IMG/VR virus record: IMGVR_UViG_3300036985_002287 | Span: 30,613-94,612 of that record | Source of the DNA: a virus | Taxonomy: Duplodnaviria > Heunggongvirae > Uroviricota > Caudoviricetes | DNA length: 64,000 nt | Direction: 5' to 3' (one strand) | Part shown: piece by piece, positions 1 to 64,000 of the stretch | Layout: every line of letters begins with the position of its first letter | How positions within the stretch are numbered: the first letter of the stretch is position 1 | Notes under the pieces: generated by a model | Told to the model about the DNA's origin: nothing | The model's database searches: none | The model's input: the letters and a program-made list of their open reading frames with translations, nothing else | Position numbers and translations under genes: made by a program

Positions 1-109
1 TCTTGGCATTGAAGATAGCTTGTGCAAGTGATTTCTTGCTTGGTGCCTTCGGAGCGGCAACAACAGCTTCAACTTCAGTGGTAACAGCGGTATCTTTAGT
101 CATTTTCAT
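1..109 (-). CDS. hypothetical protein, N-terminal part only (MKMTKDTAVTTEVEAVV...); gene runs off the window start
   Basis: Own translation of the minus strand from the ATG at 107-109; not in the ORF track because it is truncated. Confidence 0.35.
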   Translation of the reverse strand, partial: MKMTKDTAVTTEVEAVVAAPKAPSKKSLAQAIFNAK

Positions 110-204
110 TTCCTTTGTGTGTGTTTAATTGACTCTACTTACTCTACAGTTAACAAACCTCTTTTGCTAACATGTCCTTATTATGCAGGAAGATTACATC
201 CTTG

Positions 205-450
205 TCAAGCCTCCGTCACAACCATTACTTCAAAATCTGCATCTAAATTTACTTTGATCCAGCGTGATGCCTTATGCATATGGCCTTCGCCTTCAGGAGC
301 AATAAATAGCCAAGGACCAAATACGCCAGGTGCAAATAGGATGGTATCGGTCTCTGCCAATACAGTCCATTCATTACCGTGTTCACGCACTCGGTTCTTA
401 CCTTTTTGGGTAATACCCTTTAGCTTGATTTTACTTCCGAGCAAACTCAT
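205..450 (-). CDS. hypothetical protein
   Basis: 81-aa minus-strand ORF matching the genome-wide gene orientation; more protein-like than the overlapping + ORF 119..475. Confidence 0.35.
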   Translation of the reverse strand: MSLLGSKIKLKGITQKGKNRVREHGNEWTVLAETDTILFAPGVFGPWLFIAPEGEGHMHKASRWIKVNLDADFEVMVVTEA

Positions 451-644
451 ATTGGGCTCAGACTTTCCGATCTAGGAGATATCTTATTAAGAGTATCTTC
501 GAACGATCCTATCACACTGAAACTATTAGTTTGCAAGTGTATGATACAATTCGACCAATCCGGCGCTATCTCTTCAACCATTGCCACATTTTCAGGTCTG
601 ATGGCAATTTTAGTGCCCATTACAGTTGTAAACGTAAGTAACAT
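447..644 (-). CDS. hypothetical protein
   Basis: 65-aa ORF; ATGA stop/start overlap with neighbours. Confidence 0.35.
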   Translation of the reverse strand: MLLTFTTVMGTKIAIRPENVAMVEEIAPDWSNCIIHLQTNSFSVIGSFEDTLNKISPRSESLSPI

Positions 645-874
645 TATTCGTCCTCCTCATCTTCCAATGCATCTACCAAAGCATCGATGTCGGCATTGTC
701 GGTTTTAATTTTCCTGTTCACATTAACTGTGGCTACAGTGATAGGGCGATAAGCCCATAGTGGACACGACTTGACACTTGTGCAGGCCTCGACCTGTTCC
801 CGCCATGTACCGGGTGTTTTCGGATCGTATATACACATCTTGCACATATCGTTGATAGCTTTGGTGCGACTCAT
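644..874 (-). CDS. hypothetical Cys-containing protein with acidic C-terminus
   Basis: 76-aa ORF; CxxC...C..C pattern. Confidence 0.4.
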   Translation of the reverse strand: MSRTKAINDMCKMCIYDPKTPGTWREQVEACTSVKSCPLWAYRPITVATVNVNRKIKTDNADIDALVDALEDEEDE

Positions 875-931
875 GTAATTCCTTGTTGCGTTCTATGTAT
901 TATAGCAGATGTAGGAAAAATGTCAATAGGA

Positions 932-1318
932 TTAAGACTTAATCTTATTTAACCGTTTCCACGATGGATAAAAAGTAGGACCCACATCCATAGAAACGTA
1001 ATCTTCTCCCTGCATGTCTTTTTCACCATACTTTATATTTCGTACAGAATTAGCACTGAAGCCAATAATCTGAAGACCTTTCTTAAATTCTTTTATCCAC
1101 AACTTATCTGTACAGATAAGGCCGTGGCCATCCACATTCCGGGAGCCCTGTGTGAACCCGTGTGGCTCGTAGTATGCACGAAGTTCACCAGTGAAAGGAT
1201 CTTCAGGATAGTATTTTAGGCTCGAGTATCCAATTTCGAGTTTGGTAATAAGGACCTCTCGCACTTCTTGCGACCAAAGACCTTTACCATTTGTGAGTGT
1301 GACAATATTAGTTTTCAT
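932..1318 (-). CDS. hypothetical protein
   Basis: 128-aa ORF. Confidence 0.45.
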   Translation of the reverse strand: MKTNIVTLTNGKGLWSQEVREVLITKLEIGYSSLKYYPEDPFTGELRAYYEPHGFTQGSRNVDGHGLICTDKLWIKEFKKGLQIIGFSANSVRNIKYGEKDMQGEDYVSMDVGPTFYPSWKRLNKIKS

Positions 1319-1656
1319 ATTTGCTTGATAGGCCTCTTCGAAACACGATACCCCATCCTTGCTGCCAAGTCCTTCAGCAAGGCAAGATTGACATCGCCGA
1401 CCTGCTGGTGGCGATTCCAGTGCGTATATGCTACAGGCCTTCCACCATATCCGTCCAATACCGCTAATGTTTGTGTATCAGCATGAACTTGTTCAACAAT
1501 CTGCCCGTATTGAAAGTTTTCAAATCCGTATGATACCGATGATGCCGACTCCCAAATCTTGCGACCTAGTTCGGCGTCTTTTTCCCATACGTGGGCAAGA
1601 TCGTTTGATAATACAACTACAGTTCGAAAGCCCATGTTAGCCAACCTTTCCAACAT
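1315..1656 (-). CDS. hypothetical protein
   Basis: 113-aa ORF overlapping the upstream ORF by 20 nt. Confidence 0.45.
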   Translation of the reverse strand: MLERLANMGFRTVVVLSNDLAHVWEKDAELGRKIWESASSVSYGFENFQYGQIVEQVHADTQTLAVLDGYGGRPVAYTHWNRHQQVGDVNLALLKDLAARMGYRVSKRPIKQI

Positions 1657-1843
1657 ATTCCGCTCTCATATACCAGTCCGGAACTGTGGTTGCTGTGTTG
1701 TATTTGGCATTGTATGCACGAGCATATTCTTTTGCTTCGGCCCCATTATCGAAATAGATTGTTTCATCAATCTTGGAACCCCATCCGCGTTCGCTTTCGA
1801 TAATGTCTACACGGAAAGCTGTGTTAAGTTGAACTCTTGCCAT
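1637..1843 (-). CDS. hypothetical protein
   Basis: 68-aa ORF. Confidence 0.4.
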   Translation of the reverse strand: MARVQLNTAFRVDIIESERGWGSKIDETIYFDNGAEAKEYARAYNAKYNTATTVPDWYMRAEYVGKVG

Positions 1844-1853
1844 ATCTTACTCC

Positions 1854-2024
1854 TTATTTTACTATTTCGATTTGGATACACCGTGAACGGGCACCGCTAT
1901 CTTTAGCCATTTCCTGCATACGTTGGCAACTAGCTAGGTCAGCCACAGGCGGGGAATAACTGAGCTGATTACCATTGTGTCCACCCGAAGTGATGAGCAC
2001 CCAGACTAAGAAGATCGATTTCAT
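1854..2024 (-). CDS. small hypothetical protein with hydrophobic N-terminus (start moved to the internal Met, MKSIFLVWVLITSGG...)
   Basis: The ORF-track start at 2147 would run through a terminator hairpin at 2092-2123. The internal ATG at 2022-2024 has a GGAAG RBS and a cattatag motif about 26 nt upstream. Confidence 0.35.
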   Translation of the reverse strand: MKSIFLVWVLITSGGHNGNQLSYSPPVADLASCQRMQEMAKDSGARSRCIQIEIVK

Positions 2025-2048
2025 TTTGCTTCCTTGTTGCAATACACT

Positions 2049-2056
2049 CATTATAG
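2049..2056 (-). promoter_or_regulatory. TATTATA-type promoter-like element (minus-sense CTATAATG)
   Basis: Member of a recurring motif found 5-30 nt upstream of many minus-strand start codons. Confidence 0.3.
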
Positions 2057-2091
2057 CATAACGCAGCATAAGGTCAATAGGATATGTACTC

Positions 2092-2123
2092 AAAAGAAAA
2101 GCCCGGGCGATAGGCCCAGGCTT
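2092..2123 (-). terminator. rho-independent terminator (minus strand: GCCUGGGCC-loop-GCCCGGGCU followed by UUUUCUUUU)
   Basis: Inverted repeat agcccgggc/gcccaggct with a T-run on the minus strand. Confidence 0.5.
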
Positions 2124-3120
2124 CAATGTCTTTATCACTGACGGCACCAGGAACCCCTAGAACCGCTCTTCGTCACCACCCTCTACGGCGCTGTGTGACT
2201 ACCTATTTTCTAACTTCTCTTTATATTATTGACATTATTATCTCTCCAATGAGCTGATAATAAGCGGCCGGGGTTCTACCCCATCTATATTAGTTTTATC
2301 ATTTTAGTTCTTTGGATATATCTCCTCTGCGAGTGGATAATCGCTCAGTTACCTTTAGCCCTTATTTCATATATCATCTCGACAATTCCTACCACTGGTT
2401 AATAGGCTGTGGAGAGAGGATTTGTGTAGCGTACCGGTGCCATTGCTTCTAACACAATACCATAAAACGAGAAGTCCTTTCTTAGTCTCAGCTACTCCAT
2501 AAATTTAAGCGAGTTAAAAAGTTCCCAACGCTTCTACAAGTCTTACAGTTTCGTCCTTCCGGACTCATCAGTTGTGTAATACTATTTATATCAACTACCC
2601 TTGCTCCGGTCTTGAACCGGACACCGAATGGTCACTAAGGCATGCTTGCAGGACCCGATGACAAAACTCATTCAATGCATCCCCATTTCAAGAGTGTATC
2701 AAAAATTCCTAAGGGGACTCGAAACCCCAAACTGATATATTAAAAGAATACCAGCGCGGCCGTTTAAGACGTAGGATGCAGGCCCACTGTCTCATACAGG
2801 AACTTATAGAAACAAGCTAAAAGGTGAAATAACACTACGGTGCCCTAAGTCAGCGAACCAACATTAGAACCAAACCGGGCCAGGGGACACCTCTCTAGCT
2901 GCAACAAGACTTGACAGAATCCACTTGCAGGTGGTAATCTTTCTCGTCAGCTTGCTTCTATAAATTCCCTACAATAACTAAAGTGAAACACATTATGACC
3001 GGGCTGTTATACTCTCTACTAATACCACCAGGGTATTCGGGTCGTTAGTCCGACTTAGTTACCTATCAACTAATGTATCTCACTTTAGCTATCGTATGTG
3101 TTTATTATAATGCCGTTTAC
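2124..3120 (-). other. ~1 kb ORF-free, GC-enriched region downstream of the HD gene and upstream of the terminator; candidate non-coding/structured RNA or long 3'UTR
   Basis: No ORF of 60 aa or more on either strand despite >90% coding density elsewhere; local hairpins (e.g. tccgg-tcttgaa-ccgga at ~2603-2619); bounded by a terminator. Confidence 0.3.
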
Positions 3121-3723
3121 TTACACTGTCAACGGTTGTTCCTTACAATACCGTTCTATGTTTGCCCTTGCCTGTTGCTCCCACCTTTCCCGAGCAAAGT
3201 CGGTATGGTAGATGAATTCACGACAGGTTAGAAACTGCTTTAGGAAGGTAGCACTTTTCGATTGATCTGCTGGATAAGAACCGCCATTCTCTTCAATAAT
3301 GTTTATTTGGTTCTGGATAAAGTCTTCATATGGAAGACAGAGTGAAAAGAGATCAGCATCGAGCAAGGTTCCCAGATCACCTCCTAGATCATCTACCATT
3401 CGCTTATTACTTAGATGAATTTCTATACAAGTATATAGAATCAGTTGTGCAGCCTTATCCACCGCTACCATATTATCGGGCGTCATATCACGCCCTGTCA
3501 GTAGAAGTGCAGCAGCAGAGCATCGTTCGTTAGCATCGGATCCAGCACCCGGAATATAGATAGCATCGTGCCAGTATGCTGCCAGTATCAGTTCAGGTGA
3601 TGCTTTCTCATCGATGATCTGAACACCTTTTACAACATTGAGAGCGTGGCCCCAATTATGATAATGACGACTCTTCCAATTGATATCATACCAATACTGT
3701 GCAGAAGTAGCAATGTCTTTCAT
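3121..3723 (-). CDS. HD-domain metal-dependent phosphohydrolase
   Basis: H..NWGH and YWHDAIY motifs (His...His-Asp); start placed at MKDIATS giving an ATGA overlap with the upstream gene (ORF track extends to 3774). Confidence 0.6.
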   Translation of the reverse strand: MKDIATSAQYWYDINWKSRHYHNWGHALNVVKGVQIIDEKASPELILAAYWHDAIYIPGAGSDANERCSAAALLLTGRDMTPDNMVAVDKAAQLILYTCIEIHLSNKRMVDDLGGDLGTLLDADLFSLCLPYEDFIQNQINIIEENGGSYPADQSKSATFLKQFLTCREFIYHTDFARERWEQQARANIERYCKEQPLTV

Positions 3724-3938
3724 TTTATTTTCCTTGCTGCCTGTGTTTTCCATCCCTCCAACCAGGCACACCATCTTGCTTGAGTCATTACATCTACAAA
3801 ATTTCTCAACAACTTCGGACCACCGTCTGGGCGTGGATCAACTATTAGTCTATCAGGAAACATAGAGCAATACTCGTTAAATGCCTTGCGGCATACCCTG
3901 AGTTCCTTTAATGATAAATCTGGAACATCTTCTTTCAT
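3720..3938 (-). CDS. hypothetical protein
   Basis: 72-aa ORF, ATGA-coupled to both neighbours. Confidence 0.4.
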   Translation of the reverse strand: MKEDVPDLSLKELRVCRKAFNEYCSMFPDRLIVDPRPDGGPKLLRNFVDVMTQARWCAWLEGWKTQAARKIK

Positions 3939-5332
3939 TCTTCAATCTCCACTTTTTCCGGCTTGATAGCAGCAGCGAACTGAGCTTCAACTTCTGCGAA
4001 ACTATCGGCAACCGTTTTGTCATCGCGGACCTCAATCAATCGTGGTAGGAACAGCGAGTGCTTCTTACCGGCCTTAGTGGAATACATAATACCATTAGAA
4101 CGAATGACAGCAATCTTGTTCATGTATTCGGCGCGGTTGTTATGTATTTCGTTCCGCAAATCATCTGGAATACCCGAAGCATTGACCAAAAGCAGGCCGC
4201 AGCTACTCTCACAGATAAGCGAACCAAATAAGTGAGCAAACTTATTTTTACCTGGTGTAAATCCTTTAATTTCAAGGTCGACGTCAACAACTTCCTTCTG
4301 CTTAACTTGATCTTTGCTTGTACCATCCTTCCAGATTGCGTGACGACTCTTACATACTGTGCCTTCCAACTTACGCCGACGAGCATCACGATAATGTGCA
4401 AGTGCTTCATCGGGAGAATAAACAATCTTTGTTTCAATCAGCTGGATCTGAATAACATCTGTACCTTGTAAGACAGGCTTCATTACCTGTTTTTCAAGCG
4501 AAATAAACCGTTCATGATAAGGAATATTATATTTGCCCTTAGAAACAAATTCTTCTAGCGGAATCTGATCCCAACAATCAAAAACGACCACCTCACCTTC
4601 GCCGAGCGACCCACCTTTGGAAACAGAATTCAAAATCCCATTTCCAATTTGGCGTTCCAACATCACACCGTTACGATACACAGTAAGTTCGCCATGTGTG
4701 CTCGTTCCGTGTGTAAATGTTTTCGCAGCATAATCTTCAATGCCGAGCGCATCCTGAGGCATTACTGTACCACCACGTGAGGTGATTTGAACAAATCCAT
4801 CCTTGCCGACATTCACATAAGCAAACATTCCGTCTGCTTTGATTTGTGAATACACACCTTCGGAATAGTCCCACTCTTCCATATTAGAAGATTCGGGCAA
4901 AGAGCAGCGCATATAAGGAGTGACAGGAATTTCGTAATCCTTGTTTACACCTTTGACAGCTTTGTTTACTGTGGATTCACTAAATCCAGAACCCAAGTCT
5001 TTGATAAGAATCTTGCGATACCAACCATTCCATTGATCATTAGTTGATCGCAGCATGGACATATTGATCGCATCCAGCGCCGCGTGACCTGTTAATACCC
5101 GTTTAGTCAAGCCAACAGCCAGCAGCTTAAACATGTCGAATGGCAATCCTGCTCCATCTGCACCGCTGCGGATAGGAACCTTCTTCACACCAAATGTATC
5201 GATGTTATCCAGCGCATAGCGCAAGCCGGCAAAGAATTCGGTATTGCCTGCCTTAGCTTCACGAGCAATAACACCCTGTTTGAAGAGTTTGCCATTGTCG
5301 GATGCGATTTCTGTAAGTAGTTGGTGTGTCAT
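3935..5332 (-). CDS. ATP-dependent DNA ligase
   Basis: Adenylation motif I KADGMFAYV (KxDG), 465 aa, size and layout like T4-type ligase. Confidence 0.85.
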   Translation of the reverse strand: MTHQLLTEIASDNGKLFKQGVIAREAKAGNTEFFAGLRYALDNIDTFGVKKVPIRSGADGAGLPFDMFKLLAVGLTKRVLTGHAALDAINMSMLRSTNDQWNGWYRKILIKDLGSGFSESTVNKAVKGVNKDYEIPVTPYMRCSLPESSNMEEWDYSEGVYSQIKADGMFAYVNVGKDGFVQITSRGGTVMPQDALGIEDYAAKTFTHGTSTHGELTVYRNGVMLERQIGNGILNSVSKGGSLGEGEVVVFDCWDQIPLEEFVSKGKYNIPYHERFISLEKQVMKPVLQGTDVIQIQLIETKIVYSPDEALAHYRDARRRKLEGTVCKSRHAIWKDGTSKDQVKQKEVVDVDLEIKGFTPGKNKFAHLFGSLICESSCGLLLVNASGIPDDLRNEIHNNRAEYMNKIAVIRSNGIMYSTKAGKKHSLFLPRLIEVRDDKTVADSFAEVEAQFAAAIKPEKVEIEE

Positions 5333-5333
5333 A

Positions 5334-5768
5334 TTAAACCTTTAGGTATGCGATTTGTTCTTTGATTGCGTGTTTTTGGTCAGGCGTCAGCTTATCCCAT
5401 ACCATATTCGCAACAATGCGGCGATCATTGTATTCGTCTTGTGCTTTCTTAAGCTCGTTTAGCTTTCGTTCAAGTGATTCGAGTTCCCATTCTTCTGTAT
5501 TGTATGTAATGATATCATCAATATAGATTTTATTGGTATGATCTTCACACTCAAATCTAACAGAAGGTCCTGTCTCAGTCAAAGATACATGCGTAGATAC
5601 ACCGAGGTGGCATGCCATTGCTTGAGCATCCATCAACCGTTTAGGAATGGTTGCTTTATACATTGCGATATGCTCGGCCTCATTTAATTCGTATTGTCTA
5701 CGAGTCTCAGCTTCTTCAGCTAAACGCTTTGCTCTGCGGCCGGAAGGGTCGATTACTTTTGTTGCCAT
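5334..5768 (-). CDS. hypothetical protein
   Basis: 144-aa ORF. Confidence 0.45.
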   Translation of the reverse strand: MATKVIDPSGRRAKRLAEEAETRRQYELNEAEHIAMYKATIPKRLMDAQAMACHLGVSTHVSLTETGPSVRFECEDHTNKIYIDDIITYNTEEWELESLERKLNELKKAQDEYNDRRIVANMVWDKLTPDQKHAIKEQIAYLKV

Positions 5769-5770
5769 GT

Positions 5771-5782
5771 GTATATTATAGT
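5771..5782 (-). promoter_or_regulatory. TATTATA-type promoter-like element (minus-sense CTATAATATAC) directly upstream of the 5334..5768 start
   Basis: Motif gtatattatag immediately 5' of the ATG at 5768. Confidence 0.3.
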
Positions 5783-5808
5783 TGATTCGCTATAAAGAGT
5801 CAACAGGA

Positions 5809-6015
5809 TTATTTTAATAATTCCAATCCAAGCCGTCTAATTTCAGCAATGTCTTCGTCACTGTATTTGTCTTCGTCAAACCAACCATAGAAACCCTGAT
5901 GTGTTACTTCATTATCCATCCAGCGTTCTATCTGACCATTTAAGAACACCCTGAAACAACCTTCGTCTGTATCGATATACGCAATCTTTTCTACAAACTT
6001 ACTAATAATTTTCAT
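5809..6015 (-). CDS. hypothetical protein
   Basis: 68-aa ORF. Confidence 0.4.
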   Translation of the reverse strand: MKIISKFVEKIAYIDTDEGCFRVFLNGQIERWMDNEVTHQGFYGWFDEDKYSDEDIAEIRRLGLELLK

Positions 6016-6218
6016 TTTACTTTCCTCGGTTTCGGGAAATATCCTTCGGCAAGGTCGTCAGTGATAGAATTCATAAAGCGTGTCATACTTTCGACATCGC
6101 CGTGTGCCTGGAAAAATTTCTTCTTGGCACCGTCGGCAAACCGTGTAACAGTGATATGAAGATACTTATCGATGTCTTCAGTAACTTCAAAATCAAACAG
6201 TGTCATTAATTTCTGCAT
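6012..6218 (-). CDS. hypothetical protein
   Basis: 68-aa ORF. Confidence 0.4.
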   Translation of the reverse strand: MQKLMTLFDFEVTEDIDKYLHITVTRFADGAKKKFFQAHGDVESMTRFMNSITDDLAEGYFPKPRKVK

Positions 6219-6651
6219 CTTCGGCCTTTAGTTTTCTAAGTCTCAGAACTTCTTTTGTTTCGCCCTTGCTCTTCTTACCATTGCAGGGAGAGCACATAAT
6301 TTGCGTATTGGTAAGATCGTCTGCACCACCCAATGCCCTTGCTTTGATATGATCATGAGTGAATAGAATCTCCTCACCATCACGTACACCATATAGGTTG
6401 AGGTGCCAGGAATCTTGTCCAGGAGATTGCTCCACAGCGAAGAATGTAGCTTCCAAATCGCAGCATACGCACTTCATACCTTTAGCACTCAATCCAGCAC
6501 GAGCAAATGTTCTCATACGGCGAGAGGATACACCTACCCAAATGCCGGATGATCGTTGGATACGGACTCGCTTTTCTTTCCAATGTGTTTTCACATAAGG
6601 AATAATTTCAGAAATGGGTATTACTTCGGATCGAAGGTATCTTTGTGTCAT
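6193..6651 (-). CDS. HNH endonuclease
   Basis: CCD...HDHIKARALGG...N...CSPCNGKKSK: HNH core with zinc-ligand Cys pairs. Confidence 0.7.
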   Translation of the reverse strand: MTQRYLRSEVIPISEIIPYVKTHWKEKRVRIQRSSGIWVGVSSRRMRTFARAGLSAKGMKCVCCDLEATFFAVEQSPGQDSWHLNLYGVRDGEEILFTHDHIKARALGGADDLTNTQIMCSPCNGKKSKGETKEVLRLRKLKAEDAEINDTV

Positions 6652-6809
6652 GCTACTATTATAACATAAGATATAGAAAAGACAAATAGGTAGCAGTCGC
6701 GAATGAAAAATTGTTAATCATTCCACTGCCTGTGCTTTGGTTCTTATGGGTTTAGGATGCTATTTTATAGCAGACGCCCGTAATCCTTTCGGATACCTGC
6801 CCTCACACC

Positions 6810-7697
6810 TTAAATTATATTCTTTGCAACAGAGTCCACGATTACTTTCATATGCTTCGGACCTATATCTACACTCTCCGAAAAATCAATTACGAAGTCT
6901 TTTCTTGTTAGTGGATCTTCGAGATATTCTTTAACTAATTTGTTCCAAAATACTAAATTTTCTTGTCGAGCATCTTTAGGAAGCACAATACAATACCCAT
7001 CTGCATCTTGCCATAGTGGATAAACTTTATTTAGAATAGGAACGAATTCCGAATCGTGTAAAGGTTTTCTATTGCTCAAAGCAAGTAATCGTAACTTTCC
7101 TGCATCTATCATCGGCTTTGCAAGTATCAACGGAAGTATAGCAACGTCGACATGACCACCCATTACATCTGTCATTAACGGTGCACCACCTTTATATGCG
7201 ACCAATGTGGGTGGCCGCCTTCCATTTTTAAGATCTGTAAACTTGAATAGTTCTTCCATTAGAATCTTTTGTGCTGGTGCTCCATAGCCAAATGATTTTT
7301 TGGTGTCTACTTTGCTCAACTCGTTTTGAACTTCTGACAACGATTGTAGGCTATTAGCAGACCCAGTTACAAGTGCAAAGATCGACGTTCTTATCATAGA
7401 TACATATTCAAATTGATAATTAGGGTTCTTATTTTGATAGACTGCTACAGTAGCCACAGTACCAAAACCGATTGTGCTGTCGTCGGCAGAAGCAACTTCT
7501 CCCATCCCTATTAAGCCGTCTGCACCACTTTTATAATTTGCAATAATATTGATTCCTCGTGAATCGGCATATTTTTGAAAATGTCGAAAGGCAATATCGG
7601 CGCCGCCGCCTGGCGGAAATGGTATAATGGCTTTATATGGGTCGGCGTGAGCAATGGCGCATATTAAAATTAACGCTGCGATTATAATTTTTCTCAT
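6810..7697 (-). CDS. TctC/Bug-family periplasmic solute-binding protein with signal peptide
   Basis: N-terminal signal peptide MRKIIIAALILICAIAHA; PFPPGGGADIAFR motif typical of the tripartite tricarboxylate transporter SBP family. Confidence 0.6.
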   Translation of the reverse strand: MRKIIIAALILICAIAHADPYKAIIPFPPGGGADIAFRHFQKYADSRGINIIANYKSGADGLIGMGEVASADDSTIGFGTVATVAVYQNKNPNYQFEYVSMIRTSIFALVTGSANSLQSLSEVQNELSKVDTKKSFGYGAPAQKILMEELFKFTDLKNGRRPPTLVAYKGGAPLMTDVMGGHVDVAILPLILAKPMIDAGKLRLLALSNRKPLHDSEFVPILNKVYPLWQDADGYCIVLPKDARQENLVFWNKLVKEYLEDPLTRKDFVIDFSESVDIGPKHMKVIVDSVAKNII

Positions 7698-8866
7698 GGT
7701 GTCTTATCGAACTGTCCTATGTTATAAAATCGAGAAAATATCGATTTTGTTGCAATTTTGTTACCTAGCGGATCTAAATCACAATACATGGCATCAATAT
7801 CATCCATCTCGGATGAATAATTATGGCGCCACGCTGCGATCGAATCTTTCAATTCTGGATGAGAATATAACCAGTAGTCCTTATCTTCTCTAAATACACT
7901 CTTAGGCTTCTCAGCCTGAAAGCGACTAAAATCCCAATCTTTATATATTATAGTACGAATAGCATGTTGCGCCAATTCTGCGGCAGCATGGGCTTGATCT
8001 TTTGTTTCTGTATCCCATTTTCTTTGAATGAGAGGTCTCATAGCAGGATTATTATTAAAATATTGGAATACTTGATAGGCCTGCTCGTACACTAATTCGG
8101 GCATATTGGGTGCCCAATAAAATAATTCTAATCCCTCTGTATTCTCGTGATAAGGTGTACTGACTGCAATTATACCATCATTAAATACCATACCAACATC
8201 ACCTTCGTCGTCGGCTACTACAATCGGTTTATCGACCCCCCATATCTCTGCAACCCGCTTACCTGCAGATAACCACTTTTTCTCGTTTTCGGAGAATGTC
8301 TGCATACGCATAAGATTTGCTGCCGAGTGCAGATGCTGTTGTGTTTCAAATAGTGAATCCTTAAAGTATTCAGGACTACATTTATCGACCCATTCGGCAA
8401 CTTCGATTTTTATTTCTGGATGATTTTGTGCAAGCCATTCCAGATCTTTTTTAATCACAAGATCCCATTCACTCATGAAATTGTAGGCGCTCTTGTCATC
8501 TGATCTGACCCGGTGTAGTGGTTGCGCCTTCATGGGCCAGCGAACAAATATACAATCCAGTTTTATATTATTTTTTAAGAAAGTATTCAGAACAGTCCAG
8601 CTATCGCTACCTCCACTGTAATATAACACGAGGTAATCATATGAATCCCTTATCTGTTGAGCTCTTTCTTTATATAATGTTTCTAACGGAGTTTTTCCTA
8701 ATATAGATTTATCGAAATTTAACCATGTATTAAAGAAATAGGAATAGTGTACCCGAGTTTTACTTTTCGATGCCTGCACTAATGCTTCGATCTTATTATA
8801 GTATTTTACATACTTCCCGGCATCATTCTGTGCCCACCATTCTCCATTCTTGTATAAATGTTTCAT
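7694..8866 (-). CDS. PP-loop (N-type ATP pyrophosphatase) superfamily protein
   Basis: SGGxDS P-loop (LYYSGGSDSWTV) after an ~80-aa N-terminal extension; 390 aa. Confidence 0.6.
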   Translation of the reverse strand: MKHLYKNGEWWAQNDAGKYVKYYNKIEALVQASKSKTRVHYSYFFNTWLNFDKSILGKTPLETLYKERAQQIRDSYDYLVLYYSGGSDSWTVLNTFLKNNIKLDCIFVRWPMKAQPLHRVRSDDKSAYNFMSEWDLVIKKDLEWLAQNHPEIKIEVAEWVDKCSPEYFKDSLFETQQHLHSAANLMRMQTFSENEKKWLSAGKRVAEIWGVDKPIVVADDEGDVGMVFNDGIIAVSTPYHENTEGLELFYWAPNMPELVYEQAYQVFQYFNNNPAMRPLIQRKWDTETKDQAHAAAELAQHAIRTIIYKDWDFSRFQAEKPKSVFREDKDYWLYSHPELKDSIAAWRHNYSSEMDDIDAMYCDLDPLGNKIATKSIFSRFYNIGQFDKTP

Positions 8867-10050
8867 TACGGTATAATCTCCACAAAATCGTATATTGATG
8901 CAGTAGTTACTAATTGTTTATCTTCTACCGATAATTTACTGAACCATTTTACTGGATCACCTTCTGCCATCCGTCTGCCTAAATATTTAACTAATTCGCA
9001 AACGGGCTCGACTACTTCTGTACGATAGCTATCATTCTTAAGGACATAAGCTATATGCAAATTCTTCATGCAGTTACCACGACACCATTCCACGGCTTCA
9101 CATCTATGGCATGGCATATCTGGATGCATCTGCAAAGGGCTATGTGTTAAAGTATTATCGGTAATGGAACCATGCTGCATATCGGGCACCCATGTCATAT
9201 CTGTACACGCAAATATTTTTCCATCAGGGCTTATATTAACTGCATTAGTTGAAGACCGACACTGTGCTTTACCCGAACATTGTGCAGCAGCCGCACCAGG
9301 CACCGCCATGTTACGCGCAATGCCCATTAATGGTACAATAGGGTAGACACCGTCATAGGAATAGAATCTATCTACCAATTGGTCGATCACTCGTTTTTTT
9401 GCTTCCATATGTTCGGGGTAATATACACCTTTTTGTTGAGCAAATTGAAAATGCACCCAATCAAATGTTTCTAATAATTTATCGAAAGCTTCAGAAGGTA
9501 AGTCTGGATCACACCAAGTAACTCTTGCAGTCAGTGTACCTGTTACCCTGGACTGTATTGCTCCTACATTTTTCATAATGTTAGCAAATACATTCTTACC
9601 ACGATACTTATTCGTTATTTGTTCGGTACCATCTATCGATATAAGGAAATTTGTAAAGCGTGATAGCACATCGTCATCTATTTTATTCAATAGTGTGCCA
9701 TTTGTTATAATTTGATATTCCGCAAAAGGAAACCGATCCATAACTTCTGTTATGAACGGCCTGTTCATTAACGGCTCGCCGCCAAAGAATGTGAAATAGA
9801 TATCCTTATCAGACAAGTGAGTATCAACAAATGTCTCTAATTCGTCTAAAGAATATGTAGGTTTTCCTTGAGATGAGAGAATATCTCCTTCGCCTAACAC
9901 ACAGTAAGAACAACTAAGATTGCACTTCAGTGTAGTAGATATCTGGATTTCAACTCTGTTACCACTAATTGCTGGCAGAATTACTGTATCCATGCTCTTT
10001 CTATTATCGATCAACTTCTGTTTTAATAAAATTTGCAAGTTTTGCAGCAT
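8866..10050 (-). CDS. radical SAM enzyme with C-terminal SPASM domain
   Basis: CNLSCSYC (CxxxCxxC) near the N-terminus; C-terminal Cys cluster (C...C...CTDM...CHRCEAVEWCRGNC) typical of SPASM/twitch auxiliary Fe-S clusters. Confidence 0.8.
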   Translation of the reverse strand: MLQNLQILLKQKLIDNRKSMDTVILPAISGNRVEIQISTTLKCNLSCSYCVLGEGDILSSQGKPTYSLDELETFVDTHLSDKDIYFTFFGGEPLMNRPFITEVMDRFPFAEYQIITNGTLLNKIDDDVLSRFTNFLISIDGTEQITNKYRGKNVFANIMKNVGAIQSRVTGTLTARVTWCDPDLPSEAFDKLLETFDWVHFQFAQQKGVYYPEHMEAKKRVIDQLVDRFYSYDGVYPIVPLMGIARNMAVPGAAAAQCSGKAQCRSSTNAVNISPDGKIFACTDMTWVPDMQHGSITDNTLTHSPLQMHPDMPCHRCEAVEWCRGNCMKNLHIAYVLKNDSYRTEVVEPVCELVKYLGRRMAEGDPVKWFSKLSVEDKQLVTTASIYDFVEIIP

Positions 10051-10216
10051 CCTCGGGAGATAGAATAAGTTCGGTCATCACCCGTTCATTAGTTGGATCT
10101 AATGCTGTATCGAATGTAGATAGGAATCGTAGTTGATATTCATTTGATCGAGGATTAGCATCACGCATCTCTACATAGACTGAATACGATCCGTTTGTAC
10201 TAAGAAGTTGTTTCAT
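10004..10216 (-). CDS. hypothetical small protein
   Basis: 70-aa ORF upstream of the radical SAM gene. Confidence 0.4.
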   Translation of the reverse strand: MKQLLSTNGSYSVYVEMRDANPRSNEYQLRFLSTFDTALDPTNERVMTELILSPEDAAKLANFIKTEVDR

Positions 10217-10413
10217 CGATCGCCTTCGAATGCGGCCTCCGCCGCCATTACTAAATTGTCATAACCGATGTCATACAATTCGGCAGGATCTAATTCATTC
10301 AGCTCTTCTTCTGTCATATCAAGTCCGTCGTCCCAGCAACCTTCTGTAGCATAGAAGCCATCATCCATGTCGCCTTCGACTACAACGCTATTCCAATCAA
10401 CTTCTTTACTCAT
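10213..10413 (-). CDS. small strongly acidic protein (D/E-rich)
   Basis: 66 aa, about 30% Asp+Glu; first gene of the rSAM operon. Confidence 0.45.
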   Translation of the reverse strand: MSKEVDWNSVVVEGDMDDGFYATEGCWDDGLDMTEEELNELDPAELYDIGYDNLVMAAEAAFEGDR

Positions 10414-10757
10414 GTTTTACTCCTGTGTATTATATTGAAATACACTGGCAATACTGAGGAGCCAGTTCCGCAGGCAAATACGAGTTCTCGTAGATGAATG
10501 CACCTGGAGCCATTTTCATACCAATATACTTCAATATGATCACAAATAAAAGTGTTCTGGCGACTCCACCACAAAGTCCCAGAACCGGGCTATTAATCCA
10601 TTCATCTAATATCTGTCACGTTTGGCCAAATTAGAACTGACCTACGATTTTTCCAGGCTCCCCTACAAGGGGACTATGAGGCTGATCGTATGCGTACCCG
10701 GCAACTATGGTCTCTTGCCTAACCCACTTCACATAACGGAAAAGTGTACTCCGGGTC

Positions 10758-10961
10758 CTATTTTGAAGAACTTGTATCTTGTTCTAATAATCGTTCTTCA
10801 TATTCTTCTTCGGTCAACGAGTGACTACCATTACAATAACCTGTGGTACTACGACCACATCCGCATGGTTGTTTGTGGTCTGTGCCAAAAATCATATCCC
10901 ATCTCTGCGAGTATTCCTCGTTAGAAACACTCCGGGGTCTTTGCTTACTTCCCTTACTCAT
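10758..10961 (-). CDS. hypothetical Cys-rich small protein
   Basis: 67-aa ORF with CGCGRS...C..SH pattern. Confidence 0.4.
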   Translation of the reverse strand: MSKGSKQRPRSVSNEEYSQRWDMIFGTDHKQPCGCGRSTTGYCNGSHSLTEEEYEERLLEQDTSSSK

Positions 10962-11053
10962 TATTATCTTATCCTTTTAAAATTGCGATACTGTGCTTCA
11001 TCCTGATCAGGGCCTATACACAGTGGTGCTCCCGTCTTTCAACATCGCAAACT

Positions 11054-11138
11054 TGGTGCGGCTGGCCGGACTCGAACCGGCACACCTTTCGGCGAGAGAT
11101 TTTAAGTCTCTTGTGTCTACCAATTTCACCACAGCCGC
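11054..11138 (-). tRNA. tRNA-Leu (anticodon TAA), long variable arm, CCA encoded
   Basis: Manual cloverleaf: acceptor gcggctg/cagccgc, anticodon loop cuUAAaa, T-arm gccgg-ttcgagt-ccggc, 3' ACCA. Confidence 0.85.
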
Positions 11139-11168
11139 AGTATTCACTAATAAGTATTTATTATATAC

Positions 11169-11501
11169 TTATTCATAGTATATGTCAATATAGGCCAAGG
11201 CATCCATTTCTTCTTGCAGTGCAGTGGCAACGGATTCCTTCACACGCAGCGGATCATTAATCACAACTTCGCGAACCTTATTTGCGATCGAGTCGCGACC
11301 ATTTAGGTACGCAATTAGTCGACCGGATGCAATCGCTCGGCCAACCTTCTTATTGAATACATCAGTTGTATTACACCGAGCAATGGAAACAAGAACCTTA
11401 TTGTTATCGGCTGGCAGAATTGCAATTGTGGCGCCACCACGCGAACTCATTTCCATGTCCATGTTGAAGTACCGATAATGCATAAATTCTAGCTTATTCA
11501 T
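11169..11501 (-). CDS. hypothetical protein
   Basis: 110-aa ORF. Confidence 0.45.
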   Translation of the reverse strand: MNKLEFMHYRYFNMDMEMSSRGGATIAILPADNNKVLVSIARCNTTDVFNKKVGRAIASGRLIAYLNGRDSIANKVREVVINDPLRVKESVATALQEEMDALAYIDIYYE

Positions 11502-11574
11502 TGTGTTCCTTTGTGTGTTAAAGCGTTTATAAGTTTATATTTTACAGTAAGGCAAGCTGCCTGTCAACTATCTT

Positions 11575-12102
11575 TTACTTTGGCCTGTAAAATTTGTGAT
11601 TGTCGATTATTGCCATCACCTCAAATTGTTTTGACCAGATAGGATATTTGTAACCTTTAGCTTTCATCACTTTGTCAGCAAGGTAAAATGTTGCGCCACC
11701 GGTCGGATCGGGTACTGTTCGGTGTGCCACTTTATGTGCTACCTGCATGGCCATTTGCCAACTTTGCTTGTCGATTTCGTTCTTTTGATTCGGTATTTTG
11801 TTTGGGCTAACTGCTATATTTCTAAGTGTAGCGTTATTATTAAATACGCTATACTGCTTAGGCTGTAATACGACCTGGCATAACGTCTTTTTAACCGCCC
11901 TATTTAATGCTGTGTATGCCACAGCTACCTGACCACGCTCCGGCTCGCTACGAGCTTCGCCGTATATAGCAGTAGCCAAACACTTGATCTGCTTCATATC
12001 AACCTTAACTACTTTCGGAGTATGATGCGGTTTAAAACACATTGTCGGCTGACCCAGACCTAATGTGGTAGGCACTAATGCTAGTAAGAGTAATTGCTTC
12101 AT
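11575..12102 (-). CDS. SleB-like cell wall hydrolase (Hydrolase_2 family) with signal peptide
   Basis: ATAIYGEARSEP...GQVAVAYTALNR motif of the SleB/CwlJ family; N-terminal signal peptide. Confidence 0.7.
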   Translation of the reverse strand: MKQLLLLALVPTTLGLGQPTMCFKPHHTPKVVKVDMKQIKCLATAIYGEARSEPERGQVAVAYTALNRAVKKTLCQVVLQPKQYSVFNNNATLRNIAVSPNKIPNQKNEIDKQSWQMAMQVAHKVAHRTVPDPTGGATFYLADKVMKAKGYKYPIWSKQFEVMAIIDNHKFYRPK

Positions 12103-12400
12103 ACTTCCTATTATATCTTAAATAGGAGTATGAGTCAATAGGAATTAGAATAAGCGGCAGTCACGAAAAGTAGTGCCGAACCAGAACCCAATCCGGTCGA
12201 GATGCTTTTCTACTGTCTGTTCCGACATGTATTAGGAACCTTTATAAGAAGTTTACAGCCCTTTCGGGATTGGCTCCACTTATGCCGTGGTGAGCATTCT
12301 TATATTAAAAATTGGCAGTCGCGAAAGTAACGATCTTTAACTATCTTGATACTACCACTGCCGGTAATGTTTCTTGACTATCCACATCACCTTTTAAAAA

Positions 12401-12478
12401 TGGTAGGCCGGGTGGGAGTCTAACCCACGATCAACGGTTTATGAGACCGCTGCTTTAGGACACTAAGCTACCAGCCTA
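12401..12478 (-). tRNA. tRNA-Met (CAT) (or Ile2-type), CCA encoded
   Basis: Manual cloverleaf: anticodon loop cuCAUaa, T-stem gtggg/cccac, acceptor with one G.U pair, 3' ACCA. Confidence 0.7.
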
Positions 12479-12482
12479 AATT

Positions 12483-12674
12483 TTATTTCTTGGTTTTTCT
12501 TGGGTCATCATCCATTAACCCTTGCGCCAATAAGGCATCGCATACACCATTCATGATGATCCACAATTTCCAGTCGGTAGCGCCGCCTTGCTTAACCATT
12601 TCTCTCAATTGTGTATTTGTTTCCTGCAATTCTTGCAGAATTGCATCTAATACTTCTTCTTTACTCTTAGCCAT
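12483..12674 (-). CDS. hypothetical protein
   Basis: 63-aa ORF. Confidence 0.4.
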   Translation of the reverse strand: MAKSKEEVLDAILQELQETNTQLREMVKQGGATDWKLWIIMNGVCDALLAQGLMDDDPRKTKK

Positions 12675-12698
12675 TATATCGCCTTTGTTTGTTATTTA

Positions 12699-12971
12699 CT
12701 ATTTCTTAAACCAAATCTTTGCAATCGCGGTAGCAACTATTAGTGATAAATGGTTGCTACAGAGAACATTTTCGCGTCGTGCAATCTTCGAAACTTCGTG
12801 GCTAAGATAATACCTAACCCAGCTCAACAGACCTTTCGCCTTAGCAAAACTGTCGTGTACATCTTTTCTGCTGTTAAATTCCGCATCACATATTTCGAAT
12901 AATGTATCAACTGCCCCTATCTCAGAGTTCATACAATGATACAATTCGATATGATTTCTTGGAGACAGCAT
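12699..12971 (-). CDS. hypothetical protein
   Basis: 90-aa ORF. Confidence 0.4.
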   Translation of the reverse strand: MLSPRNHIELYHCMNSEIGAVDTLFEICDAEFNSRKDVHDSFAKAKGLLSWVRYYLSHEVSKIARRENVLCSNHLSLIVATAIAKIWFKK

Positions 12972-13273
12972 TATTTGGCCAAACTAATGAAATGTCGTGG
13001 TGTTTTGAACTCTGCATCACCTTTTGCTCGCCATTGCGCCGGTGTCTGAGCTACCTTGGCAATCTTTGCGGCTGGCTTAACCATTTCGCGATTGATATAC
13101 CATGTAAGCATTTTGGCCTTAACTTGGTCTGCTACACTGCCATATTCGGGATCGTGGCTAAATCTAATCGGCGAATCCGCCCATGCATTGCGCGTCATGA
13201 AGGATGCCACTGCCTTCCTGTGCAATTTATTATTCGCATCAAATGCAACTGTGTTCATTTTATGAAGAATCAT
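12971..13273 (-). CDS. hypothetical protein
   Basis: 100-aa ORF. Confidence 0.4.
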   Translation of the reverse strand: MILHKMNTVAFDANNKLHRKAVASFMTRNAWADSPIRFSHDPEYGSVADQVKAKMLTWYINREMVKPAAKIAKVAQTPAQWRAKGDAEFKTPRHFISLAK

Positions 13274-13291
13274 TTTGTTTCCTTAGTGTGT

Positions 13292-13366
13292 TGGTCCGGC
13301 GTACAGGAATCGAACCTGTATTAATAGCTTAGAAGGCTACTGTTCTTTCCATTGAACTAACGCCAG
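13292..13366 (-). tRNA. tRNA-Arg (anticodon TCT), CCA encoded
   Basis: Manual cloverleaf: acceptor ctggcgt/acgccgg, D-stem gttc/gaac, anticodon loop cuUCUaa, T-arm acagg-ttcgatt-cctgt, 3' ACCA. Confidence 0.8.
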
Positions 13367-13520
13367 AATGTTAAAGCTTTGACAAAACTGGTATTACGGT
13401 GAGAGCAACAAACTGCCAATTGACTACAATGTTTTCTGTAATAAATTCCACTATAAATTCCAAAATAGATTCTATCGTCTTCATATAGTCCTTTGTTGCT
13501 ATGTATTTATTATATATAGA

Positions 13521-13763
13521 TTAAGGCTCTCTGTCAATGTCTTTCCAAATATGCAATTCACACATACCATGCTCGGTCCAGCCCGAGTATGCTCGGCCTT
13601 CCAGCCCGATGCATATGAATCCTTTTGGTACACTACATACACAGCCTTTATGATTTTCACTACCTACTGTAGTACAATGAAGATAATCTGTAAGACGAAA
13701 CTCACAATTACAGCAACATCGTCCTGCCGAACTCTCGGGCCAGCCTTGAAAACATTTATTCAT
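13521..13763 (-). CDS. hypothetical Cys-rich protein
   Basis: 80-aa ORF, 12 Cys. Confidence 0.4.
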   Translation of the reverse strand: MNKCFQGWPESSAGRCCCNCEFRLTDYLHCTTVGSENHKGCVCSVPKGFICIGLEGRAYSGWTEHGMCELHIWKDIDREP

Positions 13764-13771
13764 TTCGGATA

Positions 13772-13799
13772 TTAAAAAAGGGCCCAGGGACCCTTTTTA
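13772..13799 (-). terminator. rho-independent terminator (aaaaaaGGGCCCaGGGaCCCttttt), potentially bidirectional
   Basis: GC-rich hairpin flanked by an A-run and a T-run, directly downstream of the 13814..14014 stop. Confidence 0.6.
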
Positions 13800-13813
13800 C
13801 TGTTTAGCTGATA

Positions 13814-14014
13814 TTACTTAGCAGCTGAAGCAGGAGCGGCCTTCTTTGCAGCAACTTTCTTTGCTGGCTTCTTAGCAACCACAGTCTTCGTAGCTGCTGC
13901 TGGTGCTGCCGCTGCTGGTGCTGCCGCTGCTGCTGGTGCTGCCGCTGCTGCTGGTGTGGCAGCGAAGGCGCTGAATGCAAATGCCGTAACGATAAGGGCG
14001 ATAACATGTTTCAT
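13814..14014 (-). CDS. small secreted Ala/Pro-repeat protein with Lys-rich histone-H1-like tail
   Basis: Signal peptide MKHVIALIVTAFAFSAFA followed by (PAAAAA)n and KKPAKKVAAKKAAP; the underlying DNA is a gctgc(c/t)gctgctggtgc tandem repeat. Confidence 0.45.
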   Translation of the reverse strand: MKHVIALIVTAFAFSAFAATPAAAAAPAAAAAPAAAAPAAATKTVVAKKPAKKVAAKKAAPASAAK

Positions 14015-14137
14015 AATTTTTCCTTTTAAAAACGTGAATTACTATTTACAATCTTTATCCGGCAACCTAGCCGAAGATTGGGTGATTTAAGCTACTATTG
14101 TATTATCTTTAACAATTTTTGTCAACTAATCCTTTTA

Positions 14138-14491
14138 TTAATGCAAAATATGTGGTTCGGAAGCATTGTCTTTTTCTATTATATGATTAATTGCTACATT
14201 CATCATATCACGCATCTTACGCTCATTACGAATGATCATTCGGACAATATTTCTGCAATGTTCGACTGAGATATCCTGTACTTGAAGCATTTCACCTGCC
14301 TCAGTGAACCAAATTTCTTCAGGGAATACTTCACCATCTTGTGCCGTGTAGGTTTTATGTTCTTGCCACTGTACCTTGTACCCCGCACCGTTAGGTAGTT
14401 CCTGAATGTCGATTGCGTATTTGCCTTCGAGCATTAACGGTGCTATAAATTTCTCGAGTTCTTCGGGAGTTTTAATTTCTTTATTCATCAT
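14138..14491 (-). CDS. hypothetical protein
   Basis: 117-aa ORF. Confidence 0.45.
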   Translation of the reverse strand: MMNKEIKTPEELEKFIAPLMLEGKYAIDIQELPNGAGYKVQWQEHKTYTAQDGEVFPEEIWFTEAGEMLQVQDISVEHCRNIVRMIIRNERKMRDMMNVAINHIIEKDNASEPHILH

Positions 14492-14758
14492 TTATGCTCG
14501 TGTATTCCATTTTTCAATTGCTTCCTCTTTAGAGTCAGCGGACATTTCACACCCGCAGCCACCGGCGGTTGTGGGACAATTAAAACTCCAGCACCACTGC
14601 TCTTTAGGTACTTCTCTAAATGAGTGATACGATCTGCCAAACTCATTATCCTTCCAGCCAGTACCGCTTGGATATAGTGTGTCTCCATCGTCGAGATCAA
14701 CTTCGTGACCGCAAAACGGGCAGGGTTTCATTTTACTACTTTCATAATTTGCCAACAA
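14492..14758 (-). CDS. Lar-family restriction-alleviation-like protein
   Basis: N-terminal MKPCPFCGHE zinc-ribbon signature characteristic of the Lar family; 88 aa. Confidence 0.5.
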   Translation of the reverse strand: MLANYESSKMKPCPFCGHEVDLDDGDTLYPSGTGWKDNEFGRSYHSFREVPKEQWCWSFNCPTTAGGCGCEMSADSKEEAIEKWNTRA

Positions 14759-14955
14759 TTACTTGTACCTTCCACACCGTCGTCATATCGTACACAAACA
14801 TTCCCCCAGAAAGATTCGGATCCGTCGTGATGCAGCACTTGTTCGATTATAGTAGCTTCCATCTTTAGTGGTGTAACATATACACGATCACCTTTTTTCC
14901 ACAGTGGCCTTCGGCCCTCGCTGTCAACTCTTTTCATCTTGACGTTCTTTAGCAT
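14728..14955 (-). CDS. hypothetical protein
   Basis: 75-aa ORF. Confidence 0.4.
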   Translation of the reverse strand: MLKNVKMKRVDSEGRRPLWKKGDRVYVTPLKMEATIIEQVLHHDGSESFWGNVCVRYDDGVEGTSNCWQIMKVVK

Positions 14956-15066
14956 CTCTCTTCTGAGCTTGCCGTTCAGACTTCCAGAAAATGCGTTTCC
15001 AGTCTCTTAAATGCTTCCACCATTGCGGCGCAGGCGTGAGCTGCCCTTGTCTTTTTTGTGCCATAG

Positions 15067-15076
15067 TATATTATAG
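15067..15076 (-). promoter_or_regulatory. TATTATA-type promoter-like element
   Basis: tatattatag immediately upstream of a 46-aa ORF start at 15063. Confidence 0.3.
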
Positions 15077-15094
15077 TTGTAATTAAGTTTAATG

Positions 15095-15304
15095 TCAATG
15101 TCTGAATTGAGGTTTATCGAATTTAGCTAAACTTGCCGCCACAATATCTTTTGCATCACTCTCTGACAAACTGTTTGTTTCTTCCCATTGTTCATTATCT
15201 TCGTTCCAAATAAGAATGCCACCTAGGTTATTGATTTTGTAGAAACCCGAAATAGTATGAACCAATACATATTGAAGAATGATTGCTTTGTGTGCTTGCA
15301 TCAT
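15095..15304 (-). CDS. hypothetical protein
   Basis: 69-aa ORF. Confidence 0.4.
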   Translation of the reverse strand: MMQAHKAIILQYVLVHTISGFYKINNLGGILIWNEDNEQWEETNSLSESDAKDIVAASLAKFDKPQFRH

Positions 15305-15978
15305 CTATTTATTACTTCTGGAGGTATTCCATGATATAGGTCGATACCGGACTTCTTAGCATAATACATGGCGCAATCAGCGTGATACATCAATGAAGTA
15401 TAATCTTCACCGTGAATTGGGTAAGTAGTCACTCCTACACTGAGACCAACACTAAGATTAGTTCCAGAAATCTCCATTGGCAATTCGACACTCTTTATTA
15501 GATTAATATATTCCACATCAGATAATTCGCCCTTGACTAATATAACAAATTCGTCGCCGCCCAGCCTAGCTGAAATATCACCTTTTCTTAAAGAATCCTG
15601 CATTCTTTCAGCTATGATCTTTAATACGTCGTCGCCCACACGATGCCCGTAGGTATCGTTTATGTATTTGAATTTACATAAATCTATCAATACTAGTTGA
15701 AATTTATCTCCTCGCTTAATAAATTTCTTAAATTCCTTATTAAAGGAACTTCGATTGAATAACCCTGTGAGTGCATCATATTTTGCAAGAGTGACCATTT
15801 CGGACCAGGAAGAATATTGTATAACCATAGGGATAAGTAATAAACATGATACCACAGCATCTACTAAATAATGTAGAACATGTGGCAACACGATTAGTTC
15901 ATGCATAAGATGGATGATAGATATACACCCGGAGAATGCTAGGCATAATACCGTAGCATGAATGATATTTGCTTTCAT
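15301..15978 (-). CDS. membrane-anchored GGDEF-domain diguanylate cyclase
   Basis: Hydrophobic N-terminus (two predicted TM helices); intact GGDEF active site (SARLGGDEF) with an RxxD I-site (RKGD) at the canonical spacing; LTGLFNR motif. Confidence 0.8.
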   Translation of the reverse strand: MKANIIHATVLCLAFSGCISIIHLMHELIVLPHVLHYLVDAVVSCLLLIPMVIQYSSWSEMVTLAKYDALTGLFNRSSFNKEFKKFIKRGDKFQLVLIDLCKFKYINDTYGHRVGDDVLKIIAERMQDSLRKGDISARLGGDEFVILVKGELSDVEYINLIKSVELPMEISGTNLSVGLSVGVTTYPIHGEDYTSLMYHADCAMYYAKKSGIDLYHGIPPEVINR

Positions 15979-15989
15979 CTAATATTTAT

Positions 15990-16226
15990 TTAAGATCCAA
16001 TAATTTTAACACGAGATAGGTATGATCGAGCACCCACTAATTCAATCTCTAACTGATCAAGTGCCTTTACAAAGTGCCCACGCATATGCTTTTCGTGAGT
16101 TATCTTTCTAACTTGATTTCCTAACGACCTGACAGAGTCGAATGCCTCTTGTGTTAATCGAAATGCTTCCTCTGCCTTTTCGAGTTCAGTCATTTTGAAA
16201 TTCTCTATCTCTTGTTTGATCAGCAA
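15990..16226 (-). CDS. hypothetical protein
   Basis: 78-aa ORF. Confidence 0.4.
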   Translation of the reverse strand: MLIKQEIENFKMTELEKAEEAFRLTQEAFDSVRSLGNQVRKITHEKHMRGHFVKALDQLEIELVGARSYLSRVKIIGS

Positions 16227-16371
16227 GCCATTCTCCGTATGCAGCCCACCGTTCTGGGATTGGATTACCGCCTATGTCGTAACGTCCGCTGGCAGAAATA
16301 TTCCCTCTTGCATCATAATATTCGTCGTCATATTCATCATCAAGCTCTAGAGCTTCAATCTGTTTTCTCAT
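16186..16371 (-). CDS. hypothetical acidic protein
   Basis: 61-aa ORF. Confidence 0.35.
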   Translation of the reverse strand: MRKQIEALELDDEYDDEYYDARGNISASGRYDIGGNPIPERWAAYGEWLADQTRDREFQND

Positions 16372-16433
16372 ATTGACTCCTGTAAAGTTTATTCTTCAGC
16401 TAACTTAGGAACTCCAGTAGGTACCGGGTCGAC

Positions 16434-16907
16434 CTACGGCTCAGACTCTTCGTGTCTTTCGCGATGATGCCTTTCGCATAATGTCTTAGTCCAACCGTCG
16501 CTGCGTGGCTCACCCGGTGCACCGCACATTTCGCATACGCGGAAAGACATAGATTCGGCAAAATCTATATAATTATGCACTTCATCTGATGCACCATTGA
16601 CATAAAATCGCAAGCCACCAAATTTTTCCTTGACTTGCATAATAGTAGGGAGATCCTCTAATGCATCTGCTACTTCCTTTTCGAGTTTAGGAATGTATTC
16701 GGGATCACCCGAAGGAGTTGGGCACTCTAGTGCAAATTTTAGTCGTCTCTTAGCACTTTCTACCCTGTGTGATATTAAACTGCATAAGGTATCAATTATG
16801 CCGGTCCATCCTATCTCTACGCCGAAATAATCGACATTAGCTTTTTCGTATAGGTCGGGCCAGCGTTTAGCTAAATCTTCAAAATGTTGGTCAATATCTG
16901 GAGTCAT
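16434..16907 (-). CDS. hypothetical protein with C-terminal zinc-ribbon-like Cys/His cluster
   Basis: 157 aa; CEMCG...CERHHRERH. Confidence 0.45.
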   Translation of the reverse strand: MTPDIDQHFEDLAKRWPDLYEKANVDYFGVEIGWTGIIDTLCSLISHRVESAKRRLKFALECPTPSGDPEYIPKLEKEVADALEDLPTIMQVKEKFGGLRFYVNGASDEVHNYIDFAESMSFRVCEMCGAPGEPRSDGWTKTLCERHHRERHEESEP

Positions 16908-16984
16908 GCTATTATTTTAATACCTTATTATGTAACTGTCTATACCTTCATACGCTTATATGCGCGAATTTTGTACGCGATTTT

Positions 16985-17050
16985 GGTGCAGGATTTCTAT
17001 TTTAAAATCCAAATCCCAAATTTAAATCTGAGATTCAAATCTCGGATTCG
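16985..17050. repeat. AT-rich intergenic repeat (ttttaaaatccaaatc ... aaatctga), copy 1 of 2
   Basis: Shares a 16-mer and flanking aatctga units with the 43360-43437 intergenic region; both lie immediately upstream of minus-strand gene starts. Confidence 0.5.
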
Positions 17051-17283
17051 TAATTAGGATCGTTGGTCTTACCTTCTTTACAATGTAGCCGACTAATTCT
17101 CTCTGCTGTTGCTGCTAGGCGAACAAAGAGTAATTCATACTTAGATAAGGATACAATATACCCTAATTTATTCTCTCGATCACTTTTCACAACCGATTCT
17201 ATCTTCATGTTCGCTCTACTAAGAAAGCTATGTAATTCTTTTTCCTGATCTTGTGTGATGTCTATTCTATATTTATTTCTCAT
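17035..17283 (-). CDS. hypothetical protein
   Basis: 82-aa ORF. Confidence 0.4.
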   Translation of the reverse strand: MRNKYRIDITQDQEKELHSFLSRANMKIESVVKSDRENKLGYIVSLSKYELLFVRLAATAERISRLHCKEGKTNDPNYESEI

Positions 17284-17633
17284 CGTAACTGGATTCCTTT
17301 TAGTTTTTCAGCCAGCACGTTAGGGTCCGATAAGTCTTCACTACCAGTATGTACTGTAATCTTAATCGTATGCTGATCATTTATTCGTTTTTCTTCTGCT
17401 AACTCTTCTTCAGTGCGTTCACGCCGAATCTTTACCGTCTTCATACCTAACCGGAATGTCAGTGCAGATTCCGCATCCATATCTATAATAGTCTGCCTAT
17501 TTGATGTCCGTAAATTTTCAGTGTCGACTGGATGAATTTCTTCTACCACACTGTATTCGTCGTCATCCAATCTTCCTAAGATTCTACGGAATTTAGTTTC
17601 TTCTTCTGCATCTATTGTAAATGTATATTTCAT
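17280..17633 (-). CDS. hypothetical protein
   Basis: 117-aa ORF. Confidence 0.45.
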   Translation of the reverse strand: MKYTFTIDAEEETKFRRILGRLDDDEYSVVEEIHPVDTENLRTSNRQTIIDMDAESALTFRLGMKTVKIRRERTEEELAEEKRINDQHTIKITVHTGSEDLSDPNVLAEKLKGIQLR

Positions 17634-17869
17634 GTTATTTCCTGTTCGTTATTAACTATGCCCATTATAGGACAAGACAATTTTAGTGCAACCAAGTCAT
17701 TCCTGGTTGCTTTTATCGAATACATTGCTGTCAGCATTCCTGATCCGGAGCCTTCATGCCCTGGTATAAGATCGTAAGATATTGCCTTATGAATTATATC
17801 ATTAGCAGTCAAATATTCCTCTAGCACTGTCGAGTCTTCAAATTTTATTCTAACAAATGATCCACTCAT
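17630..17869 (-). CDS. hypothetical protein
   Basis: 79-aa ORF. Confidence 0.4.
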   Translation of the reverse strand: MSGSFVRIKFEDSTVLEEYLTANDIIHKAISYDLIPGHEGSGSGMLTAMYSIKATRNDLVALKLSCPIMGIVNNEQEIT

Positions 17870-18084
17870 ACCATGTGATCCCTGAAGGTTCCTGCGGGGT
17901 ATTTTAATTTAAGAACTATTTCTAATTCCTCATCGTCAACACAGAATACAAATTGTGTAAGCGGTCCTACTCCTCTAGGATCTATCTCTATTTTTCTAAA
18001 TATAGGCACTCCTACCTCTTCTTTTAACCATTTTTCCTTCATCTGCGCTATTGACGAGATGCATGTATAAGACATAATTCGCAT
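17866..18084 (-). CDS. hypothetical protein
   Basis: 72-aa ORF. Confidence 0.4.
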   Translation of the reverse strand: MRIMSYTCISSIAQMKEKWLKEEVGVPIFRKIEIDPRGVGPLTQFVFCVDDEELEIVLKLKYPAGTFRDHMV

Positions 18085-18845
18085 TATACGCCCTTTATTA
18101 GTTGTAGCATATCGGGAATTCTAGTATGTGAATTCTTACTCCCTAACAATATATACATTCGTTTCCCTACATCAGAATTTAATATCATTACAAGACACCC
18201 TCCTGCTGGATTAGTAAATCCAGTTTTAGATAATTGTATATCAAACTGCGATGTTAGTGGATTCGTATTATGTAATTTAATCAATCTCTTATTTGTCCGT
18301 ATTTCGGCATTAGGCTGACCCGATATTTCACTAATTGTATTATTTAATGTAGCCACCATTAACAATTTCAATAAATCATGTGCTGTGCTAACATTGCCTT
18401 TATCTAATCCGGTGGGTTCTTGATATCGGGTGCTTGTCATTCCTAACTCTGCTGCCTTATCATTCATTTTCTCTACACAAGATGGCAAGTTGATACATAA
18501 TATTTGTGCTGCGAAATTATCCGATCTAACAAGTGCTAGTGTCAATAATTCACGTCTAGATAGATTATGTGTTGTCCTCGGTATGCTACTTTGTACTTGA
18601 CGCTTATTGGGTATAGATAAAGCTTCGGTCAAGTCTTGTTCGGACGAAAGAAGCGCAACCATTAATTTACTGATACTTGCTATAGGGCGTATTGTATCGC
18701 CGTCTTGTTCTTTCAGTATTGTGCCATCCTCTGTAGCCACAATATAACTTTTCGAACTAAAGGGTATTACTCGATGATTGCCTTTGGCCGCAGCATTACT
18801 TATGAGAAGAGCAGATGCACATATAGCTAGAATAAGAGTCTTCAT
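18084..18845 (-). CDS. secreted D-alanyl-D-alanine carboxypeptidase/endopeptidase (peptidase S11, PBP5/PBP7-like)
   Basis: Signal peptide; SxxK (SISK), SxN (SDN) and KTG (KTGFT) active-site triad of serine DD-peptidases. Confidence 0.7.
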   Translation of the reverse strand: MKTLILAICASALLISNAAAKGNHRVIPFSSKSYIVATEDGTILKEQDGDTIRPIASISKLMVALLSSEQDLTEALSIPNKRQVQSSIPRTTHNLSRRELLTLALVRSDNFAAQILCINLPSCVEKMNDKAAELGMTSTRYQEPTGLDKGNVSTAHDLLKLLMVATLNNTISEISGQPNAEIRTNKRLIKLHNTNPLTSQFDIQLSKTGFTNPAGGCLVMILNSDVGKRMYILLGSKNSHTRIPDMLQLIKGV

Positions 18846-18876
18846 CTCTTTATTATACTACATATATTATTTAATG

Positions 18877-19260
18877 TCAACCTGTGTTCAGGCCTACTGC
18901 CGGTGCCGTCCATAATGGACCTACAGAGGTTGGGCCGTATGTTACGACAGGGAAAGATATTGTACTACCATCATTTATTTGGAAACTAATGCGGCCACCG
19001 CGATCAGTAATATCTAAAAGGTTATCTGTTACCTTAACCATACAGGTGCCTATCGTATCATCTACAGGAATGAATTGTCGAGTTTCGAATATTACGCTTG
19101 CTCGATTTTCGGGATACCAATTAAAGGAGATAATGTTACTTAGTTCCGATCCTACGACCTTAAAGTAACTGGGAACTCCACTTGTTATAACTATCGCTAC
19201 TAGGCCGGAACCTGCAAATGGGCTGGTCGGTAATGCTTGAACTTCGTCTATGGTTGTCAT
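18877..19260 (-). CDS. hypothetical protein
   Basis: 127-aa ORF. Confidence 0.45.
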   Translation of the reverse strand: MTTIDEVQALPTSPFAGSGLVAIVITSGVPSYFKVVGSELSNIISFNWYPENRASVIFETRQFIPVDDTIGTCMVKVTDNLLDITDRGGRISFQINDGSTISFPVVTYGPTSVGPLWTAPAVGLNTG

Positions 19261-19272
19261 CCACTATTTATC

Positions 19273-19530
19273 TTATCGCCGATACTTATTTTTAAGGTCG
19301 TCAGAAATATAGGATATTCGCATATGCTCTGCAAAATATGAATCGCGTAATTTTATAACAGATGCATATGAAGAATTGATTTTACCCCACACTGTGGCCT
19401 GCCCGCTTTCTACATCAGTAAAAAGATGTACAATTTCAAACTCATCCTTATCTAATGCATGAACTTTTTCTAGTAAAATAGACCCGCCGTCTACATCAGA
19501 CAAGAATTCTACCAATATCAGTTCGTTCAT
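19273..19530 (-). CDS. hypothetical protein
   Basis: 85-aa ORF. Confidence 0.4.
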   Translation of the reverse strand: MNELILVEFLSDVDGGSILLEKVHALDKDEFEIVHLFTDVESGQATVWGKINSSYASVIKLRDSYFAEHMRISYISDDLKNKYRR

Positions 19531-19829
19531 ACGCTAATTGATTTTTTAAATATAATACGAAGCAGAGATGGTTTTAATTTAGTGCATAGTGGTTTATACA
19601 CTTCGCCTTCTATCACAAATTCTTGAACATCTAGTTCTTTTATAGCATTGATACAGGATAGTTCTTTATTAAGATGAACGTCAAGATATATTGTATCGTC
19701 AGTTGTCTTTATGACTATTTCGTCTATCGATTGCCTGTTGGTTTCGATTATGGAACGTTCGTTAACAAGCCCATTTACTGATAGAATAGACAGCACTAGA
19801 ATAATTACAATTAAATATTTCACCGACAT
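19527..19829 (-). CDS. hypothetical secreted protein
   Basis: 100 aa with N-terminal signal-like hydrophobic segment. Confidence 0.4.
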   Translation of the reverse strand: MSVKYLIVIILVLSILSVNGLVNERSIIETNRQSIDEIVIKTTDDTIYLDVHLNKELSCINAIKELDVQEFVIEGEVYKPLCTKLKPSLLRIIFKKSISV

Positions 19830-19915
19830 TCCTTGATATTGAACATATTATAGTATATAATATTATTTTAATCAACAGAAGTAAGATAAATAAGTACATA
19901 CTTAACGGAATTCAG

Positions 19916-21055
19916 ATGAGACAGAATGTTTATATAATTTACGATAAGCAGACAGAATATGTTTGTGACAAGATTTGCAAGAAGTTAGATGTAGATGGAA
20001 AATTCATGTCTGAAAATTCCGAATTAACAACCGAAATTTTAGTATCGATAGCAAAGAATTGTAGCAGTAGATACTTCTATATTATTAAAACAGATAAAGA
20101 AATTATATTCGATAAATTTGATTTTTCATATATACCTAAGGTCGTAAAATGGGACAGAAATTATATTCATGTATGGAATAATGATACATCTGTGAGATTA
20201 TATGACTCTGTCGAAGTATTAGACGAACCCGAAATATTTAACGACACTGCACTAAAGAATGGTACAATTAAGATTAAAAATATTGCCGATAAGATATACA
20301 CATATCCGTATTTTGATATAATATTTTTAAGCTACGACGAAGAATATAGCGATGCAAACTATAAGAAATTATTAGATAGATTTCCTAAGGCAAAAAGATT
20401 ACACGGAGTAAAAGGTATCTTGAAGGCTCATAAGATGGCGGCCCGTCTGGCAGAGACCGATATGTTTTATATTATTGATGCCGATGCTGAAATCGTATCT
20501 ACATTTGATTTTTCATACCAACCACAGTCACTCGAAAGGCAATCTGTTCATGTCTGGTACTCGCATAATCCAGTTAATGATTTGGAATATGGGTATGGTG
20601 GCGTAAAATTATTTCCCACACTTGGATTAATAAGATATATAGGTTCTCCCGTAGACTTTACTACCACCGTATCTAAGAGTCTTGTTGTAAAAGAGGAAGT
20701 TAGCAATATCACCCGATTTAACACAGATCCTTTTTCAGCCTGGAGAAGTGGTTTTAGAGAGTGTGTGAAATTAGCATCTAAGATAATACCTAATCATAAT
20801 AATGAAGAAACGGAATACAGATTAAATGAGTGGTGTACTAAGGGAGCAGATAGAGAATTTGGAGAATTTACTATTAAGGGTGCAGTCGAAGGTGCTGTAT
20901 ATGGTAAAATGTTTAGCACTCGCCCTGAACGGCTCTCGATGATAAATGATTTTGCATGGTTAGAAGATAGATTTAGTAGAAATATTAAAATTGTTAAATG
21001 GGATTGGTCCCGTAAAACAAACAAAACATTGACAAAAGACTGTTCCGATTCTTAA
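19916..21055 (+). CDS. hypothetical protein, the only large plus-strand gene; AT-rich; possible nucleotide-sugar-transferase-like fold (DAD motif)
   Basis: 379-aa ORF on the opposite strand to all neighbours with lower GC and K/N/I/Y-rich composition; YIIDADAEIV resembles a GT-A DxD motif (weak). Confidence 0.5.
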   Translation: MRQNVYIIYDKQTEYVCDKICKKLDVDGKFMSENSELTTEILVSIAKNCSSRYFYIIKTDKEIIFDKFDFSYIPKVVKWDRNYIHVWNNDTSVRLYDSVEVLDEPEIFNDTALKNGTIKIKNIADKIYTYPYFDIIFLSYDEEYSDANYKKLLDRFPKAKRLHGVKGILKAHKMAARLAETDMFYIIDADAEIVSTFDFSYQPQSLERQSVHVWYSHNPVNDLEYGYGGVKLFPTLGLIRYIGSPVDFTTTVSKSLVVKEEVSNITRFNTDPFSAWRSGFRECVKLASKIIPNHNNEETEYRLNEWCTKGADREFGEFTIKGAVEGAVYGKMFSTRPERLSMINDFAWLEDRFSRNIKIVKWDWSRKTNKTLTKDCSDS

Positions 21056-21387
21056 CAGTAACTACCTAAGTATCTTTCTACTGTATTATTGATATCGTCT
21101 TCTAACTTATCAGCCTTTATAAAGATTTCTATATCTTTCATTTGTTTAAAGGGATGATCTAGCATATTACATAATGCAGATTTATCTATTAGGACAGGAT
21201 TAAGTAAGTCATCACCTGTCAATTCTACTATATTACCATCTGTATAGAGTACAAGAATCTGATCTATATATTCTAATGGAATTTCTTTAGCATCTATCTC
21301 CCTGACTATACGATCGAATACAGATGGTTTACTTGTTCTACTAATAGCCTTATTAATACTAAAGCTTGTCACTGTTTTCTTTGCCAT
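21052..21387 (-). CDS. hypothetical protein
   Basis: 111-aa ORF; tatttata element about 17 nt upstream of the start. Confidence 0.45.
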   Translation of the reverse strand: MAKKTVTSFSINKAISRTSKPSVFDRIVREIDAKEIPLEYIDQILVLYTDGNIVELTGDDLLNPVLIDKSALCNMLDHPFKQMKDIEIFIKADKLEDDINNTVERYLGSYC

Positions 21388-21460
21388 ATTATCTCCCGTA
21401 TAGTATATTTATACAAAAATAGGTCGAATGATCGACCTATTACTCGATGGGATAATATTA

Positions 21461-22186
21461 TTATCTAGCAGCATCTCTCTTTAATTTTGCCGCAACTTTG
21501 GTGCTAATTGCAGAATCCACCTTATCTACTTTGGCCGCTGCTGCTTTAGCTCTGTCACGTTCTCTACGCTTAACCTTTTGTTCTTCTAGCTTTACGGCCT
21601 TTACATCCACCGGTAAAGCTGGTCTTCCTTTACCTGGTCTTGAGCTGGGATCTAATGCGTAAGCCTCCTCGCGCTTTGCTGCTGCATCTTTCTCTAGTAA
21701 CTCTGCTTGAAGAAGTAATCCTTTAGCAATTGCCGATGTATCTATACCTGGAACTGCCGGTATTGTAGGAAGTACAACTGGCTCAACTACTTGCTGACCT
21801 GCTTGTTTAGCCTTATATTCGTCAACCTTCTTATCGATAGTTGCATTAATAAGTGCTAAAGGGACCATGTGTCCTGGTAAAGGAATCATTGTGATATTAG
21901 ATACAGGCTCCTTCCTTAAGAATCCACGTTGATGCAATGCAGTTAAACAATTCTGCCCGTCTGGGAATGTTCTTCGATTCAGAACTTCATAGAATTCATT
22001 TGTTTCGGCTGCTTCTTTGCTGTTAGCACATTGTATCATGTAATCATGATAACTATCCGGGATACGCTCTGTTTCAACAATTAAGCAATTTGTTTCGTCG
22101 TTTGGTAGTTTTCTAAATACAACTGCAACTCGTACACCTGTATTATTTAATGTTCCTACATGCTTTTTTAAATTTTCGATAGCCAT
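21461..22186 (-). CDS. hypothetical protein with Lys/Ala/Arg-rich C-terminal tail
   Basis: 241 aa; C-terminal KVKRRERDRAKAAAAKVDK... suggests nucleic-acid binding. Confidence 0.45.
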   Translation of the reverse strand: MAIENLKKHVGTLNNTGVRVAVVFRKLPNDETNCLIVETERIPDSYHDYMIQCANSKEAAETNEFYEVLNRRTFPDGQNCLTALHQRGFLRKEPVSNITMIPLPGHMVPLALINATIDKKVDEYKAKQAGQQVVEPVVLPTIPAVPGIDTSAIAKGLLLQAELLEKDAAAKREEAYALDPSSRPGKGRPALPVDVKAVKLEEQKVKRRERDRAKAAAAKVDKVDSAISTKVAAKLKRDAAR

Positions 22187-22195
22187 ATTATCTCC

Positions 22196-22471
22196 TTATT
22201 GAGCCTTCGGCTCTTTTTTCTTTTCTTCGTTCTCTACCCAGGCAAGAAAGCCTGTGAGCTTGTTAAATGCTGTACCTACATCAGCCAACTCAACCGCCTG
22301 AAATGCTCCCCTTCGAGATGCCAAATCAATAATTCGGGCAAGTAGTTGAAGGTCGTTTACTGTTAGCTGCACCGGCTGCGGCTCTTTTTCGGGTAATTGT
22401 AATGAATCATCGGGTAATCCCGACAGTGTTTTTTGTGATAATTTATCAGCATTTACCATTATTGTCTCCAT
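22196..22471 (-). CDS. hypothetical protein
   Basis: 91-aa ORF. Confidence 0.4.
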   Translation of the reverse strand: METIMVNADKLSQKTLSGLPDDSLQLPEKEPQPVQLTVNDLQLLARIIDLASRRGAFQAVELADVGTAFNKLTGFLAWVENEEKKKEPKAQ

Positions 22472-22554
22472 AAAATTAAATACATACTATTCTATATGTA
22501 TTTTATTTATCTCTTCGTGGAGGAAAATGGTATTTTATTGGACGAAAAGTCAAT

Positions 22555-22579
22555 AAAAAGGACCCGAAGGTCCCTTTTT
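22555..22579 (-). terminator. rho-independent terminator (aaaaaGGACCCgaagGGUCCcttttt)
   Basis: Perfect 6-bp GC stem, GAAG loop, flanking A and T runs; just downstream of the HNH gene stop. Confidence 0.6.
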
Positions 22580-23165
22580 AAGTGGCATGCCCAGTTGGCT
22601 GTGGCAGAACAGTTACTAAGTGATCCGGCCAATCCACATAAAACTTCCATTCTTCATCTCTAATATGCAAGGGCAAAGTTTTGCGCTTTGCAAGAATTTC
22701 GTAGTATGTGGGTTTAACAGGCTTCTTTTTTGGCACAATAGTATGATCATCACCCTTATCGCTATTACACGCCTTGCAGGATGTACATACATTGTTCCAA
22801 ACAGTCTTACCACCATGCGAACGCGGAATAACATGGTCGAGTGTTAAGTCGACAAACTTTACCTTACCTGCACGATCCCTGCACCTGCTTGTTGTCTGTA
22901 ACTGGCAGGTAAAATCGTCTCGCAGATACACATTGGCGCGGCTGTACTTCAATGTCTTAGCCCACTTAACCTGTTCTGTCATGATAATGATAGAAGGGAT
23001 AGCCATATCTAAATATTGCGATCTGGCAGTCCAGCTATCGTATGACTTCAATACCTTCACTTTATCAGTGAAAACTAATCTCATAGCGACTTGCCAGCTC
23101 ACAACAGAGAGCGGGATAAGCGATAAGGGCATGCCATTGGCATTTAAAAGTAAGGTATCCGACAT
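22578..23165 (-). CDS. HNH endonuclease
   Basis: LDHVIPRSHGG...N....C..CN..K HNH motif with CxxC pairs. Confidence 0.7.
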   Translation of the reverse strand: MSDTLLLNANGMPLSLIPLSVVSWQVAMRLVFTDKVKVLKSYDSWTARSQYLDMAIPSIIIMTEQVKWAKTLKYSRANVYLRDDFTCQLQTTSRCRDRAGKVKFVDLTLDHVIPRSHGGKTVWNNVCTSCKACNSDKGDDHTIVPKKKPVKPTYYEILAKRKTLPLHIRDEEWKFYVDWPDHLVTVLPQPTGHAT

Positions 23166-23240
23166 ATTATTCTTAATTTAAAGGATCATTGTGATCCAAT
23201 AGTACATTATACCGCAGTATAACGTAATTGTCAACTCGTC

Positions 23241-23501
23241 TTAAGCAACAAATTCGACATAGTGTTGTAGTTCGGATGGGACACCTTTTAATCTAAGTGC
23301 TACAGCATCTTCTCTTCTATCAAAATCCACTATATATGTTTCTTCGACAATGCGCGGAGTCACAGTTGTTCTTTCGAGTCTGTAACTAACTTCATTATTA
23401 CAAGAATCGTCTATCCAAGCTTTAAAGAAAATATCTAAAAGAGGATGTTTATTTAAAGATTCAGGATTTTTAAGCTTGAATAATAATGAGGTCGAGGACA
23501 T
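23241..23501 (-). CDS. hypothetical protein
   Basis: 86-aa ORF. Confidence 0.4.
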   Translation of the reverse strand: MSSTSLLFKLKNPESLNKHPLLDIFFKAWIDDSCNNEVSYRLERTTVTPRIVEETYIVDFDRREDAVALRLKGVPSELQHYVEFVA

Positions 23502-23544
23502 TAAAAGTATTTATCTATACTTTTAATGTTTGATGAAATTACTG

Positions 23545-23835
23545 TTACAGTACGGGTGTTTTCAGAGGAGTTTTTGTTCCGACGGGACAAAACGTCTCAT
23601 CAACCAATACAAAGATAGGCACAATGATTGTTTCTGAAAATACAATTGCCAAGAATGTATTCCATACACTTAGTTTATAAACAAGTTCTGGATTCTTATC
23701 ATCGGCAATACCAACACAGTGACCAAACTGAGTGGTAGATGTGCAGCCAGAAAGCATAGCGGCTGCTAAGATAATAGCAATAAGTTTTTTCATTTCATTT
23801 TTTCCTGTTTTGCGGTGAATGGCTATCTGCCTCAT
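23545..23835 (-). CDS. putative lipoprotein
   Basis: Signal peptide ending LSGC (lipobox-like), 96 aa. Confidence 0.45.
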   Translation of the reverse strand: MRQIAIHRKTGKNEMKKLIAIILAAAMLSGCTSTTQFGHCVGIADDKNPELVYKLSVWNTFLAIVFSETIIVPIFVLVDETFCPVGTKTPLKTPVL

Positions 23836-24997
23836 ACCAAGCTGTCATACCGAACGGCGCAACCAATTTGCGACCGGGGTCTCCGTGAATAAGAAAGAGT
23901 GTATCACAGTAATCCGGGTCTCCCCAGGATCCGCATGGATATCCATCGGTCATCATAATGAATCTTTCAGGACAAATACCTTTCTCCTTCATGAATTTCC
24001 AATTACACATGAAGTCAGTCCCGCCTCCGCCCTTTATATCATACTGGTCGATATCGTCGAGCGTATCTGGCGTAAACTTTTGATAGTTATAAACCTTTGT
24101 ATCAAAAGTCCAAACTTCTAACTCAAAGTCCATGAACTGTTGCATAATACCTTTTGTTTCGGTTAGTAAATCACGCAGCATATCGTCACTCATAGAGCCG
24201 GAAGCGTCTACGCCTACAGCCGCTTTAACTTTGAAATCGTTCTTTGTAGCAGGCAGATATATGCCGCTTGCTTGCATCTTACGCGAGCAACGATCCCAGG
24301 TAAAATCTGCCTTTACCATAGACTGCAATTTCATATTAAGCACCTCTCTCCAATCCATCTGTGGCTCAACAAGATCCTTCAACAGGCGCCGAACACCTGC
24401 CGGTGTATGTCCGGCGCCTGCAGCCTTAGCCGCTTGCATAACAGCATTGCGAATTTCATCTGACAGAACACGTTGTTCTTCTTCTGTCATCGGCTCACCT
24501 TTGCCATCACCTGGTTCCAAGTGAATATCGAACTCGGGCCAATTGGAGTTAGGATCCTTAAGAAGCAGTTCATACACTTCTTCTGTACACATTCCTTTGT
24601 ACTTTTTATCGAAACATGCAGTTACCCCGGATGTTTTTGGATTAGGTAAAACACCGATGTGATGTTCGTCCAACTCGCAATTAATGACATAGTCAGCAGC
24701 AGCATTCCACATCTTTGGTTTGCGGCTACCTCGTCTGTCCATGTGGTCATATACGCAGTGTTCTACTTCGTGTCCTACCAGGAAGATGCACTCGGGTCGA
24801 TCGAGCTTGCTAATGAAGTCTCTGTTGTAATAGAAGTATCTACCGTCCGTCGCCGCGGTTTTACACCAAGGATCGTCTGTAGCATCCCTCAGAATCAGTC
24901 GTGTTGCAAGTGTTCCCCAAAATGGTTGTTGGAGAAGTAATGAGATTCGAGCCCTTGTCAATTGCTCCAATACTGCTTCGGCACTATTGTTAATCAT
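23795..24997 (-). CDS. VWA-domain protein with N-terminal zincin-like (HExxH) domain; partner of the MoxR ATPase (CobT/DUF2201-like)
   Basis: HEVEHC HExxH motif at the N-terminus; MIDAS motif DASGSM in the C-terminal VWA-like domain; immediately downstream of the MoxR-type AAA+ gene. Confidence 0.65.
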   Translation of the reverse strand: MINNSAEAVLEQLTRARISLLLQQPFWGTLATRLILRDATDDPWCKTAATDGRYFYYNRDFISKLDRPECIFLVGHEVEHCVYDHMDRRGSRKPKMWNAAADYVINCELDEHHIGVLPNPKTSGVTACFDKKYKGMCTEEVYELLLKDPNSNWPEFDIHLEPGDGKGEPMTEEEQRVLSDEIRNAVMQAAKAAGAGHTPAGVRRLLKDLVEPQMDWREVLNMKLQSMVKADFTWDRCSRKMQASGIYLPATKNDFKVKAAVGVDASGSMSDDMLRDLLTETKGIMQQFMDFELEVWTFDTKVYNYQKFTPDTLDDIDQYDIKGGGGTDFMCNWKFMKEKGICPERFIMMTDGYPCGSWGDPDYCDTLFLIHGDPGRKLVAPFGMTAWYEADSHSPQNRKK

Positions 24998-25048
24998 TTA
25001 ATTCCTTTGTTGTATGTATTATACATTTATACAGTTAAACAGTCAAGT

Positions 25049-25074
25049 GGAAAAGGCCCTTGCGGGCCTTTTTT
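25049..25074 (-). terminator. rho-independent terminator (aaaaGGCCCttgcGGGCCtttttt)
   Basis: GC hairpin with a T-run immediately after the MoxR gene stop. Confidence 0.6.
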
Positions 25075-26167
25075 AATCTTCCAGGATGTATTTACCGTAT
25101 TTTTCTTGGAATGTCTTGAACGTCTTCAGTTGCCGGTGACGAATAGGCAGGTTGTAATCACGTAGTGCAGTCTTAGCACCGAGCACAATCATTTCTGTCT
25201 GGAAATTGCTCATCATGTATGCAAAGAAGTGATCGATGCACTCATGCCATGTGTCCATATTGAACCCGTCTTCTTTTGCATTAGCCTTCGCAACCCATTC
25301 GTTCAGTGTGTAACACATAGAAATAGTCAGCGAATACATTGCGCTCAAGTCCTTAACATTAAGGGACTTTTCCTTACCCATCAGCACATCTTCCGACTTA
25401 GGCATGCGAGCCGAAATCTTTCTATGAGCACTAAACTCTGTTGCCAAGCCATCACCGACAGTGCCAGCAACCAGCGCCGTATTCATCGACTCAGGAATAT
25501 CATCGCTAATCAGTTGCGAAACGAATACCCAAGTACGCGGGGTAGCGAATGCCTTGTCCGGGCTCTTGCTGTCGAAGTTAAACAATTTTTGTTTGTGATG
25601 CGACAAGAAACCTACCACGTCTGGATGGATGCGGTTAGCGATTGCCCATTTTTGCCAATCTTCAAAGTTGGCCGCCATTTCCATGTGAACCAAACGATTA
25701 GCCAACGGACTTGGCATACGATATGTCACACCCTTGTCGCTATCCCTATTCCCTGCACAGACGATAGATACACCTTTTGGCAAGTGATATTCGCCGACGC
25801 GCCGATTAAGAATAAGCTGATATGCAGCAGCTTGAACGCTGGGCGGTGCAGCATTGATTTCGTCCAAGAAGAGAATGGCATTTGCCATATATGTGTCGGT
25901 AGGCAAGTCAGCAGGCTGTGCCCACTTCATTGTCTTTGACTCGGGATCGAAGTACGGAATACCTTTAATATCGGTAGGTTCCAATAACAGCAGACGCATA
26001 TCAATCACAGGGCGACCAGTTTCTTCACCGATCTCTGCAATCAATTCAGATTTACCAATACCAGGCGGTCCCCAAATCATTGCAGGACGACCTACCTTCA
26101 TACAACGAGTAAGAAGGGTGCGTACATCACGTGGACGTTCGACGCGGGAGGTATCAAGTGTAGCCAT
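25073..26167 (-). CDS. MoxR-family AAA+ ATPase (CobS-like)
   Basis: Walker A GPPGIGKS, AAA_5-like layout, Walker B ILFLDEINAAP; paired with a VWA protein. Confidence 0.8.
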   Translation of the reverse strand: MATLDTSRVERPRDVRTLLTRCMKVGRPAMIWGPPGIGKSELIAEIGEETGRPVIDMRLLLLEPTDIKGIPYFDPESKTMKWAQPADLPTDTYMANAILFLDEINAAPPSVQAAAYQLILNRRVGEYHLPKGVSIVCAGNRDSDKGVTYRMPSPLANRLVHMEMAANFEDWQKWAIANRIHPDVVGFLSHHKQKLFNFDSKSPDKAFATPRTWVFVSQLISDDIPESMNTALVAGTVGDGLATEFSAHRKISARMPKSEDVLMGKEKSLNVKDLSAMYSLTISMCYTLNEWVAKANAKEDGFNMDTWHECIDHFFAYMMSNFQTEMIVLGAKTALRDYNLPIRHRQLKTFKTFQEKYGKYILED

Positions 26168-26240
26168 TTAAATTATTCTCCAAGGGTTAAAAAGTTGCTA
26201 TCTGTATATTATACGTTTATTGGCAGTATGTGTCAATTGG

Positions 26241-26570
26241 CTACTTTACGTGGCCTGCTAACAATTCCATAATCAATTTGCCTTCCATGTCTTCTTTGAA
26301 GGTTGGCCAAATTTGGTAGAGTCTATCTTCAGTGATAGGCACATAGCCTTTCTTGCGTTTGGAATTAACGAGCTTGTCCAACTCATACCCGGTGACGTCG
26401 GCCTTAAACTGCATAGCTTTGCCACGCGCTGCCCAAAATTTAGCACAATTCCAGCCGACACGCTTGGTCGCCCACTTGCGGGCATTGGGCGTCGGACGGT
26501 ACAAATATCCCCAGATTTTGTCATGATTATCTTCATTGCACCAGCCAATCCAGCCAAATTCAGCAGCCAT
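26241..26570 (-). CDS. hypothetical protein
   Basis: 109-aa ORF between the macro-domain gene and the MoxR gene. Confidence 0.4.
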   Translation of the reverse strand: MAAEFGWIGWCNEDNHDKIWGYLYRPTPNARKWATKRVGWNCAKFWAARGKAMQFKADVTGYELDKLVNSKRKKGYVPITEDRLYQIWPTFKEDMEGKLIMELLAGHVK

Positions 26571-26634
26571 ATTGCACTCCTATCTATTGTATGCCTTAAT
26601 TATAGCACTAATAGTGGAACCTGTCAACAGGATA

Positions 26635-27138
26635 TTACACGGGCATTTTGCCGTCAATTAACCAAACATAGGTAGGATATGTTACCGTCTCTTCAATAAT
26701 GGTAGAAATAATATTCCAATTGCCGCCACCTAATCCGGCGCCAATTAAAGGGATATGTAATTCGGACACAACATCTTCTAAGAATGACACAGCATGATTG
26801 ATTTGCTCGAAGCAGGACTGTATTGCATCATAACTACAATTTCTTGTAGGCATGCCAAATCCGTCCTGCGTAATTGCATTCCATATGACAAGCTCGGCGG
26901 TAGGACAGAAAGGGTATGCAAAACCTAAATCGAGTCCTTCCTCTTCGTGGATAGTGACATAGTCGGTATACGCTCCGGGATATTTCCTCTTTACTGCTAA
27001 GGCAACACCGGAACCCATAACACCTTGTGCATTGCATCCGTGAACAATATGACCGGATGTCACATCAAGTAAATTGCCAGTTCTATAAATAAGTTTCATT
27101 AAATCTTCCTTGTTGTATTTCGAAAATTGTTGTCCCAA
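26635..27138 (-). CDS. Macro-domain protein (ADP-ribose binding/hydrolase)
   Basis: GCNAQGVMGSGVALAV and GAGLGGGNW motifs typical of macro domains (MacroD/YmdB-like). Confidence 0.75.
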   Translation of the reverse strand: MGQQFSKYNKEDLMKLIYRTGNLLDVTSGHIVHGCNAQGVMGSGVALAVKRKYPGAYTDYVTIHEEEGLDLGFAYPFCPTAELVIWNAITQDGFGMPTRNCSYDAIQSCFEQINHAVSFLEDVVSELHIPLIGAGLGGGNWNIISTIIEETVTYPTYVWLIDGKMPV

Positions 27139-27395
27139 ACCGGATCAAGTAAAGGTTTAAATTTGGGATAGTATGCATCATGCAAATCGACGAGCGCATC
27201 TATTGCCAATACCGCATCAAATGGAAAACCTTGCCTATTTGGTCGATCAGAATATGTTAAGCTAGTTAATAACTCTCTGCCTGCCTTGTATCCCCAATGT
27301 AAACGCAATTTATTTTGTATATGCGGAAATTTTTCCAAACGCTCAATCAAATTGATTACTTCCTCGTTTTGATTCTTGTTTTGATCTTTTGTCAT
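27099..27395 (-). CDS. hypothetical protein
   Basis: 98-aa ORF. Confidence 0.4.
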   Translation of the reverse strand: MTKDQNKNQNEEVINLIERLEKFPHIQNKLRLHWGYKAGRELLTSLTYSDRPNRQGFPFDAVLAIDALVDLHDAYYPKFKPLLDPVWDNNFRNTTRKI

Positions 27396-27406
27396 ATATC
27401 ATATAT

Positions 27407-27658
27407 TTATTTCTGCTTCAATAATTTACTTATATCACGCAGTTGAACTATCTCATGTGCTGCCTCTTCCAATAGGTCTGCTATGCGATCCGGTTTGTTT
27501 TCCTGAACACTCTTTCTACCCGGAATCTGCCGGCGTATGCGGGCTCGCTCCTTCAGGCGATATACGATGTCCTGTTCCGGCGCCAGCTGTTGTTTGTCAT
27601 AGATTGACACCAGCCGTTCATTGTCGTATACTGATTCTGGGTTAATTTTCTTATTCAT
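27407..27658 (-). CDS. hypothetical protein
   Basis: 83-aa ORF. Confidence 0.4.
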   Translation of the reverse strand: MNKKINPESVYDNERLVSIYDKQQLAPEQDIVYRLKERARIRRQIPGRKSVQENKPDRIADLLEEAAHEIVQLRDISKLLKQK

Positions 27659-27848
27659 CTTCTTGTATACTTTTCAGTATGCTAATTAGTTGTGGGATTG
27701 CTTTGCGGTCCATGTGAAACACACTATTAAATGGCATTCCTTTAACCTGCATCTTCAACACAGTATCGGACGCCCACACATCAGCATACCAAGACGGTTC
27801 AAACTTTCCCTGATGTGTAGTGTCATACTGAGTGATTGTGTGTTTCAT
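27651..27848 (-). CDS. hypothetical protein
   Basis: 65-aa ORF. Confidence 0.35.
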   Translation of the reverse strand: MKHTITQYDTTHQGKFEPSWYADVWASDTVLKMQVKGMPFNSVFHMDRKAIPQLISILKSIQEDE

Positions 27849-28627
27849 TTTATATTACAAGTATTGTTTAAATTTTGCATATCGGCGCATGTATATGCTT
27901 GATAAGAATCTTTTAAAATATCCGGCATATCGATGTACTCGACTCTTGCATTATACTCCTTTGCAATTGTACGAGCAACCAACTCAAAAGATGATGCCTG
28001 CCCTGTTCCCAGATTCCATAATCCACTTTTATTAATATTCAAAAAATCCAGATGAGTTTTTATTACTTTCTGGACTTGAATAAAATCTCTCATAAAATTT
28101 TCACTATTTTTAAATAACTTAATTACACCAGTTTCCTTAGCCTGCTTTGTAAATTTAAAATGTGGGCTTGCTTGATCGCCTTTATGTTCTTCACCTTCGG
28201 GCCCATAGACATTAAAATATCTAAATCCTTGAATAATATTGCCACCGGGATGATCACGCACATATCGTTCAAATAAGTATTTACTCCATGCATACGGAGT
28301 GCGAGGATCCAATCGGGCATCTTCCTTGAATGTGCTGTTTAGTCCGTAAACGCTTGCACTACTCGAATATTGAAAATTAACTCCGTATGTTTTACAAGCA
28401 TTATACAATTGACGACTAAAATCAAAATTTTGTCTCATTACCTTTTCTATATCTCTATCAGTTGTGCTACTGATTGCACCAATATGTATAACCCAATCTT
28501 GTTCCATAACACTAGGGAGATTACTCTCGCCCCATTCATAAGTTGACACAGAATGTCCTGCAGATTCTAGTGCGGTCAACATATGACCGCCTATAAATCC
28601 TTTATAACCAGTTAATATAATATTCAC
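27845..28627 (-). CDS. hldD: NAD-dependent sugar epimerase of the HldD (ADP-L-glycero-D-manno-heptose 6-epimerase) family
   Basis: TGYKGFIGG Rossmann motif, YAWSK (YxxxK), and blocks GFRYFNVYGPEGEEHKG / FKNSENFMRDF / NLGTGQASSF / YQAYTCADM that match E. coli HldD almost motif-for-motif. Confidence 0.7.
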   Translation of the reverse strand: MNIILTGYKGFIGGHMLTALESAGHSVSTYEWGESNLPSVMEQDWVIHIGAISSTTDRDIEKVMRQNFDFSRQLYNACKTYGVNFQYSSSASVYGLNSTFKEDARLDPRTPYAWSKYLFERYVRDHPGGNIIQGFRYFNVYGPEGEEHKGDQASPHFKFTKQAKETGVIKLFKNSENFMRDFIQVQKVIKTHLDFLNINKSGLWNLGTGQASSFELVARTIAKEYNARVEYIDMPDILKDSYQAYTCADMQNLNNTCNIK

Positions 28628-28980
28628 TTCTGGCTATCTCCCGGCATAACACGATAATTATCTTCTACACTATCCGGTGTACTAACTTCCAGAATAGTGC
28701 CTGCTTCAAGACAGATAACTTGATGCGGAGATAGTGGTGGATTATGGTGTATCATCCCTGCTTCTAAAGTACATTCAAATATCTGTGCATTACTTGTCTG
28801 AATATATCTGACTAAGAACTTGCCACTCATGATACGCCATGTTTCTTCTTTAACTGAATGAAAGTGCATACTGAATCTAGAATCTTTATCGAAATGCATT
28901 AGTTTACTACAATATTTGTCATTAGATATCCAAATTTCTTCCGATCCCCAACCTTTTTTTACTCGGCCATTTAATCTCAT
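28624..28980 (-). CDS. cupin-domain protein (sugar isomerase/epimerase-like)
   Basis: 118 aa with His-containing cupin motifs (MHFHSVKEETW ... HHNP); translationally coupled to the HldD-like gene. Confidence 0.45.
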   Translation of the reverse strand: MRLNGRVKKGWGSEEIWISNDKYCSKLMHFDKDSRFSMHFHSVKEETWRIMSGKFLVRYIQTSNAQIFECTLEAGMIHHNPPLSPHQVICLEAGTILEVSTPDSVEDNYRVMPGDSQK

Positions 28981-29186
28981 ATATTACCTCTTCCTATTCT
29001 GCTGTAACCTAACTCACTCATTGTGTCACGCCGACCTTCTCGCTTGTCGTTTTCGTATTGTTGAATGACAAGCATGGCAAACTTTTCCAATTCTGATTCA
29101 CTAAAATTCCAGGGCTGTTTATGGTACTTTTCATAATCTCTTTGCCCGCCGGCCTTAAGAGTAAGTTGTCGAATTCGTTCATTCAT
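28977..29186 (-). CDS. MNE/KFAELIV small-protein family member (divergent)
   Basis: MNERIRQL...EKFAMLVIQQ; start ATG 29184-29186 overlaps the preceding paralogue's stop (ORF track lists a TTG start at 29198). Confidence 0.45.
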   Translation of the reverse strand: MNERIRQLTLKAGGQRDYEKYHKQPWNFSESELEKFAMLVIQQYENDKREGRRDTMSELGYSRIGRGNI

Positions 29187-29397
29187 CACTAACTCCAAAA
29201 TGTTCTAAAATAGAAGGCCGGACTAATCTTGCCTCACCGTGTGTCGCTGCATGATTACCAATGTCAGCACACTCCTGCACGATAAGTTCGGCAAACTTAC
29301 CAAGTTGGATCATGGCGAACTGATTGTCACCTTCTTGTGTGTGCTTGTCTGCATACGCATAGGCTTGCTTTTGCAGGGCTAAAAGTCGTTCATTCAT
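29179..29397 (-). CDS. MNE/KFAELIV/HFGVEE small-protein family member
   Basis: MNERLL...KFAELIVQEC...HFGVSDE. Confidence 0.55.
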   Translation of the reverse strand: MNERLLALQKQAYAYADKHTQEGDNQFAMIQLGKFAELIVQECADIGNHAATHGEARLVRPSILEHFGVSDE

Positions 29398-29600
29398 TCT
29401 TCAACTCCGAAATGTTTAAACATCGCAACTACCCCTTCATGATCGTGCCCGCAAAACTCACCACATTCCCGAACAATCAACTCGGCGAACTTTTTCATCA
29501 CAGTAGAGTCCAGAGTATCTTTTGGATCGTACATATACACAGCATCACCCCACACGGCAATACCAGCCTGTTCAGCAAGTAGTCGAATTCGTTCGTTCAT
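29394..29600 (-). CDS. MNE/KFAELIV/HFGVEE small-protein family member
   Basis: MNERIRLL...KFAELIVREC...HFGVEE. Confidence 0.55.
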   Translation of the reverse strand: MNERIRLLAEQAGIAVWGDAVYMYDPKDTLDSTVMKKFAELIVRECGEFCGHDHEGVVAMFKHFGVEE

Positions 29601-29770
29601 TCTTCTACTCCAAAGTGTTGTTTAATCACCAACTTATATTCAAGCGCCCGTGGATCAATTGGCGGCTCTACTTTTTCATGAACTAGTTGGTGTCTACCTT
29701 CAGTGTTTGTTACACCAAGTAATACACCATTATGATATACTTCCCATTCGTATCTATTTTCGTCAATCAT
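29597..29770 (-). CDS. small protein ending ...HFGVEE (family member, 57 aa; below ORF-track size cut-off)
   Basis: Own translation: MIDENRYEWEVYHNGVLLGVTNTEGRHQLVHEKVEPPIDPRALEYKLVIKQHFGVEE; ATGA-coupled on both sides. Confidence 0.45.
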   Translation of the reverse strand: MIDENRYEWEVYHNGVLLGVTNTEGRHQLVHEKVEPPIDPRALEYKLVIKQHFGVEE

Positions 29771-29982
29771 TCTTCTACTCCAAAGTGTTCTCTTATAATC
29801 TCTGCACCAGAAATACCGTAATCATTAACACGCAGGTTTTTAACTTGTTCGGCACATTCCCGAACAATAAGTTCGGCAAACTTTTCTTGTTGTTCTACCC
29901 ACGCTTCACAATATTCTCTGCCGTGAAAATCTAAAAACTTAATATCAGCCTGCGTGGCAAGTTCTTTAATTAGTTCATTCAT
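29767..29982 (-). CDS. MNE/KFAELIV/HFGVEE small-protein family member
   Basis: MNELIKEL...EKFAELIVRECAE...HFGVEE. Confidence 0.55.
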   Translation of the reverse strand: MNELIKELATQADIKFLDFHGREYCEAWVEQQEKFAELIVRECAEQVKNLRVNDYGISGAEIIREHFGVEE

Positions 29983-30193
29983 GCTTCGGCTCCAGACTAC
30001 CGCGTTCTAACCAAAGCGCAATGGCATTGTTGGATGTGTGGGATACATGTTCAATCCCTTTACTATCCACAAAAATAATGTCTTTACCGTCAAACTTTAG
30101 GTGACCATTCTCTGGTCCGATGATCATGTCATACGAATCATTGTGTGTCAGAAAACCTAACACAACGGGCCGCAGGATTGTATATTCATTCAT
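29975..30193 (-). CDS. small protein of the MNE.../...EPKHE junction group
   Basis: Starts MNEY, ends LEPKHE; shares the 20-nt junction ttcattcatgcttcggctcc with the two following genes. Confidence 0.45.
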   Translation of the reverse strand: MNEYTILRPVVLGFLTHNDSYDMIIGPENGHLKFDGKDIIFVDSKGIEHVSHTSNNAIALWLERGSLEPKHE

Positions 30194-30440
30194 GCTTCGG
30201 CTCCCGAGGGTCTTTGAAATACAATTTTTGATAATCAGGTGTAGATTTACCCAATGGTTGGATCATTGGTAATGTTCCGCCCAATTCAATTACTTGCCTA
30301 CGCAACTCTGTTATTTCTTCTAAAGAAGCCAGGTATAATGTGTCCCATGGCTTACCGTAGTTCAACGCATTTTCCAATACAGGCACAATGTCCTGGTCTC
30401 TGATTTGTTTTACTTGTTCATTCATGCTTCGGCTCCACAC
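30186..30440 (-). CDS. small protein of the MNE.../...EPKHE junction group
   Basis: Starts MWSRSMNEQ, ends REPKHE. Confidence 0.45.
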   Translation of the reverse strand: MWSRSMNEQVKQIRDQDIVPVLENALNYGKPWDTLYLASLEEITELRRQVIELGGTLPMIQPLGKSTPDYQKLYFKDPREPKHE

Positions 30441-30711
30441 CCTCTGGGTTTAACAGTTGAAAACAAAAATACTCCTCGCAATCGCTGCCAGGATCTCTCT
30501 TTTCTTTATGCAGGCGACACCAACCATCGCCGGTGTAGCAACCTTCAGCATCACCGTTGAAGTTATAGTAAGCACAGTGGTCACAGCAAGTGAACCCTGG
30601 AGCGCAATCAGGACATAGTTTCATTTCATTTCCACATTGTGGCTCCGCACTTGGTGCAATCATACGCAGTATCATTATGTCCATGACCAGCAAAACGCCA
30701 ATAGTGTTCAC
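30418..30711 (-). CDS. Cys-rich small protein of the ...EPKHE junction group
   Basis: 97 aa, 12 Cys (CPDCAPGFTCCDHC...), ends VEPKHE. Confidence 0.45.
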   Translation of the reverse strand: MNTIGVLLVMDIMILRMIAPSAEPQCGNEMKLCPDCAPGFTCCDHCAYYNFNGDAEGCYTGDGWCRLHKEKRDPGSDCEEYFCFQLLNPEGVEPKHE

Positions 30712-30798
30712 AGGTTCGTTGTTTCTCTTTTAAATCTACTGCTGCTTTAATCTTGGCACGATGATCCAGCACTAGTTGCTTTTCTTCTTCAGTTAGTT

Positions 30799-31308
30799 TC
30801 ATGTGTTGCCGCCAGCTTCTACAAAATTAATTTTAACACAGAATTTTTCCTTCCAGCTCCTGTAGGCGTGTTTCACAAAACCGTCCGGTCTATTTCGATA
30901 TTCGGTGCTTCTCTTGCGTTCGATATACCATTTAAACAGAAATGTCATCCCGAAGGTCGCAACAACCAGAAGAGTGATAATCATGGTTACTTCCGCCCAA
31001 GAAGAGAAGAACCAAGTACCGAGCATGAAACTGAACCAAACACCGATCAGGACGTGTGCCAGAAGAAAACCGACCAAACCTATTAAGGCAGCGGCTATTG
31101 CCAATAGCAATGCACCGCCCATAACATGCTTGGAGTATGTGCAGATATCTGCACTATCTCCGTATGTATAAAACTCACCGTCGCTATATTCGCAGACGCT
31201 GGGCACCCTGTAGTTGGCTACTTTTGTAGCAAGCAAAAAGTGCCAGCTGTTTACATTAAATGTAAGTGTTTTCATTTTGTTTCCTAAAAATAAAGGGGTT
31301 ACACACAT
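30799..31308 (-). CDS. integral membrane protein
   Basis: 169 aa with 3-4 hydrophobic helices. Confidence 0.45.
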   Translation of the reverse strand: MCVTPLFLGNKMKTLTFNVNSWHFLLATKVANYRVPSVCEYSDGEFYTYGDSADICTYSKHVMGGALLLAIAAALIGLVGFLLAHVLIGVWFSFMLGTWFFSSWAEVTMIITLLVVATFGMTFLFKWYIERKRSTEYRNRPDGFVKHAYRSWKEKFCVKINFVEAGGNT

Positions 31309-31357
31309 TATAGCGTATAACCCCTAATATTGCAATAGGTGTTGCCACCTATGTTTC

Positions 31358-32602
31358 TTACTTAGAAGTCTTGCCCTTAGTGACAGACATATCAATACCA
31401 AGTTCTCGCGCAGTCTTAGCAGTGAGCATTTCAACAAGAGCAGCAGCACCGTTTCCGCCTTGGGCACTATTACCCATCACTACACTCGGAACCCAAGCGC
31501 CTTGATATTCACCCATTGCAGTTGCATAAGCCTTTGATACAGTTACATACGCTTCCAGCTTTGCATCCAAAGCACCGTCCGCGTTCATTCGCAGAGACTT
31601 TGCTTGTGCATCACCTTCACCACGAAGAATTTGTTCCTTCTTGTATTGTTCAGCAGCCTTTGCACCTAGCGTTGCCACAGCCACAGCCTTTTCAGCGAAA
31701 GCAATTTCCTTGGCATTCAGTGTTTCTTGTTCCCACTTTGCCTTAGCCGCAGTTGCCTTACCTTGTTGCTCAGTTGTGATCGCATCTTGTTCAGCTTTCT
31801 TTGCGTTGGCGATAGAGATTTGAACACCAGTTGTTGACTGTTGACGTTGCTTGATCTGGTCTTCAACGATCTGGTCGTACTTGATTTCGTTGATTGAGAC
31901 CGGCTGTAAAATGATGCCATACTTCGTAATCTGGGATTCAGATTCACGCATCGGCTGACCCTTGTCATTCATTGCAATCTGCACCACAGCCACTTGCTTA
32001 TCAGCACCAGTGATCGGATCCTTCTGCGTGACTGTGACAGTCTTTGTCAGATACGGACCGTGAATCAACTGATCGTCAATGTACTTCGGAATCTCAGGAC
32101 GCTTTTCAGCCGATGATTCAGTTGAACTCATTGTGGGTCCGACGTTGTAAATAACTTTCTGCATCGCCGGGCGAATCAATTGCTGCTCAATGGCGCCGAC
32201 TGATCCAAAGTCCTTGTGAAGCGCCACGATCTGTTCGTGCTTCAACGGCATCTGCCAGTTCACTGTTCCGGAGATGTTACCGTGACCACCGTCATTGAAG
32301 CGAGTGGAGATTGATTCATCAGTCGTTTTTCCCTGATCTTTCACGGAACTAAACGAGAACTGATCACGCCGTTGATACGTTGTAACTTTGCCGAACGCCT
32401 GGGCTTTCCAACCGGGTTCAGTAAAAGTATTCAGATCGCCGCCAAGTGCCTGAATCACCATGAGGTTCTTCGCATCAAGATTTTCCACCAGCATTGGCAG
32501 ACATATCAGAAGTGCGAAAAATGCAAGCCCTGATAGAGCGCCGACTAGAATTCGGCGCGGGGTAATTGTGGGGGTGTTCATGTAGTTTTTCCTTGGTAAC
32601 AT
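31358..32602 (-). CDS. SPFH/band-7 (HflK/C-, stomatin-like) domain membrane protein
   Basis: N-terminal TM anchor, central SPFH-like region and Ala/Lys/Glu/Gln-rich coiled-coil tail typical of HflK/HflC-type proteins. Confidence 0.6.
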   Translation of the reverse strand: MLPRKNYMNTPTITPRRILVGALSGLAFFALLICLPMLVENLDAKNLMVIQALGGDLNTFTEPGWKAQAFGKVTTYQRRDQFSFSSVKDQGKTTDESISTRFNDGGHGNISGTVNWQMPLKHEQIVALHKDFGSVGAIEQQLIRPAMQKVIYNVGPTMSSTESSAEKRPEIPKYIDDQLIHGPYLTKTVTVTQKDPITGADKQVAVVQIAMNDKGQPMRESESQITKYGIILQPVSINEIKYDQIVEDQIKQRQQSTTGVQISIANAKKAEQDAITTEQQGKATAAKAKWEQETLNAKEIAFAEKAVAVATLGAKAAEQYKKEQILRGEGDAQAKSLRMNADGALDAKLEAYVTVSKAYATAMGEYQGAWVPSVVMGNSAQGGNGAAALVEMLTAKTARELGIDMSVTKGKTSK

Positions 32603-32604
32603 GA

Positions 32605-32874
32605 TTAAGATTTGACTATCGATGCTTCGACAATCTTCTGCTCAAGGGCAGCTTGCTCTTGATTTAAATCGAACAGTCGCTTTTGAAGGCGATACAGTTC
32701 GGTCTTTTCTTCCAGTTCGTGTTCAGCTTCCTCAACTGCAACAAGCAGAGGAGTAACCTTACGGAACATAGGAAAGAAAGGGGTGCTGAACAAGAAGGGC
32801 ATCACTATTTGAGTCAGAAACCCAATGAATAGCACCAGTGCCACAAACCCGCCAACCAATTCTAAAAAGATCAT
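32605..32874 (-). CDS. small membrane protein (NfeD-like partner candidate)
   Basis: 89 aa, two hydrophobic helices then coiled coil; immediately upstream of and coupled to the SPFH gene. Confidence 0.4.
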   Translation of the reverse strand: MIFLELVGGFVALVLFIGFLTQIVMPFLFSTPFFPMFRKVTPLLVAVEEAEHELEEKTELYRLQKRLFDLNQEQAALEQKIVEASIVKS

Positions 32875-32915
32875 ATAAACTCCTTTGTGTGTAGTGTATT
32901 ATATGTAATTGATTA

Positions 32916-33158
32916 TTAATTGTCTAGTGGATTAAGGTTACTTTTGAAATGGTTGTTTACTACAGAAGCAAAATATTCTCGACGATATCGGTCTTTGGTC
33001 ATAATAACATCGGAGCATTCTTTAACAATTAATCTAGCAAATTCTTCTAATGCTTCTTCAGGGCAAATTACATAAGCAGGTGCTGACCCAGATACTACTC
33101 GAACGAACGGTATACCGGCCTGTTCGGCAAGTTGTTTCAGTTGTTCATTCATTACCAA
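32916..33158 (-). CDS. MNE/FARLIV small-protein family member (divergent)
   Basis: MVMNEQLKQLAEQAGI...EEFARLIVKEC. Confidence 0.45.
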   Translation of the reverse strand: MVMNEQLKQLAEQAGIPFVRVVSGSAPAYVICPEEALEEFARLIVKECSDVIMTKDRYRREYFASVVNNHFKSNLNPLDN

Positions 33159-33346
33159 CCTTCTACGCCGGATACTTCAATCTTAAATTCGCCCTCTTCA
33201 CCCTCGATTGTGGTCCGTATTGTCATAGAAGTGGTTGAACCTATGCCGCTCGAATTATCCTGTTCAATTAAGAAGGTTTCGATATTAGGAAATTTATCCA
33301 TAATCTCTACCATCTTCTTTAAATCATCTCTGTGTATGTACATCAT
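33152..33346 (-). CDS. hypothetical protein
   Basis: 64-aa ORF. Confidence 0.35.
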   Translation of the reverse strand: MMYIHRDDLKKMVEIMDKFPNIETFLIEQDNSSGIGSTTSMTIRTTIEGEEGEFKIEVSGVEGW

Positions 33347-33363
33347 TTAACTCCGAATATTAA

Positions 33364-33807
33364 TTAGATCGAATACTCGTAATTAACGGTATCCGTGTTT
33401 TCCCTAAAAATCGCAGCACCATTCTTTAAATGGAATCGGCGAGCCATAGGCGTTTTAGGACTTAGTGTGACAAATCGTGTTACTGTTGGATATTGTATGC
33501 GAATGCTATCGACAGCCTTTAGTAACAGTTCGGCGCCTGCACCTGGTTTGTAACTCCATATTGTATAAAACACCGCCATAGTTGGATTATCGGTATTAGT
33601 TGATAGTTCGGCAACGTTCTCGGGAATCTCAGAATGGAAGCTGACACATACCATAGCATCAGGCGTACTATTCGATAAATCGTTGGATAGTGCAATAACT
33701 ATACGGCCGTCACTTACTCGGAACTCAGTTGGAATTTCCGGGCGGACAGGATCGTCTTTGATAAAGGATAGAAAGGAATTTAGGGTGTCTTTTATGTAAT
33801 GTATCAT
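33364..33807 (-). CDS. putative GNAT-family acetyltransferase
   Basis: KPGAGAELL (motif A-like R/QxxGxG/A) and C-terminal RFHLKNGA; weak. Confidence 0.35.
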   Translation of the reverse strand: MIHYIKDTLNSFLSFIKDDPVRPEIPTEFRVSDGRIVIALSNDLSNSTPDAMVCVSFHSEIPENVAELSTNTDNPTMAVFYTIWSYKPGAGAELLLKAVDSIRIQYPTVTRFVTLSPKTPMARRFHLKNGAAIFRENTDTVNYEYSI

Positions 33808-33864
33808 GATAATGATATTTATTATCTGCCGCTAAAAAATGAAATATTAGCACGTTATTTGACT

Positions 33865-34062
33865 TCAGTGTATTTTCTTTCTGAATATCTTAGCTTCCAA
33901 AAGTACATAAAAAGCCATAACCAAATTAATCATAGGCACCAAAGAGACGACCGCGCCGATGCAAATATCAACAATAGTGATAGAGCCTCGCTGCTTTCGA
34001 GTGCCGTAGAAAATACACACAAACGAAAGTAATACTGTTAATAAATAAATAGTTCCCATCAT
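33865..34062 (-). CDS. small membrane protein
   Basis: 65 aa, two hydrophobic helices. Confidence 0.4.
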   Translation of the reverse strand: MMGTIYLLTVLLSFVCIFYGTRKQRGSITIVDICIGAVVSLVPMINLVMAFYVLLEAKIFRKKIH

Positions 34063-34200
34063 TTCTTTCCCATCTCATAACGCCACGAATTATACGCATC
34101 GATACCCCAGCGGCGTTTCAACGATTCTTTTCCCATACATTCAATAAGAAGCTGATAATAACAAACTCGGAAATTACTATACTTGCCCAATATAAAATAG

Positions 34201-34515
34201 TCATTCTTCAACTCCAAAATGTCCTTCGAGTGTTCTTATCGCAACGAGTAACCCATCGTCGAATGCTCGATCATACACTTGACCAGCGGTGCCAACTTTG
34301 ATCGCTCTTACTTCTTCAATTTGATTAATACTTTCACGAATGATTAATTCTGCGAATTTTCTGTAGTCAAAATCACGTAACCCCTCGTGATCGCTTCCAT
34401 AAGGGGCAATCAATCCAGCTTTTCTTGCTAGGTCTCTCGTAATATCAATCATATACCTTCCAACAGTTGTTGTCATAGTCCCAGTGTCGGGTGTCGTAAA
34501 TCTGCACTTCCACAC
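34201..34515 (-). CDS. MNE/KFAELII/HFGVEE family member with N-terminal extension
   Basis: ...YRKFAELIIRES...EGHFGVEE. Confidence 0.5.
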   Translation of the reverse strand: MWKCRFTTPDTGTMTTTVGRYMIDITRDLARKAGLIAPYGSDHEGLRDFDYRKFAELIIRESINQIEEVRAIKVGTAGQVYDRAFDDGLLVAIRTLEGHFGVEE

Positions 34516-34703
34516 CGTATCCGAATAAGCATAACTCCAACGACGGTCCGGCGTGGTCGCACCGCACTGACCAATTAAAACTTATCTTGAGTAAGTCATA
34601 CGAATAGCGACAAATTTCAAATTCCCACGCTTTGTGCTCGGTAATCTTACAGGAACGGCAAAACAAGTTTTGGAAGTTTTCCGTGTACCACGGATTGGTA
34701 ATA

Positions 34704-34928
34704 CTAAGTTGTAGATTTATCATGAAGTTTATTCGCTTCATTTTCATCGCCATCCATAATTTCGAGCGTGCCGTCGAAATTGTAGCCAATGCCTTTGAGC
34801 CAATCCTGAATATGATTAAGCAAGTCCGGCCAAGTCTGTTCACCTGTGATAGTATGCTTTATTTCACGACCTGGGCCAAAGGATGTAACTTCGTCATCCT
34901 CATATATAAGAGTATATTTGCTCGTCAT
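34704..34928 (-). CDS. hypothetical protein
   Basis: 74-aa ORF. Confidence 0.4.
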   Translation of the reverse strand: MTSKYTLIYEDDEVTSFGPGREIKHTITGEQTWPDLLNHIQDWLKGIGYNFDGTLEIMDGDENEANKLHDKSTT

Positions 34929-34929
34929 A

Positions 34930-35478
34930 TTATTTCTCGATTGAAAATTTTGCTATTGCTTCTCTGAGGATATGTTCAACATAGTGGTTGAGAGTCATAT
35001 CAGCTTCGTGAGCTTGCGTCATCAATAACAATTTGGTTTCATCATCCAAATTTAATGTTATCGTTATGCGTGTATCATATTCTTTACCAGCAGCAATGGC
35101 AGTAGCCTTTTTCAAGATATCTTCTTCGACATCTAAATCGATGAACTTACTATCGTCCAGCGATGCTTCAAAATCTACGCCGCGGCAATCTGCCTCTGCC
35201 TTGTGTGCTTCCAGATAGTCCGGATGAATCCAGCGATATTCGCGATGGTTAGCATAGTCCCACGCTTGCATTTCATATACAACTTGAGTCTTTGTATCAA
35301 AGATGACACTTATCGAGCAGCCTGTGTCGTCATGTTTCTGGTTCCAGAAATCCATGTTATAGGCATCCGGACCATAACATGCCCAACCGTAGGTACTACC
35401 TTCAGTAATTTTATACTGAGTGCATTCCATAAAATCTTTAAGAGTAATAATAGTCATTTCGGGTCCTTTATATACCAA
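34930..35478 (-). CDS. hypothetical protein
   Basis: 182-aa ORF. Confidence 0.45.
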   Translation of the reverse strand: MVYKGPEMTIITLKDFMECTQYKITEGSTYGWACYGPDAYNMDFWNQKHDDTGCSISVIFDTKTQVVYEMQAWDYANHREYRWIHPDYLEAHKAEADCRGVDFEASLDDSKFIDLDVEEDILKKATAIAAGKEYDTRITITLNLDDETKLLLMTQAHEADMTLNHYVEHILREAIAKFSIEK

Positions 35479-35642
35479 CCAGTCTTCAACTCTGAGTTCA
35501 ACTTACCTTTTTTCTCATAATGTGTCTTTGTAAATTCAGACATAGTATGAAATTCTGTAATTTTCCGCAAGATTTCTTCAATATTTTTTCCTGCAACTTG
35601 TGTGCTGTATTCTTTGCCCATTTTAATTTCAGCAGTAATCAT
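35454..35642 (-). CDS. hypothetical protein
   Basis: 62-aa ORF. Confidence 0.35.
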   Translation of the reverse strand: MITAEIKMGKEYSTQVAGKNIEEILRKITEFHTMSEFTKTHYEKKGKLNSELKTGWYIKDPK

Positions 35643-36106
35643 TTCGGTTCCTTGGTTAATTTACAAATTAGCATAAATTCTTCATACGCATTTCTCACTG
35701 CCTGGTTATTTAACAGTTTATCAGCTTCTTCCTGCATCGCTTTTACGGCGGCATCGGTTGCTTCTTGTGCAGATGGCCACTGAAGTGCATGTGTTTCTTC
35801 ACCAAACGATGCTGCCAATGCAGCCCATGCAATCCGTTGTTCCTCAGTCAATAGAGTACTTCCTCTAGCTGCTCTTAAATCTGACTCACGCATTATAACA
35901 CGTGAGATAGCATCTTTGCAATATCTACCAGCTGCAATCATCGGTGCAAATGCAGGATCAATGTCGTAATTCCGTTGCTCGCCGTTCTTATATTTCATCA
36001 CTAAGTGATTACCATACGGCATAGCATTATAGAACTTGGTCCTATCGTCATATTCCCTAACAGGAATATATTTACGACCTTCTTTTTTATAGAATATTGT
36101 TTTCAT
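35639..36106 (-). CDS. hypothetical protein
   Basis: 155-aa ORF. Confidence 0.45.
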   Translation of the reverse strand: MKTIFYKKEGRKYIPVREYDDRTKFYNAMPYGNHLVMKYKNGEQRNYDIDPAFAPMIAAGRYCKDAISRVIMRESDLRAARGSTLLTEEQRIAWAALAASFGEETHALQWPSAQEATDAAVKAMQEEADKLLNNQAVRNAYEEFMLICKLTKEPK

Positions 36107-36470
36107 TACCCGTGTATGTTAATGTTATATCTTCAACTTCGGGATTAGCATTCATGGCTAACCAGCGACCCCATACATACATAGCATCGCCATTGTATCC
36201 CGGGTCGCCCGATAATAGATAAACTCGACCGCTACCTGTTACACCTTTGCGTGATTTGACATCAAAGGTTTGGACAGCAGAACAAACACGACCTTCATAG
36301 CCGGCATATCCTACAAAATGGATAGTATCTCCTGTTCCGTGAAAATCCCCCTTAACACGATAGATTCTCCATTGTGTCAGAGTTGTATTTGGTTCCTGTG
36401 TCACATCAGCAGGTTTCCATATGCTAATGCTTTCTAAATGGTCCATAAGTTTTTCAAAATTTGTTGTCAT
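36087..36470 (-). CDS. hypothetical protein
   Basis: 127-aa ORF. Confidence 0.45.
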   Translation of the reverse strand: MTTNFEKLMDHLESISIWKPADVTQEPNTTLTQWRIYRVKGDFHGTGDTIHFVGYAGYEGRVCSAVQTFDVKSRKGVTGSGRVYLLSGDPGYNGDAMYVWGRWLAMNANPEVEDITLTYTGNENNIL

Positions 36471-36485
36471 ATCCGATCCTTTGTC

Positions 36486-36494
36486 CTATTATAG
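36486..36494 (-). promoter_or_regulatory. TATTATA-type promoter-like element
   Basis: ctattatag 16 nt upstream of the 36087..36470 start. Confidence 0.3.
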
Positions 36495-36512
36495 TACAGA
36501 GTTTAAAACTAG

Positions 36513-37439
36513 TCAATCTTTTAGATCTACCTTGTTCACAACAAAAGGCTCTATTTCCTTAAACTCGGTTTCAGTGGCCTGGTAGAATTTCCATTCATTT
36601 AATTCGACACAAGTTAATCCAGCCCATTTCTTCGGCGCCACACCATGCTGCGAATATCCGCCTGTATTCGACCAGCGACATTGCCATGCGCCGGTATCGA
36701 TACAAGTCTGCCCTACTATAGTAATTGGTTGATGTAATGTTGTATGGCCACAGATGATGTGTGATAGCTCATCATTAAACATACCAGTCATGTCGTTATA
36801 TTTAATTACTCTGACTATCTTATCTCTATTACTTAAATCGCGTTCATACATCTCGTAGAATATACATCTATGCCATGTAAGTGAATCACCTTCATAACAT
36901 GGAACAGTTGCTATTTTTCTTACGTCATCCGGGTCAGATAAAATTTCATCCGAAAGAGGTACCCGTACCTCCGGGAATTCTGCGTGAATGATATGAAACT
37001 TTTTACCATTCTTTACATCTACTGTAATAAGGTAAGGCAATTCCTCTACAAGTGGCAGTAGATCAAACAGGGCAACACTATGATCGGAAGGTATCAGTGC
37101 CGGATTCTTTTTATCGTTTATTGCTTCTATTCCCCATTGTCCACCATTATTAAACCACATACTATCAGTCCCGTGCGGCCAGTGGAATTTTTCAAGCATC
37201 ATCTGTTCATGATTACCTAACACAGCATGAAACCAAGGCTCTCTAATTAGTTCCAAACATTTGAGATGGTCGGGACCTCGGTCGACCAAGTCACCAACGG
37301 AAATCATACGGTCGATGGTAGTATCGAAATTAATATTCTTTAGCAAATTCTGAAGCACATCGTAGCATCCGTGGAGGTCTCCGATCACGAAATCGCGACC
37401 TAATAAATTCGTCTCTAATGTCTTTAATGCATCCTTCAT
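36513..37439 (-). CDS. Ser/Thr protein phosphatase (calcineurin-like metallophosphoesterase, lambda-PPase family) with C-terminal extension
   Basis: GDLHGC, GDLVDRG, GNHE and downstream His motifs of the PPP family. Confidence 0.75.
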   Translation of the reverse strand: MKDALKTLETNLLGRDFVIGDLHGCYDVLQNLLKNINFDTTIDRMISVGDLVDRGPDHLKCLELIREPWFHAVLGNHEQMMLEKFHWPHGTDSMWFNNGGQWGIEAINDKKNPALIPSDHSVALFDLLPLVEELPYLITVDVKNGKKFHIIHAEFPEVRVPLSDEILSDPDDVRKIATVPCYEGDSLTWHRCIFYEMYERDLSNRDKIVRVIKYNDMTGMFNDELSHIICGHTTLHQPITIVGQTCIDTGAWQCRWSNTGGYSQHGVAPKKWAGLTCVELNEWKFYQATETEFKEIEPFVVNKVDLKD

Positions 37440-37705
37440 TCTTTAATTCCCCATACTTTCTTTGTAGCTTCTAATGTAAATGCACCACTCGTTGTAATGC
37501 GAGTTAAAAAATCTTCCTCTTCCTGTGTTAGTACGGGAATCGGTCTAATCTCATACCAAAATTCGTAAGAATCGTTTTTACCGAAATCTTCCTCTTGTCT
37601 TGCACACTTATCGCAAAATGGATGATCGCCCGCAAACTGAGTTGAACGAATCCATACAGTGGGAGCATTGCATATTATACAAAATTCCTCTTTTATTTTT
37701 GTCAT
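37436..37705 (-). CDS. hypothetical zinc-ribbon protein
   Basis: 89 aa; CIIC...CDKC. Confidence 0.4.
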   Translation of the reverse strand: MTKIKEEFCIICNAPTVWIRSTQFAGDHPFCDKCARQEEDFGKNDSYEFWYEIRPIPVLTQEEEDFLTRITTSGAFTLEATKKVWGIKE

Positions 37706-38025
37706 TCTTCAACTCCGAAGTGTTCACTAATGCTATCTCTGATTGTTTGGGCAGTATCATCATTATCCCAATTAAACTCCAATGCGTTCTTATGTTCTTG
37801 GTGGACAATACCCAAACATTCCCGAACAATAAGTTCGGCGAACTTTTCCGGGCTAAACTTAGTTTCGGTAGTAGTTACATAACGATAAGGCGGCCGATCA
37901 TTATCCCATGCACCCGAAATTTCCCGAGTTTCGATTGTGATAATAGATTGTTTTTCAAGTTCTTGCAGTCGTTTATTCATTTTATTCCTGCTAATACATT
38001 TAACACGTTTTCCTGATCTGCCCAT
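37702..38025 (-). CDS. MNE/KFAELIV/HFGVEE family member with N-terminal extension
   Basis: ...EKFAELIVRECLG...SEHFGVEE. Confidence 0.5.
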   Translation of the reverse strand: MGRSGKRVKCISRNKMNKRLQELEKQSIITIETREISGAWDNDRPPYRYVTTTETKFSPEKFAELIVRECLGIVHQEHKNALEFNWDNDDTAQTIRDSISEHFGVEE

Positions 38026-38303
38026 GCTTTTTCCTGATCAACCCTAATCTTCAGATACTCGCGTATGTGTCTGCGATTGCTCCAAATAAACTTTTCGTAT
38101 TTTAACAAACTTTTAGCACACCCTTCGCATCCATAAACAAATAACATACCGGCGAGTTCGATATAACCAAAAGAATCATCGCTATCCTCCGGAAAGCTAT
38201 GATCCTTACCGCAGCCACAATGCACCCACGGGCCACCACCACCCAGGCCAGCATCCCACATCATATCACTGGCTCTATCGGTGGGTTCTGTATAATTTGG
38301 CAT
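37977..38303 (-). CDS. hypothetical Cys-containing protein
   Basis: 108-aa ORF; HCGCG...C..C. Confidence 0.4.
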   Translation of the reverse strand: MPNYTEPTDRASDMMWDAGLGGGGPWVHCGCGKDHSFPEDSDDSFGYIELAGMLFVYGCEGCAKSLLKYEKFIWSNRRHIREYLKIRVDQEKAWADQENVLNVLAGIK

Positions 38304-38497
38304 TAATCGTCCCCGTATAAAGCATCGCCCAAACTTTGCTCGAGCTCGCTGATTTTATCTTCCAGTCGCTCAACTACTTTATCCTTTTCGTCCTCGAGGC
38401 TAGATAGTTGTTCCTGCAGATATGTTATCTGTCCACGCAGACGAATATTTTCCTGTTGTAGTTCAAATATTCGTTCGTCCTTCAAGTCATCCATCAT
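38303..38497 (-). CDS. small coiled-coil protein
   Basis: 64 aa; heptad-like LQEQLSSLEDEKDK. Confidence 0.4.
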   Translation of the reverse strand: MMDDLKDERIFELQQENIRLRGQITYLQEQLSSLEDEKDKVVERLEDKISELEQSLGDALYGDD

Positions 38498-39039
38498 TTT
38501 ATAAGTCCTTTGCGCTTTCTGCGTTCAATTTCTTTCTTATATTCTTTCGGAGACCATTGCTGCCCGTTGATCCAATATTCTTTTGGATGTCCTGTAGCAT
38601 CAACTGCCGGCCCATCCAGACGATGCAATTTTCCATCTACAAACCAAAACCTACTCTGCTTATGTCTATATGCGGGGCCGTCTTCACGATGAAGTTCACC
38701 GTCTTTATACCAACCTTCGAAATCATACTTTCTACTAATATGTGATGGACCAAAGAGTCTATGAAGTACCTTCTTTTCTGCGAAGGCCGATTCGGGTTGT
38801 GGACTACTCGATTTACGATATATAACATCCATGGCACCTGTGCCAGATCCCCACCAGTCTTCCCACAGCTTACCACGCACATAATAATGCGGTCTAACAG
38901 GGTTCATAAATTCTTTATCGATGGTAAGAGCTTCAATTAGCCGATCACCTTCTCTATCGTCGTGCTTAGTCATATTATTGTATTTTACACTATCTGTCAA
39001 AGGTAGAGTATGTCTCCAAGAACCGTTCGACATCGCCAC
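38494..39039 (-). CDS. repeat protein (MORN-like G-x-LHR-x-DGPA repeats)
   Basis: Repeated WYKDGELHREDGPA / WFVDGKLHRLDGPA units. Confidence 0.45.
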   Translation of the reverse strand: MAMSNGSWRHTLPLTDSVKYNNMTKHDDREGDRLIEALTIDKEFMNPVRPHYYVRGKLWEDWWGSGTGAMDVIYRKSSSPQPESAFAEKKVLHRLFGPSHISRKYDFEGWYKDGELHREDGPAYRHKQSRFWFVDGKLHRLDGPAVDATGHPKEYWINGQQWSPKEYKKEIERRKRKGLIK

Positions 39040-39334
39040 ATAATTTTATCGTAATAGCATCACTCTCTGAAAATAATATCAATCTCTTTTTTGTAACAAA
39101 ATAAGGATAATCTATCTTCGACATCGCCCGTTGATGTCTGGATTTAATTGTATCTGGCAATTCGAATGAATAAACAGTAAAGATAGACTTAACAATAATA
39201 AAGCCGGTCAGTGACAATCTCACACCATCAGGATGATGAAATAAGAGTTTATTGAGTTGGTTATCGTCTAACGATGCTGCCGTCTCATGCTTACTCCTGA
39301 CCTCGGTAAATATAGCCGCTTTAAGTGGTAACAT
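38990..39334 (-). CDS. hypothetical protein
   Basis: 114-aa ORF. Confidence 0.4.
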   Translation of the reverse strand: MLPLKAAIFTEVRSKHETAASLDDNQLNKLLFHHPDGVRLSLTGFIIVKSIFTVYSFELPDTIKSRHQRAMSKIDYPYFVTKKRLILFSESDAITIKLCGDVERFLETYSTFDR

Positions 39335-39341
39335 AAACTAT

Positions 39342-39566
39342 TTATAATAACCAACGAACAATACCTACAAGATTTATAACAACAAAGAAATAACTTTGAT
39401 ATATTATAGATTTAGAAGCATCCGAATCTTTTAATAAATAAATTGTTGCTATGTTAGATAAAAGAAATAACAGGAATGCCCAGCCTGACACAGAAATTTT
39501 CAGTGCCATGAGCATCGAGCCTGCGACCGCTCCCCAGAATGATGTGTGATCTAAAAATGATTTCAT
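39342..39566 (-). CDS. small membrane protein (holin-like topology)
   Basis: 74 aa, two hydrophobic helices. Confidence 0.35.
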   Translation of the reverse strand: MKSFLDHTSFWGAVAGSMLMALKISVSGWAFLLFLLSNIATIYLLKDSDASKSIIYQSYFFVVINLVGIVRWLL

Positions 39567-39979
39567 ATTACATTATAACACATGATAAGATAAATAGCAA
39601 TATGAAGATTAAAGAAGCTATATTAGAACCTGCAATATCTCACTTAATTCAGCTTTGTAAAGAGGAATTAGGTATAACTGAATTGCCACACATCCATCTT
39701 ATAAGTAATCAATCCTTTATTGAATCCGGAGATAAGAAATCTTTCGGTGAGTTCAATGGAAACCACGTTAAGGTAATTACAAAAGGTAGACACCCATTGG
39801 ATGTCATGCGAACACTTGCCCATGAACTAACACATTGGAAACAACAGTTAGAAGGTGACGTGATGGATGGCGAAGACGGCAGTGATGTAGAAAATGAAGC
39901 TAATAGCACTGCCGGGGTAATTATGCGTAAATTCGCAGAAAAATATCCCGACTCTTTCTTAAGTTCTATACCAGATTAA
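39539..39979 (+). CDS. hypothetical protein with HExxH-like motif (AHELTHW)
   Basis: 146-aa plus-strand ORF in a small opposite-strand island; possible zincin-like motif. Confidence 0.4.
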   Translation: MMCDLKMISYYIITHDKINSNMKIKEAILEPAISHLIQLCKEELGITELPHIHLISNQSFIESGDKKSFGEFNGNHVKVITKGRHPLDVMRTLAHELTHWKQQLEGDVMDGEDGSDVENEANSTAGVIMRKFAEKYPDSFLSSIPD

Positions 39980-40314
39980 TCATCTGCCTCGGTACACTGT
40001 ACTCCAGTAACTAATTTAAATACAGAAAAATCACTTGTCTTGAACATCTTGTTTAATCTCTCTGCTAGATTAAAAGCATGGCCAGAGTTAGAAAAGGATA
40101 CCTTCTTATACTTAGGACCAGGATAAGAAATTAAGTGGCTTAGTGTACGAAGATTTATAGGCTTTTCTTGATAAAATACAGCATAGATAGCATCAGCATT
40201 CAACACTTGTTCTGCCTTGTATTGTTTGTTAACATTCTCTAAAAGTATGGTGGGTTTTGGTCTCGCCATGTAAGTATTCTCCAATAATATGTATATATTT
40301 ATCAAAAAATACAC
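39976..40314 (-). CDS. hypothetical protein
   Basis: 112-aa ORF. Confidence 0.4.
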   Translation of the reverse strand: MYFLINIYILLENTYMARPKPTILLENVNKQYKAEQVLNADAIYAVFYQEKPINLRTLSHLISYPGPKYKKVSFSNSGHAFNLAERLNKMFKTSDFSVFKLVTGVQCTEADD

Positions 40315-40353
40315 TTTTAATGAGTTTCTAAAATATCAGATAAATAATAGATT

Positions 40354-40596
40354 ATGAAATTACAAGAATTAATCCGAGAAAACAGATTAGAGCAGGCCCG
40401 ATATAATGCCGAATTCGACAAGGCTAACGGTCAGTGGGAACCTAGCCGTCCCAAAATGATACCTACTTATTCAGTCTTTATAAATGGTAAACACTGGAGA
40501 GATTTTGAATCGGAAGATGCAGCTATGAAATCTGCAAATACAGTGTATAACAAGAAACCCCGTTGCAGGGTAGATGTTATGCCGTATAAAAGGTAA
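40354..40596 (+). CDS. hypothetical protein
   Basis: 80-aa plus-strand ORF followed by a hairpin. Confidence 0.4.
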   Translation: MKLQELIRENRLEQARYNAEFDKANGQWEPSRPKMIPTYSVFINGKHWRDFESEDAAMKSANTVYNKKPRCRVDVMPYKR

Positions 40597-40612
40597 GACC
40601 CGAAGGTCTTAC
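40593..40612. terminator. hairpin terminator between convergent genes (GUAAGACCcgaaGGUCUUAC)
   Basis: 8-bp perfect stem with GAAG-type loop between the 40354..40596(+) and 40612..40809(-) ends. Confidence 0.45.
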
Positions 40613-40809
40613 TATAGATGCCCGCCGTCTATTATTCGAGTTGTTTCGGCGGGTGCATTGATAACCACTTCGAGTGGTTTTTCTTTTTGTATTAGAAGAC
40701 CCTCAATCTCTTTCAACAATTGCTTCGCTTGTGTCATGGACATCCTGTATTCCACAACATCTTTTTTAACGTTCTGTAAACGTAATTTGAATTTATTTAT
40801 TTCCTGCAT
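40612..40809 (-). CDS. hypothetical protein
   Basis: 65-aa ORF. Confidence 0.4.
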   Translation of the reverse strand: MQEINKFKLRLQNVKKDVVEYRMSMTQAKQLLKEIEGLLIQKEKPLEVVINAPAETTRIIDGGHL

Positions 40810-41299
40810 TGTCTGAATTCTTTTGTTTGCGATTTTTTGTCAAGGCACTTCTCATCTCTAATTCTGTCTTAAATGGGCCTGCATATTCGTATGTTTCTAA
40901 GGTAGAAAATTTAGGACAAAATGCGGGCATCCAATTCTTAGGAAAATGCAAGCAATAATAACCTGCACTATAGTACACATTGCTAGTCGCTTTTTTACTA
41001 AAAAGAGGTAACTTATTGCCTTTTATTAATACCTCGGTAGGACTATCGAAATCTACTGGGTAGCCGTTTATGAAATAATTAGTTACACTTTCTTTCTCTG
41101 TCTTATCAACTACATTTTCAAACACATCTTCATTAAAGAATTTGTTAACTTCTTTTCTATCAACGAATTGTTGTTTTACTCCCTTAACCATTAATACATA
41201 TTGGTTACGGATTTCAGTTAATAATCCTACACGACTATCTTCTGTATCACTAATCACCAGCCAGCTGGTTTCCGTGATCGGTTTTAATTTTACGGACAT
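40793..41299 (-). CDS. hypothetical protein
   Basis: 168-aa ORF. Confidence 0.45.
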   Translation of the reverse strand: MSVKLKPITETSWLVISDTEDSRVGLLTEIRNQYVLMVKGVKQQFVDRKEVNKFFNEDVFENVVDKTEKESVTNYFINGYPVDFDSPTEVLIKGNKLPLFSKKATSNVYYSAGYYCLHFPKNWMPAFCPKFSTLETYEYAGPFKTELEMRSALTKNRKQKNSDNAGNK

Positions 41300-41310
41300 T
41301 CTTTTTCCTT

Positions 41311-42348
41311 TTAAGAAATGTATTTAGCACGAAGCATAGGCATAAAATCTACAGAGTTATCGCCTATCTTCTTTAATCCCCATCTACCACAAAATTTCAT
41401 GAAATGGTGTCCGATCTCAATTGCTGGAACTGCTTTTCTTCCAGTCTCCTCTGCAATGATTTGTAGACATTCTATCTTGATATCGTCCGGTATCTGTGTT
41501 AAGTCTATCAGCATACGATTAAATTCATAACGCTCTCTAACGATTTGTTCTTGTTGGTTATGGTCTACCCATTTCTGCAACATAAAATTATGCCAGCTAA
41601 ATCCTTTGGCTGTCTGATCGCCGAATGCTTCGCGGATACCCACACTCGACTTTGTGCCTTTTTCCCGAACACCGGGGTAGGCACTAAAAATATTGTCTGT
41701 CTTATCCCCGCGGACGCATTTTAAGAACAAAGCATATTCATACCACTTATCTTCACACACAAAGGTAGGATTTCGTTTTCCGGGCTTAATCTTAGCATCG
41801 GATGACAAGATGAATTCGAGTCTCTTCCCGTTATCGTCATAAACTCCATCTTGTTTTATCTGGATGTCCTTGACAGGATCATACAACATAACACCGGGGT
41901 ACCGTAATAACTGAAAGAAATCTGAGTCTGAGCTGATTACTATGTGTTTATCGTCTGGGTGTGCCTCGATAAACATAGCAATCATGTCATCTGCTTCTGC
42001 ATGTTTGTTCTGCAATACAGTTACATTAGTCTTGGTGTCTAAATACTCTACAAGATCATCGAATGCTTCTGTAAGAATGGCATGATCTTCTTGTTCTTTT
42101 TGTGTCAGCAATGCTCTGGCCGCTGTACGATTACCCTTGTAATCGGGGTAGACGTGTTTTCTCCACGAGTGACCTTCTATAAAGAATACAGTATGAGTAC
42201 CATTAAATTTATTGTACTCTTTTTTCATACTGCTAAGAATAAGGTGCAATGCCATCCCTATCATACTATCGATGCCCAATGCAGGATTGGTCATTTTAAT
42301 TTGGCGGTGAAATAGATTTGCGCCGTCTGTATGGATAAATGTGTGCAT
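41311..42348 (-). CDS. 5'-3' exonuclease / flap endonuclease (T4 RNase H / T5 D15-like)
   Basis: KGNR, EADD and SSDSDFFQLL motifs of the FEN/5'-3' exonuclease family. Confidence 0.8.
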   Translation of the reverse strand: MHTFIHTDGANLFHRQIKMTNPALGIDSMIGMALHLILSSMKKEYNKFNGTHTVFFIEGHSWRKHVYPDYKGNRTAARALLTQKEQEDHAILTEAFDDLVEYLDTKTNVTVLQNKHAEADDMIAMFIEAHPDDKHIVISSDSDFFQLLRYPGVMLYDPVKDIQIKQDGVYDDNGKRLEFILSSDAKIKPGKRNPTFVCEDKWYEYALFLKCVRGDKTDNIFSAYPGVREKGTKSSVGIREAFGDQTAKGFSWHNFMLQKWVDHNQQEQIVRERYEFNRMLIDLTQIPDDIKIECLQIIAEETGRKAVPAIEIGHHFMKFCGRWGLKKIGDNSVDFMPMLRAKYIS

Positions 42349-42399
42349 GTCTGATTATACTATATTTAAGGGTGACTGTCTACTGGCTAGATTGTAAAC

Positions 42400-42672
42400 T
42401 TACAACGAGTCGCTTACACTAGGTCGACGCTTAACAACATTGACCTGTTCAAGAAGCGCCTGGTATTCTGCTGGGTGTGAACGCCAATATACTACGCAGG
42501 ATTTCTGGGGGCGTTCGACGTAATGATTGAATAGGATTTCTTGGCGTTTCGGATGGATTTCATGCTGAAGGCACCCGGGGACTGGATAATATTTCCAGCA
42601 GAGTTTCTGATGTTTTGTCATTTTCTCGCCACCTAATCTGGCCTTCATAGCATAGTAGGTCCTTAAGTGCAT
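42400..42672 (-). CDS. hypothetical protein
   Basis: 90-aa ORF. Confidence 0.4.
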   Translation of the reverse strand: MHLRTYYAMKARLGGEKMTKHQKLCWKYYPVPGCLQHEIHPKRQEILFNHYVERPQKSCVVYWRSHPAEYQALLEQVNVVKRRPSVSDSL

Positions 42673-43322
42673 TATTTGTATCCACGTCTACCTTCACCAA
42701 ACGCCTTAGGGGTCGAATTATCGTTTGCATTCCAGCGTCTCATTGCTTCCATGTTGGCATCCGAATCTGCAGTGAAATCACCCGTACCATCGAATTCTTC
42801 TAACGCTACATTTCTGCATACTTCCATAAACCACTGATTAACAATGCTATCTGGAGTCAGCCCTTCATAACCTTCTTTCTTAAGATTCTCTACAAACAAC
42901 TCATTCCAATCTAATTCGAAGCTACCTTCTAATGATTTCTTTCCACCAAAGTCCATGCTTAATACAGTTACCCATGGCTCACCTTTTAATGTAGCAGTTT
43001 GTTTGCCGTGTTCGAGTTCGGTAATCTTTCCTTGTTCCTTTTTAAGGTTCAACAATGCTTGTTTTCTTTCACCGTCGTCTTTAATGAGTGTTAGAAGTAA
43101 GTGATCATATTCGTCCTTGTCTATTACACCTCTTCTTAATTCCAGATCATTAAATCGTTTAAAATAAGTATCCTCGTCGAGCTCGTCTTTGGATAACTCG
43201 AGTAATTTCCGCTCTAATTCGAACCCTGATAATTCATACTCAGCTCTGGCTCGCTCTCTTGTTTTTCCGGCCATCCCCCATGTAAATGGCAATAATGAAA
43301 AGGGTATTAATTTTTTTGACAT
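42672..43322 (-). CDS. hypothetical protein
   Basis: 216-aa ORF. Confidence 0.45.
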   Translation of the reverse strand: MSKKLIPFSLLPFTWGMAGKTRERARAEYELSGFELERKLLELSKDELDEDTYFKRFNDLELRRGVIDKDEYDHLLLTLIKDDGERKQALLNLKKEQGKITELEHGKQTATLKGEPWVTVLSMDFGGKKSLEGSFELDWNELFVENLKKEGYEGLTPDSIVNQWFMEVCRNVALEEFDGTGDFTADSDANMEAMRRWNANDNSTPKAFGEGRRGYK

Positions 43323-43359
43323 CGTTATTCCTGTGTATAGGTAGAAAATTTACGTAAAT

Positions 43360-43437
43360 TTTCTAGGTTCAGATTTTAATCTGAGAATGATATTTTAAAA
43401 TCCAAATCTGAAATGTAAATCTGACTTTGATATTCCA
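43360..43437. repeat. AT-rich intergenic repeat (ttttaaaatccaaatc ... aatctga units), copy 2 of 2
   Basis: Shares a 16-mer and aatctga iterons with 16985-17050. Confidence 0.5.
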
Positions 43438-44340
43438 TTATGCCATGCTTACATATAAATGCTGTTGTAGGTTCAGCTTGAATCCATGATCAAGACAGTA
43501 TTTACCTGTGTATTCGTGATTACGTTGATTTTCTACTAAGTTTAATAATCCAGGTTCCCAGAAAGAAATTACCTCATCTACTGTAGATCGTTCTGCCATT
43601 GTGATCTCACCTTTCTCTGCTCGAAGTAATTTAATCTTCTGCGGAAAGTCATTATATACATTCATAGGGGAACAATAGATTTCTTTCTCCGGATTAAGTC
43701 TTTTCCATTCGTGTGCCCATTCCGGGACTGTGCTATATGGACTTACCGGGTCCGCACTCATTACAAACTTAAGGCAGTCGGCCCGCTTAAGAATCATATC
43801 AGTCGGTGCTAAATACTTTGTTGCTACACCGTTCTTTTCCGAACACTTGGGAGAACATACAACAGTGACGTGACTGGCTATATATGGATTGCTTATTGTG
43901 CCATTAGTTTCGATTTGAATTGCCTTAAATACCGGTTCAACACTATCCATAAAACCTAATAAATTAGATTGCAACATCGGCTCGCCACCCGTGATAACTA
44001 AGACAATGTTCGGCCAATGGAAGCTTGGCTGTGGCCGAGGGAAACGAGTCATTGCCCACTCCGGCGGCACTTCTGGCGGTGTCCGTGTAGCCCAATAATT
44101 ACGAATAGTATCAAATGCCTTATGCTGAATTTCATCATATGTCATCCATGTACCGTCATCAAAGAAAGTATCGCAGAAAGAACATGCTAGGTTACACTTT
44201 GCTAATCTGATGAATAGTGCAGGTAGACCAGCATAGGGTCCTTCTCCTTGCAACGTAAAGAACATACTTGTAACATACAAGCTGCCTTTAGGTGCTTTAT
44301 CAAAAAATTTCTTGCCAATTATTGTATTAGTTCCGAACAT
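43438..44340 (-). CDS. queE: 7-carboxy-7-deazaguanine synthase QueE (radical SAM)
   Basis: MFFTLQGEGPYAGLPALFIRLAKCNLACSFCDT, VLVITGGEP and QIETNGT are near-identical in spacing to E. coli QueE motifs (FQTLQGEG...CxxxCxxCDT...ITGGEP...QIETSGT). Confidence 0.85.
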   Translation of the reverse strand: MFGTNTIIGKKFFDKAPKGSLYVTSMFFTLQGEGPYAGLPALFIRLAKCNLACSFCDTFFDDGTWMTYDEIQHKAFDTIRNYWATRTPPEVPPEWAMTRFPRPQPSFHWPNIVLVITGGEPMLQSNLLGFMDSVEPVFKAIQIETNGTISNPYIASHVTVVCSPKCSEKNGVATKYLAPTDMILKRADCLKFVMSADPVSPYSTVPEWAHEWKRLNPEKEIYCSPMNVYNDFPQKIKLLRAEKGEITMAERSTVDEVISFWEPGLLNLVENQRNHEYTGKYCLDHGFKLNLQQHLYVSMA

Positions 44341-44520
44341 TATTCTTTATCCTCGAATTTAACAAGTTTAACTCTGACGCCTTCAAATTCATTATCGAAC
44401 GCAACAGTGACAACTTCCAAAACTTCTTCACAGCCTGTTACGCCACGATCATTTATGTCATTCCAGAACTCATCATCGCCTTCTTCTATAACAAATTCGA
44501 ATATGTATCTTTTCATATAT
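44341..44520 (-). CDS. small acidic hypothetical protein (59 aa)
   Basis: Own translation MKRYIFEFVIEEGDDEFWNDINDRG...; ATGA-coupled to queE. Confidence 0.35.
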
Positions 44521-44576
44521 AGTCCTTATCTGTTATTATAGCGATTTTCGATATGTAAGTCAAGTCACCTATCGAA

Positions 44577-44900
44577 TTATACACCAGATGAGTCGCCCCA
44601 TGTATGCATATATTTAGATAGTCTTATCATCTTATTAACACGGGCTTTTTCTATACCAGAAGCGGTAACACCGAGATTCGCGTTAGTAACCATATCTACC
44701 AACGCCAATACATCTCCTAATTCCATTTCTAAATTTTCAAGATTAGTTGTTGTAGAAGCAGGGTTCTTACCCACTACACCAAATCGTTTAATTTTAGATG
44801 CTGCCTGAATTACTTCGGCACATTCTTCCTGAAGAATATTAAGACATTCTTCCTGATGATCATTTACTTGTTTCAAATTTTTTCTCCCAATTCCATGCAT
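44577..44900 (-). CDS. putative MazG-like nucleotide pyrophosphohydrolase
   Basis: all-alpha, ECLNILQEECAEVIQA resembles the MazG EExxE metal-binding helix; weak. Confidence 0.35.
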   Translation of the reverse strand: MHGIGRKNLKQVNDHQEECLNILQEECAEVIQAASKIKRFGVVGKNPASTTTNLENLEMELGDVLALVDMVTNANLGVTASGIEKARVNKMIRLSKYMHTWGDSSGV

Positions 44901-45828
44901 GTGATATAATATCTTTTATATTATATTGAGGTTCCCAATGTAATATATTCTTAGCCTTATCTATACATGCCGTCAATATTGCAGGATCTCCTTTGCGAGG
45001 TGCAACATATTCATATATAGGCTCTTTACCAACTACTTCACCTGCATATTTAACTAGCTCTGTTAAACTTATGCCACCGGTACCACCACCTAAGTTAAAT
45101 ATTTCATTACTGAAACCGGCATTAAGGAATTCTATCGCCTGTACGTGACCTTCTGCTAAGTCAGACACATGAATATAGTCCCTAACACAAGTTCCGTCTT
45201 TTGTAGCATAGTTGTTACCGAATATTTGAAATACTTCATTATTCATTATTTTATTACATATAATAGGAATAACATGAGTAGCAGGGCGCTGTGTATATCC
45301 GAATCGACATTCTGGATCAGCACCTGCGGCATTAAAATATCTAAATGTGATATACTTGATACCATATGCTCTTGCATAATCCCTGATCATTAATTCTCCT
45401 GCTGTCTTTGACGATGCATAGGAATTTTCTGGATCATAATACATATCTTCTTTTAGATATAGAGCTCTGCCTTGCCTACCATATAAATTTCCGGTAGAAC
45501 TAAAGACGATATTTTTTATGCCTATAGCGACCATATGATCGAGCATAACCTGCATTTTTACCACATTATTCGTGTAATATTTAGCCGGCTCTGACAGGCT
45601 TTGCGGCACAATATGCTCCGCTGCCAGATGCACTATTGTATCAAATTTAGTTGTATTTGTTTTAATGAAGTCACAATAATCTGATTCAATAACTTCGCCT
45701 GGACCATTCCAGTTCTGTGTATTCTTATCCACAATAGTAATTTTGTGACCTTCTTCGTGTAATTTATATACTACTTGCGTACCTATAAATCCACAGCCTC
45801 CGGTAACTAGAATATTATGTCTTCTCAT
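44860..45828 (-). CDS. galE: UDP-glucose 4-epimerase (GalE family)
   Basis: VTGGCGFIGT, YASSK, and C-terminal blocks IFGNNYATKDGTCVRDYIHVSDLAEGHV / APRKGDPAIL closely matching E. coli GalE. Confidence 0.85.
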   Translation of the reverse strand: MRRHNILVTGGCGFIGTQVVYKLHEEGHKITIVDKNTQNWNGPGEVIESDYCDFIKTNTTKFDTIVHLAAEHIVPQSLSEPAKYYTNNVVKMQVMLDHMVAIGIKNIVFSSTGNLYGRQGRALYLKEDMYYDPENSYASSKTAGELMIRDYARAYGIKYITFRYFNAAGADPECRFGYTQRPATHVIPIICNKIMNNEVFQIFGNNYATKDGTCVRDYIHVSDLAEGHVQAIEFLNAGFSNEIFNLGGGTGGISLTELVKYAGEVVGKEPIYEYVAPRKGDPAILTACIDKAKNILHWEPQYNIKDIISHAWNWEKKFETSK

Positions 45829-46202
45829 TAGTTGGGAAAATATTCTAATATTCCACCATTAATATTATCTTCGTAAATCTCTACCTTAATGTATCTACCT
45901 TCATACCTGTATCGAATTTTATCGATAAGCTGTTCTGCTAACATCTCACAGCTCATATAGTCCATTTTTAGTTCTTCCACATATAAGGATTCCAGCCATC
46001 GTCTAAACTGAATGAATTCTATATCACGATTGTTCTGGAATACTTCCACAGTTACAACAAAGTAAAAATAGTGGAAGTGTTCGTGTCCTAAGAAAGATAC
46101 ATCATCCCACTTACCCGTCTTTAAGGTAGGATCTGTTAATGCTTCCGGATACCTATGTGTACCTTCTTTAGTAAATTTTACGTTTATATATCGCTTAATC
46201 AT
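45828..46202 (-). CDS. QueD/PTPS-like (6-carboxy-tetrahydropterin synthase family) protein
   Basis: KFTKEGTHRYPE and LGHEH resemble QueD FTFEAAHRLP and LHGHS zinc-ligand motifs; about 120 aa like QueD. Confidence 0.45.
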   Translation of the reverse strand: MIKRYINVKFTKEGTHRYPEALTDPTLKTGKWDDVSFLGHEHFHYFYFVVTVEVFQNNRDIEFIQFRRWLESLYVEELKMDYMSCEMLAEQLIDKIRYRYEGRYIKVEIYEDNINGGILEYFPN

Positions 46203-46353
46203 ACAATCTCTTCGATAATACCTAATATCTCTGCAACTACAATCATTGTACCTGCAAAAAACAGATTTCCTGCAGCAAGACTACATCCTGCCACAATGCG
46301 TAATGCGCTCTTAACGAAACTAATTCGTTGATGTAATTTAGGATCTGGCTGTC

Positions 46354-47142
46354 TCATTTCTTAGCCTTTACTGTTTTCGGTTCTTTCGCAGATAGCGGGT
46401 CTTTCGTAGTACCAGCCGTATATGCTTCAACTGCATCATTAGTAGTCTGAATAGTACTCGTTTTGATGGTCTGGATTTGCGTTTCTTCATCTTCCGGTTT
46501 CAGTTGTGATTTAGCGTCTGGATCAAGTCCTAACTCTGCTTGATTCTTTACATCGCTCAATGGCTTATTTAGCGCCTGTTTGGGCTGCTCTGTTGTAATA
46601 ATAACATCATCTACATATTCACTCCAACTTGTGAAGCGATTGCTATCCGTTACTTCATGATGATTCATACACCATACACCGGGATTTGTTGCACCAAAAT
46701 TAATATCATCAATCTTAATTGTTAAATTAATGTTGGATGTATTTACGTGTGGAATTGCAACACTGAGCACCGGTACAAAGTTTCTGGATTGCCATACATC
46801 CTGATTCAAAATATTAAGTACCATAGCATGTTTATGTGCTGGATAATCTAAAGATACCATAAATCCTGCATTAAGCAAGAACAAGATTTGTTTATCCCAA
46901 TCAGAAGCCAGTGTGTTACCGACCATATACTTTCCGTTTACCATGTCGACAGAATCAAAAGATCTGTTAGCACTCAAGAAGATGTGCTTGACTCCATACT
47001 TTTTAGCATGATCCAAGATAGTTTGTGTATCTTGTAGTCCTACCACAAATAATGTCTTCTTGTTAAATGCAGGTGTCTGCTCAATTTCGGGGCCTACAAA
47101 AAATGTTACGCCTTCATGACCTTTTCTTACAAATTCGCTCAT
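46354..47142 (-). CDS. hypothetical protein
   Basis: 262-aa ORF in the sugar/deazaguanine cluster. Confidence 0.45.
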   Translation of the reverse strand: MSEFVRKGHEGVTFFVGPEIEQTPAFNKKTLFVVGLQDTQTILDHAKKYGVKHIFLSANRSFDSVDMVNGKYMVGNTLASDWDKQILFLLNAGFMVSLDYPAHKHAMVLNILNQDVWQSRNFVPVLSVAIPHVNTSNINLTIKIDDINFGATNPGVWCMNHHEVTDSNRFTSWSEYVDDVIITTEQPKQALNKPLSDVKNQAELGLDPDAKSQLKPEDEETQIQTIKTSTIQTTNDAVEAYTAGTTKDPLSAKEPKTVKAKK

Positions 47143-47143
47143 A

Positions 47144-48232
47144 TTATTTCCTTAATAATTGGTTTATTAAACCGTATGCTGTGAAGTATTCCTTCAGTAA
47201 ATGCGGGGCCAACCTGCCCTTAGTATCCTTACTAATAATATCATATTGACCCATAGTATTCTTTATCAAAGTTATAATATCGGTCTTATGTTTATAATAG
47301 TTTTCCATGCTACTTGTCCACTCATCTGGATATAAGTATCTTACGTCATACATCTCACTATAACTCAATCTATCAGGTAATAAAGGTATGACACCTAGTA
47401 ATGCACCTTCGAACGGACTTATACCTAATGTTTCTTGTAAATTAGCCGACCACATAATCTTCGACTTAGCTAATAATTTATGATATTCTTGCTTTGTTAG
47501 CTTATTATCCTGGCACACAACAAATTTATACTCGGGTAGTGATTCTGCCAGATCTCTAAATATCTCTACCTGCTTTTCGGGTGCAAGACGATGCGGGAAA
47601 ATAATGATATCTTCTTTTTCGCTAGTATCATATTCCTTAAACAGGTCGGGCATATATTCCATAGGCCATCCGGTGCCTATAATTTTCTTCGACTGAATAT
47701 CATCCAGCATATTGGTACCTAACAGATTCAACATAAACATCTCTATGTGAAAATCCGTAGCAAAATAATTATGATCGAATGAATGGTAGAAGCTACGCTC
47801 TGCATTTCTTACCCACGCAGCAGGTCCTATCAATCTGCCCAGGAAATCGTATGCATCATAACTTCCTGCATGCCACATTCCGTGCAGTGTCCAATTATGC
47901 CCCAACAAGTCATTCATATATCTTAGTTGAACAACAGTGGGATTCCACGCATCTGTAAATAAAAAATGATCGTCGGGTGTTACCTTACCGCTATTATAGA
48001 ATTCTATCCAGTTACACAACTGCGAACTTTTCCAATAATTAGTATCCGAGAAGTTTAAGAACGCACCCGGAGTGACTTGTGTATTTTTTTGAATTCCATC
48101 CACTTGAACAATGTTGAATTTATGTCCGCATTGTTTTTCTAACATAGCAGGAACACGACTGTGCCATTGTCCCGTATATCGCGTCTCTATGGGCTCTATA
48201 CTAAAAATCCAGATTGTCGGTTTTACTTCCAT
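47144..48232 (-). CDS. glycosyltransferase (GT-B fold, GT1/GT4-like)
   Basis: C-terminal E..G....EG..LG.IPL motif typical of GT-B nucleotide-sugar transferases. Confidence 0.5.
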   Translation of the reverse strand: MEVKPTIWIFSIEPIETRYTGQWHSRVPAMLEKQCGHKFNIVQVDGIQKNTQVTPGAFLNFSDTNYWKSSQLCNWIEFYNSGKVTPDDHFLFTDAWNPTVVQLRYMNDLLGHNWTLHGMWHAGSYDAYDFLGRLIGPAAWVRNAERSFYHSFDHNYFATDFHIEMFMLNLLGTNMLDDIQSKKIIGTGWPMEYMPDLFKEYDTSEKEDIIIFPHRLAPEKQVEIFRDLAESLPEYKFVVCQDNKLTKQEYHKLLAKSKIMWSANLQETLGISPFEGALLGVIPLLPDRLSYSEMYDVRYLYPDEWTSSMENYYKHKTDIITLIKNTMGQYDIISKDTKGRLAPHLLKEYFTAYGLINQLLRK

Positions 48233-49125
48233 TCAATATATCCTCTAGAATAATTTTGCGGCCTATTAAGCCCCTCATCAAATGCTAGTTTAACTTCTGT
48301 CTCCCTATCATATGACTTTGTCCATAACCCGCTTACATCCAAATCGCCATATCTTAGCAGTTCTTCTGCTAATACCATTGCACTGTAGAATGATTCGTTT
48401 CTCGGACTTGGAAACTTCACATCCACTGCGTTCCAGAGGAACTGTGAGAACGATGTTACTGCTGGCGGATGCTTTTCTGCAGCAAGTACAATTGTAGCAC
48501 GTTCCTTATAAACATTCAAGTTTAGATACTCTGGTTTATCAGATAAGTCTATGATATATTCGAAGCCTTTATTCTGGACATCTTTTAATTGTTTTACTTC
48601 TGCATTATTCTGTTTTGACCAGAAATCTTTGTTGGCTTCGCCGACTACAACTACTTTATTTTCCCAATATCTATCGAGTATTGTATAAACAACTGTTGCT
48701 AAAAATCCTGTACCTAACAATAAAATATCTGCATTTGTAGTCGGCACTATACTCTTTGCAATGTTAATGCCGCAAGCGATAGGTTCTAAAATAAATCTAG
48801 GATTACAATCAGGCACCTTAACAAACATCTTATCCGGGCAGTTATAATAATCAGCAAATGCTGGTTCTCCGCGAGTACCAACATAGTCGCCTTCCTTAAC
48901 AGTTGATATATCTTTACCTACCTTAGTAACTACACCCAGACTTTCGTGTCCTTGTATAGTCTTGGGTAGCATCTGAAATGTACCACAATACATATCGATG
49001 TCAGAACGACAAACACCTGTATAGATAGACTTTACTTCGATCTCATTTGATTTGGGTTCAGGTTTATTCCATTCTTCCTCTATGATGTCTTTGTTGCCTG
49101 TAGTATAGAAAAGTCTTGTCTTCAT
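48223..49125 (-). CDS. zinc-dependent medium-chain dehydrogenase/reductase
   Basis: GVCRSD and GHESLG zinc-ligand motifs of the MDR/ADH family. Confidence 0.7.
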   Translation of the reverse strand: MKTRLFYTTGNKDIIEEEWNKPEPKSNEIEVKSIYTGVCRSDIDMYCGTFQMLPKTIQGHESLGVVTKVGKDISTVKEGDYVGTRGEPAFADYYNCPDKMFVKVPDCNPRFILEPIACGINIAKSIVPTTNADILLLGTGFLATVVYTILDRYWENKVVVVGEANKDFWSKQNNAEVKQLKDVQNKGFEYIIDLSDKPEYLNLNVYKERATIVLAAEKHPPAVTSFSQFLWNAVDVKFPSPRNESFYSAMVLAEELLRYGDLDVSGLWTKSYDRETEVKLAFDEGLNRPQNYSRGYIEWK

Positions 49126-49985
49126 TAAAATCTCTCCAAAAATCTATGAATTTCTAAATCCAATGAATAGCTATCGGATGTATTTGTTAACATTTTACCG
49201 TATGCTTCTGCGGGACATAATCCAAACACCCATTCATATGTTGTGCCGTCTTTAAAATACAAAGTGATAGATTGTTTATCATACCCTTCTTTCCATGCGG
49301 CATATAATTTTACAGAAATTCCGTCTATTGTTGCAATTGCAAATGCTGTATCATCTACGTCATATACACCGTTAGGATAAACTGTTCCATAATCTGTAGA
49401 AGAGATTGACGAGAGATCCCATCTCTGATAACTAGATTGTTTAAATACCGATTTCTTTACAGTATCTTCACCAAATAATTTTACAGCAAAACAATACAGG
49501 TGTGGCATTAAATCTCGGGAGATACCTCCAAAGGAAGAATCCTTATCTGTAAACCAACTACCGGGATTAGGAATACGATTATCATTTATCCAATTAATGT
49601 CGACGCCTATTACTTTTTTGCTTCGCATTAATTCCAATACATCGCCATAACTATCTCTGTACAAGTTATTTTTTACTAAATGGAATGTTGTGTTGGTATA
49701 CTTATATTTAAGTCGACTCCATGCCCATGAATCTACAAGGCCCGGCTTCTCTACGAAGATTTGTTTTGTACCTGTCTCTGCCAATCTTTCTGCGATAGGT
49801 CCGTGCGTAAAATTGGGTGTACAAATTACTGCTATATCGTATGCTTTGTTGATTTCCGATGCATCTTTATATATCGCATTATCTGTTCTTGCATCTAATA
49901 CATCTATATCATAACCTAACTTTTGTAATTCGGGCCAATAGACGTTAGCGCCTATTCCACCGAACCCTGCCAATAATGCCTTCAT
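49125..49985 (-). CDS. Gfo/Idh/MocA-family NAD(P)-dependent oxidoreductase
   Basis: N-terminal GFGGIG Rossmann motif and EKP motif (FVEKPG). Confidence 0.6.
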   Translation of the reverse strand: MKALLAGFGGIGANVYWPELQKLGYDIDVLDARTDNAIYKDASEINKAYDIAVICTPNFTHGPIAERLAETGTKQIFVEKPGLVDSWAWSRLKYKYTNTTFHLVKNNLYRDSYGDVLELMRSKKVIGVDINWINDNRIPNPGSWFTDKDSSFGGISRDLMPHLYCFAVKLFGEDTVKKSVFKQSSYQRWDLSSISSTDYGTVYPNGVYDVDDTAFAIATIDGISVKLYAAWKEGYDKQSITLYFKDGTTYEWVFGLCPAEAYGKMLTNTSDSYSLDLEIHRFLERF

Positions 49986-50231
49986 TTAATCTCCTGAATG
50001 TTTTAATAGATACACTATCATATCTGATTCTTGTAATAGTATTGCTTGTTTTGGATATATAAGATAAGATTTTTTTCCATACGATGATATAGATATAACC
50101 CGTATTAGTTTAGGAGTTACTTTAATTACTGCACCCAATACTAGATTATTGTTTCTACAAAAGGCAACGTGATTTCCTACTGAAATCGCATTGTCTAATA
50201 AATCAGTATGGACTATGCTTTTTGCCGCCAT
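49986..50231 (-). CDS. hypothetical protein
   Basis: 81-aa ORF. Confidence 0.4.
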   Translation of the reverse strand: MAAKSIVHTDLLDNAISVGNHVAFCRNNNLVLGAVIKVTPKLIRVISISSYGKKSYLIYPKQAILLQESDMIVYLLKHSGD

Positions 50232-50499
50232 ACATTGTCTGCAACTCTTTTATTATTTCGTTATCTATTTCTTTGGTTATCTCTGCTGACATAACAGCCA
50301 AGATCTCATCTTCTAAACGCTCGTCGAGTGTTTTATAAGGTTGGCTTAGACGGCGAACAATCTCGTCTGCCCGCTCGTCTTCAGTCATATCTTTGACGTT
50401 CTTAAAATACTCCCGAGGACGGATATCCTGGATGTAATTAATCGATATACTTTCGGATATACCGACAGGCTTTATCTTATCTGTCATAGTCGATAACAC
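50203..50499 (-). CDS. hypothetical protein
   Basis: 98-aa ORF. Confidence 0.4.
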   Translation of the reverse strand: MLSTMTDKIKPVGISESISINYIQDIRPREYFKNVKDMTEDERADEIVRRLSQPYKTLDERLEDEILAVMSAEITKEIDNEIIKELQTMYGGKKHSPY

Positions 50500-50773
50500 G
50501 AATCAACTTATCACCCATCCAATGAGAACAATTTTCATTATCATCTTTTGCTAAGTCTTTGAGCATATTGTCGAATTCTTTCTTAGTGATTTCTCTTCCA
50601 TCAATGATAGTTTCGCCCAAGTGGCGCTGTGTTACTTCTGCGAACATATCAGCTTCACTGCCGGAACTAACCATTGTTACTTCGTCATAAGCATGTTCGA
50701 GCTCATCTGCTTCAATAACATAACGGCATCTAAATGTAGAAATTGTATCTACGATGTATAGTTTCTTTTTCAT
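50477..50773 (-). CDS. hypothetical protein
   Basis: 98-aa ORF. Confidence 0.4.
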   Translation of the reverse strand: MKKKLYIVDTISTFRCRYVIEADELEHAYDEVTMVSSGSEADMFAEVTQRHLGETIIDGREITKKEFDNMLKDLAKDDNENCSHWMGDKLIRVIDYDR

Positions 50774-51000
50774 ATTATTCTCTTATTACTTTTATGCCGT
50801 ATTTTGGCATGTTTTTTTCTTATAGGTCTTATATAAAAATCTGGATCATGCGAATCCGCGAATATTGAGTGGGCACATATAAGCCCGTTCAACATTCCGT
50901 GCATATATTGTACACTAGGGTCGCCGGCAATTACACAATCCGTTTGTATACCGATCATGTTCTCTAGAGTACTAAGATCCTTTTGTAATCTCTCATTCAT
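50770..51000 (-). CDS. hypothetical protein
   Basis: 76-aa ORF. Confidence 0.4.
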   Translation of the reverse strand: MNERLQKDLSTLENMIGIQTDCVIAGDPSVQYMHGMLNGLICAHSIFADSHDPDFYIRPIRKKHAKIRHKSNKRII

Positions 51001-52561
51001 CTTCTTCAGCTAAATGTACATCGTCCATATCAGCCATATCTTGCACTGTTGGTAATTCATCAACTGGTTCTGTAGTAGGTTGTCCCCACATATCGACATT
51101 TTCTATAGTAGTAACAGTTTTCTTATCACCAAAACTAATACTTTCCAAGAAGTCCTTATAAGTTTCTAACATTTTATATGGGTCCTTATTATTTGGATCA
51201 AATAATTCCTCAACAAACTTATTAAAATAAATTATATCATTCGGAACAAAATCGCTCTTATTAGAAACCTTACCTTTCTTCCCTCTATACTGATACCAAT
51301 CTCTAAAATCTACACTTGGCAGCGTAGCATGAGCTATGTCTGCCAACCGATTGATTTCTTGAACTGCATGTATATGATTATACACATTGTGGGCCATAAC
51401 AAGAGCATAGCTAGTTGTATCCCAGCTTGTTTTACCTATCTTTTTATTCTTATTTGTATCAGTTGGACCCATAACACAAATGTCACCACTTGTTAATCTG
51501 TCATTAATGGGACTTTGATAAGGCATGGCATATCTTGTATTTTTCAATCCCTTATCATCCAAGCCCTTACCCATAGAATAAGTCAGTCTATCTGACGAGA
51601 AGTGAGTGTAGTCGTAAGATAAAGCATATCCACCTGCTGCAACAAACGGTGATGCAGCATCAAAGCTAATGCTAATGTTAGGATTGTGATACTTCTTAAT
51701 TTGTCTTTCGATGGATGTTAAGTAACAAGCCCAATCGAGTCTGCCAATACCCAAGAAGTGAATCCAGTCTTTACCTTCCAGTAAACCATCATCACGTAAG
51801 TTCAGTAATCGTTCGAGTGTTACTCTCATACGGCGCATATTACAACCTGCAAATGCCCAGCCTTCTAATGTCCTATCACGCGAATAACCCAATGCTTCTA
51901 CTATATCTGGTTGGCTAAACACTTTTACAGATTCGTACCACACTTTGGAATTTTCATTATCGCTACCCGATAATACATTAAGAAATTTTGTAGCACCGGG
52001 AATACGATTCTTCATGAAGTAATGAAGATTACATTCAGTAACATCCAGACATTCTTGAAAACTTGTTAAACCAGTCTTTGCACTAAATGGAGGTTTAGCG
52101 GCAAATGCAGGTACATCTAATGTCATAGACCAATCCGAAGTGTGTTCTAAGTATCGTAGAATTTCTTCTCTTAGCTTATCGCCCTCGGGACCTTTAACAG
52201 TTTTCCAATCTAACTTAATAACACCGGTCGCTACCTGAAACCCGCCCGAATCGCCAACAATAATTGTTTTCTCGCGATTACGCTTATGGATCATCGGCTC
52301 TTTAATATCACATCTATCCAGACGTCTTTCGGCGTGCCCTGCTGAAAATAATCCGTAGCCATAATGATAGTAAGAATTATCAGGTTCTAAAAAGTCCAAA
52401 CCTTGTATACCATGTTCGAATTTTTCCGGCACACGTTCTTTAGGAATAAATGTCGGATCAGAAAGATCCTTTCCTAAGTGAGTAGTATAGAACCCGCTGA
52501 TTGCAGGTAGATACTTAGCCCACTTACCGTCGTCGTGACGCTTTGTTAGATTAATACCCAT
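50993..52561 (-). CDS. dpdA: tRNA-guanine-transglycosylase-like protein; candidate DpdA-type DNA 7-deazaguanine transglycosylase
   Basis: TGT catalytic signature IIVGDSGGFQV (DSGGFQ), 522 aa; genomic association with queE and a queD-like gene in a phage. Confidence 0.65.
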   Translation of the reverse strand: MGINLTKRHDDGKWAKYLPAISGFYTTHLGKDLSDPTFIPKERVPEKFEHGIQGLDFLEPDNSYYHYGYGLFSAGHAERRLDRCDIKEPMIHKRNREKTIIVGDSGGFQVATGVIKLDWKTVKGPEGDKLREEILRYLEHTSDWSMTLDVPAFAAKPPFSAKTGLTSFQECLDVTECNLHYFMKNRIPGATKFLNVLSGSDNENSKVWYESVKVFSQPDIVEALGYSRDRTLEGWAFAGCNMRRMRVTLERLLNLRDDGLLEGKDWIHFLGIGRLDWACYLTSIERQIKKYHNPNISISFDAASPFVAAGGYALSYDYTHFSSDRLTYSMGKGLDDKGLKNTRYAMPYQSPINDRLTSGDICVMGPTDTNKNKKIGKTSWDTTSYALVMAHNVYNHIHAVQEINRLADIAHATLPSVDFRDWYQYRGKKGKVSNKSDFVPNDIIYFNKFVEELFDPNNKDPYKMLETYKDFLESISFGDKKTVTTIENVDMWGQPTTEPVDELPTVQDMADMDDVHLAEEDE

Positions 52562-52569
52562 CTTAGATC

Positions 52570-53313
52570 TTACGCCTTGCCAGCTGGCAGAAGATAGGTA
52601 TACTTTCCTATACCACTGTCAATATCAATCTTCAATACGCCCATGTCGGAGAAGCTCATAGTAGCTGTAGCTGTCTCTGTCAATTTCAAGATACTGAGAA
52701 CTTGTGACAAAGGCCACGACCACTGATGCTTCAATGTACCTGTTACATTTTCTGCAAAAGAAATATCCATCTTATCTGCAGGACCCGATCCCACAGCAAA
52801 TACCAATGTACCTTTAGTATTCACACTAACAGTAAATCTCTTTTCTAAAGAACCTAATGCGCCTTGCATATAAGACAGTTCGGTAATTCTCTTCTTCTCT
52901 GGTGTAATAACTACATTCCATGTTGCACCCTTAAATGGTGGAACTTTAATTTGTTCATTAACCATTGACTCGCCCATAAAGCGATAATTTGCAGAAGATT
53001 CGCCGCTGTCAAACTTAACTCCAGTTGGAACAGTAACACCCGCACGAGATTCTGTAACTACTTCCGTAGTTGCCTTTGATCCAGAATATGGTGGAAAGTC
53101 AATAAAGCTCTTTAACACTGGAATGCGAGATAATCCCACAACAGAATCAATACCTGCGATAGGCTGATACATAGTTCCAAAAATAACAACAGTCTTATCT
53201 GCATCTAGTGCTTCAATCTTTGCATCTGTTGCTGTACCTACAATTTTTACCATATCAATAAAGCCTAACGAATTTGTGTGCTTAATGATATCCTTAAATG
53301 AATCTAATAACAT
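52570..53313 (-). CDS. hypothetical protein adjacent to DNA polymerase
   Basis: 247-aa ORF; position next to polB. Confidence 0.45.
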   Translation of the reverse strand: MLLDSFKDIIKHTNSLGFIDMVKIVGTATDAKIEALDADKTVVIFGTMYQPIAGIDSVVGLSRIPVLKSFIDFPPYSGSKATTEVVTESRAGVTVPTGVKFDSGESSANYRFMGESMVNEQIKVPPFKGATWNVVITPEKKRITELSYMQGALGSLEKRFTVSVNTKGTLVFAVGSGPADKMDISFAENVTGTLKHQWSWPLSQVLSILKLTETATATMSFSDMGVLKIDIDSGIGKYTYLLPAGKA

Positions 53314-53367
53314 GTGAGATCTCCCTTTTGTTTAGTGTATAATATTTCGTGACTGTTGTCAAACGTT

Positions 53368-56316
53368 TCAGCAGTTGCTGAAGTCAAACAACGTTTCCAG
53401 GTGTGCATGTTCTTTGTTGGTTCTGCTAAGATCCCATTTAAGCACACCTAATAAATTTTCGACCTTCTTATCGACAATGCCTGCCATCATATCGTCACTG
53501 TCGAATGGCAAACTTAAGAACCATTCCGGTAAATGTGTTTCGTCTACAGGATATGCAATACTAGACAATCTATTTTCGGTTGTTTCTTTTAACTTACAAA
53601 CAATAATCTTTTGGCCGTCGACGATACGCATTGCATGTTGGTCTTGATTAATTTCCTTTAACTTGTTCCATGCAAGACTAGCAGATACATGACCCGGTAC
53701 ATGCAAGTTTCCGGATTCTATACCCTTCAACTTTTTAACACCGGCATCTTCTATCTTTTCTCTATAATGCGTTAATCTATTAACTGCGCGAGGAGTGCCT
53801 TGCTGCCATGGTTTCATGCTTTCGAATGTTTCCTTGAATAGCTTAATCTTTTCTATGACAGCATTCTCGCCCTTACCAGTCAATGTATCCATCAATATTT
53901 CTGATAAGAATTTTTGAACAAACTTAGGTGTATCAGCTCTCTTCAGATCCAGTCCCATTGCCTTTACCTTACCTACTTTGCCACTAGCATCAAGTCGAAT
54001 TCCGTCCTTATCATACATAAGACAAGCATAACGTTTCTTAACAATCCATAATCCTGTTTCGGACACTGTTTCACGAGAACTAGCAATTACACCAGTGGAT
54101 CGCTTAATGGGCACATTTAGTCGTCCTAATAAGAACTCCGGGAATGTTGCAGATACTGCTTTGGCTAAGGAATTGTACAAATCTACAATGCTTTCCTTTG
54201 TCCACTCTATCTCACCCCTGTCAATCTCTTCTTTAAGAATAGGATATGCGGAGAAATAACACGAGTCAGTATCGCCATATACGATGCACTTACCATAATG
54301 ATCATATTCATTTGTTATCATCTCATTAGTCTTAGCAGCCATATGTTTAGTAATTGTTCTGCCAGTTAATGTAGTAGATTGTCCGAGGCGTTGATCAAAG
54401 AATCTGCTTCCAGCATTTAACAAAGCGCCGTATGCGGAGTTCAGGTTAATTTTCTTAACTAACTGCCTCTTGTCCCAGAAACCAATGATAGATTTCAGTG
54501 ACTTCTGGTCACGATGAATTGCTTTACCATCTTTTACCATTAAGTTATGTTGGTTCATATATTGAACAACACGCTTCTTATGACCTTCGGAAATAATTTC
54601 TTTCAGTTTCTTTGGTCTATATGCTTCGGAATCCAGGAAAGGATCTGCCTTTGATTCTACATCACTTATGTCATCGTTCGTAAACAAATCTGCAGAAACC
54701 TTTACGCCGTCGATCTTAGCATTATCTTCTATATCCTGATAATTTACCATGAGACCCTGAAGTATCTTACGCTCGTTATACCAACGAGTTAATAGACTAG
54801 GAATAACACCGTCTGTATCAGTTTTGAATATTGTGCCATTTGCGCTAATGCACCAAGGCTGTCCACTCTCAAATATTAAGTCATGAAGTTCTTTACCTGT
54901 CACTTCAAATTCGGAACCATCTTCCATATCTAATATCATAGATGTGCCGATATCTTGATTATAGAAATCTTCCATCTCTAACACATTAAATCTGTCGTTC
55001 CACCAAGATGCAAATGTATATTTTGCGCCTTTCTTTTCCCAGTCAGCAATTGCCTGATTAGTACGATCCAATCTAATCTGCCCGATAATCATTTCAGGGC
55101 TCATATTAAGAGTTCTAATAACAGATGGATACAGAGACTTCATGTCGGTAGAAGCGATCCATCTATGCAAACCCTTCTTAGGTGTTGCTACCCACCCGCC
55201 TGCTGCTCTAGTTTCTCTATCTTCGCCATGCTTCTTATCCGGGCACACCATATTACGGTTGTGCGCTTCTATAAGAATGTTTTGATCAGTAACTGCCACA
55301 ACACCCATAATTGTCTGAATTAACACACAACTCGAATGTGCAATAGAATTAGCCAAATCAATAAACTGTAATTTTCTATCAAGCTGATCCAGCAGTCGTG
55401 TATCTTGTATGTTATACTCTAAAAACTTCTTAAAATCGTCATTGTATAATTCATCTAGAGTACCTTCATATTGTACTTTAGTTTCGCCTAGTTCAATTTC
55501 TGCAATTGCATTAAGCGCATAACTATGCCGTTCTTCATAGTTGAACTTCTTATAAATTTGCATATAGTCGATAGATATTCTGCCGATCAGATCGTATGTA
55601 AATGCTTCTTTTCCGCCTCTGTCGTATTTTCTTTCTTTAGGCATTTGTTCCCAGAGACATAGCTTTCGGGCCGCTTGTTTTCCTAATACTTTCTTTATAC
55701 GATTAACTACATACGGAATATCATATACTTCCGAATTCCATCCAGATAATACATCGGCATCTTCTACAATGTCCATGAAGGCATTTAACATCTCGCCTTC
55801 ATCTTTGAATAATACAGTATTACCTACCTGATTAGCAATTTCATTTGCTTCTTCCCAGGTATGTGTATCTGGTGGAATAGCCAAACAAATAATTTCATCC
55901 TGCCACTGTAAGTGTACTGATATAGCTGTTATGTAATTATCTGCATCGGCTGGATCAGACCAACCACGTTCTTTATCGAAACTAGTTTCTATATCGAAAA
56001 ATGCTACATTTAATTTAGGTGCTTCGCCACTGTGATAATTATGTTCGAGACATCGAAAGACAGGATCTACGTCAGATTCCCAACTCTTGACATTACTGGA
56101 TAATGTTTTAACAAGTTTTTGTTTTTCGCCAAATGAGCGCGGCGTTACTTTTTTGACTGCGTCGCCAAAAATACTTTTGTGTGAACCACGCGGATCAGTG
56201 ACAAAGAAATGGAAATCAGGTTGGTACTCTTTATAAACACGAGCCCCGTTTATTCTTTCTACTATCCTGATTGTTTCTTCTTCGCCCGATCTCTTGAAGG
56301 AGGCATCAATATACAC
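53368..56316 (-). CDS. family B DNA polymerase
   Basis: 982 aa; exonuclease motifs, KINLNSAYGALLN (motif B K..NS.YG) and YGDTDS (motif C). Confidence 0.9.
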   Translation of the reverse strand: MYIDASFKRSGEEETIRIVERINGARVYKEYQPDFHFFVTDPRGSHKSIFGDAVKKVTPRSFGEKQKLVKTLSSNVKSWESDVDPVFRCLEHNYHSGEAPKLNVAFFDIETSFDKERGWSDPADADNYITAISVHLQWQDEIICLAIPPDTHTWEEANEIANQVGNTVLFKDEGEMLNAFMDIVEDADVLSGWNSEVYDIPYVVNRIKKVLGKQAARKLCLWEQMPKERKYDRGGKEAFTYDLIGRISIDYMQIYKKFNYEERHSYALNAIAEIELGETKVQYEGTLDELYNDDFKKFLEYNIQDTRLLDQLDRKLQFIDLANSIAHSSCVLIQTIMGVVAVTDQNILIEAHNRNMVCPDKKHGEDRETRAAGGWVATPKKGLHRWIASTDMKSLYPSVIRTLNMSPEMIIGQIRLDRTNQAIADWEKKGAKYTFASWWNDRFNVLEMEDFYNQDIGTSMILDMEDGSEFEVTGKELHDLIFESGQPWCISANGTIFKTDTDGVIPSLLTRWYNERKILQGLMVNYQDIEDNAKIDGVKVSADLFTNDDISDVESKADPFLDSEAYRPKKLKEIISEGHKKRVVQYMNQHNLMVKDGKAIHRDQKSLKSIIGFWDKRQLVKKINLNSAYGALLNAGSRFFDQRLGQSTTLTGRTITKHMAAKTNEMITNEYDHYGKCIVYGDTDSCYFSAYPILKEEIDRGEIEWTKESIVDLYNSLAKAVSATFPEFLLGRLNVPIKRSTGVIASSRETVSETGLWIVKKRYACLMYDKDGIRLDASGKVGKVKAMGLDLKRADTPKFVQKFLSEILMDTLTGKGENAVIEKIKLFKETFESMKPWQQGTPRAVNRLTHYREKIEDAGVKKLKGIESGNLHVPGHVSASLAWNKLKEINQDQHAMRIVDGQKIIVCKLKETTENRLSSIAYPVDETHLPEWFLSLPFDSDDMMAGIVDKKVENLLGVLKWDLSRTNKEHAHLETLFDFSNC

Positions 56317-56568
56317 TTAACCTAAGCCTCCGGCTTTATACAGTTCTTCTAGCTCGTCGAATGCTTCGCGCTGATCATTCATAGTGCCTTTTTGTACAGC
56401 CTTTATCAACTTGTTTAGTTGTGCAGGTTTTACTTCTAACTCTTCTGCTATTGCTTTAACAGTGTCGCTTAAACCTTCCTTCAAGTCCTCACATTCTTGT
56501 AATACTTGAACTCCGTCTGCAACCAATTGTTTCAATCGTGCAATATTTTCTGGTGATAGTTTCGCCAT
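56317..56568 (-). CDS. hypothetical protein
   Basis: 83-aa ORF immediately after polB. Confidence 0.4.
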   Translation of the reverse strand: MAKLSPENIARLKQLVADGVQVLQECEDLKEGLSDTVKAIAEELEVKPAQLNKLIKAVQKGTMNDQREAFDELEELYKAGGLG

Positions 56569-56645
56569 GTTACTCCTTGAATCTTAGTGTTTTACTTAGC
56601 ATTTAAGCTAGTGTAACACCGATCTTTACGAAAGTATAGAGTTTC

Positions 56646-57054
56646 TTAGTTGCAGGCGCATCGGGCAACTTCCTTGCCACGATAATCAGCAATTGCTGCC
56701 TTCACTGCATCCTCTGCAAGAATTGAGCAATGTATCTTAACCGGAGGTAGTGCCAATTCTTCTGCAATTTGCGAATTCTTAATAGTTGCTGCTTCGTCTA
56801 GTGTCTTACCTTTTACCCATTCGGTAACTAAAGAACTCGACGCAATAGCTGACCCGCAACCATATGTCTTAAATTTTGCATCTTCGATGATGCCTGTAGC
56901 GGGATTTACTTTTATTTGGAGTTTCATTACATCTCCGTTAACCGCACGCTGGGGCGCCGACAATGCCGGTTCCAACGTGCGTATTCTCCTTATCTAAATT
57001 CCCGACATTACGGGGGTTTTCATAGTGGTCAATCACTTGTTTACTATAGGACAT
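56646..57054 (-). pseudogene. iscU: IscU Fe-S cluster scaffold homologue disrupted by a 7-nt insertion (frameshift plus in-frame TAA)
   Basis: Frame A (57054..56938) = MSYSKQVIDHYENPRNVGNLDKENTHVGTGIVGAPACG*; frame B (ORF 56646..56975) continues ...DVMKLQIKVN...FKTYGCGSAIASSSLVTEWVKGK...LPPVKIHCSILAEDAVKAAIADY. Together these are collinear with E. coli IscU except for 7 extra nt (gTTAACg, a HpaI site) at the ACG|DVM junction. Confidence 0.75.
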
Positions 57055-57628
57055 TTTTAGTTCTCCTTCTCTCATGAGCAAGTTTCATGGATATAGATCT
57101 CTTGAGACGTGTTTCTTCGGAGACCTCCTTACCTCTGTTTCCTGCTTGAATCTTTAATTTAGTTTCCGCGGAATGTTGTTTACCTAACATGGGGCCGGGT
57201 TTACCATATCCGTGATGTTTTTCTCCAGAAAACTGTTTTAATTTTGTTTTTTGTTCTTCAGACATAATCCTGCCAAAACAAACATTCTTCTCCCCGAGCA
57301 TAGATTCGCTTTTCTTACGTTTTTCTTCTTCTGTCCAGGCTCTTCCACCCTTAGAATGGCCTATCTTACCCACATTACCTTCGCCGCCATCGGATTTATT
57401 CTGTAATATGCCTGTATTAATATCTTTTCTTCCCCACCACGCAATCATCCTGCGTTCTATCGCCCAGGCACCTATCTCGGATAATTTAGATTCAAGAATC
57501 ACAATTTTCGACTTATCGTTAGGTCTGTTTATGTTTGTGTGCTTTTCCCAGGCTCTCCTGTTTTTACCTTTCCCTATGTAGTAAGGTTTACCGGAGTTAC
57601 CTATATATGCATATACATAGAACATCAT
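57044..57628 (-). CDS. GIY-YIG homing endonuclease with NUMOD3 DNA-binding repeats
   Basis: N-terminal YVYAYIGNSGKPYYIGKGKNRR (GIY-YIG) and repeated S(E/A)E(Q/T)K.K(L/I) NUMOD3-like motifs. Confidence 0.8.
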   Translation of the reverse strand: MMFYVYAYIGNSGKPYYIGKGKNRRAWEKHTNINRPNDKSKIVILESKLSEIGAWAIERRMIAWWGRKDINTGILQNKSDGGEGNVGKIGHSKGGRAWTEEEKRKKSESMLGEKNVCFGRIMSEEQKTKLKQFSGEKHHGYGKPGPMLGKQHSAETKLKIQAGNRGKEVSEETRLKRSISMKLAHERRRTKNVL

Positions 57629-58761
57629 ACACGTCCAAATGCGTTGCCGGTAAGTGCTTCATTTGAGCCTTTATATTGGTGTGGATCGTATCCATGTATA
57701 GGAGAAAAGAGTCCTTTGCGTTCGTTTTCGTCTGCCCTCGGTTGGCCAAAACGATGCATCTGATCCGGCATTACTCTATCTAACCAAGAGACCACGAATG
57801 GACGGATATCTCGATTAGGCTCGGTGTCCTCTAGTGTTCTTATTTGATCATTCAACTCGTCATCATCTATAATTTCTATTAGGTAGATAGATGCTACTGC
57901 TGCTGGAATAGGATTTTCCATTATTCGCTTAACTACTTCGAAATCATCGTCTGTCAACGGTAACTTGTTCACTGATTCATTGACTCTACCTACTGGTCTG
58001 AAATCGTATTTGTCTGGATTTTTATCTTCTCTGCCTAAGAATACGGCGGTGTTACTGGCCTTCCCTGGCGTTTTATATATGTGGCCGGGAACCCTTTTGT
58101 TCGTAGATTTATCGTATATTTCGTAATATTTAACATCTCCGGCAGTAGCATTGTTAGTAATATTAGGTGTAGGAATCTTAGATAACTCCTTAGCCCGGTC
58201 GATATAAGCTGCCTTCATGATTCCCCGTAATCCACTTGCTTCGAGTTGTCTGATTCTTTCTCTGGTGACACCCATTTGTTCCGCAATTTCCTGGTATGTC
58301 ATTTCACCAAATACTCTCATCTTAATTACTTCGGCAATTCTGTCGGGTAGCATTGACATATACTTTTTAATAACCTGATCTCGGGTCATTGGGCTAAGTT
58401 CTTCTTCATATCCGTCGTCAGGTACTGAACTTAGTGGTTCAGCATTATCTGCCGGGTCAGGTCTTAAAGTGGGCATCTGCTCTCCACGATAGGTAGCGCC
58501 ATCCGGATTATATAGACTCATCTGTTGTTTAGGATTTGCTTCAGTTATAGCAATTTCTTTTATTGCTGCTTTGAATTCATCATAGTCTGTCTTCAAATGT
58601 GCTTTTAAGAATTCTTTTCCAGACTTAGATGTTTTAGGATCACATATCTTATCTACATATCCGGTCATGCGCTTTTGCAAGGCATCGATCTTTTTGATTT
58701 TTTGAGGCGATAGACTCTTGTCGGAAGTGCCTTTAGGTAATAGGATTTCTAAAATTCTCAT
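57625..58761 (-). CDS. sigma-70 region-4-like domain protein (putative phage transcription factor)
   Basis: Internal segment LPDRIAEVIKMRVFGEMTYQEIAEQMGVTRERIRQLEASGL matches sigma-70 region 4 HTH; long non-sigma C-terminal extension. Confidence 0.55.
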   Translation of the reverse strand: MRILEILLPKGTSDKSLSPQKIKKIDALQKRMTGYVDKICDPKTSKSGKEFLKAHLKTDYDEFKAAIKEIAITEANPKQQMSLYNPDGATYRGEQMPTLRPDPADNAEPLSSVPDDGYEEELSPMTRDQVIKKYMSMLPDRIAEVIKMRVFGEMTYQEIAEQMGVTRERIRQLEASGLRGIMKAAYIDRAKELSKIPTPNITNNATAGDVKYYEIYDKSTNKRVPGHIYKTPGKASNTAVFLGREDKNPDKYDFRPVGRVNESVNKLPLTDDDFEVVKRIMENPIPAAVASIYLIEIIDDDELNDQIRTLEDTEPNRDIRPFVVSWLDRVMPDQMHRFGQPRADENERKGLFSPIHGYDPHQYKGSNEALTGNAFGRV

Positions 58762-58795
58762 ATTGTATTTATCTTATTTATTGCGTAGTCAAAAG

Positions 58796-58818
58796 AAAAG
58801 GGGCACGAGCCCCTTTTC
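58796..58818 (-). terminator. rho-independent terminator (aaaaGGGGCacgaGCCCCtttt)
   Basis: 5-bp GC stem with A and T runs, downstream of the 58833..59198 stop. Confidence 0.6.
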
Positions 58819-58832
58819 AGACATTATCAATA

Positions 58833-59198
58833 TTAGATATTGAATTCTGTAGCAATAGACTTAGGAACTAAGTCGATACTATATTCCTTAGCTTTTCCAA
58901 TGATTGTAGGAAGAGCGAAAATAGCACCTGGCACGGCCACAAGTGCTGCGAATGAAGTTGCCTTCATTAATTCTTTAGCATTTGTATTGGCAGCAGCAAG
59001 TTCTTTTGGAGTTGCATCACCCAACATAGCTTTCTGATAGACACGTGTCATCTCTTGAGCATTGGTAACTTCTGTAGTAATAACAGATTGTACTTTTTCA
59101 AATACAACTTTTGCTGCCTGAGGTGTCTTAGGGATAGATTCAAACATGTCTGTCATAGACTTGATGAAGGCTTGTGGGGTTTTGATAGATGTGAACAT
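58833..59198 (-). CDS. hypothetical protein
   Basis: 121-aa ORF. Confidence 0.45.
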   Translation of the reverse strand: MFTSIKTPQAFIKSMTDMFESIPKTPQAAKVVFEKVQSVITTEVTNAQEMTRVYQKAMLGDATPKELAAANTNAKELMKATSFAALVAVPGAIFALPTIIGKAKEYSIDLVPKSIATEFNI

Positions 59199-59321
59199 TT
59201 TTAATTTCCTTATAAAGTGCCATAATTGGCCACTATTGCAATTTACTGCCTCACCATGAGCACAGTTCTTGTAGTGTAACAGTATTTATGTGCGGTCGCA
59301 ACAATTCTGTATAATATCGGT

Positions 59322-59555
59322 TTATAATGTCGGTTTTGGCTCTGTTGATTCTTTAATCTTAACACCAGCACTGCCCGCGCCTAAGAGTGATCCGTATGCT
59401 AGGCCGAAATTTACCATATCAAAAGCACCGCTCTTGTATATTTGGAATCCTGAAAATCCTAAGAAACAAACTACACCAACGATCCATAACCATCTTGCCG
59501 GATCATGCGTCTCGCCGTCCGGGCCTGTGAGTAAATCTTTAATCATTCTATTCAT
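59322..59555 (-). CDS. small membrane protein
   Basis: 77 aa, two hydrophobic helices. Confidence 0.4.
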   Translation of the reverse strand: MNRMIKDLLTGPDGETHDPARWLWIVGVVCFLGFSGFQIYKSGAFDMVNFGLAYGSLLGAGSAGVKIKESTEPKPTL

Positions 59556-59567
59556 TTTTACCTCCTA

Positions 59568-60533
59568 TTATTGCGGAACCTGATAAGAGTATATAATATG
59601 GCACAAACCGCTGCCCGAAGATCCTGCAACAGTTGCTATAACTTGCTCGGAGGCCCCTATTGTGAAGAATATATCGGCCTCATATATACCTGCAGTTTGT
59701 AAATCATTCTCCGTTGTTAACATAAATGCATCTATACCATCTGTAACAGATCCTACGCAAAGTGTAGCTGTAGTGTCGGGTACATCTACTAATACCTTGA
59801 CTGATAGAAGTGTCGAATTCGTAGGAATAAAGGTTCCTATCACAGTTGTGCCATCGACATTTAATGGTACTTCTGTCTGTAAAGATTTCACGGCCCCTGC
59901 TGCTGCGCCTGTTGTTATCGCATTATCTACATAAAATTTATTTGTTAAATCGTTTTCTGCAAGGCCTGTTGCATAGTCAACTGCTGTAGGCCCTATAATA
60001 GACAATTTATTAGTAATTCCTGCCGGCAATGATAGATATAGTGAGCCGAGTATAGAGGTTAATGTTAGTGTAGTATTACCCACTACTTCTAAGGATTCCG
60101 CAGCAGCCGATTCTAATATACCGCCGCCAGTTGTGCCTATTATAACCGACCCATTTCCATTCGGTATGAGTGTTATACTATAATTAGGTGCAATAGATGA
60201 TAGTGTTACACCTAGAGTATCTGTTGCAAGCCTGGCGCCATTTAGCCCGCCTATGAATAATGTACCATTTAGTCCATCCGGTATAAATGCTAATGCAGGA
60301 TCGGTTTGTAAAGGTAGCGTACCTTTGCCAAAAAGAATTTGGTTAGGTTCGAAATAATCGTTTCCAGTACCTCCCGACGGTACATCAAGTATAGTCGTAT
60401 TGCTATTTTGTTCGGCATTAATAAATGCCTTTCTTACCGAATCATATACAAGTGTTTGTCCTTGTTGTATATTCTTTATGAAGAATGTCGGTACATACTG
60501 ATTTAGTAAGGTGTTTTGTCCTACAATTGACAT
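59568..60533 (-). CDS. hypothetical Gly/Thr-rich protein, possibly structural (fibre-like)
   Basis: 321 aa, Gly/Thr/Ser/Asn-rich with beta-rich repeats. Confidence 0.4.
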   Translation of the reverse strand: MSIVGQNTLLNQYVPTFFIKNIQQGQTLVYDSVRKAFINAEQNSNTTILDVPSGGTGNDYFEPNQILFGKGTLPLQTDPALAFIPDGLNGTLFIGGLNGARLATDTLGVTLSSIAPNYSITLIPNGNGSVIIGTTGGGILESAAAESLEVVGNTTLTLTSILGSLYLSLPAGITNKLSIIGPTAVDYATGLAENDLTNKFYVDNAITTGAAAGAVKSLQTEVPLNVDGTTVIGTFIPTNSTLLSVKVLVDVPDTTATLCVGSVTDGIDAFMLTTENDLQTAGIYEADIFFTIGASEQVIATVAGSSGSGLCHIIYSYQVPQ

Positions 60534-60545
60534 CGATATTATCCT

Positions 60546-61040
60546 TTATAAACTCAACAGAACACAATCAATTTGTCCATATTGCCATGTACTCCATTGT
60601 GGATTGACAACTACAGGTTGTAAATAATCGCGAGTTAATACTGCTCTCAGAAATACAAAATTTCCAATAAATGTGACTGCCATAGACCCGGTATCTCCAC
60701 CATTATTTCCTGTAGGTGCATAAGGGTCGAGTGGATATGGAATGAAGGGGGTATTAACGTCACCGTTTGGATTTAACTTAATCCAAAACCAATCTTCAGG
60801 TTGCGGATTTATGGCAAGAGTTCCTTGTATGCCAAATCCACCTACAAGATTTTGATATATTACTTGAACTGTGCATACTCCGTTGTCGTACCCGTAATAG
60901 GCATTTCCGCGAATAGGTTCCCCGATAACATTCCAATTTGTGCCTGTATTAGATAGCATCATTATACTTTTTCTGATAGCCATTCTTGTTCCTTCTTGTT
61001 CTCTATTATTTATCATAAGTAGACAAGAATTATAACCCAT
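60546..61040 (-). CDS. hypothetical protein, possibly structural
   Basis: 164-aa ORF, Gly/Asn/Pro-rich. Confidence 0.4.
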   Translation of the reverse strand: MGYNSCLLMINNREQEGTRMAIRKSIMMLSNTGTNWNVIGEPIRGNAYYGYDNGVCTVQVIYQNLVGGFGIQGTLAINPQPEDWFWIKLNPNGDVNTPFIPYPLDPYAPTGNNGGDTGSMAVTFIGNFVFLRAVLTRDYLQPVVVNPQWSTWQYGQIDCVLLSL

Positions 61041-61067
61041 AAAAAAGCCGCCTACTGGCGGCTTTCT
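61041..61067 (-). terminator. rho-independent terminator (aaaaaaGCCGCCtactGGCGGCtttct)
   Basis: 6-bp GC stem with flanking A/T runs, downstream of the Clp ATPase stop. Confidence 0.6.
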
Positions 61068-61079
61068 ATATTAGCTTAT

Positions 61080-63296
61080 TTAATTTAATATTTCTTCTAA
61101 GATAGGAGATATAACGTCAATACTCAATGCATCTCCTACAATGTCATAATCGACGTTTGCTCTACCGCCATTTCTTAATTTTCCGAATAAGATTTCTTTA
61201 GACAGTGGCTTTTTAACTTTCTCTTCAAACAACCGTTCAAATGGTCGCGCACCCATCTTAGGATCATATCCATTCTTAGCTAACCAGTCACGTGCTTGTT
61301 GAGTAACATTTATGCTAATATTCTTAGGAGAAAGCATTACGTCAAGCTTCTCTACCTCGGCGTTAACAATTAAGTTCATGCCAGACATAGTTAATTTATT
61401 AAATGTCACTATACCATCTAATCTATTTCTAAATTCCGGAGTAAAGAAGCGTTTAACTTCTGCTTCTACTGCATTACTATTGTCCTGATTGCCAAATCCG
61501 ATTTTTAATTTTTCAGTTTCGGCGGCACCCAGATTAGCCGACATAATAATTATCACATTTGAAAAATCAATTGTCTTACCTTTAGACGAAGTAAGCCGGC
61601 CGGCATCCATAACTTGTAATAATACACTAAGAACGTCCGGATTAGCCTTCTCAATTTCATCTAACAGTAATACACAGTTAGGATGTGTATCAATCGTCTG
61701 GATTAGTTGTCCCTCACCCATCTTACCTTCGCCGTGTCCTACATACCCGGGAGGCGCACCAATAAATTTAGATACAGTATGCTTTTCCATATACTCGGAC
61801 ATATCAAATCTAGCAAAATGTACACCCAATGTTTCGGCAAGTTTACTAGCCGTATAAGTCTTACCAGTTCCTGTAGGGCCAGTAAACAAGAAACTACCGA
61901 TGGGCTTAGATGGATTTCGTAATCCTGCCTTAGACATAAAAATAGCTTCGACTAATTTATCAATTGCTTCATCTTGTTCATATACCTTGTCCTTCATACG
62001 CGGAGCAAGATTCTCGAGTGAAGTATTCTCTTTCATATCAATCATATCAACAGGCATATGTGCAATCTTTGCCGCCTGCTGCACAATAGTATCGATAGTA
62101 ACGACTGTCTGATCCATCAGTTTAGTTATCGCGCCAGCTGAATCCATAATATCGATTGCTTTGTCAGGGAAGAACTTCGACTTCAGATATCGGTCAGCTA
62201 AATCCACGCACATATCTGTGGCACCTTCCTCGAAAGTAACACCATGGAATTTTTCGTATTGATAAGCAATACCTTTAAGAATTAATTTAGTCTCTATTGC
62301 GGACGGTTGTTCAATATCATATTTTTGGAAGCGACGAAGCAATGCTTTGTCCTTCTCGAAGTGTTGATGGAACTCGTCGTATGTGGTCGCACCTACACAA
62401 GTTAATTGTCCTTTGGCAAGCATAGGTTTCAACAAATTGCCTGCATCCATTTGACCACCACCTGCGGCGCCCGCACCTAAGATCATATGAATTTCATCAA
62501 TGAACATAATGCAGTTGCCCATTTTCTTAACTTGCTCTAAAACACCTTTAAGACGTTCTTCAAAGTCTCCACGGAATTTTGTGCCAGCAATCAGTGCGCC
62601 AACATCTAAACTATATACTACTTTGTTCTGTAATGCTTTAGGCACTTCTTTATTAACAATTTTTAATGCAAGTCCTTCAGCAAGTGCTGTCTTTCCAACA
62701 CCGGGTTCGCCCACGTAAACTACGTTATTCTTTCTGCGTCTAGCAAGAATTTCGATAGTATCCATAACTTCTTTTTCTCTACCGATTACAGGATCGATAG
62801 ATCCGTCAGTAGCTTCCTTATTCAGATTACGTGCATATTGATCTAAGAAAGTCTCATTAGGTCCTTGCTTTTCTTCCGACTTACGCAGTTGTCCCATAAT
62901 CTTTTCTCTGGTAACACCGTGTTTACCTAAGTAATAGAATGCATGACTAGTTTCTTCACTAAGGATACTCAGTAGAATACCTTCGTTAGTCAATTCTCTG
63001 CGACCCGAAAATATTACTTGAGTTAATGCACGTTGAAACGTGCGATTTAATACTGATGTACGCTTTGCCGGCACATCTTTGAGTGCATCAGGTTTCTTTA
63101 GTGCAGGATCACCCAAAAATTGGACAGTTTCGACCTTAATCTTAGCCGGTTGTCCGCCTACTGCAAGTATAAGTTCGTTAACTTCTTTCTCATGCAACAG
63201 AGATAATAGCATATGTTCTAAGGTTACATATTCGTGATTATTGTCATTAGCGAGAGTCACTGCTCTCTCGATCATCTTTTCTACTTTTTTAGTCAT
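61080..63296 (-). CDS. ClpA/ClpC-type AAA+ chaperone ATPase (two nucleotide-binding domains)
   Basis: Clp N-domain-like start, NBD1 Walker [19 protein letters not shown]2 Walker [16 protein letters not shown], sensor/arginine-finger regions; 738 aa. Confidence 0.85.
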
Positions 63297-63303
63297 GTTT
63301 ACC

Positions 63304-64000
63304 TTAAATATTTATAGATTCTCTGTGATTCAAAGACTTCATAATGTCCTTCTCTGCGTCACTTAAATTTTTAGGAATACTGATATTGATCCTAACCAAG
63401 ATATCGCCCTGCCTATCTATCTCGGGATTGTTCATACCTTTCCCACCTAATTTAACTATTTGCCCGGGCTGAATACCTGCCGGTATTGTAAACTGTAGTT
63501 TAGCACCGTCTATATGATCGAGTATAGCCTCCACGCCCAGAGCAGCTTCAGCGGAATTAATATTTACATCGACTAATAAGTCGTCGTTCGCCCTCTTAAA
63601 TTTATAATGAGGTTGAACATCTATACGGTATAATTTATTATCAGCGAAGAATCGTGTACCCGACCGTACTCCTCTAGGAATAGTCAAAGTAACTGACGAA
63701 TCGACCCTAATTACCTTACCCGAATAAGCATCTGCTAATGAAATATTTATAACAGTTATTTGTTGGCGGCGCTGAGTGCCACTATAGGGGTCGAATGATG
63801 CATTAGTTCCAAAGAATGATTTAAGCATATCTTCGACATCTCGTTGGTTAGTCGTACCATGTGCCCATTGCTGTGCATTTCCACCAGATAGACCTTCGTG
63901 ACCGTGTATATCGTACTGTCGACGCTTCTCGACATCGGCAAGAATTTCGTATGCCTCTTTAACTTCCTTGAAGTTAGCTTCGGCGGTCAGTTTTTCGGGC
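63304..64000 (-). CDS. DnaJ/CbpA-like co-chaperone (J domain plus C-terminal substrate-binding domain), 5' end beyond window
   Basis: Reading frame stays open upstream of the ORF-track start to the window edge, giving KEAYEILADVEKRRQYD (J-domain helix III) followed by a DnaJ C-terminal domain (GxxxxxGKGM...GDILVRINISIPKNLSDAEKDIMKSL); no zinc finger. Confidence 0.7.
   Translation of the reverse strand, partial: PEKLTAEANFKEVKEAYEILADVEKRRQYDIHGHEGLSGGNAQQWAHGTTNQRDVEDMLKSFFGTNASFDPYSGTQRRQQITVINISLADAYSGKVIRVDSSVTLTIPRGVRSGTRFFADNKLYRIDVQPHYKFKRANDDLLVDVNINSAEAALGVEAILDHIDGAKLQFTIPAGIQPGQIVKLGGKGMNNPEIDRQGDILVRINISIPKNLSDAEKDIMKSLNHRESINI

Follow-up and report, generated by a model that had tools for sequence, protein, structure and literature searches.

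The most robust unit of this locus, which belongs to an uncultured large phage, is a conserved, co-evolving two-gene cassette, in which a PP-loop protein, here called ASN, is paired with an exported solute-binding protein of the TctC/Bug type. Within the window, that is, the whole stretch of 64,000 nt analysed, the cassette forms part of an array of five minus-strand genes together with a radical-SAM (rSAM)/SPASM gene and two small ORFs, p66 and p70 (Table 1), and the best reading of this array is that of a composite or mosaic and not of a single peptide-maturation operon. The window also encodes a DNA polymerase, a T4-type ligase, an endolysin, HNH genes and three tRNAs, which supports its phage origin.

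Table 1. Positions of the five genes, the neighbouring HNH gene and the variable slot in the window
Feature	Positions	Strand	Description
p66	10213-10413	minus	66 aa; strongly acidic; 21 D+E, 2 K+R, 1 Cys; AGGAG ribosome-binding site
p70	10004-10216	minus	70 aa ORF; 0 Cys; within window-specific 232-bp segment 9983-10214
rSAM/SPASM gene	8866-10050	minus	394 aa; CxxxCxxC at 9901-9924; SPASM cysteines 8998-9261
ASN (PP-loop protein)	7694-8866	minus	390 aa; SGGSDS at 8600-8617
TctC/Bug solute-binding protein	6810-7697	minus	295 aa; signal peptide encoded at 7644-7697
HNH endonuclease gene	6193-6651	minus	Pfam HNH 3e-7, PHROG HNH families; flanks variable slot
ASN-TctC cassette in variable slot	6666-8865	minus	2.2 kb, from rSAM stop codon to HNH gene

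The ASN-TctC cassette

All five ORFs of the first-pass annotation (5/5) were confirmed as consecutive and tightly packed minus-strand genes. The p66/p70 junction is an ATGA overlap, and the rSAM/ASN and ASN/TctC genes overlap by 1 and 4 nt, respectively. The rSAM gene more likely starts at the ATG at 9993 than at 10050, since an AAAGAG lies 4 nt upstream of this codon and the homology to orthologues begins there, which would leave a gap of 10 nt and no overlap between p70 and the rSAM gene. The mosaic nature of the array is supported by blastn homology to the related loci L009 and L011, which stops at 8866/8864 and resumes at 6665/6666, the exact edges of the cassette, and by the contig whose rSAM gene is the most similar one (92%), where this gene passes directly to HNH and both the PP-loop and the TctC gene are missing. 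The HNH gene, which has a promoter-like site beside it (6685-6658), is conserved there in every syntenic relative, and the slot between rSAM and HNH holds different cargo in each of them. In another contig (3300000203_000004), the rSAM gene lies about 15 kb from an ASN-TctC pair. Neither megablast of the region nor tblastn of TctC gave any match among deposited phages.

The association of ASN with TctC extends well beyond this locus. TctC was found at most 5 kb from ASN in 43 of 72 dereplicated loci, being adjacent in 36 of them, and it is the immediate neighbour of 41 out of 102 ASN genes, when about 6% would be expected (P=4e-23). Of 39 co-directional pairs, 27 show one gene order and 12 the other, and most of them overlap by 4 nt. 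Both proteins co-diverge across about 30% and 22% identity, and a mirror-tree comparison gave r=0.62 (Mantel p ~5e-4), a correlation that shared phage phylogeny may inflate. Hundreds of uncultured phages carry the cassette. The ASN family as a whole is large, being represented on 438 IMG/VR contigs and by about 1,700 clusters when grouped at 50% identity; tblastn detected it in none of 50,697 deposited phage genomes, and, within the data examined, it appears to be phage-restricted. Other ASN subclades have partners different from binding proteins, such as P450 cassettes, aminotransferase-like genes and ATP-grasp ligases.

The AF2 model of ASN (pLDDT 93.9) shows a PP-loop fold that matches the synthetase domain of the asparagine synthetase B (AsnB) class, preceded by about 60 residues that form a small beta-hairpin and a helix. 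The SGGSDS motif (S84-S89), and hence the SGGxDS signature, is invariant in 38 homologues, among which no cysteine is invariant or nearly so. Some PP-loop families use cysteine-dependent chemistry, which is disfavoured for ASN because of this lack of conserved cysteines; neither the best fold match nor the catalytic or metal-binding cysteines of PAPS reductase, QueC or LarE were found. The PP-loop ATPase assignment, with its AsnB-like option, is thus upheld by fold and motif, and the alternative grouping with PAPS reductases does not apply. Searches of Pfam, NCBIfam, PHROGs, PADLOC and PDB sequences gave nothing significant, even with a profile of the 38 sequences, and the relatives recovered by a BFVD fold search are all annotated as 'uncharacterized protein'. 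Judging from the predicted structure, ASN is a putative stand-alone AsnB-type PP-loop synthetase-domain protein. It shares the SGGxDS PP-loop in a synthetase-domain fold with AsnB, beta-lactam synthetase, carbapenam synthetase and TsnB9, but differs from the AsnB class in the lack of an N-terminal Ntn glutaminase domain with its catalytic Cys, in an identity of just 8-10%, and in the absence of any match to Pfam Asn_synthase (PF00733) or to PDB sequences.

In the case of TctC, the description as a Bug-type protein with a signal peptide is borne out by Pfam TctC (PF03401; 1.4e-14, 54.7 bits against a gathering threshold of 27), by PDB sequence matches to 2dvz (1e-14) and Bug27 (2qpq, 7e-12), and by an N-terminus, MRKIIIAALILICAIAHA|D, that can be read as a Sec-type signal peptide. 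An N-terminal hydrophobic signal was detected by a crude test in 61 of 65 phage homologues. The protein carries the binding-loop signatures PFPPGGGAD and YKGGAP...D..GG, and the residues conserved across phage TctCs (G30, G31, K56, G58, A59, Y168, K169 and D177) are only those of the Bug ligand-binding signatures. These proteins form a phage-type clade of short members (283-308 aa), which a wide gap in scores sets apart from the Bug proteins of cells. No TctA/B genes were found among the tested ORFs of the window, so that host permeases must be assumed.

The radical-SAM enzyme and the small ORFs

The rSAM protein contains a CxxxCxxC motif (C43/C47/C50) and a complete 7-Cys SPASM motif (C264, C282, C314, C317, C323, C327 and C351), all of them invariant in 21 homologues, and the original assignment holds both by these motifs and by Pfam Radical_SAM (2e-10) and NCBIfam SPASM TIGR04085 (36 bits, cutoff 27). 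An RRE/PqqD-like region, which had been suggested as a feature to look for, was not found in this protein, nor was any PqqD match nearby. The rSAM core begins at residue 34 (14 counted from the likely start), the N-terminus is modelled by AF2 as a low-confidence helix, and CteB and 8vpo align to the protein only from their own residues ~105-111 onward. The best structural match is the anaerobic sulfatase maturase (anSME, 4k36), with which it shares the architecture of rSAM plus SPASM in the absence of an RRE. It differs from anSME, however, in its sequence (16% identity), in a score of 68.1 bits with the NCBIfam anSME model TIGR03942, far below the cutoff of 349.45, and in the solitary character of its bacterial orthologues; neither a sulfatase nor a C/S-x-P/A-x-R target was seen among the scanned window proteins or bacterial neighbourhoods. 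A viperin-like defence role was also considered and rejected, as the similarity is confined to the generic rSAM core.

Orthologues of this enzyme occur in at least 80 species of Betaproteobacteria, with identities of 46-51%, and in at least five IMG/VR phage contigs. Inspection of 80 bacterial loci revealed no conserved neighbour, no adjacent small conserved gene and no adjacent Bug gene, and the cellular orthologues are solitary, housekeeping-style genes. Because of this solitary occurrence, the phage enzyme would most likely act alone on a host protein or metabolite, as its orthologues presumably do, and its gene would adjoin the ASN-TctC cassette through a common pool of accessory-island genes.

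Regarding the small ORFs, p66 is found at 97% identity in L009/L010 only, and none of the remaining rSAM loci, phage or bacterial, contains it, whereas p70 gave no tblastn match among 204 fetched loci. No family match was obtained for p66 (Pfam, NCBIfam, PHROGs, PADLOC) or p70 (Pfam, NCBIfam, PHROGs). The segment that holds p70 has no counterpart in L009, L011-type phages show an unrelated ORF at the small-ORF position, and the P0121 contig has a 66-aa gene in the position of p66, the likeness being one of length and position alone. The p66 gene is lineage-specific and does not accompany the rSAM gene as a conserved partner, and both p66 and p70, as lineage-specific ORFs, are very unlikely to be substrates of the neighbouring enzymes.

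Possible roles of the locus

Our preferred reading, offered tentatively and with somewhat less than an even chance of being right, is that of a composite array made of a carboxylate capture/amidation cassette (ASN-TctC), an autonomous rSAM enzyme, and two small ORFs, p66 and p70, that are not substrates. The phage TctC would be secreted to the periplasm, where it would capture a carboxylate-bearing solute and hand it to a host TctAB permease for import. In the cytoplasm, ASN would adenylate the imported carboxylate with ATP and then form an amide with ammonia or another amine, a reaction that would trap or convert the solute to the benefit of the phage. A functional link between a periplasmic TctC and a cytoplasmic ASN is suggested by the adjacency of their genes. 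Cyanophage PstS is a phage-encoded periplasmic binding protein for phosphate, which works with a host transporter as an auxiliary metabolic gene. Both PstS and TctC would be exported binding proteins supplied by the phage to feed a host permease; TctC differs in belonging to the TTT and not the ABC type, in its presumed carboxylate ligand and in its tight pairing with a dedicated enzyme. The capture role is supported by the signal peptides, the Bug signatures and the bacterial precedent of 'orphan' Bug genes located beside an enzyme that consumes the imported carboxylate (PMC5812351). As in the orphan systems of Betaproteobacteria (e.g. AMDase clusters, PMC5812351), the window encodes an exported TTT-family protein with the signature segments, with no adjacent TctAB and next to a gene for a cytoplasmic enzyme, but its TctC is phage-encoded, belongs to a clade of short proteins and has a PP-loop synthetase as partner. 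A misfit with simple periplasmic capture comes from two loci (L047 and L075), in which a DctP-like gene lies between ASN and TctC; these DctP-like proteins have no signal peptides, so that they lend such capture little support.

A single small-molecule pathway, where TctC would import a carboxylate, the rSAM enzyme would tailor it, and ASN would amidate or ligate it into a phage-specific metabolite, cofactor or modified nucleobase, is regarded as unlikely. The full rSAM-ASN-TctC trio occurs in one other lineage only (L204-206), as a contiguous block with protein identities of 73%, 58% and 56%, a nucleotide identity of 68% that is unbroken across the rSAM/ASN junction, and, by sliding-window identity to L204, no recombination breakpoint within the rSAM gene. 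In L208 the rSAM gene is followed directly by TctC, and in 7 of 10 phage lineages it lies a few genes from families of the accessory islands (rSAM7, PP3, ASN, TctC, B12-rSAM), which are highly mosaic and rich in tailoring enzymes. Because of the homologous junction in L204-206 and this island placement, the rSAM enzyme may be functionally coupled to ASN-TctC. Against a common pathway, however, three phage lineages with the synteny of the window have the rSAM gene but not the ASN-TctC pair, this rSAM family is missing from about 100 ASN loci, the bacterial orthologues stand alone, and clustering in accessory islands need not imply a shared pathway. The expected co-conservation of the trio is mixed: it is strong for ASN and TctC, and the rSAM gene joins them in just the one other lineage. 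A wider version, judged distinctly unlikely, would join ASN-TctC and the rSAM/SPASM enzyme with further island genes, of the PP-loop, radical-SAM and oxygenase types, in a modular phage 'capture and build' pathway. Exported binding proteins specific to the phages would co-opt the TTT permeases of the host for the import of a carboxylated precursor. Candidates are nicotinate, quinolinate, orotate and similar N-heterocyclic acids, a class of ligands reported for Bug/TRAP proteins (PMC11452294, PMC5812351). The product would be an amidated and radically tailored phage-specific metabolite, cofactor or nucleotide-pool component, used, for example, in NAD or nucleotide replenishment during infection.

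The variable contents of the rSAM-HNH slot and the mosaicism of the islands could also be explained by unrelated cargo gathered in a recombination hot spot by HNH, with TctC serving on its own in uptake or exclusion and ASN as an unrelated enzyme. This is improbable, as the adjacency of ASN and TctC (P=4e-23), in both orders and with co-divergence, is hard to obtain without selection for linkage. Quite improbable is that rSAM and/or ASN modify TctC itself before export, through a crosslink, an amidation or a protein-derived cofactor, in parallel to the action of anSME on sulfatases or of QhpD on QhpC. The structural match to anSME without an RRE, the L208 gene order, and the co-divergence and translational coupling of ASN with TctC would fit this idea, but phage TctCs conserve no extra Cys, Ser or acidic site beyond the generic Bug signatures, and direct reading of the window TctC translation showed one mature Cys and no C/S-x-P/A-x-R motif. 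Moreover, most ASN-TctC pairs have no nearby rSAM gene, ASN subclades take other partners, and no Bug gene adjoins the bacterial rSAM orthologues.

Among the classic tailoring enzymes of RiPPs are SPASM enzymes and AsnB-like cyclases, and one initial proposal was that the rSAM and PP-loop enzymes of the array could mature p66 and/or p70, encoded directly upstream in tight coupling. Such an operon is highly improbable and largely refuted by the comparative data: the rSAM protein shares CxxxCxxC and the 7-Cys SPASM motif with maturases such as CteB, PapB, ChlB and TigE, and peptide maturases are among its best-scoring named NCBIfam families (PapB 5e-24), but all these models score far under their cutoffs, there is neither an RRE nor a co-conserved precursor gene in phages or in the 80 bacterial loci, p66 (one Cys) is confined to the closest relatives, p70 (no Cys) has no homologue, and other phages carry an unrelated ORF in their place.

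Significance of the cassette

Neither the literature nor PHROGs, Pfam or PADLOC yielded a phage-specific TTT/Bug clade in tight pairing with a dedicated AsnB-like enzyme, and the ASN-TctC cassette appears to be unstudied; likewise, the earlier statement that no phage system with this exact trio had been described agrees with deposited phages, PHROGs, PADLOC and the searchable literature. The size of the ASN family, together with its absence from deposited phage genomes, points to a sizeable gap in the annotation of phage genes. The betaproteobacterial rSAM/SPASM family is a separate question, which could be approached genetically in cultured Aromatoleum, Azoarcus or Rubrivivax. If true, the 'capture and build' pathway would represent a new class of phage metabolic module. 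Finally, the identity of the TctC ligand would reveal a resource for which phages compete during infection, and would place the Bug proteins, which for the most part lack an assigned function, in a new functional context.

The five-gene array and its phage setting

The window comes from a large, novel phage and represents its replication/early region, with genes for a DNA polymerase, an exonuclease, a Lon-like protease, an endolysin, HNH proteins, three tRNAs and a T4-type ligase 42% identical to that of Pseudomonas phage hairong; at the nucleotide level, none of 50,697 deposited phages matches it. The five minus-strand ORFs of the first-pass annotation, namely the small p66 and p70, the radical-SAM enzyme (rSAM), the PP-loop protein (ASN) and the binding protein TctC, were all found with exactly the coordinates listed in the table. 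Neighbouring genes are joined by an ATGA overlap (p66/p70), a 1-nt overlap (rSAM/ASN) and a 4-nt overlap (ASN/TctC). Translation of rSAM probably starts at ATG 9993, rather than at 10050, because AAAGAG lies 4 nt upstream and the homology of all orthologues begins there.

Coordinates of the array and of other features in the window
Feature	Position	Strand	Remarks
HNH gene	6193-6651	-	
TctC	6810-7697	-	295 aa
ASN	7694-8866	-	390 aa, PP-loop
rSAM	8866-10050	-	394 aa, SPASM
p70	10004-10216	-	70 aa
p66	10213-10413	-	66 aa, acidic
Small gene	10758-10961	-	67 aa
tRNA-Leu	11054-11138		
Sigma-70 consensus	11160-11188	-	perfect TTGACA-17-TATAAT
Small ORF	13814-14014	-	66 aa
Long ORF	19916-21055	+	379 aa
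SPFH/Band-7 protein	31358-32602	-	phage-encoded
Radical-SAM, weak match	43438-44340	-	sugar-nucleotide cluster
NAD-dependent epimerase/dehydratase	44860-45828	-	sugar-nucleotide cluster; Pfam 1.5e-48
ADH_N protein	48223-49125	-	sugar-nucleotide cluster
GFO/IDH/MocA oxidoreductase	49125-49985	-	sugar-nucleotide cluster
Lon-like ATP-dependent protease	61080-63296	-	phrog_4871, 8e-245

The sigma-70 consensus stands immediately upstream of the tRNA-Leu gene, near which tRNA-Met and tRNA-Arg genes are also found. The 66-aa ORF at 13814 shows an N-terminal signal-like segment, Ala/Pro repeats and then a Lys/Ala-rich tail, and the 379-aa ORF, the sole long one of the plus strand, maps to the lowest-GC stretch (~0.355) at the GC skew flip; it has no Pfam or PHROG match, but six of the fetched phage loci contain a homologue. 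Another accessory cluster, of the sugar-nucleotide type (43438-49985, minus strand), contains two more genes without family assignment besides those tabulated.

The ASN-TctC pair

The robust unit of the array is ASN plus TctC. Among 72 dereplicated loci, TctC lies at most 5 kb from ASN in 43 and adjacent to it in 36, and it is the immediate neighbour of 41 of 102 ASN genes, against ~6% expected (P = 4e-23). Co-directional pairs (n = 39) show both gene orders, with a 4-nt overlap in most of them, and the divergence of ASN parallels that of the adjacent TctC (r = 0.62, Mantel p ~5e-4) at mean identities of ~32% and ~22%, respectively. As first proposed, TctC is a genuine member of the Bug/TctC family of binding proteins; it carries a signal peptide of the Sec type and both segments of the family signature. 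Of 65 phage TctCs, 61 pass a crude hydropathy test for a signal peptide, and the phage proteins form a short clade (283-308 aa) that a large gap in score sets apart from the Bug proteins of cells.

The PP-loop assignment of ASN also holds, its SGGxDS motif being invariant. No sequence match was found for this protein, and PAPS reductase, QueC, LarE, TilS and NadE match it structurally only over a core of ~150 residues. A glutaminase domain is absent, and no cysteine is conserved across ASN homologues, which speaks against a chemistry of the sulfur-transfer, PAPS-reductase or QueC type. Relatives of ASN were found in 438 IMG/VR contigs and 1,690 representative clusters at 50% identity, with none in deposited phage genomes, and all of its top structural matches among viral proteins bear the annotation 'uncharacterized'.

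Some phages carry two to four ASN paralogues, often in tandem (locus L008, 5856-9312; also L046, L047 and L075), together with up to three TctC paralogues. Phage-encoded homologues of the TRAP-type protein DctP (L047, 6481-7476; L075, 3930-4928; L048, 17383-18330; L090, 13687-14676) lack a signal peptide, in contrast to phage TctCs; the DctP gene of L047 and that of L075 lie between ASN and TctC, with an Amidohydro_2 gene next.

The rSAM enzyme and the accessory islands

The 394-aa rSAM protein contains a complete, invariant 7-Cys SPASM motif, as expected from its original designation as a radical-SAM/SPASM enzyme, and falls far under the cutoff of every NCBIfam family model (TIGR04084, 138 vs 225; PapB, 85 vs 340; anSME, 68 vs 349). 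Its relatives are encoded in 556 pattern-matched stretches, and full-length orthologues with 46-51% identity occur in at least 80 bacterial species, the cellular carriers being almost all Betaproteobacteria (for example Gallionella, Aromatoleum, Noviherbaspirillum, Sulfuritalea, Uliginosibacterium, Rubrivivax). The bacterial gene is solitary, adjoining ftsEX in Azoarcus and gyrB in Ferrigenium, and the sole neighbours that recur in 80 bacterial loci reflect lineage synteny. Therefore, no adjacent partner is needed in cells. The phage rSAM enzyme most likely acts autonomously, just as the solitary orthologues are presumed to act.

ASN is located in variable islands, whose genes match Pfam families above or near threshold as fatty-acid desaturase-like, radical-SAM, Rieske, P450, Asp/Arg hydroxylase, PhyH, ATP-grasp, Amidohydro_2 and DctP-like proteins; for the aminotransferase-like genes, the match is weak and below threshold. 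Genes in all fetched loci were delimited by simple ORF calling, and families by arbitrary clustering thresholds. The islands hold two radical-SAM families, B12-rSAM (~490 aa, named from its N-terminal region) and rSAM7, and two further PP-loop families: PP2, a distant relative of ASN (hhalign, 95.6% probability, 206 columns), and PP3, whose likeness is confined to the PP-loop region. Certain ASN subclades are never paired with TctC, their partners being P450 cassettes or aminotransferase-like genes. One such cassette, ASN-c10-c5-P450-c5-c17, recurs in L005 (9071-10213) and 10 other loci; it combines an ASN from a subclade never adjacent to TctC with a cytochrome P450 and with genes of three families that lack an assignment.

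The rSAM family of the window belongs to this island gene pool, and it is found among island genes in 7 of 10 phage lineages, a small and raw count without phylogenetic correction. Its neighbours are PP3 in L209 and L213, and rSAM7 and B12-rSAM in L175, and in L208 the SPASM gene is followed by TctC. A single pathway shared by rSAM, ASN and TctC is possible but unlikely; loci L204-206 show the order rSAM7-SPASM-ASN-TctC-PP2-183aa-PP3, with nucleotide homology unbroken across the rSAM/ASN junction.

Mosaic boundaries and possible function

The five-gene array is a mosaic. In the syntenic phage L009, homology continues through rSAM (window 9982-8866), ends at its stop codon and restarts at the HNH gene (6665), without a counterpart of the 2.2-kb ASN and TctC stretch, and a 232-bp segment bearing p70 is specific to the window with respect to L009. 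Phages of the L011 type have an unrelated reverse-strand gene in the ASN-TctC slot, a contig with a 92%-identical rSAM passes directly to the same HNH-68-68 genes with no gene between, and one 103-kb phage contig carries rSAM (63% identity) and an ASN-TctC pair ~15 kb apart. No recombination breakpoint was detected within the rSAM gene itself. The cargo of the slot between the rSAM stop and the HNH gene (window 6193-6810, with equivalents in L009, L011 and the P0121 contig) differs per relative, being ASN-TctC, a 180-aa gene, a reverse-strand 108-aa gene or none, which points to a hot spot of recombination next to the HNH gene. That rSAM, ASN and TctC are unrelated cargo gathered in such a hot spot seems improbable, given the ASN-TctC pairing. 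Slightly less probable still is the modification of TctC itself before its export; the residues kept among phage TctCs are only those of the Bug ligand-binding signature.

The RiPP-type operon of the first-pass annotation, in which rSAM and the PP-loop enzyme would mature p66 or p70, is very improbable: p66 is limited to the window and the phages closest to it, p70 lacks a homologue in all 204 fetched loci, neither was found beside rSAM in other phage lineages or bacteria, they contain one and zero cysteines, respectively, and the RRE suggested as a feature to seek in the rSAM protein was looked for and is absent. In L204 (2105-2182), the 26 residues fused to the front of the rSAM ORF resemble the N-terminus (MSKGSKQRP...) of the 67-aa window protein, and L009 likewise has a small gene homologous to that protein.

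All components are members of known superfamilies, and both the ASN family, which is restricted to phages, and its co-evolution as partner of a Bug clade specific to phages appear to be undescribed in the searched family libraries and literature. The analysis directly demonstrates the folds, motifs and export signal, the statistics of adjacency and the mosaic boundaries. By analogy with bacterial orphan Bug genes, which adjoin the gene for the enzyme using up the solute brought in (PMC5812351), we infer that the phage Bug protein would capture a periplasmic carboxylate for the host TctAB permease, and that ASN would then adenylate the captured carboxylate and form an amide.

Follow-up and report, generated by a model that had tools for sequence, protein, structure and literature searches.

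The window, by which we mean the whole 64-kb stretch of DNA analysed here, belongs to a novel uncultured jumbo phage, which its polymerase places in the wider T4-related jumbo group. It contains an array of eight small genes, all on the minus strand, connected by short recurring junctions (hereafter linkers). In the direction of transcription these are a Cys-rich gene of 68 aa (cassette A, 30418..30624), two further genes (cassette B, 79 aa, 30186..30425; cassette C, 72 aa, 29975..30193), a gene of 71 aa belonging to a large protein family with the conserved core KFAELIVREC (29767..29982, core at 29854-29883), a 57-aa gene that lacks this core yet carries the family-type C-cap KQHFGVEE (cassette X, 29597..29770), and three further family genes of 68 aa (29394..29600, core at 29463-29492), 72 aa (29179..29397, core at 29269-29298) and 69 aa (28977..29186). 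The last of these is divergent, with a degenerate core (KFAMLVIQQY) and without the HFGV C-cap, and is joined by ATGA to a cupin gene (28624-28980). The same tightly packed operon also contains, next to A on its upstream side, a Cys/His-containing gene of 58 aa (Zn58, 30626..30802), which among relatives precedes A only in L018 and L028.

A profile search of the window recovered exactly seven family members, all with E <= 4e-15, namely the four array genes and three dispersed minus-strand genes of 78 aa (32916..33152), 83 aa (34201..34452, with the start MIDITRDLARKAGL) and 92 aa (37702..37980). The second and third are associated with HFGVEE-type linkers at 34196-34215 and 37697-37716, the latter coupling its family gene to an unrelated gene of 89 aa (37436-37705). 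A, B, C and X (the genes at 30418, 30186, 29975 and 29597) fall outside the family in this search and are unrelated to it and to one another, the termini encoded by the linker being their only common part. The original prediction had described a tandem array of MNE-starting paralogs with conserved junctions; the junctions are real, and hold between unrelated proteins as it had claimed, but only four of the eight linker-joined genes are family members and six start with MNE (X starts with MIDE and A with MKLC). Its three dispersed members are all confirmed, with extents amended to those given above by the profile search, whereas its start for the Cys-rich gene, GTG 30711, is better replaced: the start is most likely ATG 30624, because orthologs begin with MK(K)LCPDC directly after a linker. 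Values of dN/dS between 0.01 and 0.20 for A, C, X and D, a cassette of related contigs, indicate that these are real genes (0.01-0.08 for A).

All eight array junctions, from A to the family gene at 28977, share a single layout of GGAG, 7 nt and ATG, in which the upstream stop overlaps the downstream start as ATGA or ATGAATGA (a 4- or 8-nt overlap), and the latter supplies stop codons for the upstream gene in both other frames. The general form of the linker is GGAG-N7-ATGA(ATGA)A, ~20 nt in length, covering the final 5-6 codons of one gene and the opening 3 codons of the next. The EPKHE-type linker, the 20-mer GGAGCCGAAGCATGAATGAA, joins A to B (30417..30436), B to C (30185..30204) and C to the adjacent family gene (29974..29993), and at A>B it contains the Shine-Dalgarno (SD) motif GGAG and, after the 7-nt spacer, the start of B (ATG) and the stop of A (TGA), the two genes overlapping by 8 nt. 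Exact copies of TTCATTCATGCTTCGGCTCC occur at 29974, 30185 and 30417, precisely as predicted, against 0.01 expected. The HFGVEE-type linker joins the family gene at 29767 to X (GGAGTAGAAGAATGATTGAC, 29762..29781, with a 4-nt ATGA overlap), X to the family gene at 29394 (GGAGTAGAAGAATGAACGAA, 29592..29611) and that gene to the one at 29179 (GGAGTTGAAGAATGAATGAA, 29389..29408). These three linkers match a degenerate 21-mer, TCATTCTTCWACTCCRAARTG, with five exact matches (29394, 29597, 29767, 34201 and 37702) where chance would yield 0; the predicted motifs of this type are present, at positions that differ from the predicted ones by 1-5 nt. The remaining predicted site, at ~29180, is a variant with one additional codon (GGAGTTAGTGATGAATGAA, encoding HFGVSDE*, 29179..29197, 8-nt overlap) between the last two family genes. 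As in a translationally coupled junction, each downstream gene has its SD within the coding sequence of the gene before it, at a functional spacing, and stop overlaps start; this anatomy fits translational coupling, which would presumably operate at the linker. Both GGAG at exactly 7 nt and MNE starts are each found in 9 of 125 window genes, so the array junction is not the default style of this genome. Furthermore, the coding-strand 14-mers present in three or more copies in the 64-kb window come from the two linkers, the family core and one unrelated tandem repeat, and from nothing else.

Proteins of the family are 60-110 aa long and consist of an N-cap (MNERIxELAEQAG), the KFAELIVREC core, a hypervariable C-half and the HFGVEE C-cap. 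At least 7,870 homologs exist in databases, and none of the 120 matches listed among them bears a Pfam domain or functional name. Searches with the nine array proteins against Pfam and PHROGs returned nothing useful, a tblastn search of 50,697 deposited phage genomes with the family consensus gave no match, and neither the near nor the distant nucleotide search with the array against deposited phages gave a match. An exact-protein look-up of the product of gene 29394 found no record, the array had no match in Rfam, and a literature search on the peptide motifs yielded no papers. A structure model was made for the product of gene 29394..29600; the fold search of the PDB gave no match, and in BFVD the sole neighbours are uncharacterised proteins of uncultured phages. 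The family is accordingly as uncharacterised as had been proposed. We would guess that its members serve as early accessory or host-interaction factors, in which a constant helical scaffold displays a hypervariable C-half.

A potential explanation for the likeness of the junctions is that it is a by-product of selection on ribosome sites and gene overlaps, combined with the termini of a duplicated family, while cassette differences arise by random illegitimate recombination and subsequent selection for intact, expressed genes, the linker not being favoured as a crossover site. The similarity of the HFGVEE class largely conforms to this. The Gly of its C-cap is encoded by GGA in 28 of 28 cases (26% background), fixed because it forms the Shine-Dalgarno GGAG, whereas the codons used for His, Phe and Val vary at roughly the background level; consequently the similarity of this class is mostly a matter of peptide and ribosome-site constraint, and selection on translation together with a conserved peptide is enough to account for it. 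ATGA overlaps are also common in the genome (26 of 124 gene boundaries), and, according to the literature, much of the mosaicism of phages is built by illegitimate recombination followed by functional selection (PMC3974807). However, the EPKHE-type linker is conserved as nucleotides, beyond any codon constraint of the terminal peptide. Three to four exact 20-mers per genome stand between unrelated genes, CCG and AAG are conserved despite being constrained by neither the SD nor the overlap, and the identical 20-mer GGAGCCGAAGCATGAATGAA ends upstream genes in two reading frames, once as xxG GAG CCG AAG CAT GAA TGA (EPKHE*) and once, in cassette D, as ttT GGA GCC GAA GCA TGA (FGAEA*), the latter frame being backed by a dN/dS of 0.15-0.17. 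The tails that the linker encodes on unrelated genes are missing in distant orthologs: the final 5-6 residues of A, (V)EPKHE, come from the linker, and distant A orthologs finish with KKEGE* and have no EPKHE tail. In L005, where codon 2 is AAC, the second TGA is lost and A reads through. The peptide tail on unrelated proteins is a scar of the linker. Codon constraint alone, the circumstance under which the original prediction would have failed, is not what is seen for the EPKHE type, given the two-frame 20-mer and the tail-less orthologs of A.

Synonymous sites within the family core and N-cap also argue against a mere by-product of translation, with Ala encoded by GCC in 26 of 33 cases against 12% genome usage, Arg by CGG in 11 of 14 against 8%, and the Arg4 codon usually CGA against 13%, counts that take paralogs as independent although they are related. 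Indeed, codon haplotypes of the core are linked (GAG-TTG versus GAA-CTT), indicating shared descent of the paralogs.

The content of the array varies among relatives. Over 24 related contigs the linker connects ten different gene pairs (A>B, A>C, A>Fam, A>m45, B>C, B>Fam, C>Fam, C>D, D>E and E>Fam, where Fam is a family gene), in each of which cassette-specific sequence adjoins it on both sides, and eight different arrangements follow A; the uniformity of cassettes that would have spoken against the predicted cassette boundary is therefore not seen. Cassette B is missing in L004, L006, L007 and L029, is followed by a family gene and not by C in L015, L018 and L019-L026, and X immediately precedes A in L008, L009 and L010. 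The absence of B is an exact indel, since the L006 matches to A and to C overlap by precisely the 20 nt of the linker, and homology between the window and L018 stops exactly after ...ATGAATGAA at the B>C linker. Divergence likewise changes from one cassette to the next, with dS between the window and L018 of 0.90 for A and 0.02 for B, dS between the window and L006 of 0.73 for A and 0.00 for C, and nucleotide identity to L006 of 99.6% for C and 88.5% for its neighbour A; such discordance between adjacent cassettes points to separate histories. The left edge of the recent exchange of B is blurred, the last ~70 nt of A being already less diverged than its 5' part. Exact indels, ten gene pairs and discordant dS together support the predicted role of the linker as a recombination cassette boundary. 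The relatives of B came from a scan of metagenomes for the linker and from an exact-protein look-up, which placed the identical protein on 21 contigs; a search for B by protein patterns in viral contigs gave no match. Another exact 20-mer, in L017, lies at the start of a bacterial hsdM-like gene in an unrelated context and, given the size of the collection, was rejected as a chance match.

Given that every sequence is metagenomic, and that in the window B is ~99% identical to one lineage and C 99.6% identical to another, as might be expected of a chimera, it could be proposed that assemblers joined co-occurring strains across short repeats and that the shuffling is an artefact. Final assembly k-mers are usually longer than 20 nt, and repeats of 20 nt are shorter than these. 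Moreover, all arrangements except those of L004, L007 and L029 are each found in more than one independent contig, obtained from different samples with different assemblers: A-B-C in the window and L028, A-C-D-E in L006 and L027, A-B-Fam in L015, L018 and L019-L026, X-A in L008, L009 and L010, and A-Fam in L005 and L014. L027 shares the gene order of L006, and L028 has that of the window with 3 mismatches in 2,475 nt. We consequently regard an assembly artefact as extremely improbable.

Exchange also occurs within family genes, whose halves are mosaic. The identities of N-half and C-half flip between genes (0.56/0.97, 0.94/0.61 and 0.61/0.95): gene 29394..29600 is 97% identical to an L006 gene in its C-half and only 56% in its N-half, whereas gene 29179..29397 is 94% identical to an L006 gene in its N-half and 61% in its C-half. 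Gene 29767..29982 has its N-half in common with L008 (87% of nucleotides) and an unrelated C-half, and one segment common to the window and L006 spans from core to core. On a larger scale, the N-halves of 154 family proteins form 35 clusters and their C-halves 100, one N-module being paired with 50 C-modules and one C-module with 6 N-modules. A four-gamete-style test on these 154 proteins, a sample biased towards the top matches, found no pair of N-clusters with two or more C-clusters in common, and the combinatorial signal thus depends on single shared modules. Hypermutation of the C-half of the kind produced by DGRs was considered and rejected, as the C-half variants are of unequal length and do not align with one another, which indicates replacement of modules and not point mutation. 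All breakpoints examined lie at a linker or at the core, and together with the nucleotide conservation described above this leads us to consider the by-product explanation unlikely.

We consider it probable, judging from these sequence comparisons, that the linker is a translational-coupling element that doubles as a short homology at which recombination swaps single genes. The region would then be a hyperplastic, tightly packed operon of small accessory genes connected by a ~20-nt linker that originated in the very large mosaic family, through fusion of its C-cap (HFGVEE) and N-cap (MNE...). As the linker, and within family genes the KFAELIVREC core, is the only sequence common to otherwise unrelated neighbours, homologous recombination at these blocks would move single genes or half-genes, deleting, inserting, replacing or relocating them, with co-infecting relatives or copies within one genome as potential partners. 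Each recombinant product would keep a proper stop, a proper start and the coupling, and as a side effect unrelated proteins would gain an N-terminal MNE and a C-terminal EPKHE, FGAEA or FGVEE tag. We infer homologous recombination as the enzymatic mechanism; 20 nt is short for this process to be efficient.

The very precise boundaries and the repeated site might alternatively suggest a dedicated enzyme that moves the cassettes, such as a site-specific recombinase of the integron kind or a sequence-specific nuclease, homing or otherwise, recognising the linker, and by eye an ORF ~3 kb downstream in L008 is a putative GIY-YIG homing endonuclease. However, folds around seven linkers show no hairpin or inverted repeat, no Rfam match was obtained for the array, and a scan of ~30 ORFs of the 64-kb window, part of a genome that measures at least 200 kb, found no integrase, recombinase or homing-nuclease domain. 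Crossovers at the unrelated core block are also a better fit to general homologous recombination, and we judge a dedicated enzyme to be very unlikely. A further extension of the preferred reading, homologous recombination at a coupling linker, is that linker, N-cap and core form a dedicated diversity-generating architecture, in which these sequences are kept as recombination sites by selection or gene conversion and let a phage population continually reassort, on a constant scaffold ready for expression, a pool of thousands of hypervariable C-half modules and unrelated mini-genes. We hold this as a tentative and rather doubtful possibility; if true, the architecture would represent the recombinational counterpart of antigenic-variation cassette systems, probably serving an arms race with host defences, and excised mini-circles of ~200 bp may be intermediates. 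The T4 endoribonuclease RegB cuts GGAG in early Shine-Dalgarno sites, and by analogy the invariant GGAG of the linker could be a target for a RegB-like enzyme.

Gene shuffling in T4-type phages is mediated by PeSLs, or promoter-early stem-loops (Arbiol et al. 2010, PMC2839356; Comeau et al. 2014, PMC4122927), intergenic elements defined by a sigma70-like early promoter (-35/-10 boxes and an AT-rich upstream region) and a stable stem-loop that serves as terminator or attenuator (PMC2839356). Excised mini-circles with one element and its gene are a further trait of PeSLs. Like PeSLs, the linkers are short conserved elements repeated among small ORFan genes in hyperplastic regions, bound indels and replacements between close relatives, and bear expression signals, such that an inserted gene would be expressed immediately; PeSLs, moreover, also end with the SD and start codon of the downstream gene. 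However, PeSLs are intergenic and conserved over ~100 bp, whereas the linker is ~20 nt long, lies wholly inside overlapping coding sequence, works in translation (SD, start and stop) and leaves peptide scars. A promoter scan of 28500-31500 placed none at any linker (10 in total against 7.5 ± 2.5 in shuffled sequence), no terminator-like sites were found at linkers in this interval, and 70-nt folds at seven linkers gave z-scores of -2.12 to +0.97, six within ±1, with no common structure. The predicted analogy with PeSLs consequently stands for the role and not for the make-up: the linker fills the role of the T4 PeSL but, lacking promoter and stem-loop and not being intergenic, is no PeSL. A separate PeSL-like element, with a promoter-like element at about 31307-31335, precedes the operon at 31294-31335.

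The modular theory of phage evolution (Susskind and Botstein, and studies of lambdoid phages; summarised in PMC3974807) likewise has conserved boundary or 'linker' sequences. The homologies in question are located between genes or at gene ends and separate large functional modules of temperate phages, whereas the unit here is a single gene of ~200 nt or half a gene, and the site is a defined coupling junction usable in two frames and tied to one very large mosaic protein family. With ordinary ATGA-coupled junctions the linker shares an SD within the upstream gene and a stop overlapping the start, but differs in being an identical 20-mer between unrelated pairs and in marking exchange boundaries. 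Integron cassettes are comparable as arrays of single promoterless genes with a recombination site and variable content and order; unlike integrons, the linkers showed no attC-like imperfect inverted repeat in the fold test, no integrase was found in the ~30 window ORFs scanned, the sites overlap coding sequence, and exchange also occurs within genes at the core.

Phages hold most of biology's unannotated genes, and the gain, loss and movement of small ORFans are only partly understood. Our results suggest a second route to gene shuffling in phages, in which a far shorter element acting at the level of translation, made up of no more than a ribosome site, a start codon and stops in two frames, can play the PeSL role, a gene placed between two linkers receiving termination, start and coupling automatically. 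This would explain why unrelated small proteins share terminal peptides, which might otherwise be mistaken for homology. The linker also provides a simple sequence signature with which hyperplastic regions may be found in uncultured jumbo phages, and the at least ~7,900 unannotated small proteins of the family, with their mosaic of three constant blocks, are candidates for experiments on host interaction and anti-defence.

We find both linker types, the roughly 20-nt junctions between small minus-strand genes named for the peptide closing the upstream gene, far above chance in the window, which confirms the original prediction's observation: exact matches number five for the HFGVEE-type motif (0 expected) and three for the EPKHE-type 20-mer (0.01 expected). 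The predicted junction sites are present, yet their coordinates were 1-5 nt out, and a sixth HFGVEE site, although present, is a variant longer by one codon (HFGVSDE). Coding-strand 14-mers with at least three copies in the 64 kb comprise only the two linkers, the core of a small-protein family, and an Ala/Pro-coding tandem repeat (15/18 nt, CAGCAGCGGCAGCACCAG..., window ~13909-13963, minus strand, encoding a (PAAAAA)n stretch). The array genes lie on the minus strand throughout, and all of their junctions consist of GGAG, seven nucleotides and an ATG that is overlapped by the stop codon of the preceding gene. The upstream frame of the HFGVEE type reads ttT GGA GTx GAA GAA TGA, with a 4-nt ATGA overlap; that of the EPKHE type reads xxG GAG CCG AAG CAT GAA TGA, with an 8-nt overlap, and the gene downstream opens ATG AAT GAA (MNE). 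Just three positions differ between the types within a common GGAGnnGAAGnATGAA core. ATGAATGA thus offers a start in one reading frame and a stop in each of the other two. This junction style differs from the general style of the genome: ATGA overlaps are frequent in the window (26 of 124 boundaries), whereas GGAG exactly 7 nt from the start is found in only 9 of 125 genes, as is an MNE start (9/125). At window 29018-29182, the linker variant ATGAATGAACGAA carries a nested pair of MNE starts (ATG-AAx-GAA) that lie in different frames, offset by 4 nt. From the second of them runs a 54-aa alternative-frame ORF within the family gene at 28977-29186; this ORF is probably not expressed, and the nested starts show that slipping by 4 nt at the linker is enough to change frame.

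Searched with a profile built from the paralogs, the window yields seven family genes and no others (E <= 4e-15); the profile misses the genes at 29597 (X), 29975 (C), 30186 (B) and 30418 (A). In all-against-all BLASTP, A, B, C and two cassettes of related phages (D and E) have in common only 5-6 terminal residues, so the junction is indeed conserved between unrelated proteins, as had been claimed; X also weakly matches a family gene over that gene's C-terminal third. The Cys-rich gene A, previously started at 30711, a GTG, most likely begins at ATG 30624.

Codon constraint of the terminal peptides could be proposed as the sole cause of junction similarity. We took 33 family genes, no two of them identical, from the window and from ten related loci, and set them against the codon usage of 27 long window ORFs. 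The Gly codon of the C-cap is GGA in 28/28 (26% in the background) and is followed by G in 25/28, making GGAG, while the His, Phe and Val codons vary roughly at background; the likeness of the HFGVEE class is consequently due mainly to peptide and Shine-Dalgarno constraint. Codons in the family core are skewed (Ala GCC 26/33 versus 12%; Lys AAG 21/23 versus 49%; Arg CGG 11/14 versus 8%) and form linked haplotypes, and in the N-cap Arg4 is usually CGA (13% in the background) and Leu8 mostly CTT (16%). The decisive test of nucleotide against peptide is provided by the EPKHE type, for which peptide constraint as sole cause is refuted by use of two frames: an identical 20-mer closes cassette D as ...FGAEA* (ttT GGA GCC GAA GCA TGA) in the related loci L001 and L006, and closes genes elsewhere as ...EPKHE*, the reading frame of D being confirmed by a dN/dS of 0.15-0.17. 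Moreover, distant A orthologs (L011 and L012; 66-67% identity) end ...KKEGE* at a different junction, which identifies VEPKHE as a linker-encoded scar. In L005, codon 2 of the downstream gene is AAC, not AAT, the second TGA is gone, and A reads through to ...EQKHERTT*.

Relatives were gathered by exact 20-mer scans, with protein A and by exact-protein look-ups. The 29 loci, minus three duplicates, L028 (a copy of the window's own population) and L017, leave 24 distinct related contigs; the exact 20-mer of L017 (7014-7033), where an hsdM-like gene (type I restriction methylase) begins on a contig that is unrelated and apparently bacterial, was judged a chance match. In the transcription direction, with Fam a family member and Zn58 a 58-aa gene, the window and L028 read Zn58-A-B-C-Fam-X-Fam-Fam-Fam (L028 stopping just past C); L006 and L027, Fam-m65-A-C-D-E-Fam-Fam; L004, Fam-[75-aa membrane gene]-A-C-D-m45-Fam; L007, A-C-D-Fam-p126-Fam-m65; L029, A-C-Fam; L008, L009 and L010, Fam-X-A (continuing -m45-Fam in L008, stopping inside A in the other two); L005, A-Fam-Fam-s46; L014, A-Fam-m65; and L015, L018 and L019-L026, A-B-Fam. 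Cassette variation among related genomes, a check set beforehand, is thus evident across the 24 contigs in varied orders and in ten gene pairs joined by the GGAGCCGAAGCATGAATGA(A) linker (A>B, A>C, A>Fam, A>m45, B>C, B>Fam, C>Fam, C>D, D>E, E>Fam), with cassette-specific sequence abutting at once on either side. The presence or absence of B is an exact indel: when the window is aligned with L006, the matches of A and C overlap in L006 by precisely the 20-nt linker. Homology between the window and L018 ends exactly past ...ATGAATGAA.

In L006 and L027 the entire array occupies another genomic site than in the window, with A-C-D-E-Fam-Fam (L006 10001-11366) flanked by homologs of window genes 33865-34062 and 33152-33346; the matching window site (33364-33807) holds a gene of 147 aa that weakly matches malonyl-CoA-decarboxylase-C (GNAT-like), and at the window's array site L006 has just two small genes. 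In L019-L026, eight independent contigs, the Fam after B (e.g. L019 2733-2975) is interrupted at codon 22 by an in-frame TAG, against TGG in the L004 ortholog, with the remaining ORF intact to HFGVEE; it could be a pseudogene or subject to stop-codon readthrough or suppression.

Substitution patterns show the cassettes to be real genes with separate histories. Gene A has a dN/dS of 0.01-0.08, C of 0.13, D of 0.15-0.17 and X of 0.20, and neighbours are discordant in dS when the window is compared with relatives: 0.90 for A and 0.02 for B against L018, 0.73 for A and 0.00 for C against L006, and 0.21 for A and 0.35 for C against L004. On its left side the B exchange is less clearly bounded, the final ~70 nt of A being already less diverged. 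An assembly artefact is a very unlikely source of these orders: L028, with 3 mismatches to the window in 2,475 nt, has the identical Zn58-A-B-C order, L027 reproduces the gene order of L006, A-B-Fam recurs in ten contigs that stem from several samples and assemblers, and the exact B protein is found in 21 contigs. Exact indels, varied orders and discordant dS together support the proposal that the linker is a cassette boundary.

Homologous recombination at short shared blocks is the most economical explanation, with the blocks themselves under constraint from their role in translation; exchange may either maintain the linker's nucleotide identity or only exploit it. A site-specific recombination system moving the cassettes is unlikely, given that the linkers have no hairpin, that crossovers occur at the family core too, that no recombinase or homing nuclease was found among ~30 window ORFs scanned, and that an Rfam search of the array gave no match. 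About 3 kb downstream of the array in L008, a 254-aa ORF (13274-14038) is, by eye, what we take to be a candidate GIY-YIG (Seg-like) homing endonuclease. The shuffling resembles in its working that mediated by the promoter-early stem-loops (PeSLs) of T4-type phages (PMC2839356, PMC4122927). However, the linker fails as a PeSL in its defining features: PeSLs are intergenic and carry a promoter and a stem-loop, whereas the linker is not intergenic and has neither promoter (promoter scan) nor stem-loop (fold test). A PeSL-like element does lie at window 31294-31335 (minus), just upstream of the 158-aa membrane gene heading the operon, with TTGCAA-17 nt-TATAAT (10/12 match) and a 13-bp stem-loop across the -10 box, followed by a T-run; it may be the early promoter/attenuator of the entire array.

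The family itself is large, with at least 7,870 proteins matching its profile at E <= 0.001 among 8,000 candidates scored, and no Pfam domain or functional name among the 120 matches listed. From N to C, members comprise a constant N-cap (MNERIxELAEQAG), an N-variable segment of few types, a constant core (KFAELIVREC), a hypervariable C-half and a constant C-cap ((K/E)HFGV(E/K)E). The N-halves of 154 members form 35 clusters and the C-halves 100, a single N-module being paired with 50 C-modules and a single C-module with 6 N-modules; the C-module GEFCGHDHEGVVAMF is found behind three different N-halves. Nucleotide identities of half-genes flip at the core (0.56/0.97, 0.94/0.61, 0.87/0.51, 0.97/0.56, 0.61/0.95), and one segment shared by the window and L006 extends from one gene's core as far as that of the following gene. 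An AlphaFold model (pLDDT 83, pTM 0.70) runs from an N-cap helix through a β-hairpin and a long core helix to a C-cap helix; it had no match in a PDB fold search, and the proteins nearest to it in BFVD come from uncultured phages and are uncharacterised. A literature search on the family's peptide motifs returned no paper containing them.

The source of the window is a novel jumbo phage, whose family-B DNA polymerase (53368-56316) shares 43% identity with that of Sinorhizobium phage Phosso, 41-42% with those of Agrobacterium phage Atu_ph07 and of a Vibrio jumbo phage, and 38% with the Rak2/121Q-like group. At the nucleotide level, none of 50,697 deposited phage genomes matched the array. Other window genes encode a ligase, a 5'-3' exonuclease, radical-SAM and sugar-modifying enzymes, and three minus-strand tRNAs: Leu(TAA) at 11054-11138, Met(CAT) at 12401-12477 and Arg(TCT) at 13292-13366. 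Unusual phage cargo includes a 738-aa ClpB-like double AAA+ chaperone (61080-63296), sigma-70 region 4 in the protein of 57625-58761, and a MoxR-like AAA ATPase beside a DUF2201 VWA/metallopeptidase protein (23795-26167); the product of 26635-27138 is presumably, judged by eye, a macro-domain candidate. Sugar-modification genes lie at 27845-28980, where cupin and NAD-epimerase genes are translationally coupled directly to the array end, and at 43438-49985 (epimerase/dehydratase, ADH-like and GFO/IDH oxidoreductases, a radical-SAM-like protein); in L019-L026 an epimerase and a methyltransferase follow the array past an 81-aa gene.

Short conserved elements behind modular shuffling in hyperplastic phage regions are already known. 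The element here is distinguished by its action on translation, by being open to entry from two reading frames, by the peptide scars it leaves on proteins, and by its link to a mosaic protein family that is very large and unannotated.

Follow-up and report, generated by a model that had tools for sequence, protein, structure and literature searches.

The gene block at positions 43438-52561 of the window, the 64,000-nt stretch of jumbo-phage DNA analyzed here, raises the question of whether this phage modifies guanine in its own DNA and whether a sugar is part of that modification. Every ORF named in the first-pass annotation is present in the ORF list of the window at the coordinates given there, and all of them lie on the minus strand, as do all features of the block described below. 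The genes form two abutting or overlapping blocks, one running from the DpdA-like gene to the gene of a 262-aa protein, the other from the DpdL-like gene to MazG and followed by h58 and QueE. The gaps between genes in the module are 151 nt and 60 nt. Polymerase and clamp genes flank the DpdA-like gene on one side and RNase H on the other; the DpdA-like gene is immediately next to those for the DNA polymerase and a probable sliding clamp. Four small overlapping ORFs (81, 98, 98, and 76 aa; 49986..51000) separate the DpdA-like and Gfo genes, and have homologues at the equivalent position in 8-37 of 81 related loci. Judged from its sequence, the block very probably directs a 7-deazaguanine-type modification of guanine in the phage's own DNA. 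The first-pass reading of the region as such a locus is supported, with a DpdA-like transglycosylase at its center and QueE-like and DpdL-like genes around it.

The DpdA-like protein (522 aa; 50993..52561) has the (beta/alpha)8 TIM barrel of the TGT superfamily, a C-terminal helical extension, and an acidic disordered tail (residues 479-522). The structural comparison with DpdA and TGT that the first-pass annotation had proposed gave the DNA enzyme DpdA (PDB 7ui4) as the top match, with only 14% identity. The earlier family assignment from the DSGGFQ motif is borne out by this fold and by the conserved catalytic motifs. In hmmsearch, DSGGfQ and tLD..vP aligned with DSGGYQ and AFDECTP, respectively, of Z. 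mobilis TGT, whose catalytic aspartates are D102 (general acid/base, in DSGG(F/Y)Q), D156 (substrate, in LD) and D280 (nucleophile, in FD). Among 70 diverse relatives of the DpdA-like protein, D104, S105, G107 and D301 do not vary, and D149 is kept in at least 90%; by its motif alone, D301 would correspond to D280. No model of Pfam (PF01702 TGT), NCBIfam, PHROG or the PADLOC Dpd set matched the protein. Because the accepted phage DpdAs of ACP17, BUDD, BUCT-ZZ01 and phiST also lack a Pfam TGT match in hmmscan, such a miss is typical of divergent phage DpdAs. By tblastn, only PA5oct-like phages, Phosso and Vibrio phage 2.275.O were matched. More sensitive comparisons gave matches to ACP17 DpdA (hhalign E 4e-5), nt-1 (Foldseek E 1.1e-8) and Megan (Foldseek E 1.5e-3), and a marginal one to the 259-aa DpdA3 of phiST (Foldseek E 4.8e-3; hhalign probability 36%). 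The protein exceeds other phage DpdAs in length by about 100-260 aa, and its long-form clade, with about 800 clusters at 50% identity, looks like a separate one beside DpdA1-DpdA4 (Hutinet 2019/2023).

The sequence profile of this protein also matches tRNA TGTs, and three tRNAs are encoded in the window, as might be expected if the enzyme acted on host or phage tRNA and the cluster boosted queuosine-type tRNA modification. We regard this as very improbable. The top structural match is a DNA enzyme, and the phage tRNAs (Leu-TAA, Met-CAT and Arg-TCT) lack the GUN anticodons targeted by TGT. tRNA TGTs carry a Zn-binding CxCxxC...H subdomain, but no CxCxxC is seen in the C-terminal half of the DpdA-like protein, and its single conserved Cys is C362. 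The position of the gene between polymerase/clamp genes and RNase H argues in the same direction. Moreover, DNA of Pseudomonas phage PA5oct has been reported to resist restriction enzymes with G-containing sites, and a modified G was inferred from this resistance. The structural match to DpdA, the linkage to QueE and DpdL, and the PA5oct resistance lead us to predict that the enzyme exchanges G for a 7-deazaguanine in DNA.

The precursor for this exchange would come from the QueE-like radical-SAM enzyme (7-carboxy-7-deazaguanine synthase; 43438..44340). It matches PHROG 2076 "QueE-like radical SAM" (E 1.7e-47), has conserved Cx3Cx2C and QGEG motifs, and is 40% identical to ACP17 QueE over its full length and 45% identical to a homologue in Rhizobium phage RHph_I1_18. 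Its best five NCBIfam models are all QueE equivalogs, with scores of 45-72 bits against cut-offs of 200-300, so the protein is divergent rather than near-canonical as first described. The MazG-like NTP pyrophosphohydrolase (44577..44900) kept its assignment, with a Pfam MazG match above cut-off (E 4.5e-07) and a match to PHROG 4856 (E 5.5e-19). It is present in 16 of 58 related metagenomic loci, all of which continue for 6 kb or more downstream of the DpdA-like gene; this sample was used for every count out of 58 given below. A MazG-like gene also occurs in the deazaguanine cluster of phiST. In the 64-kb window, no FolE, QueD, QueC or PRTase gene was found, in agreement with the first-pass observation on QueC and FolE; the lack of the first three counts against the pathway proposed below.

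The 124-aa T-fold protein (45828..46202) had been called QueD-like. It has LxxxHFHxF (L-G-H-E-H-F-H) in place of the QueD motif CxxxHGH, lacks the catalytic Cys, and matched nothing in Pfam (PTPS included) or NCBIfam; the QueD identity was rejected on these grounds. By tblastn and motif alignment it belongs to the DpdL family and is a predicted CDG-modifying enzyme. It matched phiST CGPG_00067 (DpdL; E 3e-8 on the locus) and ACP17 ASD50405 (DpdL; 43% identity), and the aligned T-fold proteins have EGxHxYP, LxxxHxHxF, RDxEF and SCE in common, with the QueD Cys absent. The protein thus shows what defines DpdL, namely a T-fold homologous to CGPG_00067 and a gene that occurs together with DpdA and QueE, with no QueC in the window. 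LxxxHRHxF is exact in 47 of 48 clade members. At one position where 47 of the 48 have His, the copy in this phage unusually has Gln, a point against the pathway proposed below. ACP17, phiST, BUCT-ZZ01 and RHph_I1_18 each have a separate annotated QueD/PTPS gene besides the DpdL-like one. The sole published prediction for the family is that DpdL decarboxylates CDG to 7-deazaguanine (PMC10516641). Since the T-fold protein is in this family, the inserted base is more likely a CDG derivative made by DpdL (7-deazaguanine or a derivative of it) than CDG or preQ0 itself, as had been considered earlier. Expression of dpdL and dpdA of ACP17 or phiST in E. coli did not yield dDG, and further enzymes were suggested (Hutinet et al., PMC10516641).

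How does the module compare with known 7-deazaguanine systems? Bacterial DpdA, with DpdB and DpdC, reportedly gives low levels of dPreQ0 and dADG (PMC10516641); DpdB and DpdC are absent here. The Cellulophaga phage phiST has a dDG set of FolE, QueD, QueE, MazG, DpdL and DpdA3 (Hutinet et al. 2023, PMC10516641). The window shares with it a QueE-like enzyme, a MazG-like protein, the DpdL family, a divergent DpdA missed by Pfam, and the lack of QueC. Unlike the window, phiST has FolE and QueD genes of its own and no glycosyltransferase (GT), 262-aa protein or sugar-nucleotide genes. That phiST reaches dDG without a GT would fit a module that makes a plain known base, either dDG as in phiST or dCDG, while GT, GalE, Gfo and ADH act elsewhere, for example on another DNA base, on virion proteins or on the host envelope, and are simply carried along with the replication module. 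We consider this rather unlikely; no pyrimidine hydroxymethylase gene was found in the window, and further evidence comes from the GT itself.

The probable GT-B (GT4-like) glycosyltransferase (47144..48232) was assigned from sub-threshold Pfam matches, a family profile and linkage. The window protein alone matches Glycos_transf_1 weakly (E 0.0026), as do nine of 10 family members, all under the gathering score (best E 5.9e-5). The family profile found the WlaC GT4 structure (E 0.0026) along with three further GT-B chains in PDB; with all PDB sequences searched up to E 10, it matched no chain of T4 Agt or Bgt (GT63/GT72). PAC2 and Phosso carry homologues with the annotation glycosyltransferase. 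JGI pipelines label some homologues "glycosyltransferase involved in cell wall biosynthesis", a name in favor of a target other than the deazaguanine. The adjacent 262-aa protein (46354..47142) has an N-terminal alpha/beta domain, an invariant KIDDxxFxxTNPGVW and a low-complexity C-terminus.

Alongside the DpdA-like gene, the 262-aa protein and DpdL-like genes occur in 58/58 related loci, the GT in 57/58 and a GalE-like gene in 50/58. Shared descent and synteny could partly explain this co-presence within the metagenomic clade. In a wider search, the GT family was found in 23 of 50,697 phage records, 18 of which also have a DpdL-like gene, in most cases no more than a few kb away. The GT lies by DpdL-like and QueE genes in six separate cultured lineages (PA5oct, Phosso, ACP17, BUDD/X1, BCSR5 and BUCT-ZZ01) with varying gene order; four of the six have an adjoining DpdA-type gene as well. 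In BUCT-ZZ01, DpdA and DpdL are flanked by two GT-B genes. ACP17 and BUDD, which share no more than 23-25% DNA polymerase identity with the window phage, have the GT between or beside DpdA-type and DpdL genes, which argues against mere co-travelling. On the other side, the GT lineage of Xanthomonas PhiXhv/Ep032 (e.g. PhiXhv-15) has GlmS and a deacetylase as neighbors and lacks deazaguanine genes in the vicinity. In divergence, the GT goes with the DpdA-like gene and QueE. Compared with a close relative (L021), the GT, the DpdA-like gene and QueE are the three most diverged genes (84%, 70% and 81% nucleotide identity, respectively), with h247 at 87% and most neighboring genes at 92-99%. On this comparative evidence, the GT is probably a functional part of the deazaguanine modification.

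The Acidovorax phage ACP17 cluster contains QueD, FolE, a 132-aa protein, DpdA, GT, DpdL and QueE. Contiguous with its DpdA are homologues of the window's 262-aa protein N-domain (30% identity), GT (38%), DpdL-like protein (43%) and QueE (40%), and the DpdAs align on the DSGG, FD, LGVG and YD motifs. ACP17 differs in being a T4-like phage (polymerase 25% identical) with a shorter DpdA (424 aa), its own FolE and QueD, and no GalE, Gfo or ADH nearby. Its DpdL and DpdA were named by Hutinet et al., who do not mention the GT (PMC10516641). PA5oct (Wroclawvirus) and its relatives (Paride, MIJ3 and others) share the backbone of polymerase, clamp-like, DpdA-like, GT and DpdL-like genes, then QueE and RNase H, with identities of 48% (DpdA-like), 45% (GT) and 57% (DpdL-like). 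The PA5oct locus differs in lacking the 262-aa protein, Gfo, ADH and MazG, and in having a 172-aa SDR fragment in the place of GalE, a PRTase and a different QueE subtype. The DpdA-like and GT genes of PA5oct are annotated as hypothetical, and the END-nuclease preprint does not note them.

The UDP-glucose 4-epimerase GalE (44860..45828) is a full-length TIGR01179 equivalog (302.8 bits vs. a cut-off of 262.3) and is a probable supplier of the donor sugar. The Zn-dependent MDR/ADH-like dehydrogenase (48223..49125; ADH_N E 1.8e-11) and the Gfo/Idh/MocA oxidoreductase (49125..49985; GFO_IDH_MocA_C3 and N-terminal domain) also scored above the Pfam cut-offs, so all three earlier family assignments hold. 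Among PDB sequences, Gfo matches inositol 2-dehydrogenase best (E 5.5e-5). The Gfo and ADH genes are found in just 6/58 loci, always as a pair. Comparative linkage therefore ties the GT, the 262-aa protein and, less strictly, GalE to the pathway, and of the sugar genes placed in it by the first-pass annotation, Gfo and ADH are accessory. A second sugar pair noted 15 kb away consists of an HldD-like SDR (27845-28627; Epimerase E 8.8e-26) and a cupin (28624-28980; sub-threshold match only). The SDR assignment stands, and the pair shows no detectable link to the module.

We hold with moderate confidence that a DpdA/DpdL-type guanine modification with a built-in sugar branch is the best explanation of the block, and we infer its substrates, order of steps and sugar acceptor as follows. 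QueE would convert CPH4, supplied by host FolE/QueD or by phage copies outside the window, to 7-carboxy-7-deazaguanine (CDG). The DpdL-family enzyme would convert CDG, by decarboxylation to 7-deazaguanine if the published prediction applies, and the DpdA-like enzyme would swap guanine in phage DNA for the DpdL product. The GT would then place a hexose on the modified base or on a derivative made with the 262-aa protein. GalE would supply UDP-galactose, Gfo and ADH may tailor the sugar further in this phage, and MazG may bias the nucleotide pool.

In this order the pathway would resemble the sugar-decorated hydroxymethylcytosine of T-even phages, which replace a base and then decorate it by means of GT-B enzymes (T4 alpha/beta-glucosyltransferases; arabinosyl-hmC phages), with a sugar-nucleotide supply that is reportedly sometimes self-encoded (PMC13216743). 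It differs in the base (G rather than C), the GT family and the pathway that makes the acceptor. Alternatively, the GT and the 262-aa protein might glycosylate the free deazapurine base or nucleotide, and a DpdA-like enzyme with an enlarged pocket would insert the bulky base, as eukaryotic TGT does with queuine. The great length of the DpdA-like protein and its fastest divergence between close relatives are compatible with this idea. A PRTase is found in 25/58 related loci, PA5oct and BUCT-ZZ01, and therefore suggests base- or nucleotide-level handling, although salvage of guanine freed by base exchange would explain it equally well and the window has none. We know of no precedent for glycosylation before base insertion, and T-even phages add their DNA sugars after replication. 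We thus find sugar attachment before insertion improbable.

7-Deazaguanine itself offers no obvious O- or N-acceptor at C7; a sugar adduct therefore needs unprecedented chemistry or another DpdL product. A sugar on the final DNA base is quite possible, though somewhat less likely than not. Because the GT recurs beside DpdL-like, QueE and DpdA-type genes, the module may represent a new, sugar-linked 7-deazaguanine DNA modification; the near-constant GT, unlike described 7-deazaguanine systems, hints at an undescribed sugar-decorated DNA base. We tentatively suggest that a sugar-bearing 7-deazaguanine replaces G in a very large, mostly uncultured jumbo-phage clade and in PA5oct, Phosso, ACP17, BUDD/X1, BCSR5 and BUCT-ZZ01. 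If so, it would be a base class undescribed in any DNA, made by a DpdA-type insertase, a DpdL-type T-fold enzyme, the 262-aa protein and a dedicated GT-B. Lineage-specific GalE, Gfo/ADH, UDP-sugar dehydrogenase and cytidylyltransferase would then diversify the sugar, as in T-even phages.

The module genes named in the first-pass annotation are real open reading frames, all on the minus strand of the window between 43438 and 52561. They form two blocks. The first, from 52561 down to 46354, contains the DpdA-like transglycosylase gene, the ORFs h76, h98b, h98a and h81 (named by length in amino acids), Gfo, ADH, the glycosyltransferase (GT) gene and the gene of a 262-aa protein. The second, from 46202 down to 43438, contains a T-fold gene, GalE, MazG (44577-44900), h58 and QueE. 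Gene neighbours in each block abut or overlap by 1-41 nt, except for a 60-nt gap between MazG and h58, and 151 nt separate the two blocks. The module is flanked upstream by a 247-aa protein (h247, 52570-53313; PHROG 12062, unknown function) and a family-B DNA polymerase (53368-56316), and downstream by an RNase H/5'-3' exonuclease (41311-42348). h247 is conserved in this place, adjoining the polymerase gene, in 80 of 81 loci. The homologue in Phosso (30% identity) carries a sliding-clamp annotation, and that in PA5oct is listed as a virion structural protein detected by mass spectrometry. A nucleotide search of 50,697 deposited phage records gave no match to the 9 kb block. Between 43000 and 53500, promoter counts equalled the shuffled expectation, and terminators showed only a modest excess (10 vs. 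5.4 expected, sd 2.3) with no drawable operon boundary.

The 522-aa DpdA-like protein (50993-52561) belongs to a family that comprises about 800 clusters at the 50% identity level: when 1.84 billion cluster representatives were scanned in full with HMMER, 797 matched with E values up to 1e-3. The DSGGFQ motif had been read correctly from the sequence, and a 70-sequence profile aligns it with DSGGYQ of the Z. mobilis enzyme. Across these 70 diverse relatives there is no variation at D104, S105, G107, P151, H268, G271 and D301, and hardly any at D149. Searches of PDB sequences with the single protein or with a 36-sequence profile returned noise only. A signal emerged only with the 70-sequence profile, which matched TGT chains exclusively (44 of 44, best E 0.0096); its LD and G-W-A-F-A-G segments align with their TGT counterparts. 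An hhalign comparison of the family with E. coli Tgt was not significant (probability 11.5%), and the segment aligned was the expected GGLAVGE region. The CxCxxC zinc motif was not found in the protein. The nearest named viral models are the "tRNA guanine transglycosylase" of Achromobacter phage Motura and R9TGF0 of Vibrio phage nt-1, and the match to phiST DpdA3 was marginal only. The protein looks like a distinct long-form clade that is not placed within DpdA1-4. At its C-terminus, a helical extension is followed by a disordered and strongly acidic tail (residues 479-522) ending in …DELPTVQDMADMDDVHLAEEDE, and the gene adjoins those of the polymerase and the probable clamp. By analogy, and speculatively, this tail recalls the acidic ones by which phage SSBs are tethered to replisomes.

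A rival reading is that the enzyme modifies tRNA rather than DNA. We disfavour it because the best fold match is DpdA, and because the genomic context and the restriction data for PA5oct also speak against it. In addition, GUN anticodons are absent from the three tRNA genes of the window, Leu(TAA), Met(CAT) and Arg(TCT), which lie on the minus strand at 11054-13366.

The 300-aa QueE-like protein (43438-44340) has a PHROG match at E 1.7e-47, only QueE models among its best NCBIfam matches, and conserved Cx3Cx2C and QGEG motifs. Because its NCBIfam scores fall far below the equivalog cut-offs, it cannot be called near-canonical, as it had been. The 124-aa T-fold protein (45828-46202) had been taken for a small PTPS/QueD-like enzyme, but it has LGHEHFH in place of CxxxHGH, the Cys of which is essential in QueD (PMC10516641). 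A tblastn search shows its homology to phiST CGPG_00067 and ACP17 ASD50405. These are DpdL proteins, proposed to decarboxylate 7-carboxy-7-deazaguanine (CDG) to 7-deazaguanine (DG), and were described together with DpdA3 by Hutinet et al. 2023 (PMC10516641). Several phages carry a DpdL-like gene and, annotated apart from it, a QueD/PTPS gene, so these enzymes are distinct. The DpdL-like proteins of the window and of its relative L021 contain HFH where the clade has HRH. In its V-x-H-x-x-R-D-x-E-F motif, the window protein also has Gln in place of the His present in 47 of 48 clade members; these changes may alter the activity. When copies from related loci were used in tBLASTn against the window, FolE, QueD, phosphoribosyltransferase (PRTase), cytidylyltransferase and UDP-sugar dehydrogenase were not found, and the reported lack of FolE thus holds over all 64 kb.

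Three adjacent minus-strand genes at 6810-10050 encode a periplasmic binding protein of the TctC family whose N-terminus resembles a signal peptide, a 390-aa protein that has a PP-loop-like SGGSDS motif and matches nothing in the databases, and a radical-SAM protein of 394 aa whose C-terminus is rich in Cys. The 390-aa protein (7694-8866) was considered as a QueC substitute and rejected, since Pfam, NCBIfam and PDB lent it no support. The stretch 56646-63828 holds the gene of a NifU/IscU-like Fe-S scaffold (E 3.6e-36) that might serve the radical-SAM QueE. Also located there are a NUMOD3 homing-endonuclease-like gene and genes for a sigma-70 region-4 protein, a 738-aa ClpB/ClpA-type double-AAA chaperone and a DnaJ C-terminal-domain protein. 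Genes of a host-physiology type unusual in phage specify a cell-wall hydrolase (Hydrolase_2, 11575-12102), a membrane-anchored GGDEF diguanylate cyclase (15301-15978, E 4e-38) and a secreted D-Ala-D-Ala carboxypeptidase (Peptidase_S11, 18084-18845, E 1e-30). At 23795-27138, genes for a DUF2201 metallopeptidase/VWA protein and a MoxR-like AAA ATPase precede that of a macro-domain protein; in two related loci (L091 and L092), the AAA and DUF2201 pair turns up again, downstream of the module.

To separate core from accessory genes, window proteins were mapped onto 80 IMG/VR loci fetched for their transglycosylase relatives, and genes were counted in the 58 of them that extend 6 kb or more downstream. 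The 262-aa protein (46354-47142) and the DpdL-like protein are present in all 58, GT (47144-48232) in 57 and the GalE-like protein (44860-45828) in 50. QueE was found in at least 35 loci, a number bounded by flank length, FolE in 28, PRTase in 25, MazG in 16, Gfo (49125-49985) and ADH (48223-49125) in 6 each, and QueD in none. These counts make GT, the 262-aa protein and, less strictly, GalE core partners of the DpdA-like gene, and Gfo and ADH accessory. The latter two always lie side by side, beside core genes, and directly upstream of GT in 6 of 7 Gfo-carrying loci. The idea that the interleaved sugar genes belong with the module is thereby supported for GT and, less strictly, for GalE, but not for Gfo/ADH as core genes. 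GT occurs in 360-aa and 400-aa forms that alignment places in one family, with invariant E13, E16, R18-Y19-T20 and E-K-Q motifs. Glycos_transf_1 was matched by 9 of 10 members, each match being weak, the family profile matches GT4 and other GT-B structures, and some homologues carry a glycosyltransferase annotation. The evidence for a glycosyltransferase is thus individually weak yet consistent. A GT search gave at least 8,000 significant matches, many on contigs of 200-390 kb.

The SDR epimerase/dehydratase-like gene (260 aa) that overlaps a cupin gene (118 aa; sub-threshold Cupin_2/mannose-6-P isomerase matches) at 27845-28980 had been proposed as a second sugar pair. It is not linked to the module, and a cupin homologue occurs in 0 of 81 related loci. 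Apparent HldD matches in these loci were rejected as cross-matches to the GalE-like gene at about 25% identity. In other lineages (L031, IMGVR_UViG_3300043409_000928, 15460-21288; L086, 17412-17900), the genes near the module include a cytidylyltransferase-like one, a UDP-glucose/GDP-mannose dehydrogenase-like one and, in phage BUDD, an adenylyl/cytidylyltransferase. This variety suggests lineage-specific donor sugars. The PRTase, absent from the window, is a type-I enzyme encoded within the module in the 25 related loci (among them L031, L063, L075, L092, L087 and L001) and in PA5oct, often adjoining FolE or QueE.

The window phage and L021 (IMGVR_UViG_3300021602_000003, a contig of 166 kb) are close relatives with mosaic genomes. 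Most genes are 92-99% identical at the nucleotide level, including polymerase (98.3%), RNase H (98.4%) and DpdL-like (97.6%). The clamp-like h247 (87%) and partial h76 and h168 matches (89-91%) are in between, and the most diverged are DpdA-like (70%), QueE (81%) and GT (84%). Where it encodes the C-terminal part of the protein, the DpdA-like gene cannot be aligned with L021 at all at the nucleotide level. That DpdA-like, QueE and GT are exchanged or evolve fast together is a second, independent hint that these enzymes act on one product.

Because shared descent could explain co-presence inside one clade, deposited phages were examined. Among 50,697 records, the GT family was found in 23, DpdL-like in 28 and both in 18. 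The order is QueD, FolE, a 132-aa homologue of the 262-aa protein, DpdA, GT, DpdL and QueE in ACP17; FolE, then GT, DpdA, DpdL and QueE in Xanthomonas phage BUDD; and DpdL, then GT, an adjacent 446-aa ORF of unconfirmed identity, QueE and FolE in Burkholderia phage BCSR5. Cyanophage BUCT-ZZ01 has QueE, a PRTase annotated XGPRT, QueD, FolE, a second GT-B, DpdA, DpdL and a 400-aa GT that is 58% identical to metagenomic ones. Phosso has clamp, DpdL-like, GT, FolE and QueE, and PA5oct has DpdA-like, GT, DpdL-like, an SDR fragment, PRTase and QueE. The GT of ACP17 is ASD50404, and that of PA5oct is EST35_0317. With gene order differing among these phages and polymerases only 23-25% identical to that of the window in the two compared (ACP17 and BUDD), the joint occurrence of GT and deazaguanine genes across lineages bears the signature of functional coupling. 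phiST differs in having DpdL but no GT. A counter-example is the Xanthomonas PhiXhv/Ep032 group, in which GT neighbours GlmS and a deacetylase and deazaguanine genes are missing from the vicinity. In phage PhiXhv-15 (L088, 4750-7984), GT comes directly after the genes of GlmS and a BshB-like deacetylase, and none of the deazaguanine genes lies within 7 kb; here the transferase family may be put to another use, one that involves amino sugars.

Gene linkage and the assignments to fold and family are observed; the substrates and the acceptor atom are inferred, in our best reading as follows. QueE would convert CPH4 to CDG, with FolE and QueD supplied by the host or encoded elsewhere in the phage genome, since both are absent from the 64 kb. 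The DpdL-like enzyme would convert CDG, and the DpdA-like enzyme would swap the product into phage DNA near the replisome. GT would add a hexose, GalE providing UDP-Gal, and Gfo/ADH could tailor the sugar in the window phage. In relatives, the PRTase could salvage guanine released in the base exchange or activate a deazapurine base. The chief chemical difficulty is that DG has no obvious acceptor at C7, so that either DpdL and the 262-aa protein would make a product other than DG or the linkage would be unusual. Alternatively, the DNA may hold plain DG or CDG, with GT serving another target, or glycosylation may precede base insertion. That the DNA base itself bears a sugar we consider a serious possibility, if a somewhat doubtful one.

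Eight 7-deazaguanine DNA bases are known and, to our knowledge, none of them carries a sugar. Our literature searches found no description of glycosylated deazaguanine in DNA, and the published pathway papers searched do not mention a glycosyltransferase. Hutinet et al. 2023 (PMC10516641) use neither the word "sugar" nor "glycosyl". The END-nuclease preprint on PA5oct noted only QueE and a PTPS-like gene, and reported no DpdA, GT or mass spectrometry. The initial observation is confirmed, and its interpretation is supported in part. The locus represents a new and sugar-linked variant among 7-deazaguanine DNA-modification systems; an apparent long-form DpdA clade and two core partners, GT and the 262-aa protein, are newly recognised here. 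The GT-bearing system is widespread in metagenomic jumbo phages and is present in cultured phages too. In E. coli, dpdL and dpdA alone failed to yield DG in DNA (Hutinet et al. 2023, PMC10516641); if our reading is true, GT as an obligate DpdA/DpdL partner would explain this failure. It would also suggest what the modified G in the therapeutic phage PA5oct may be, and would offer modification-dependent defence nucleases, as well as tools for sequencing and enzymology, a new class of substrate.
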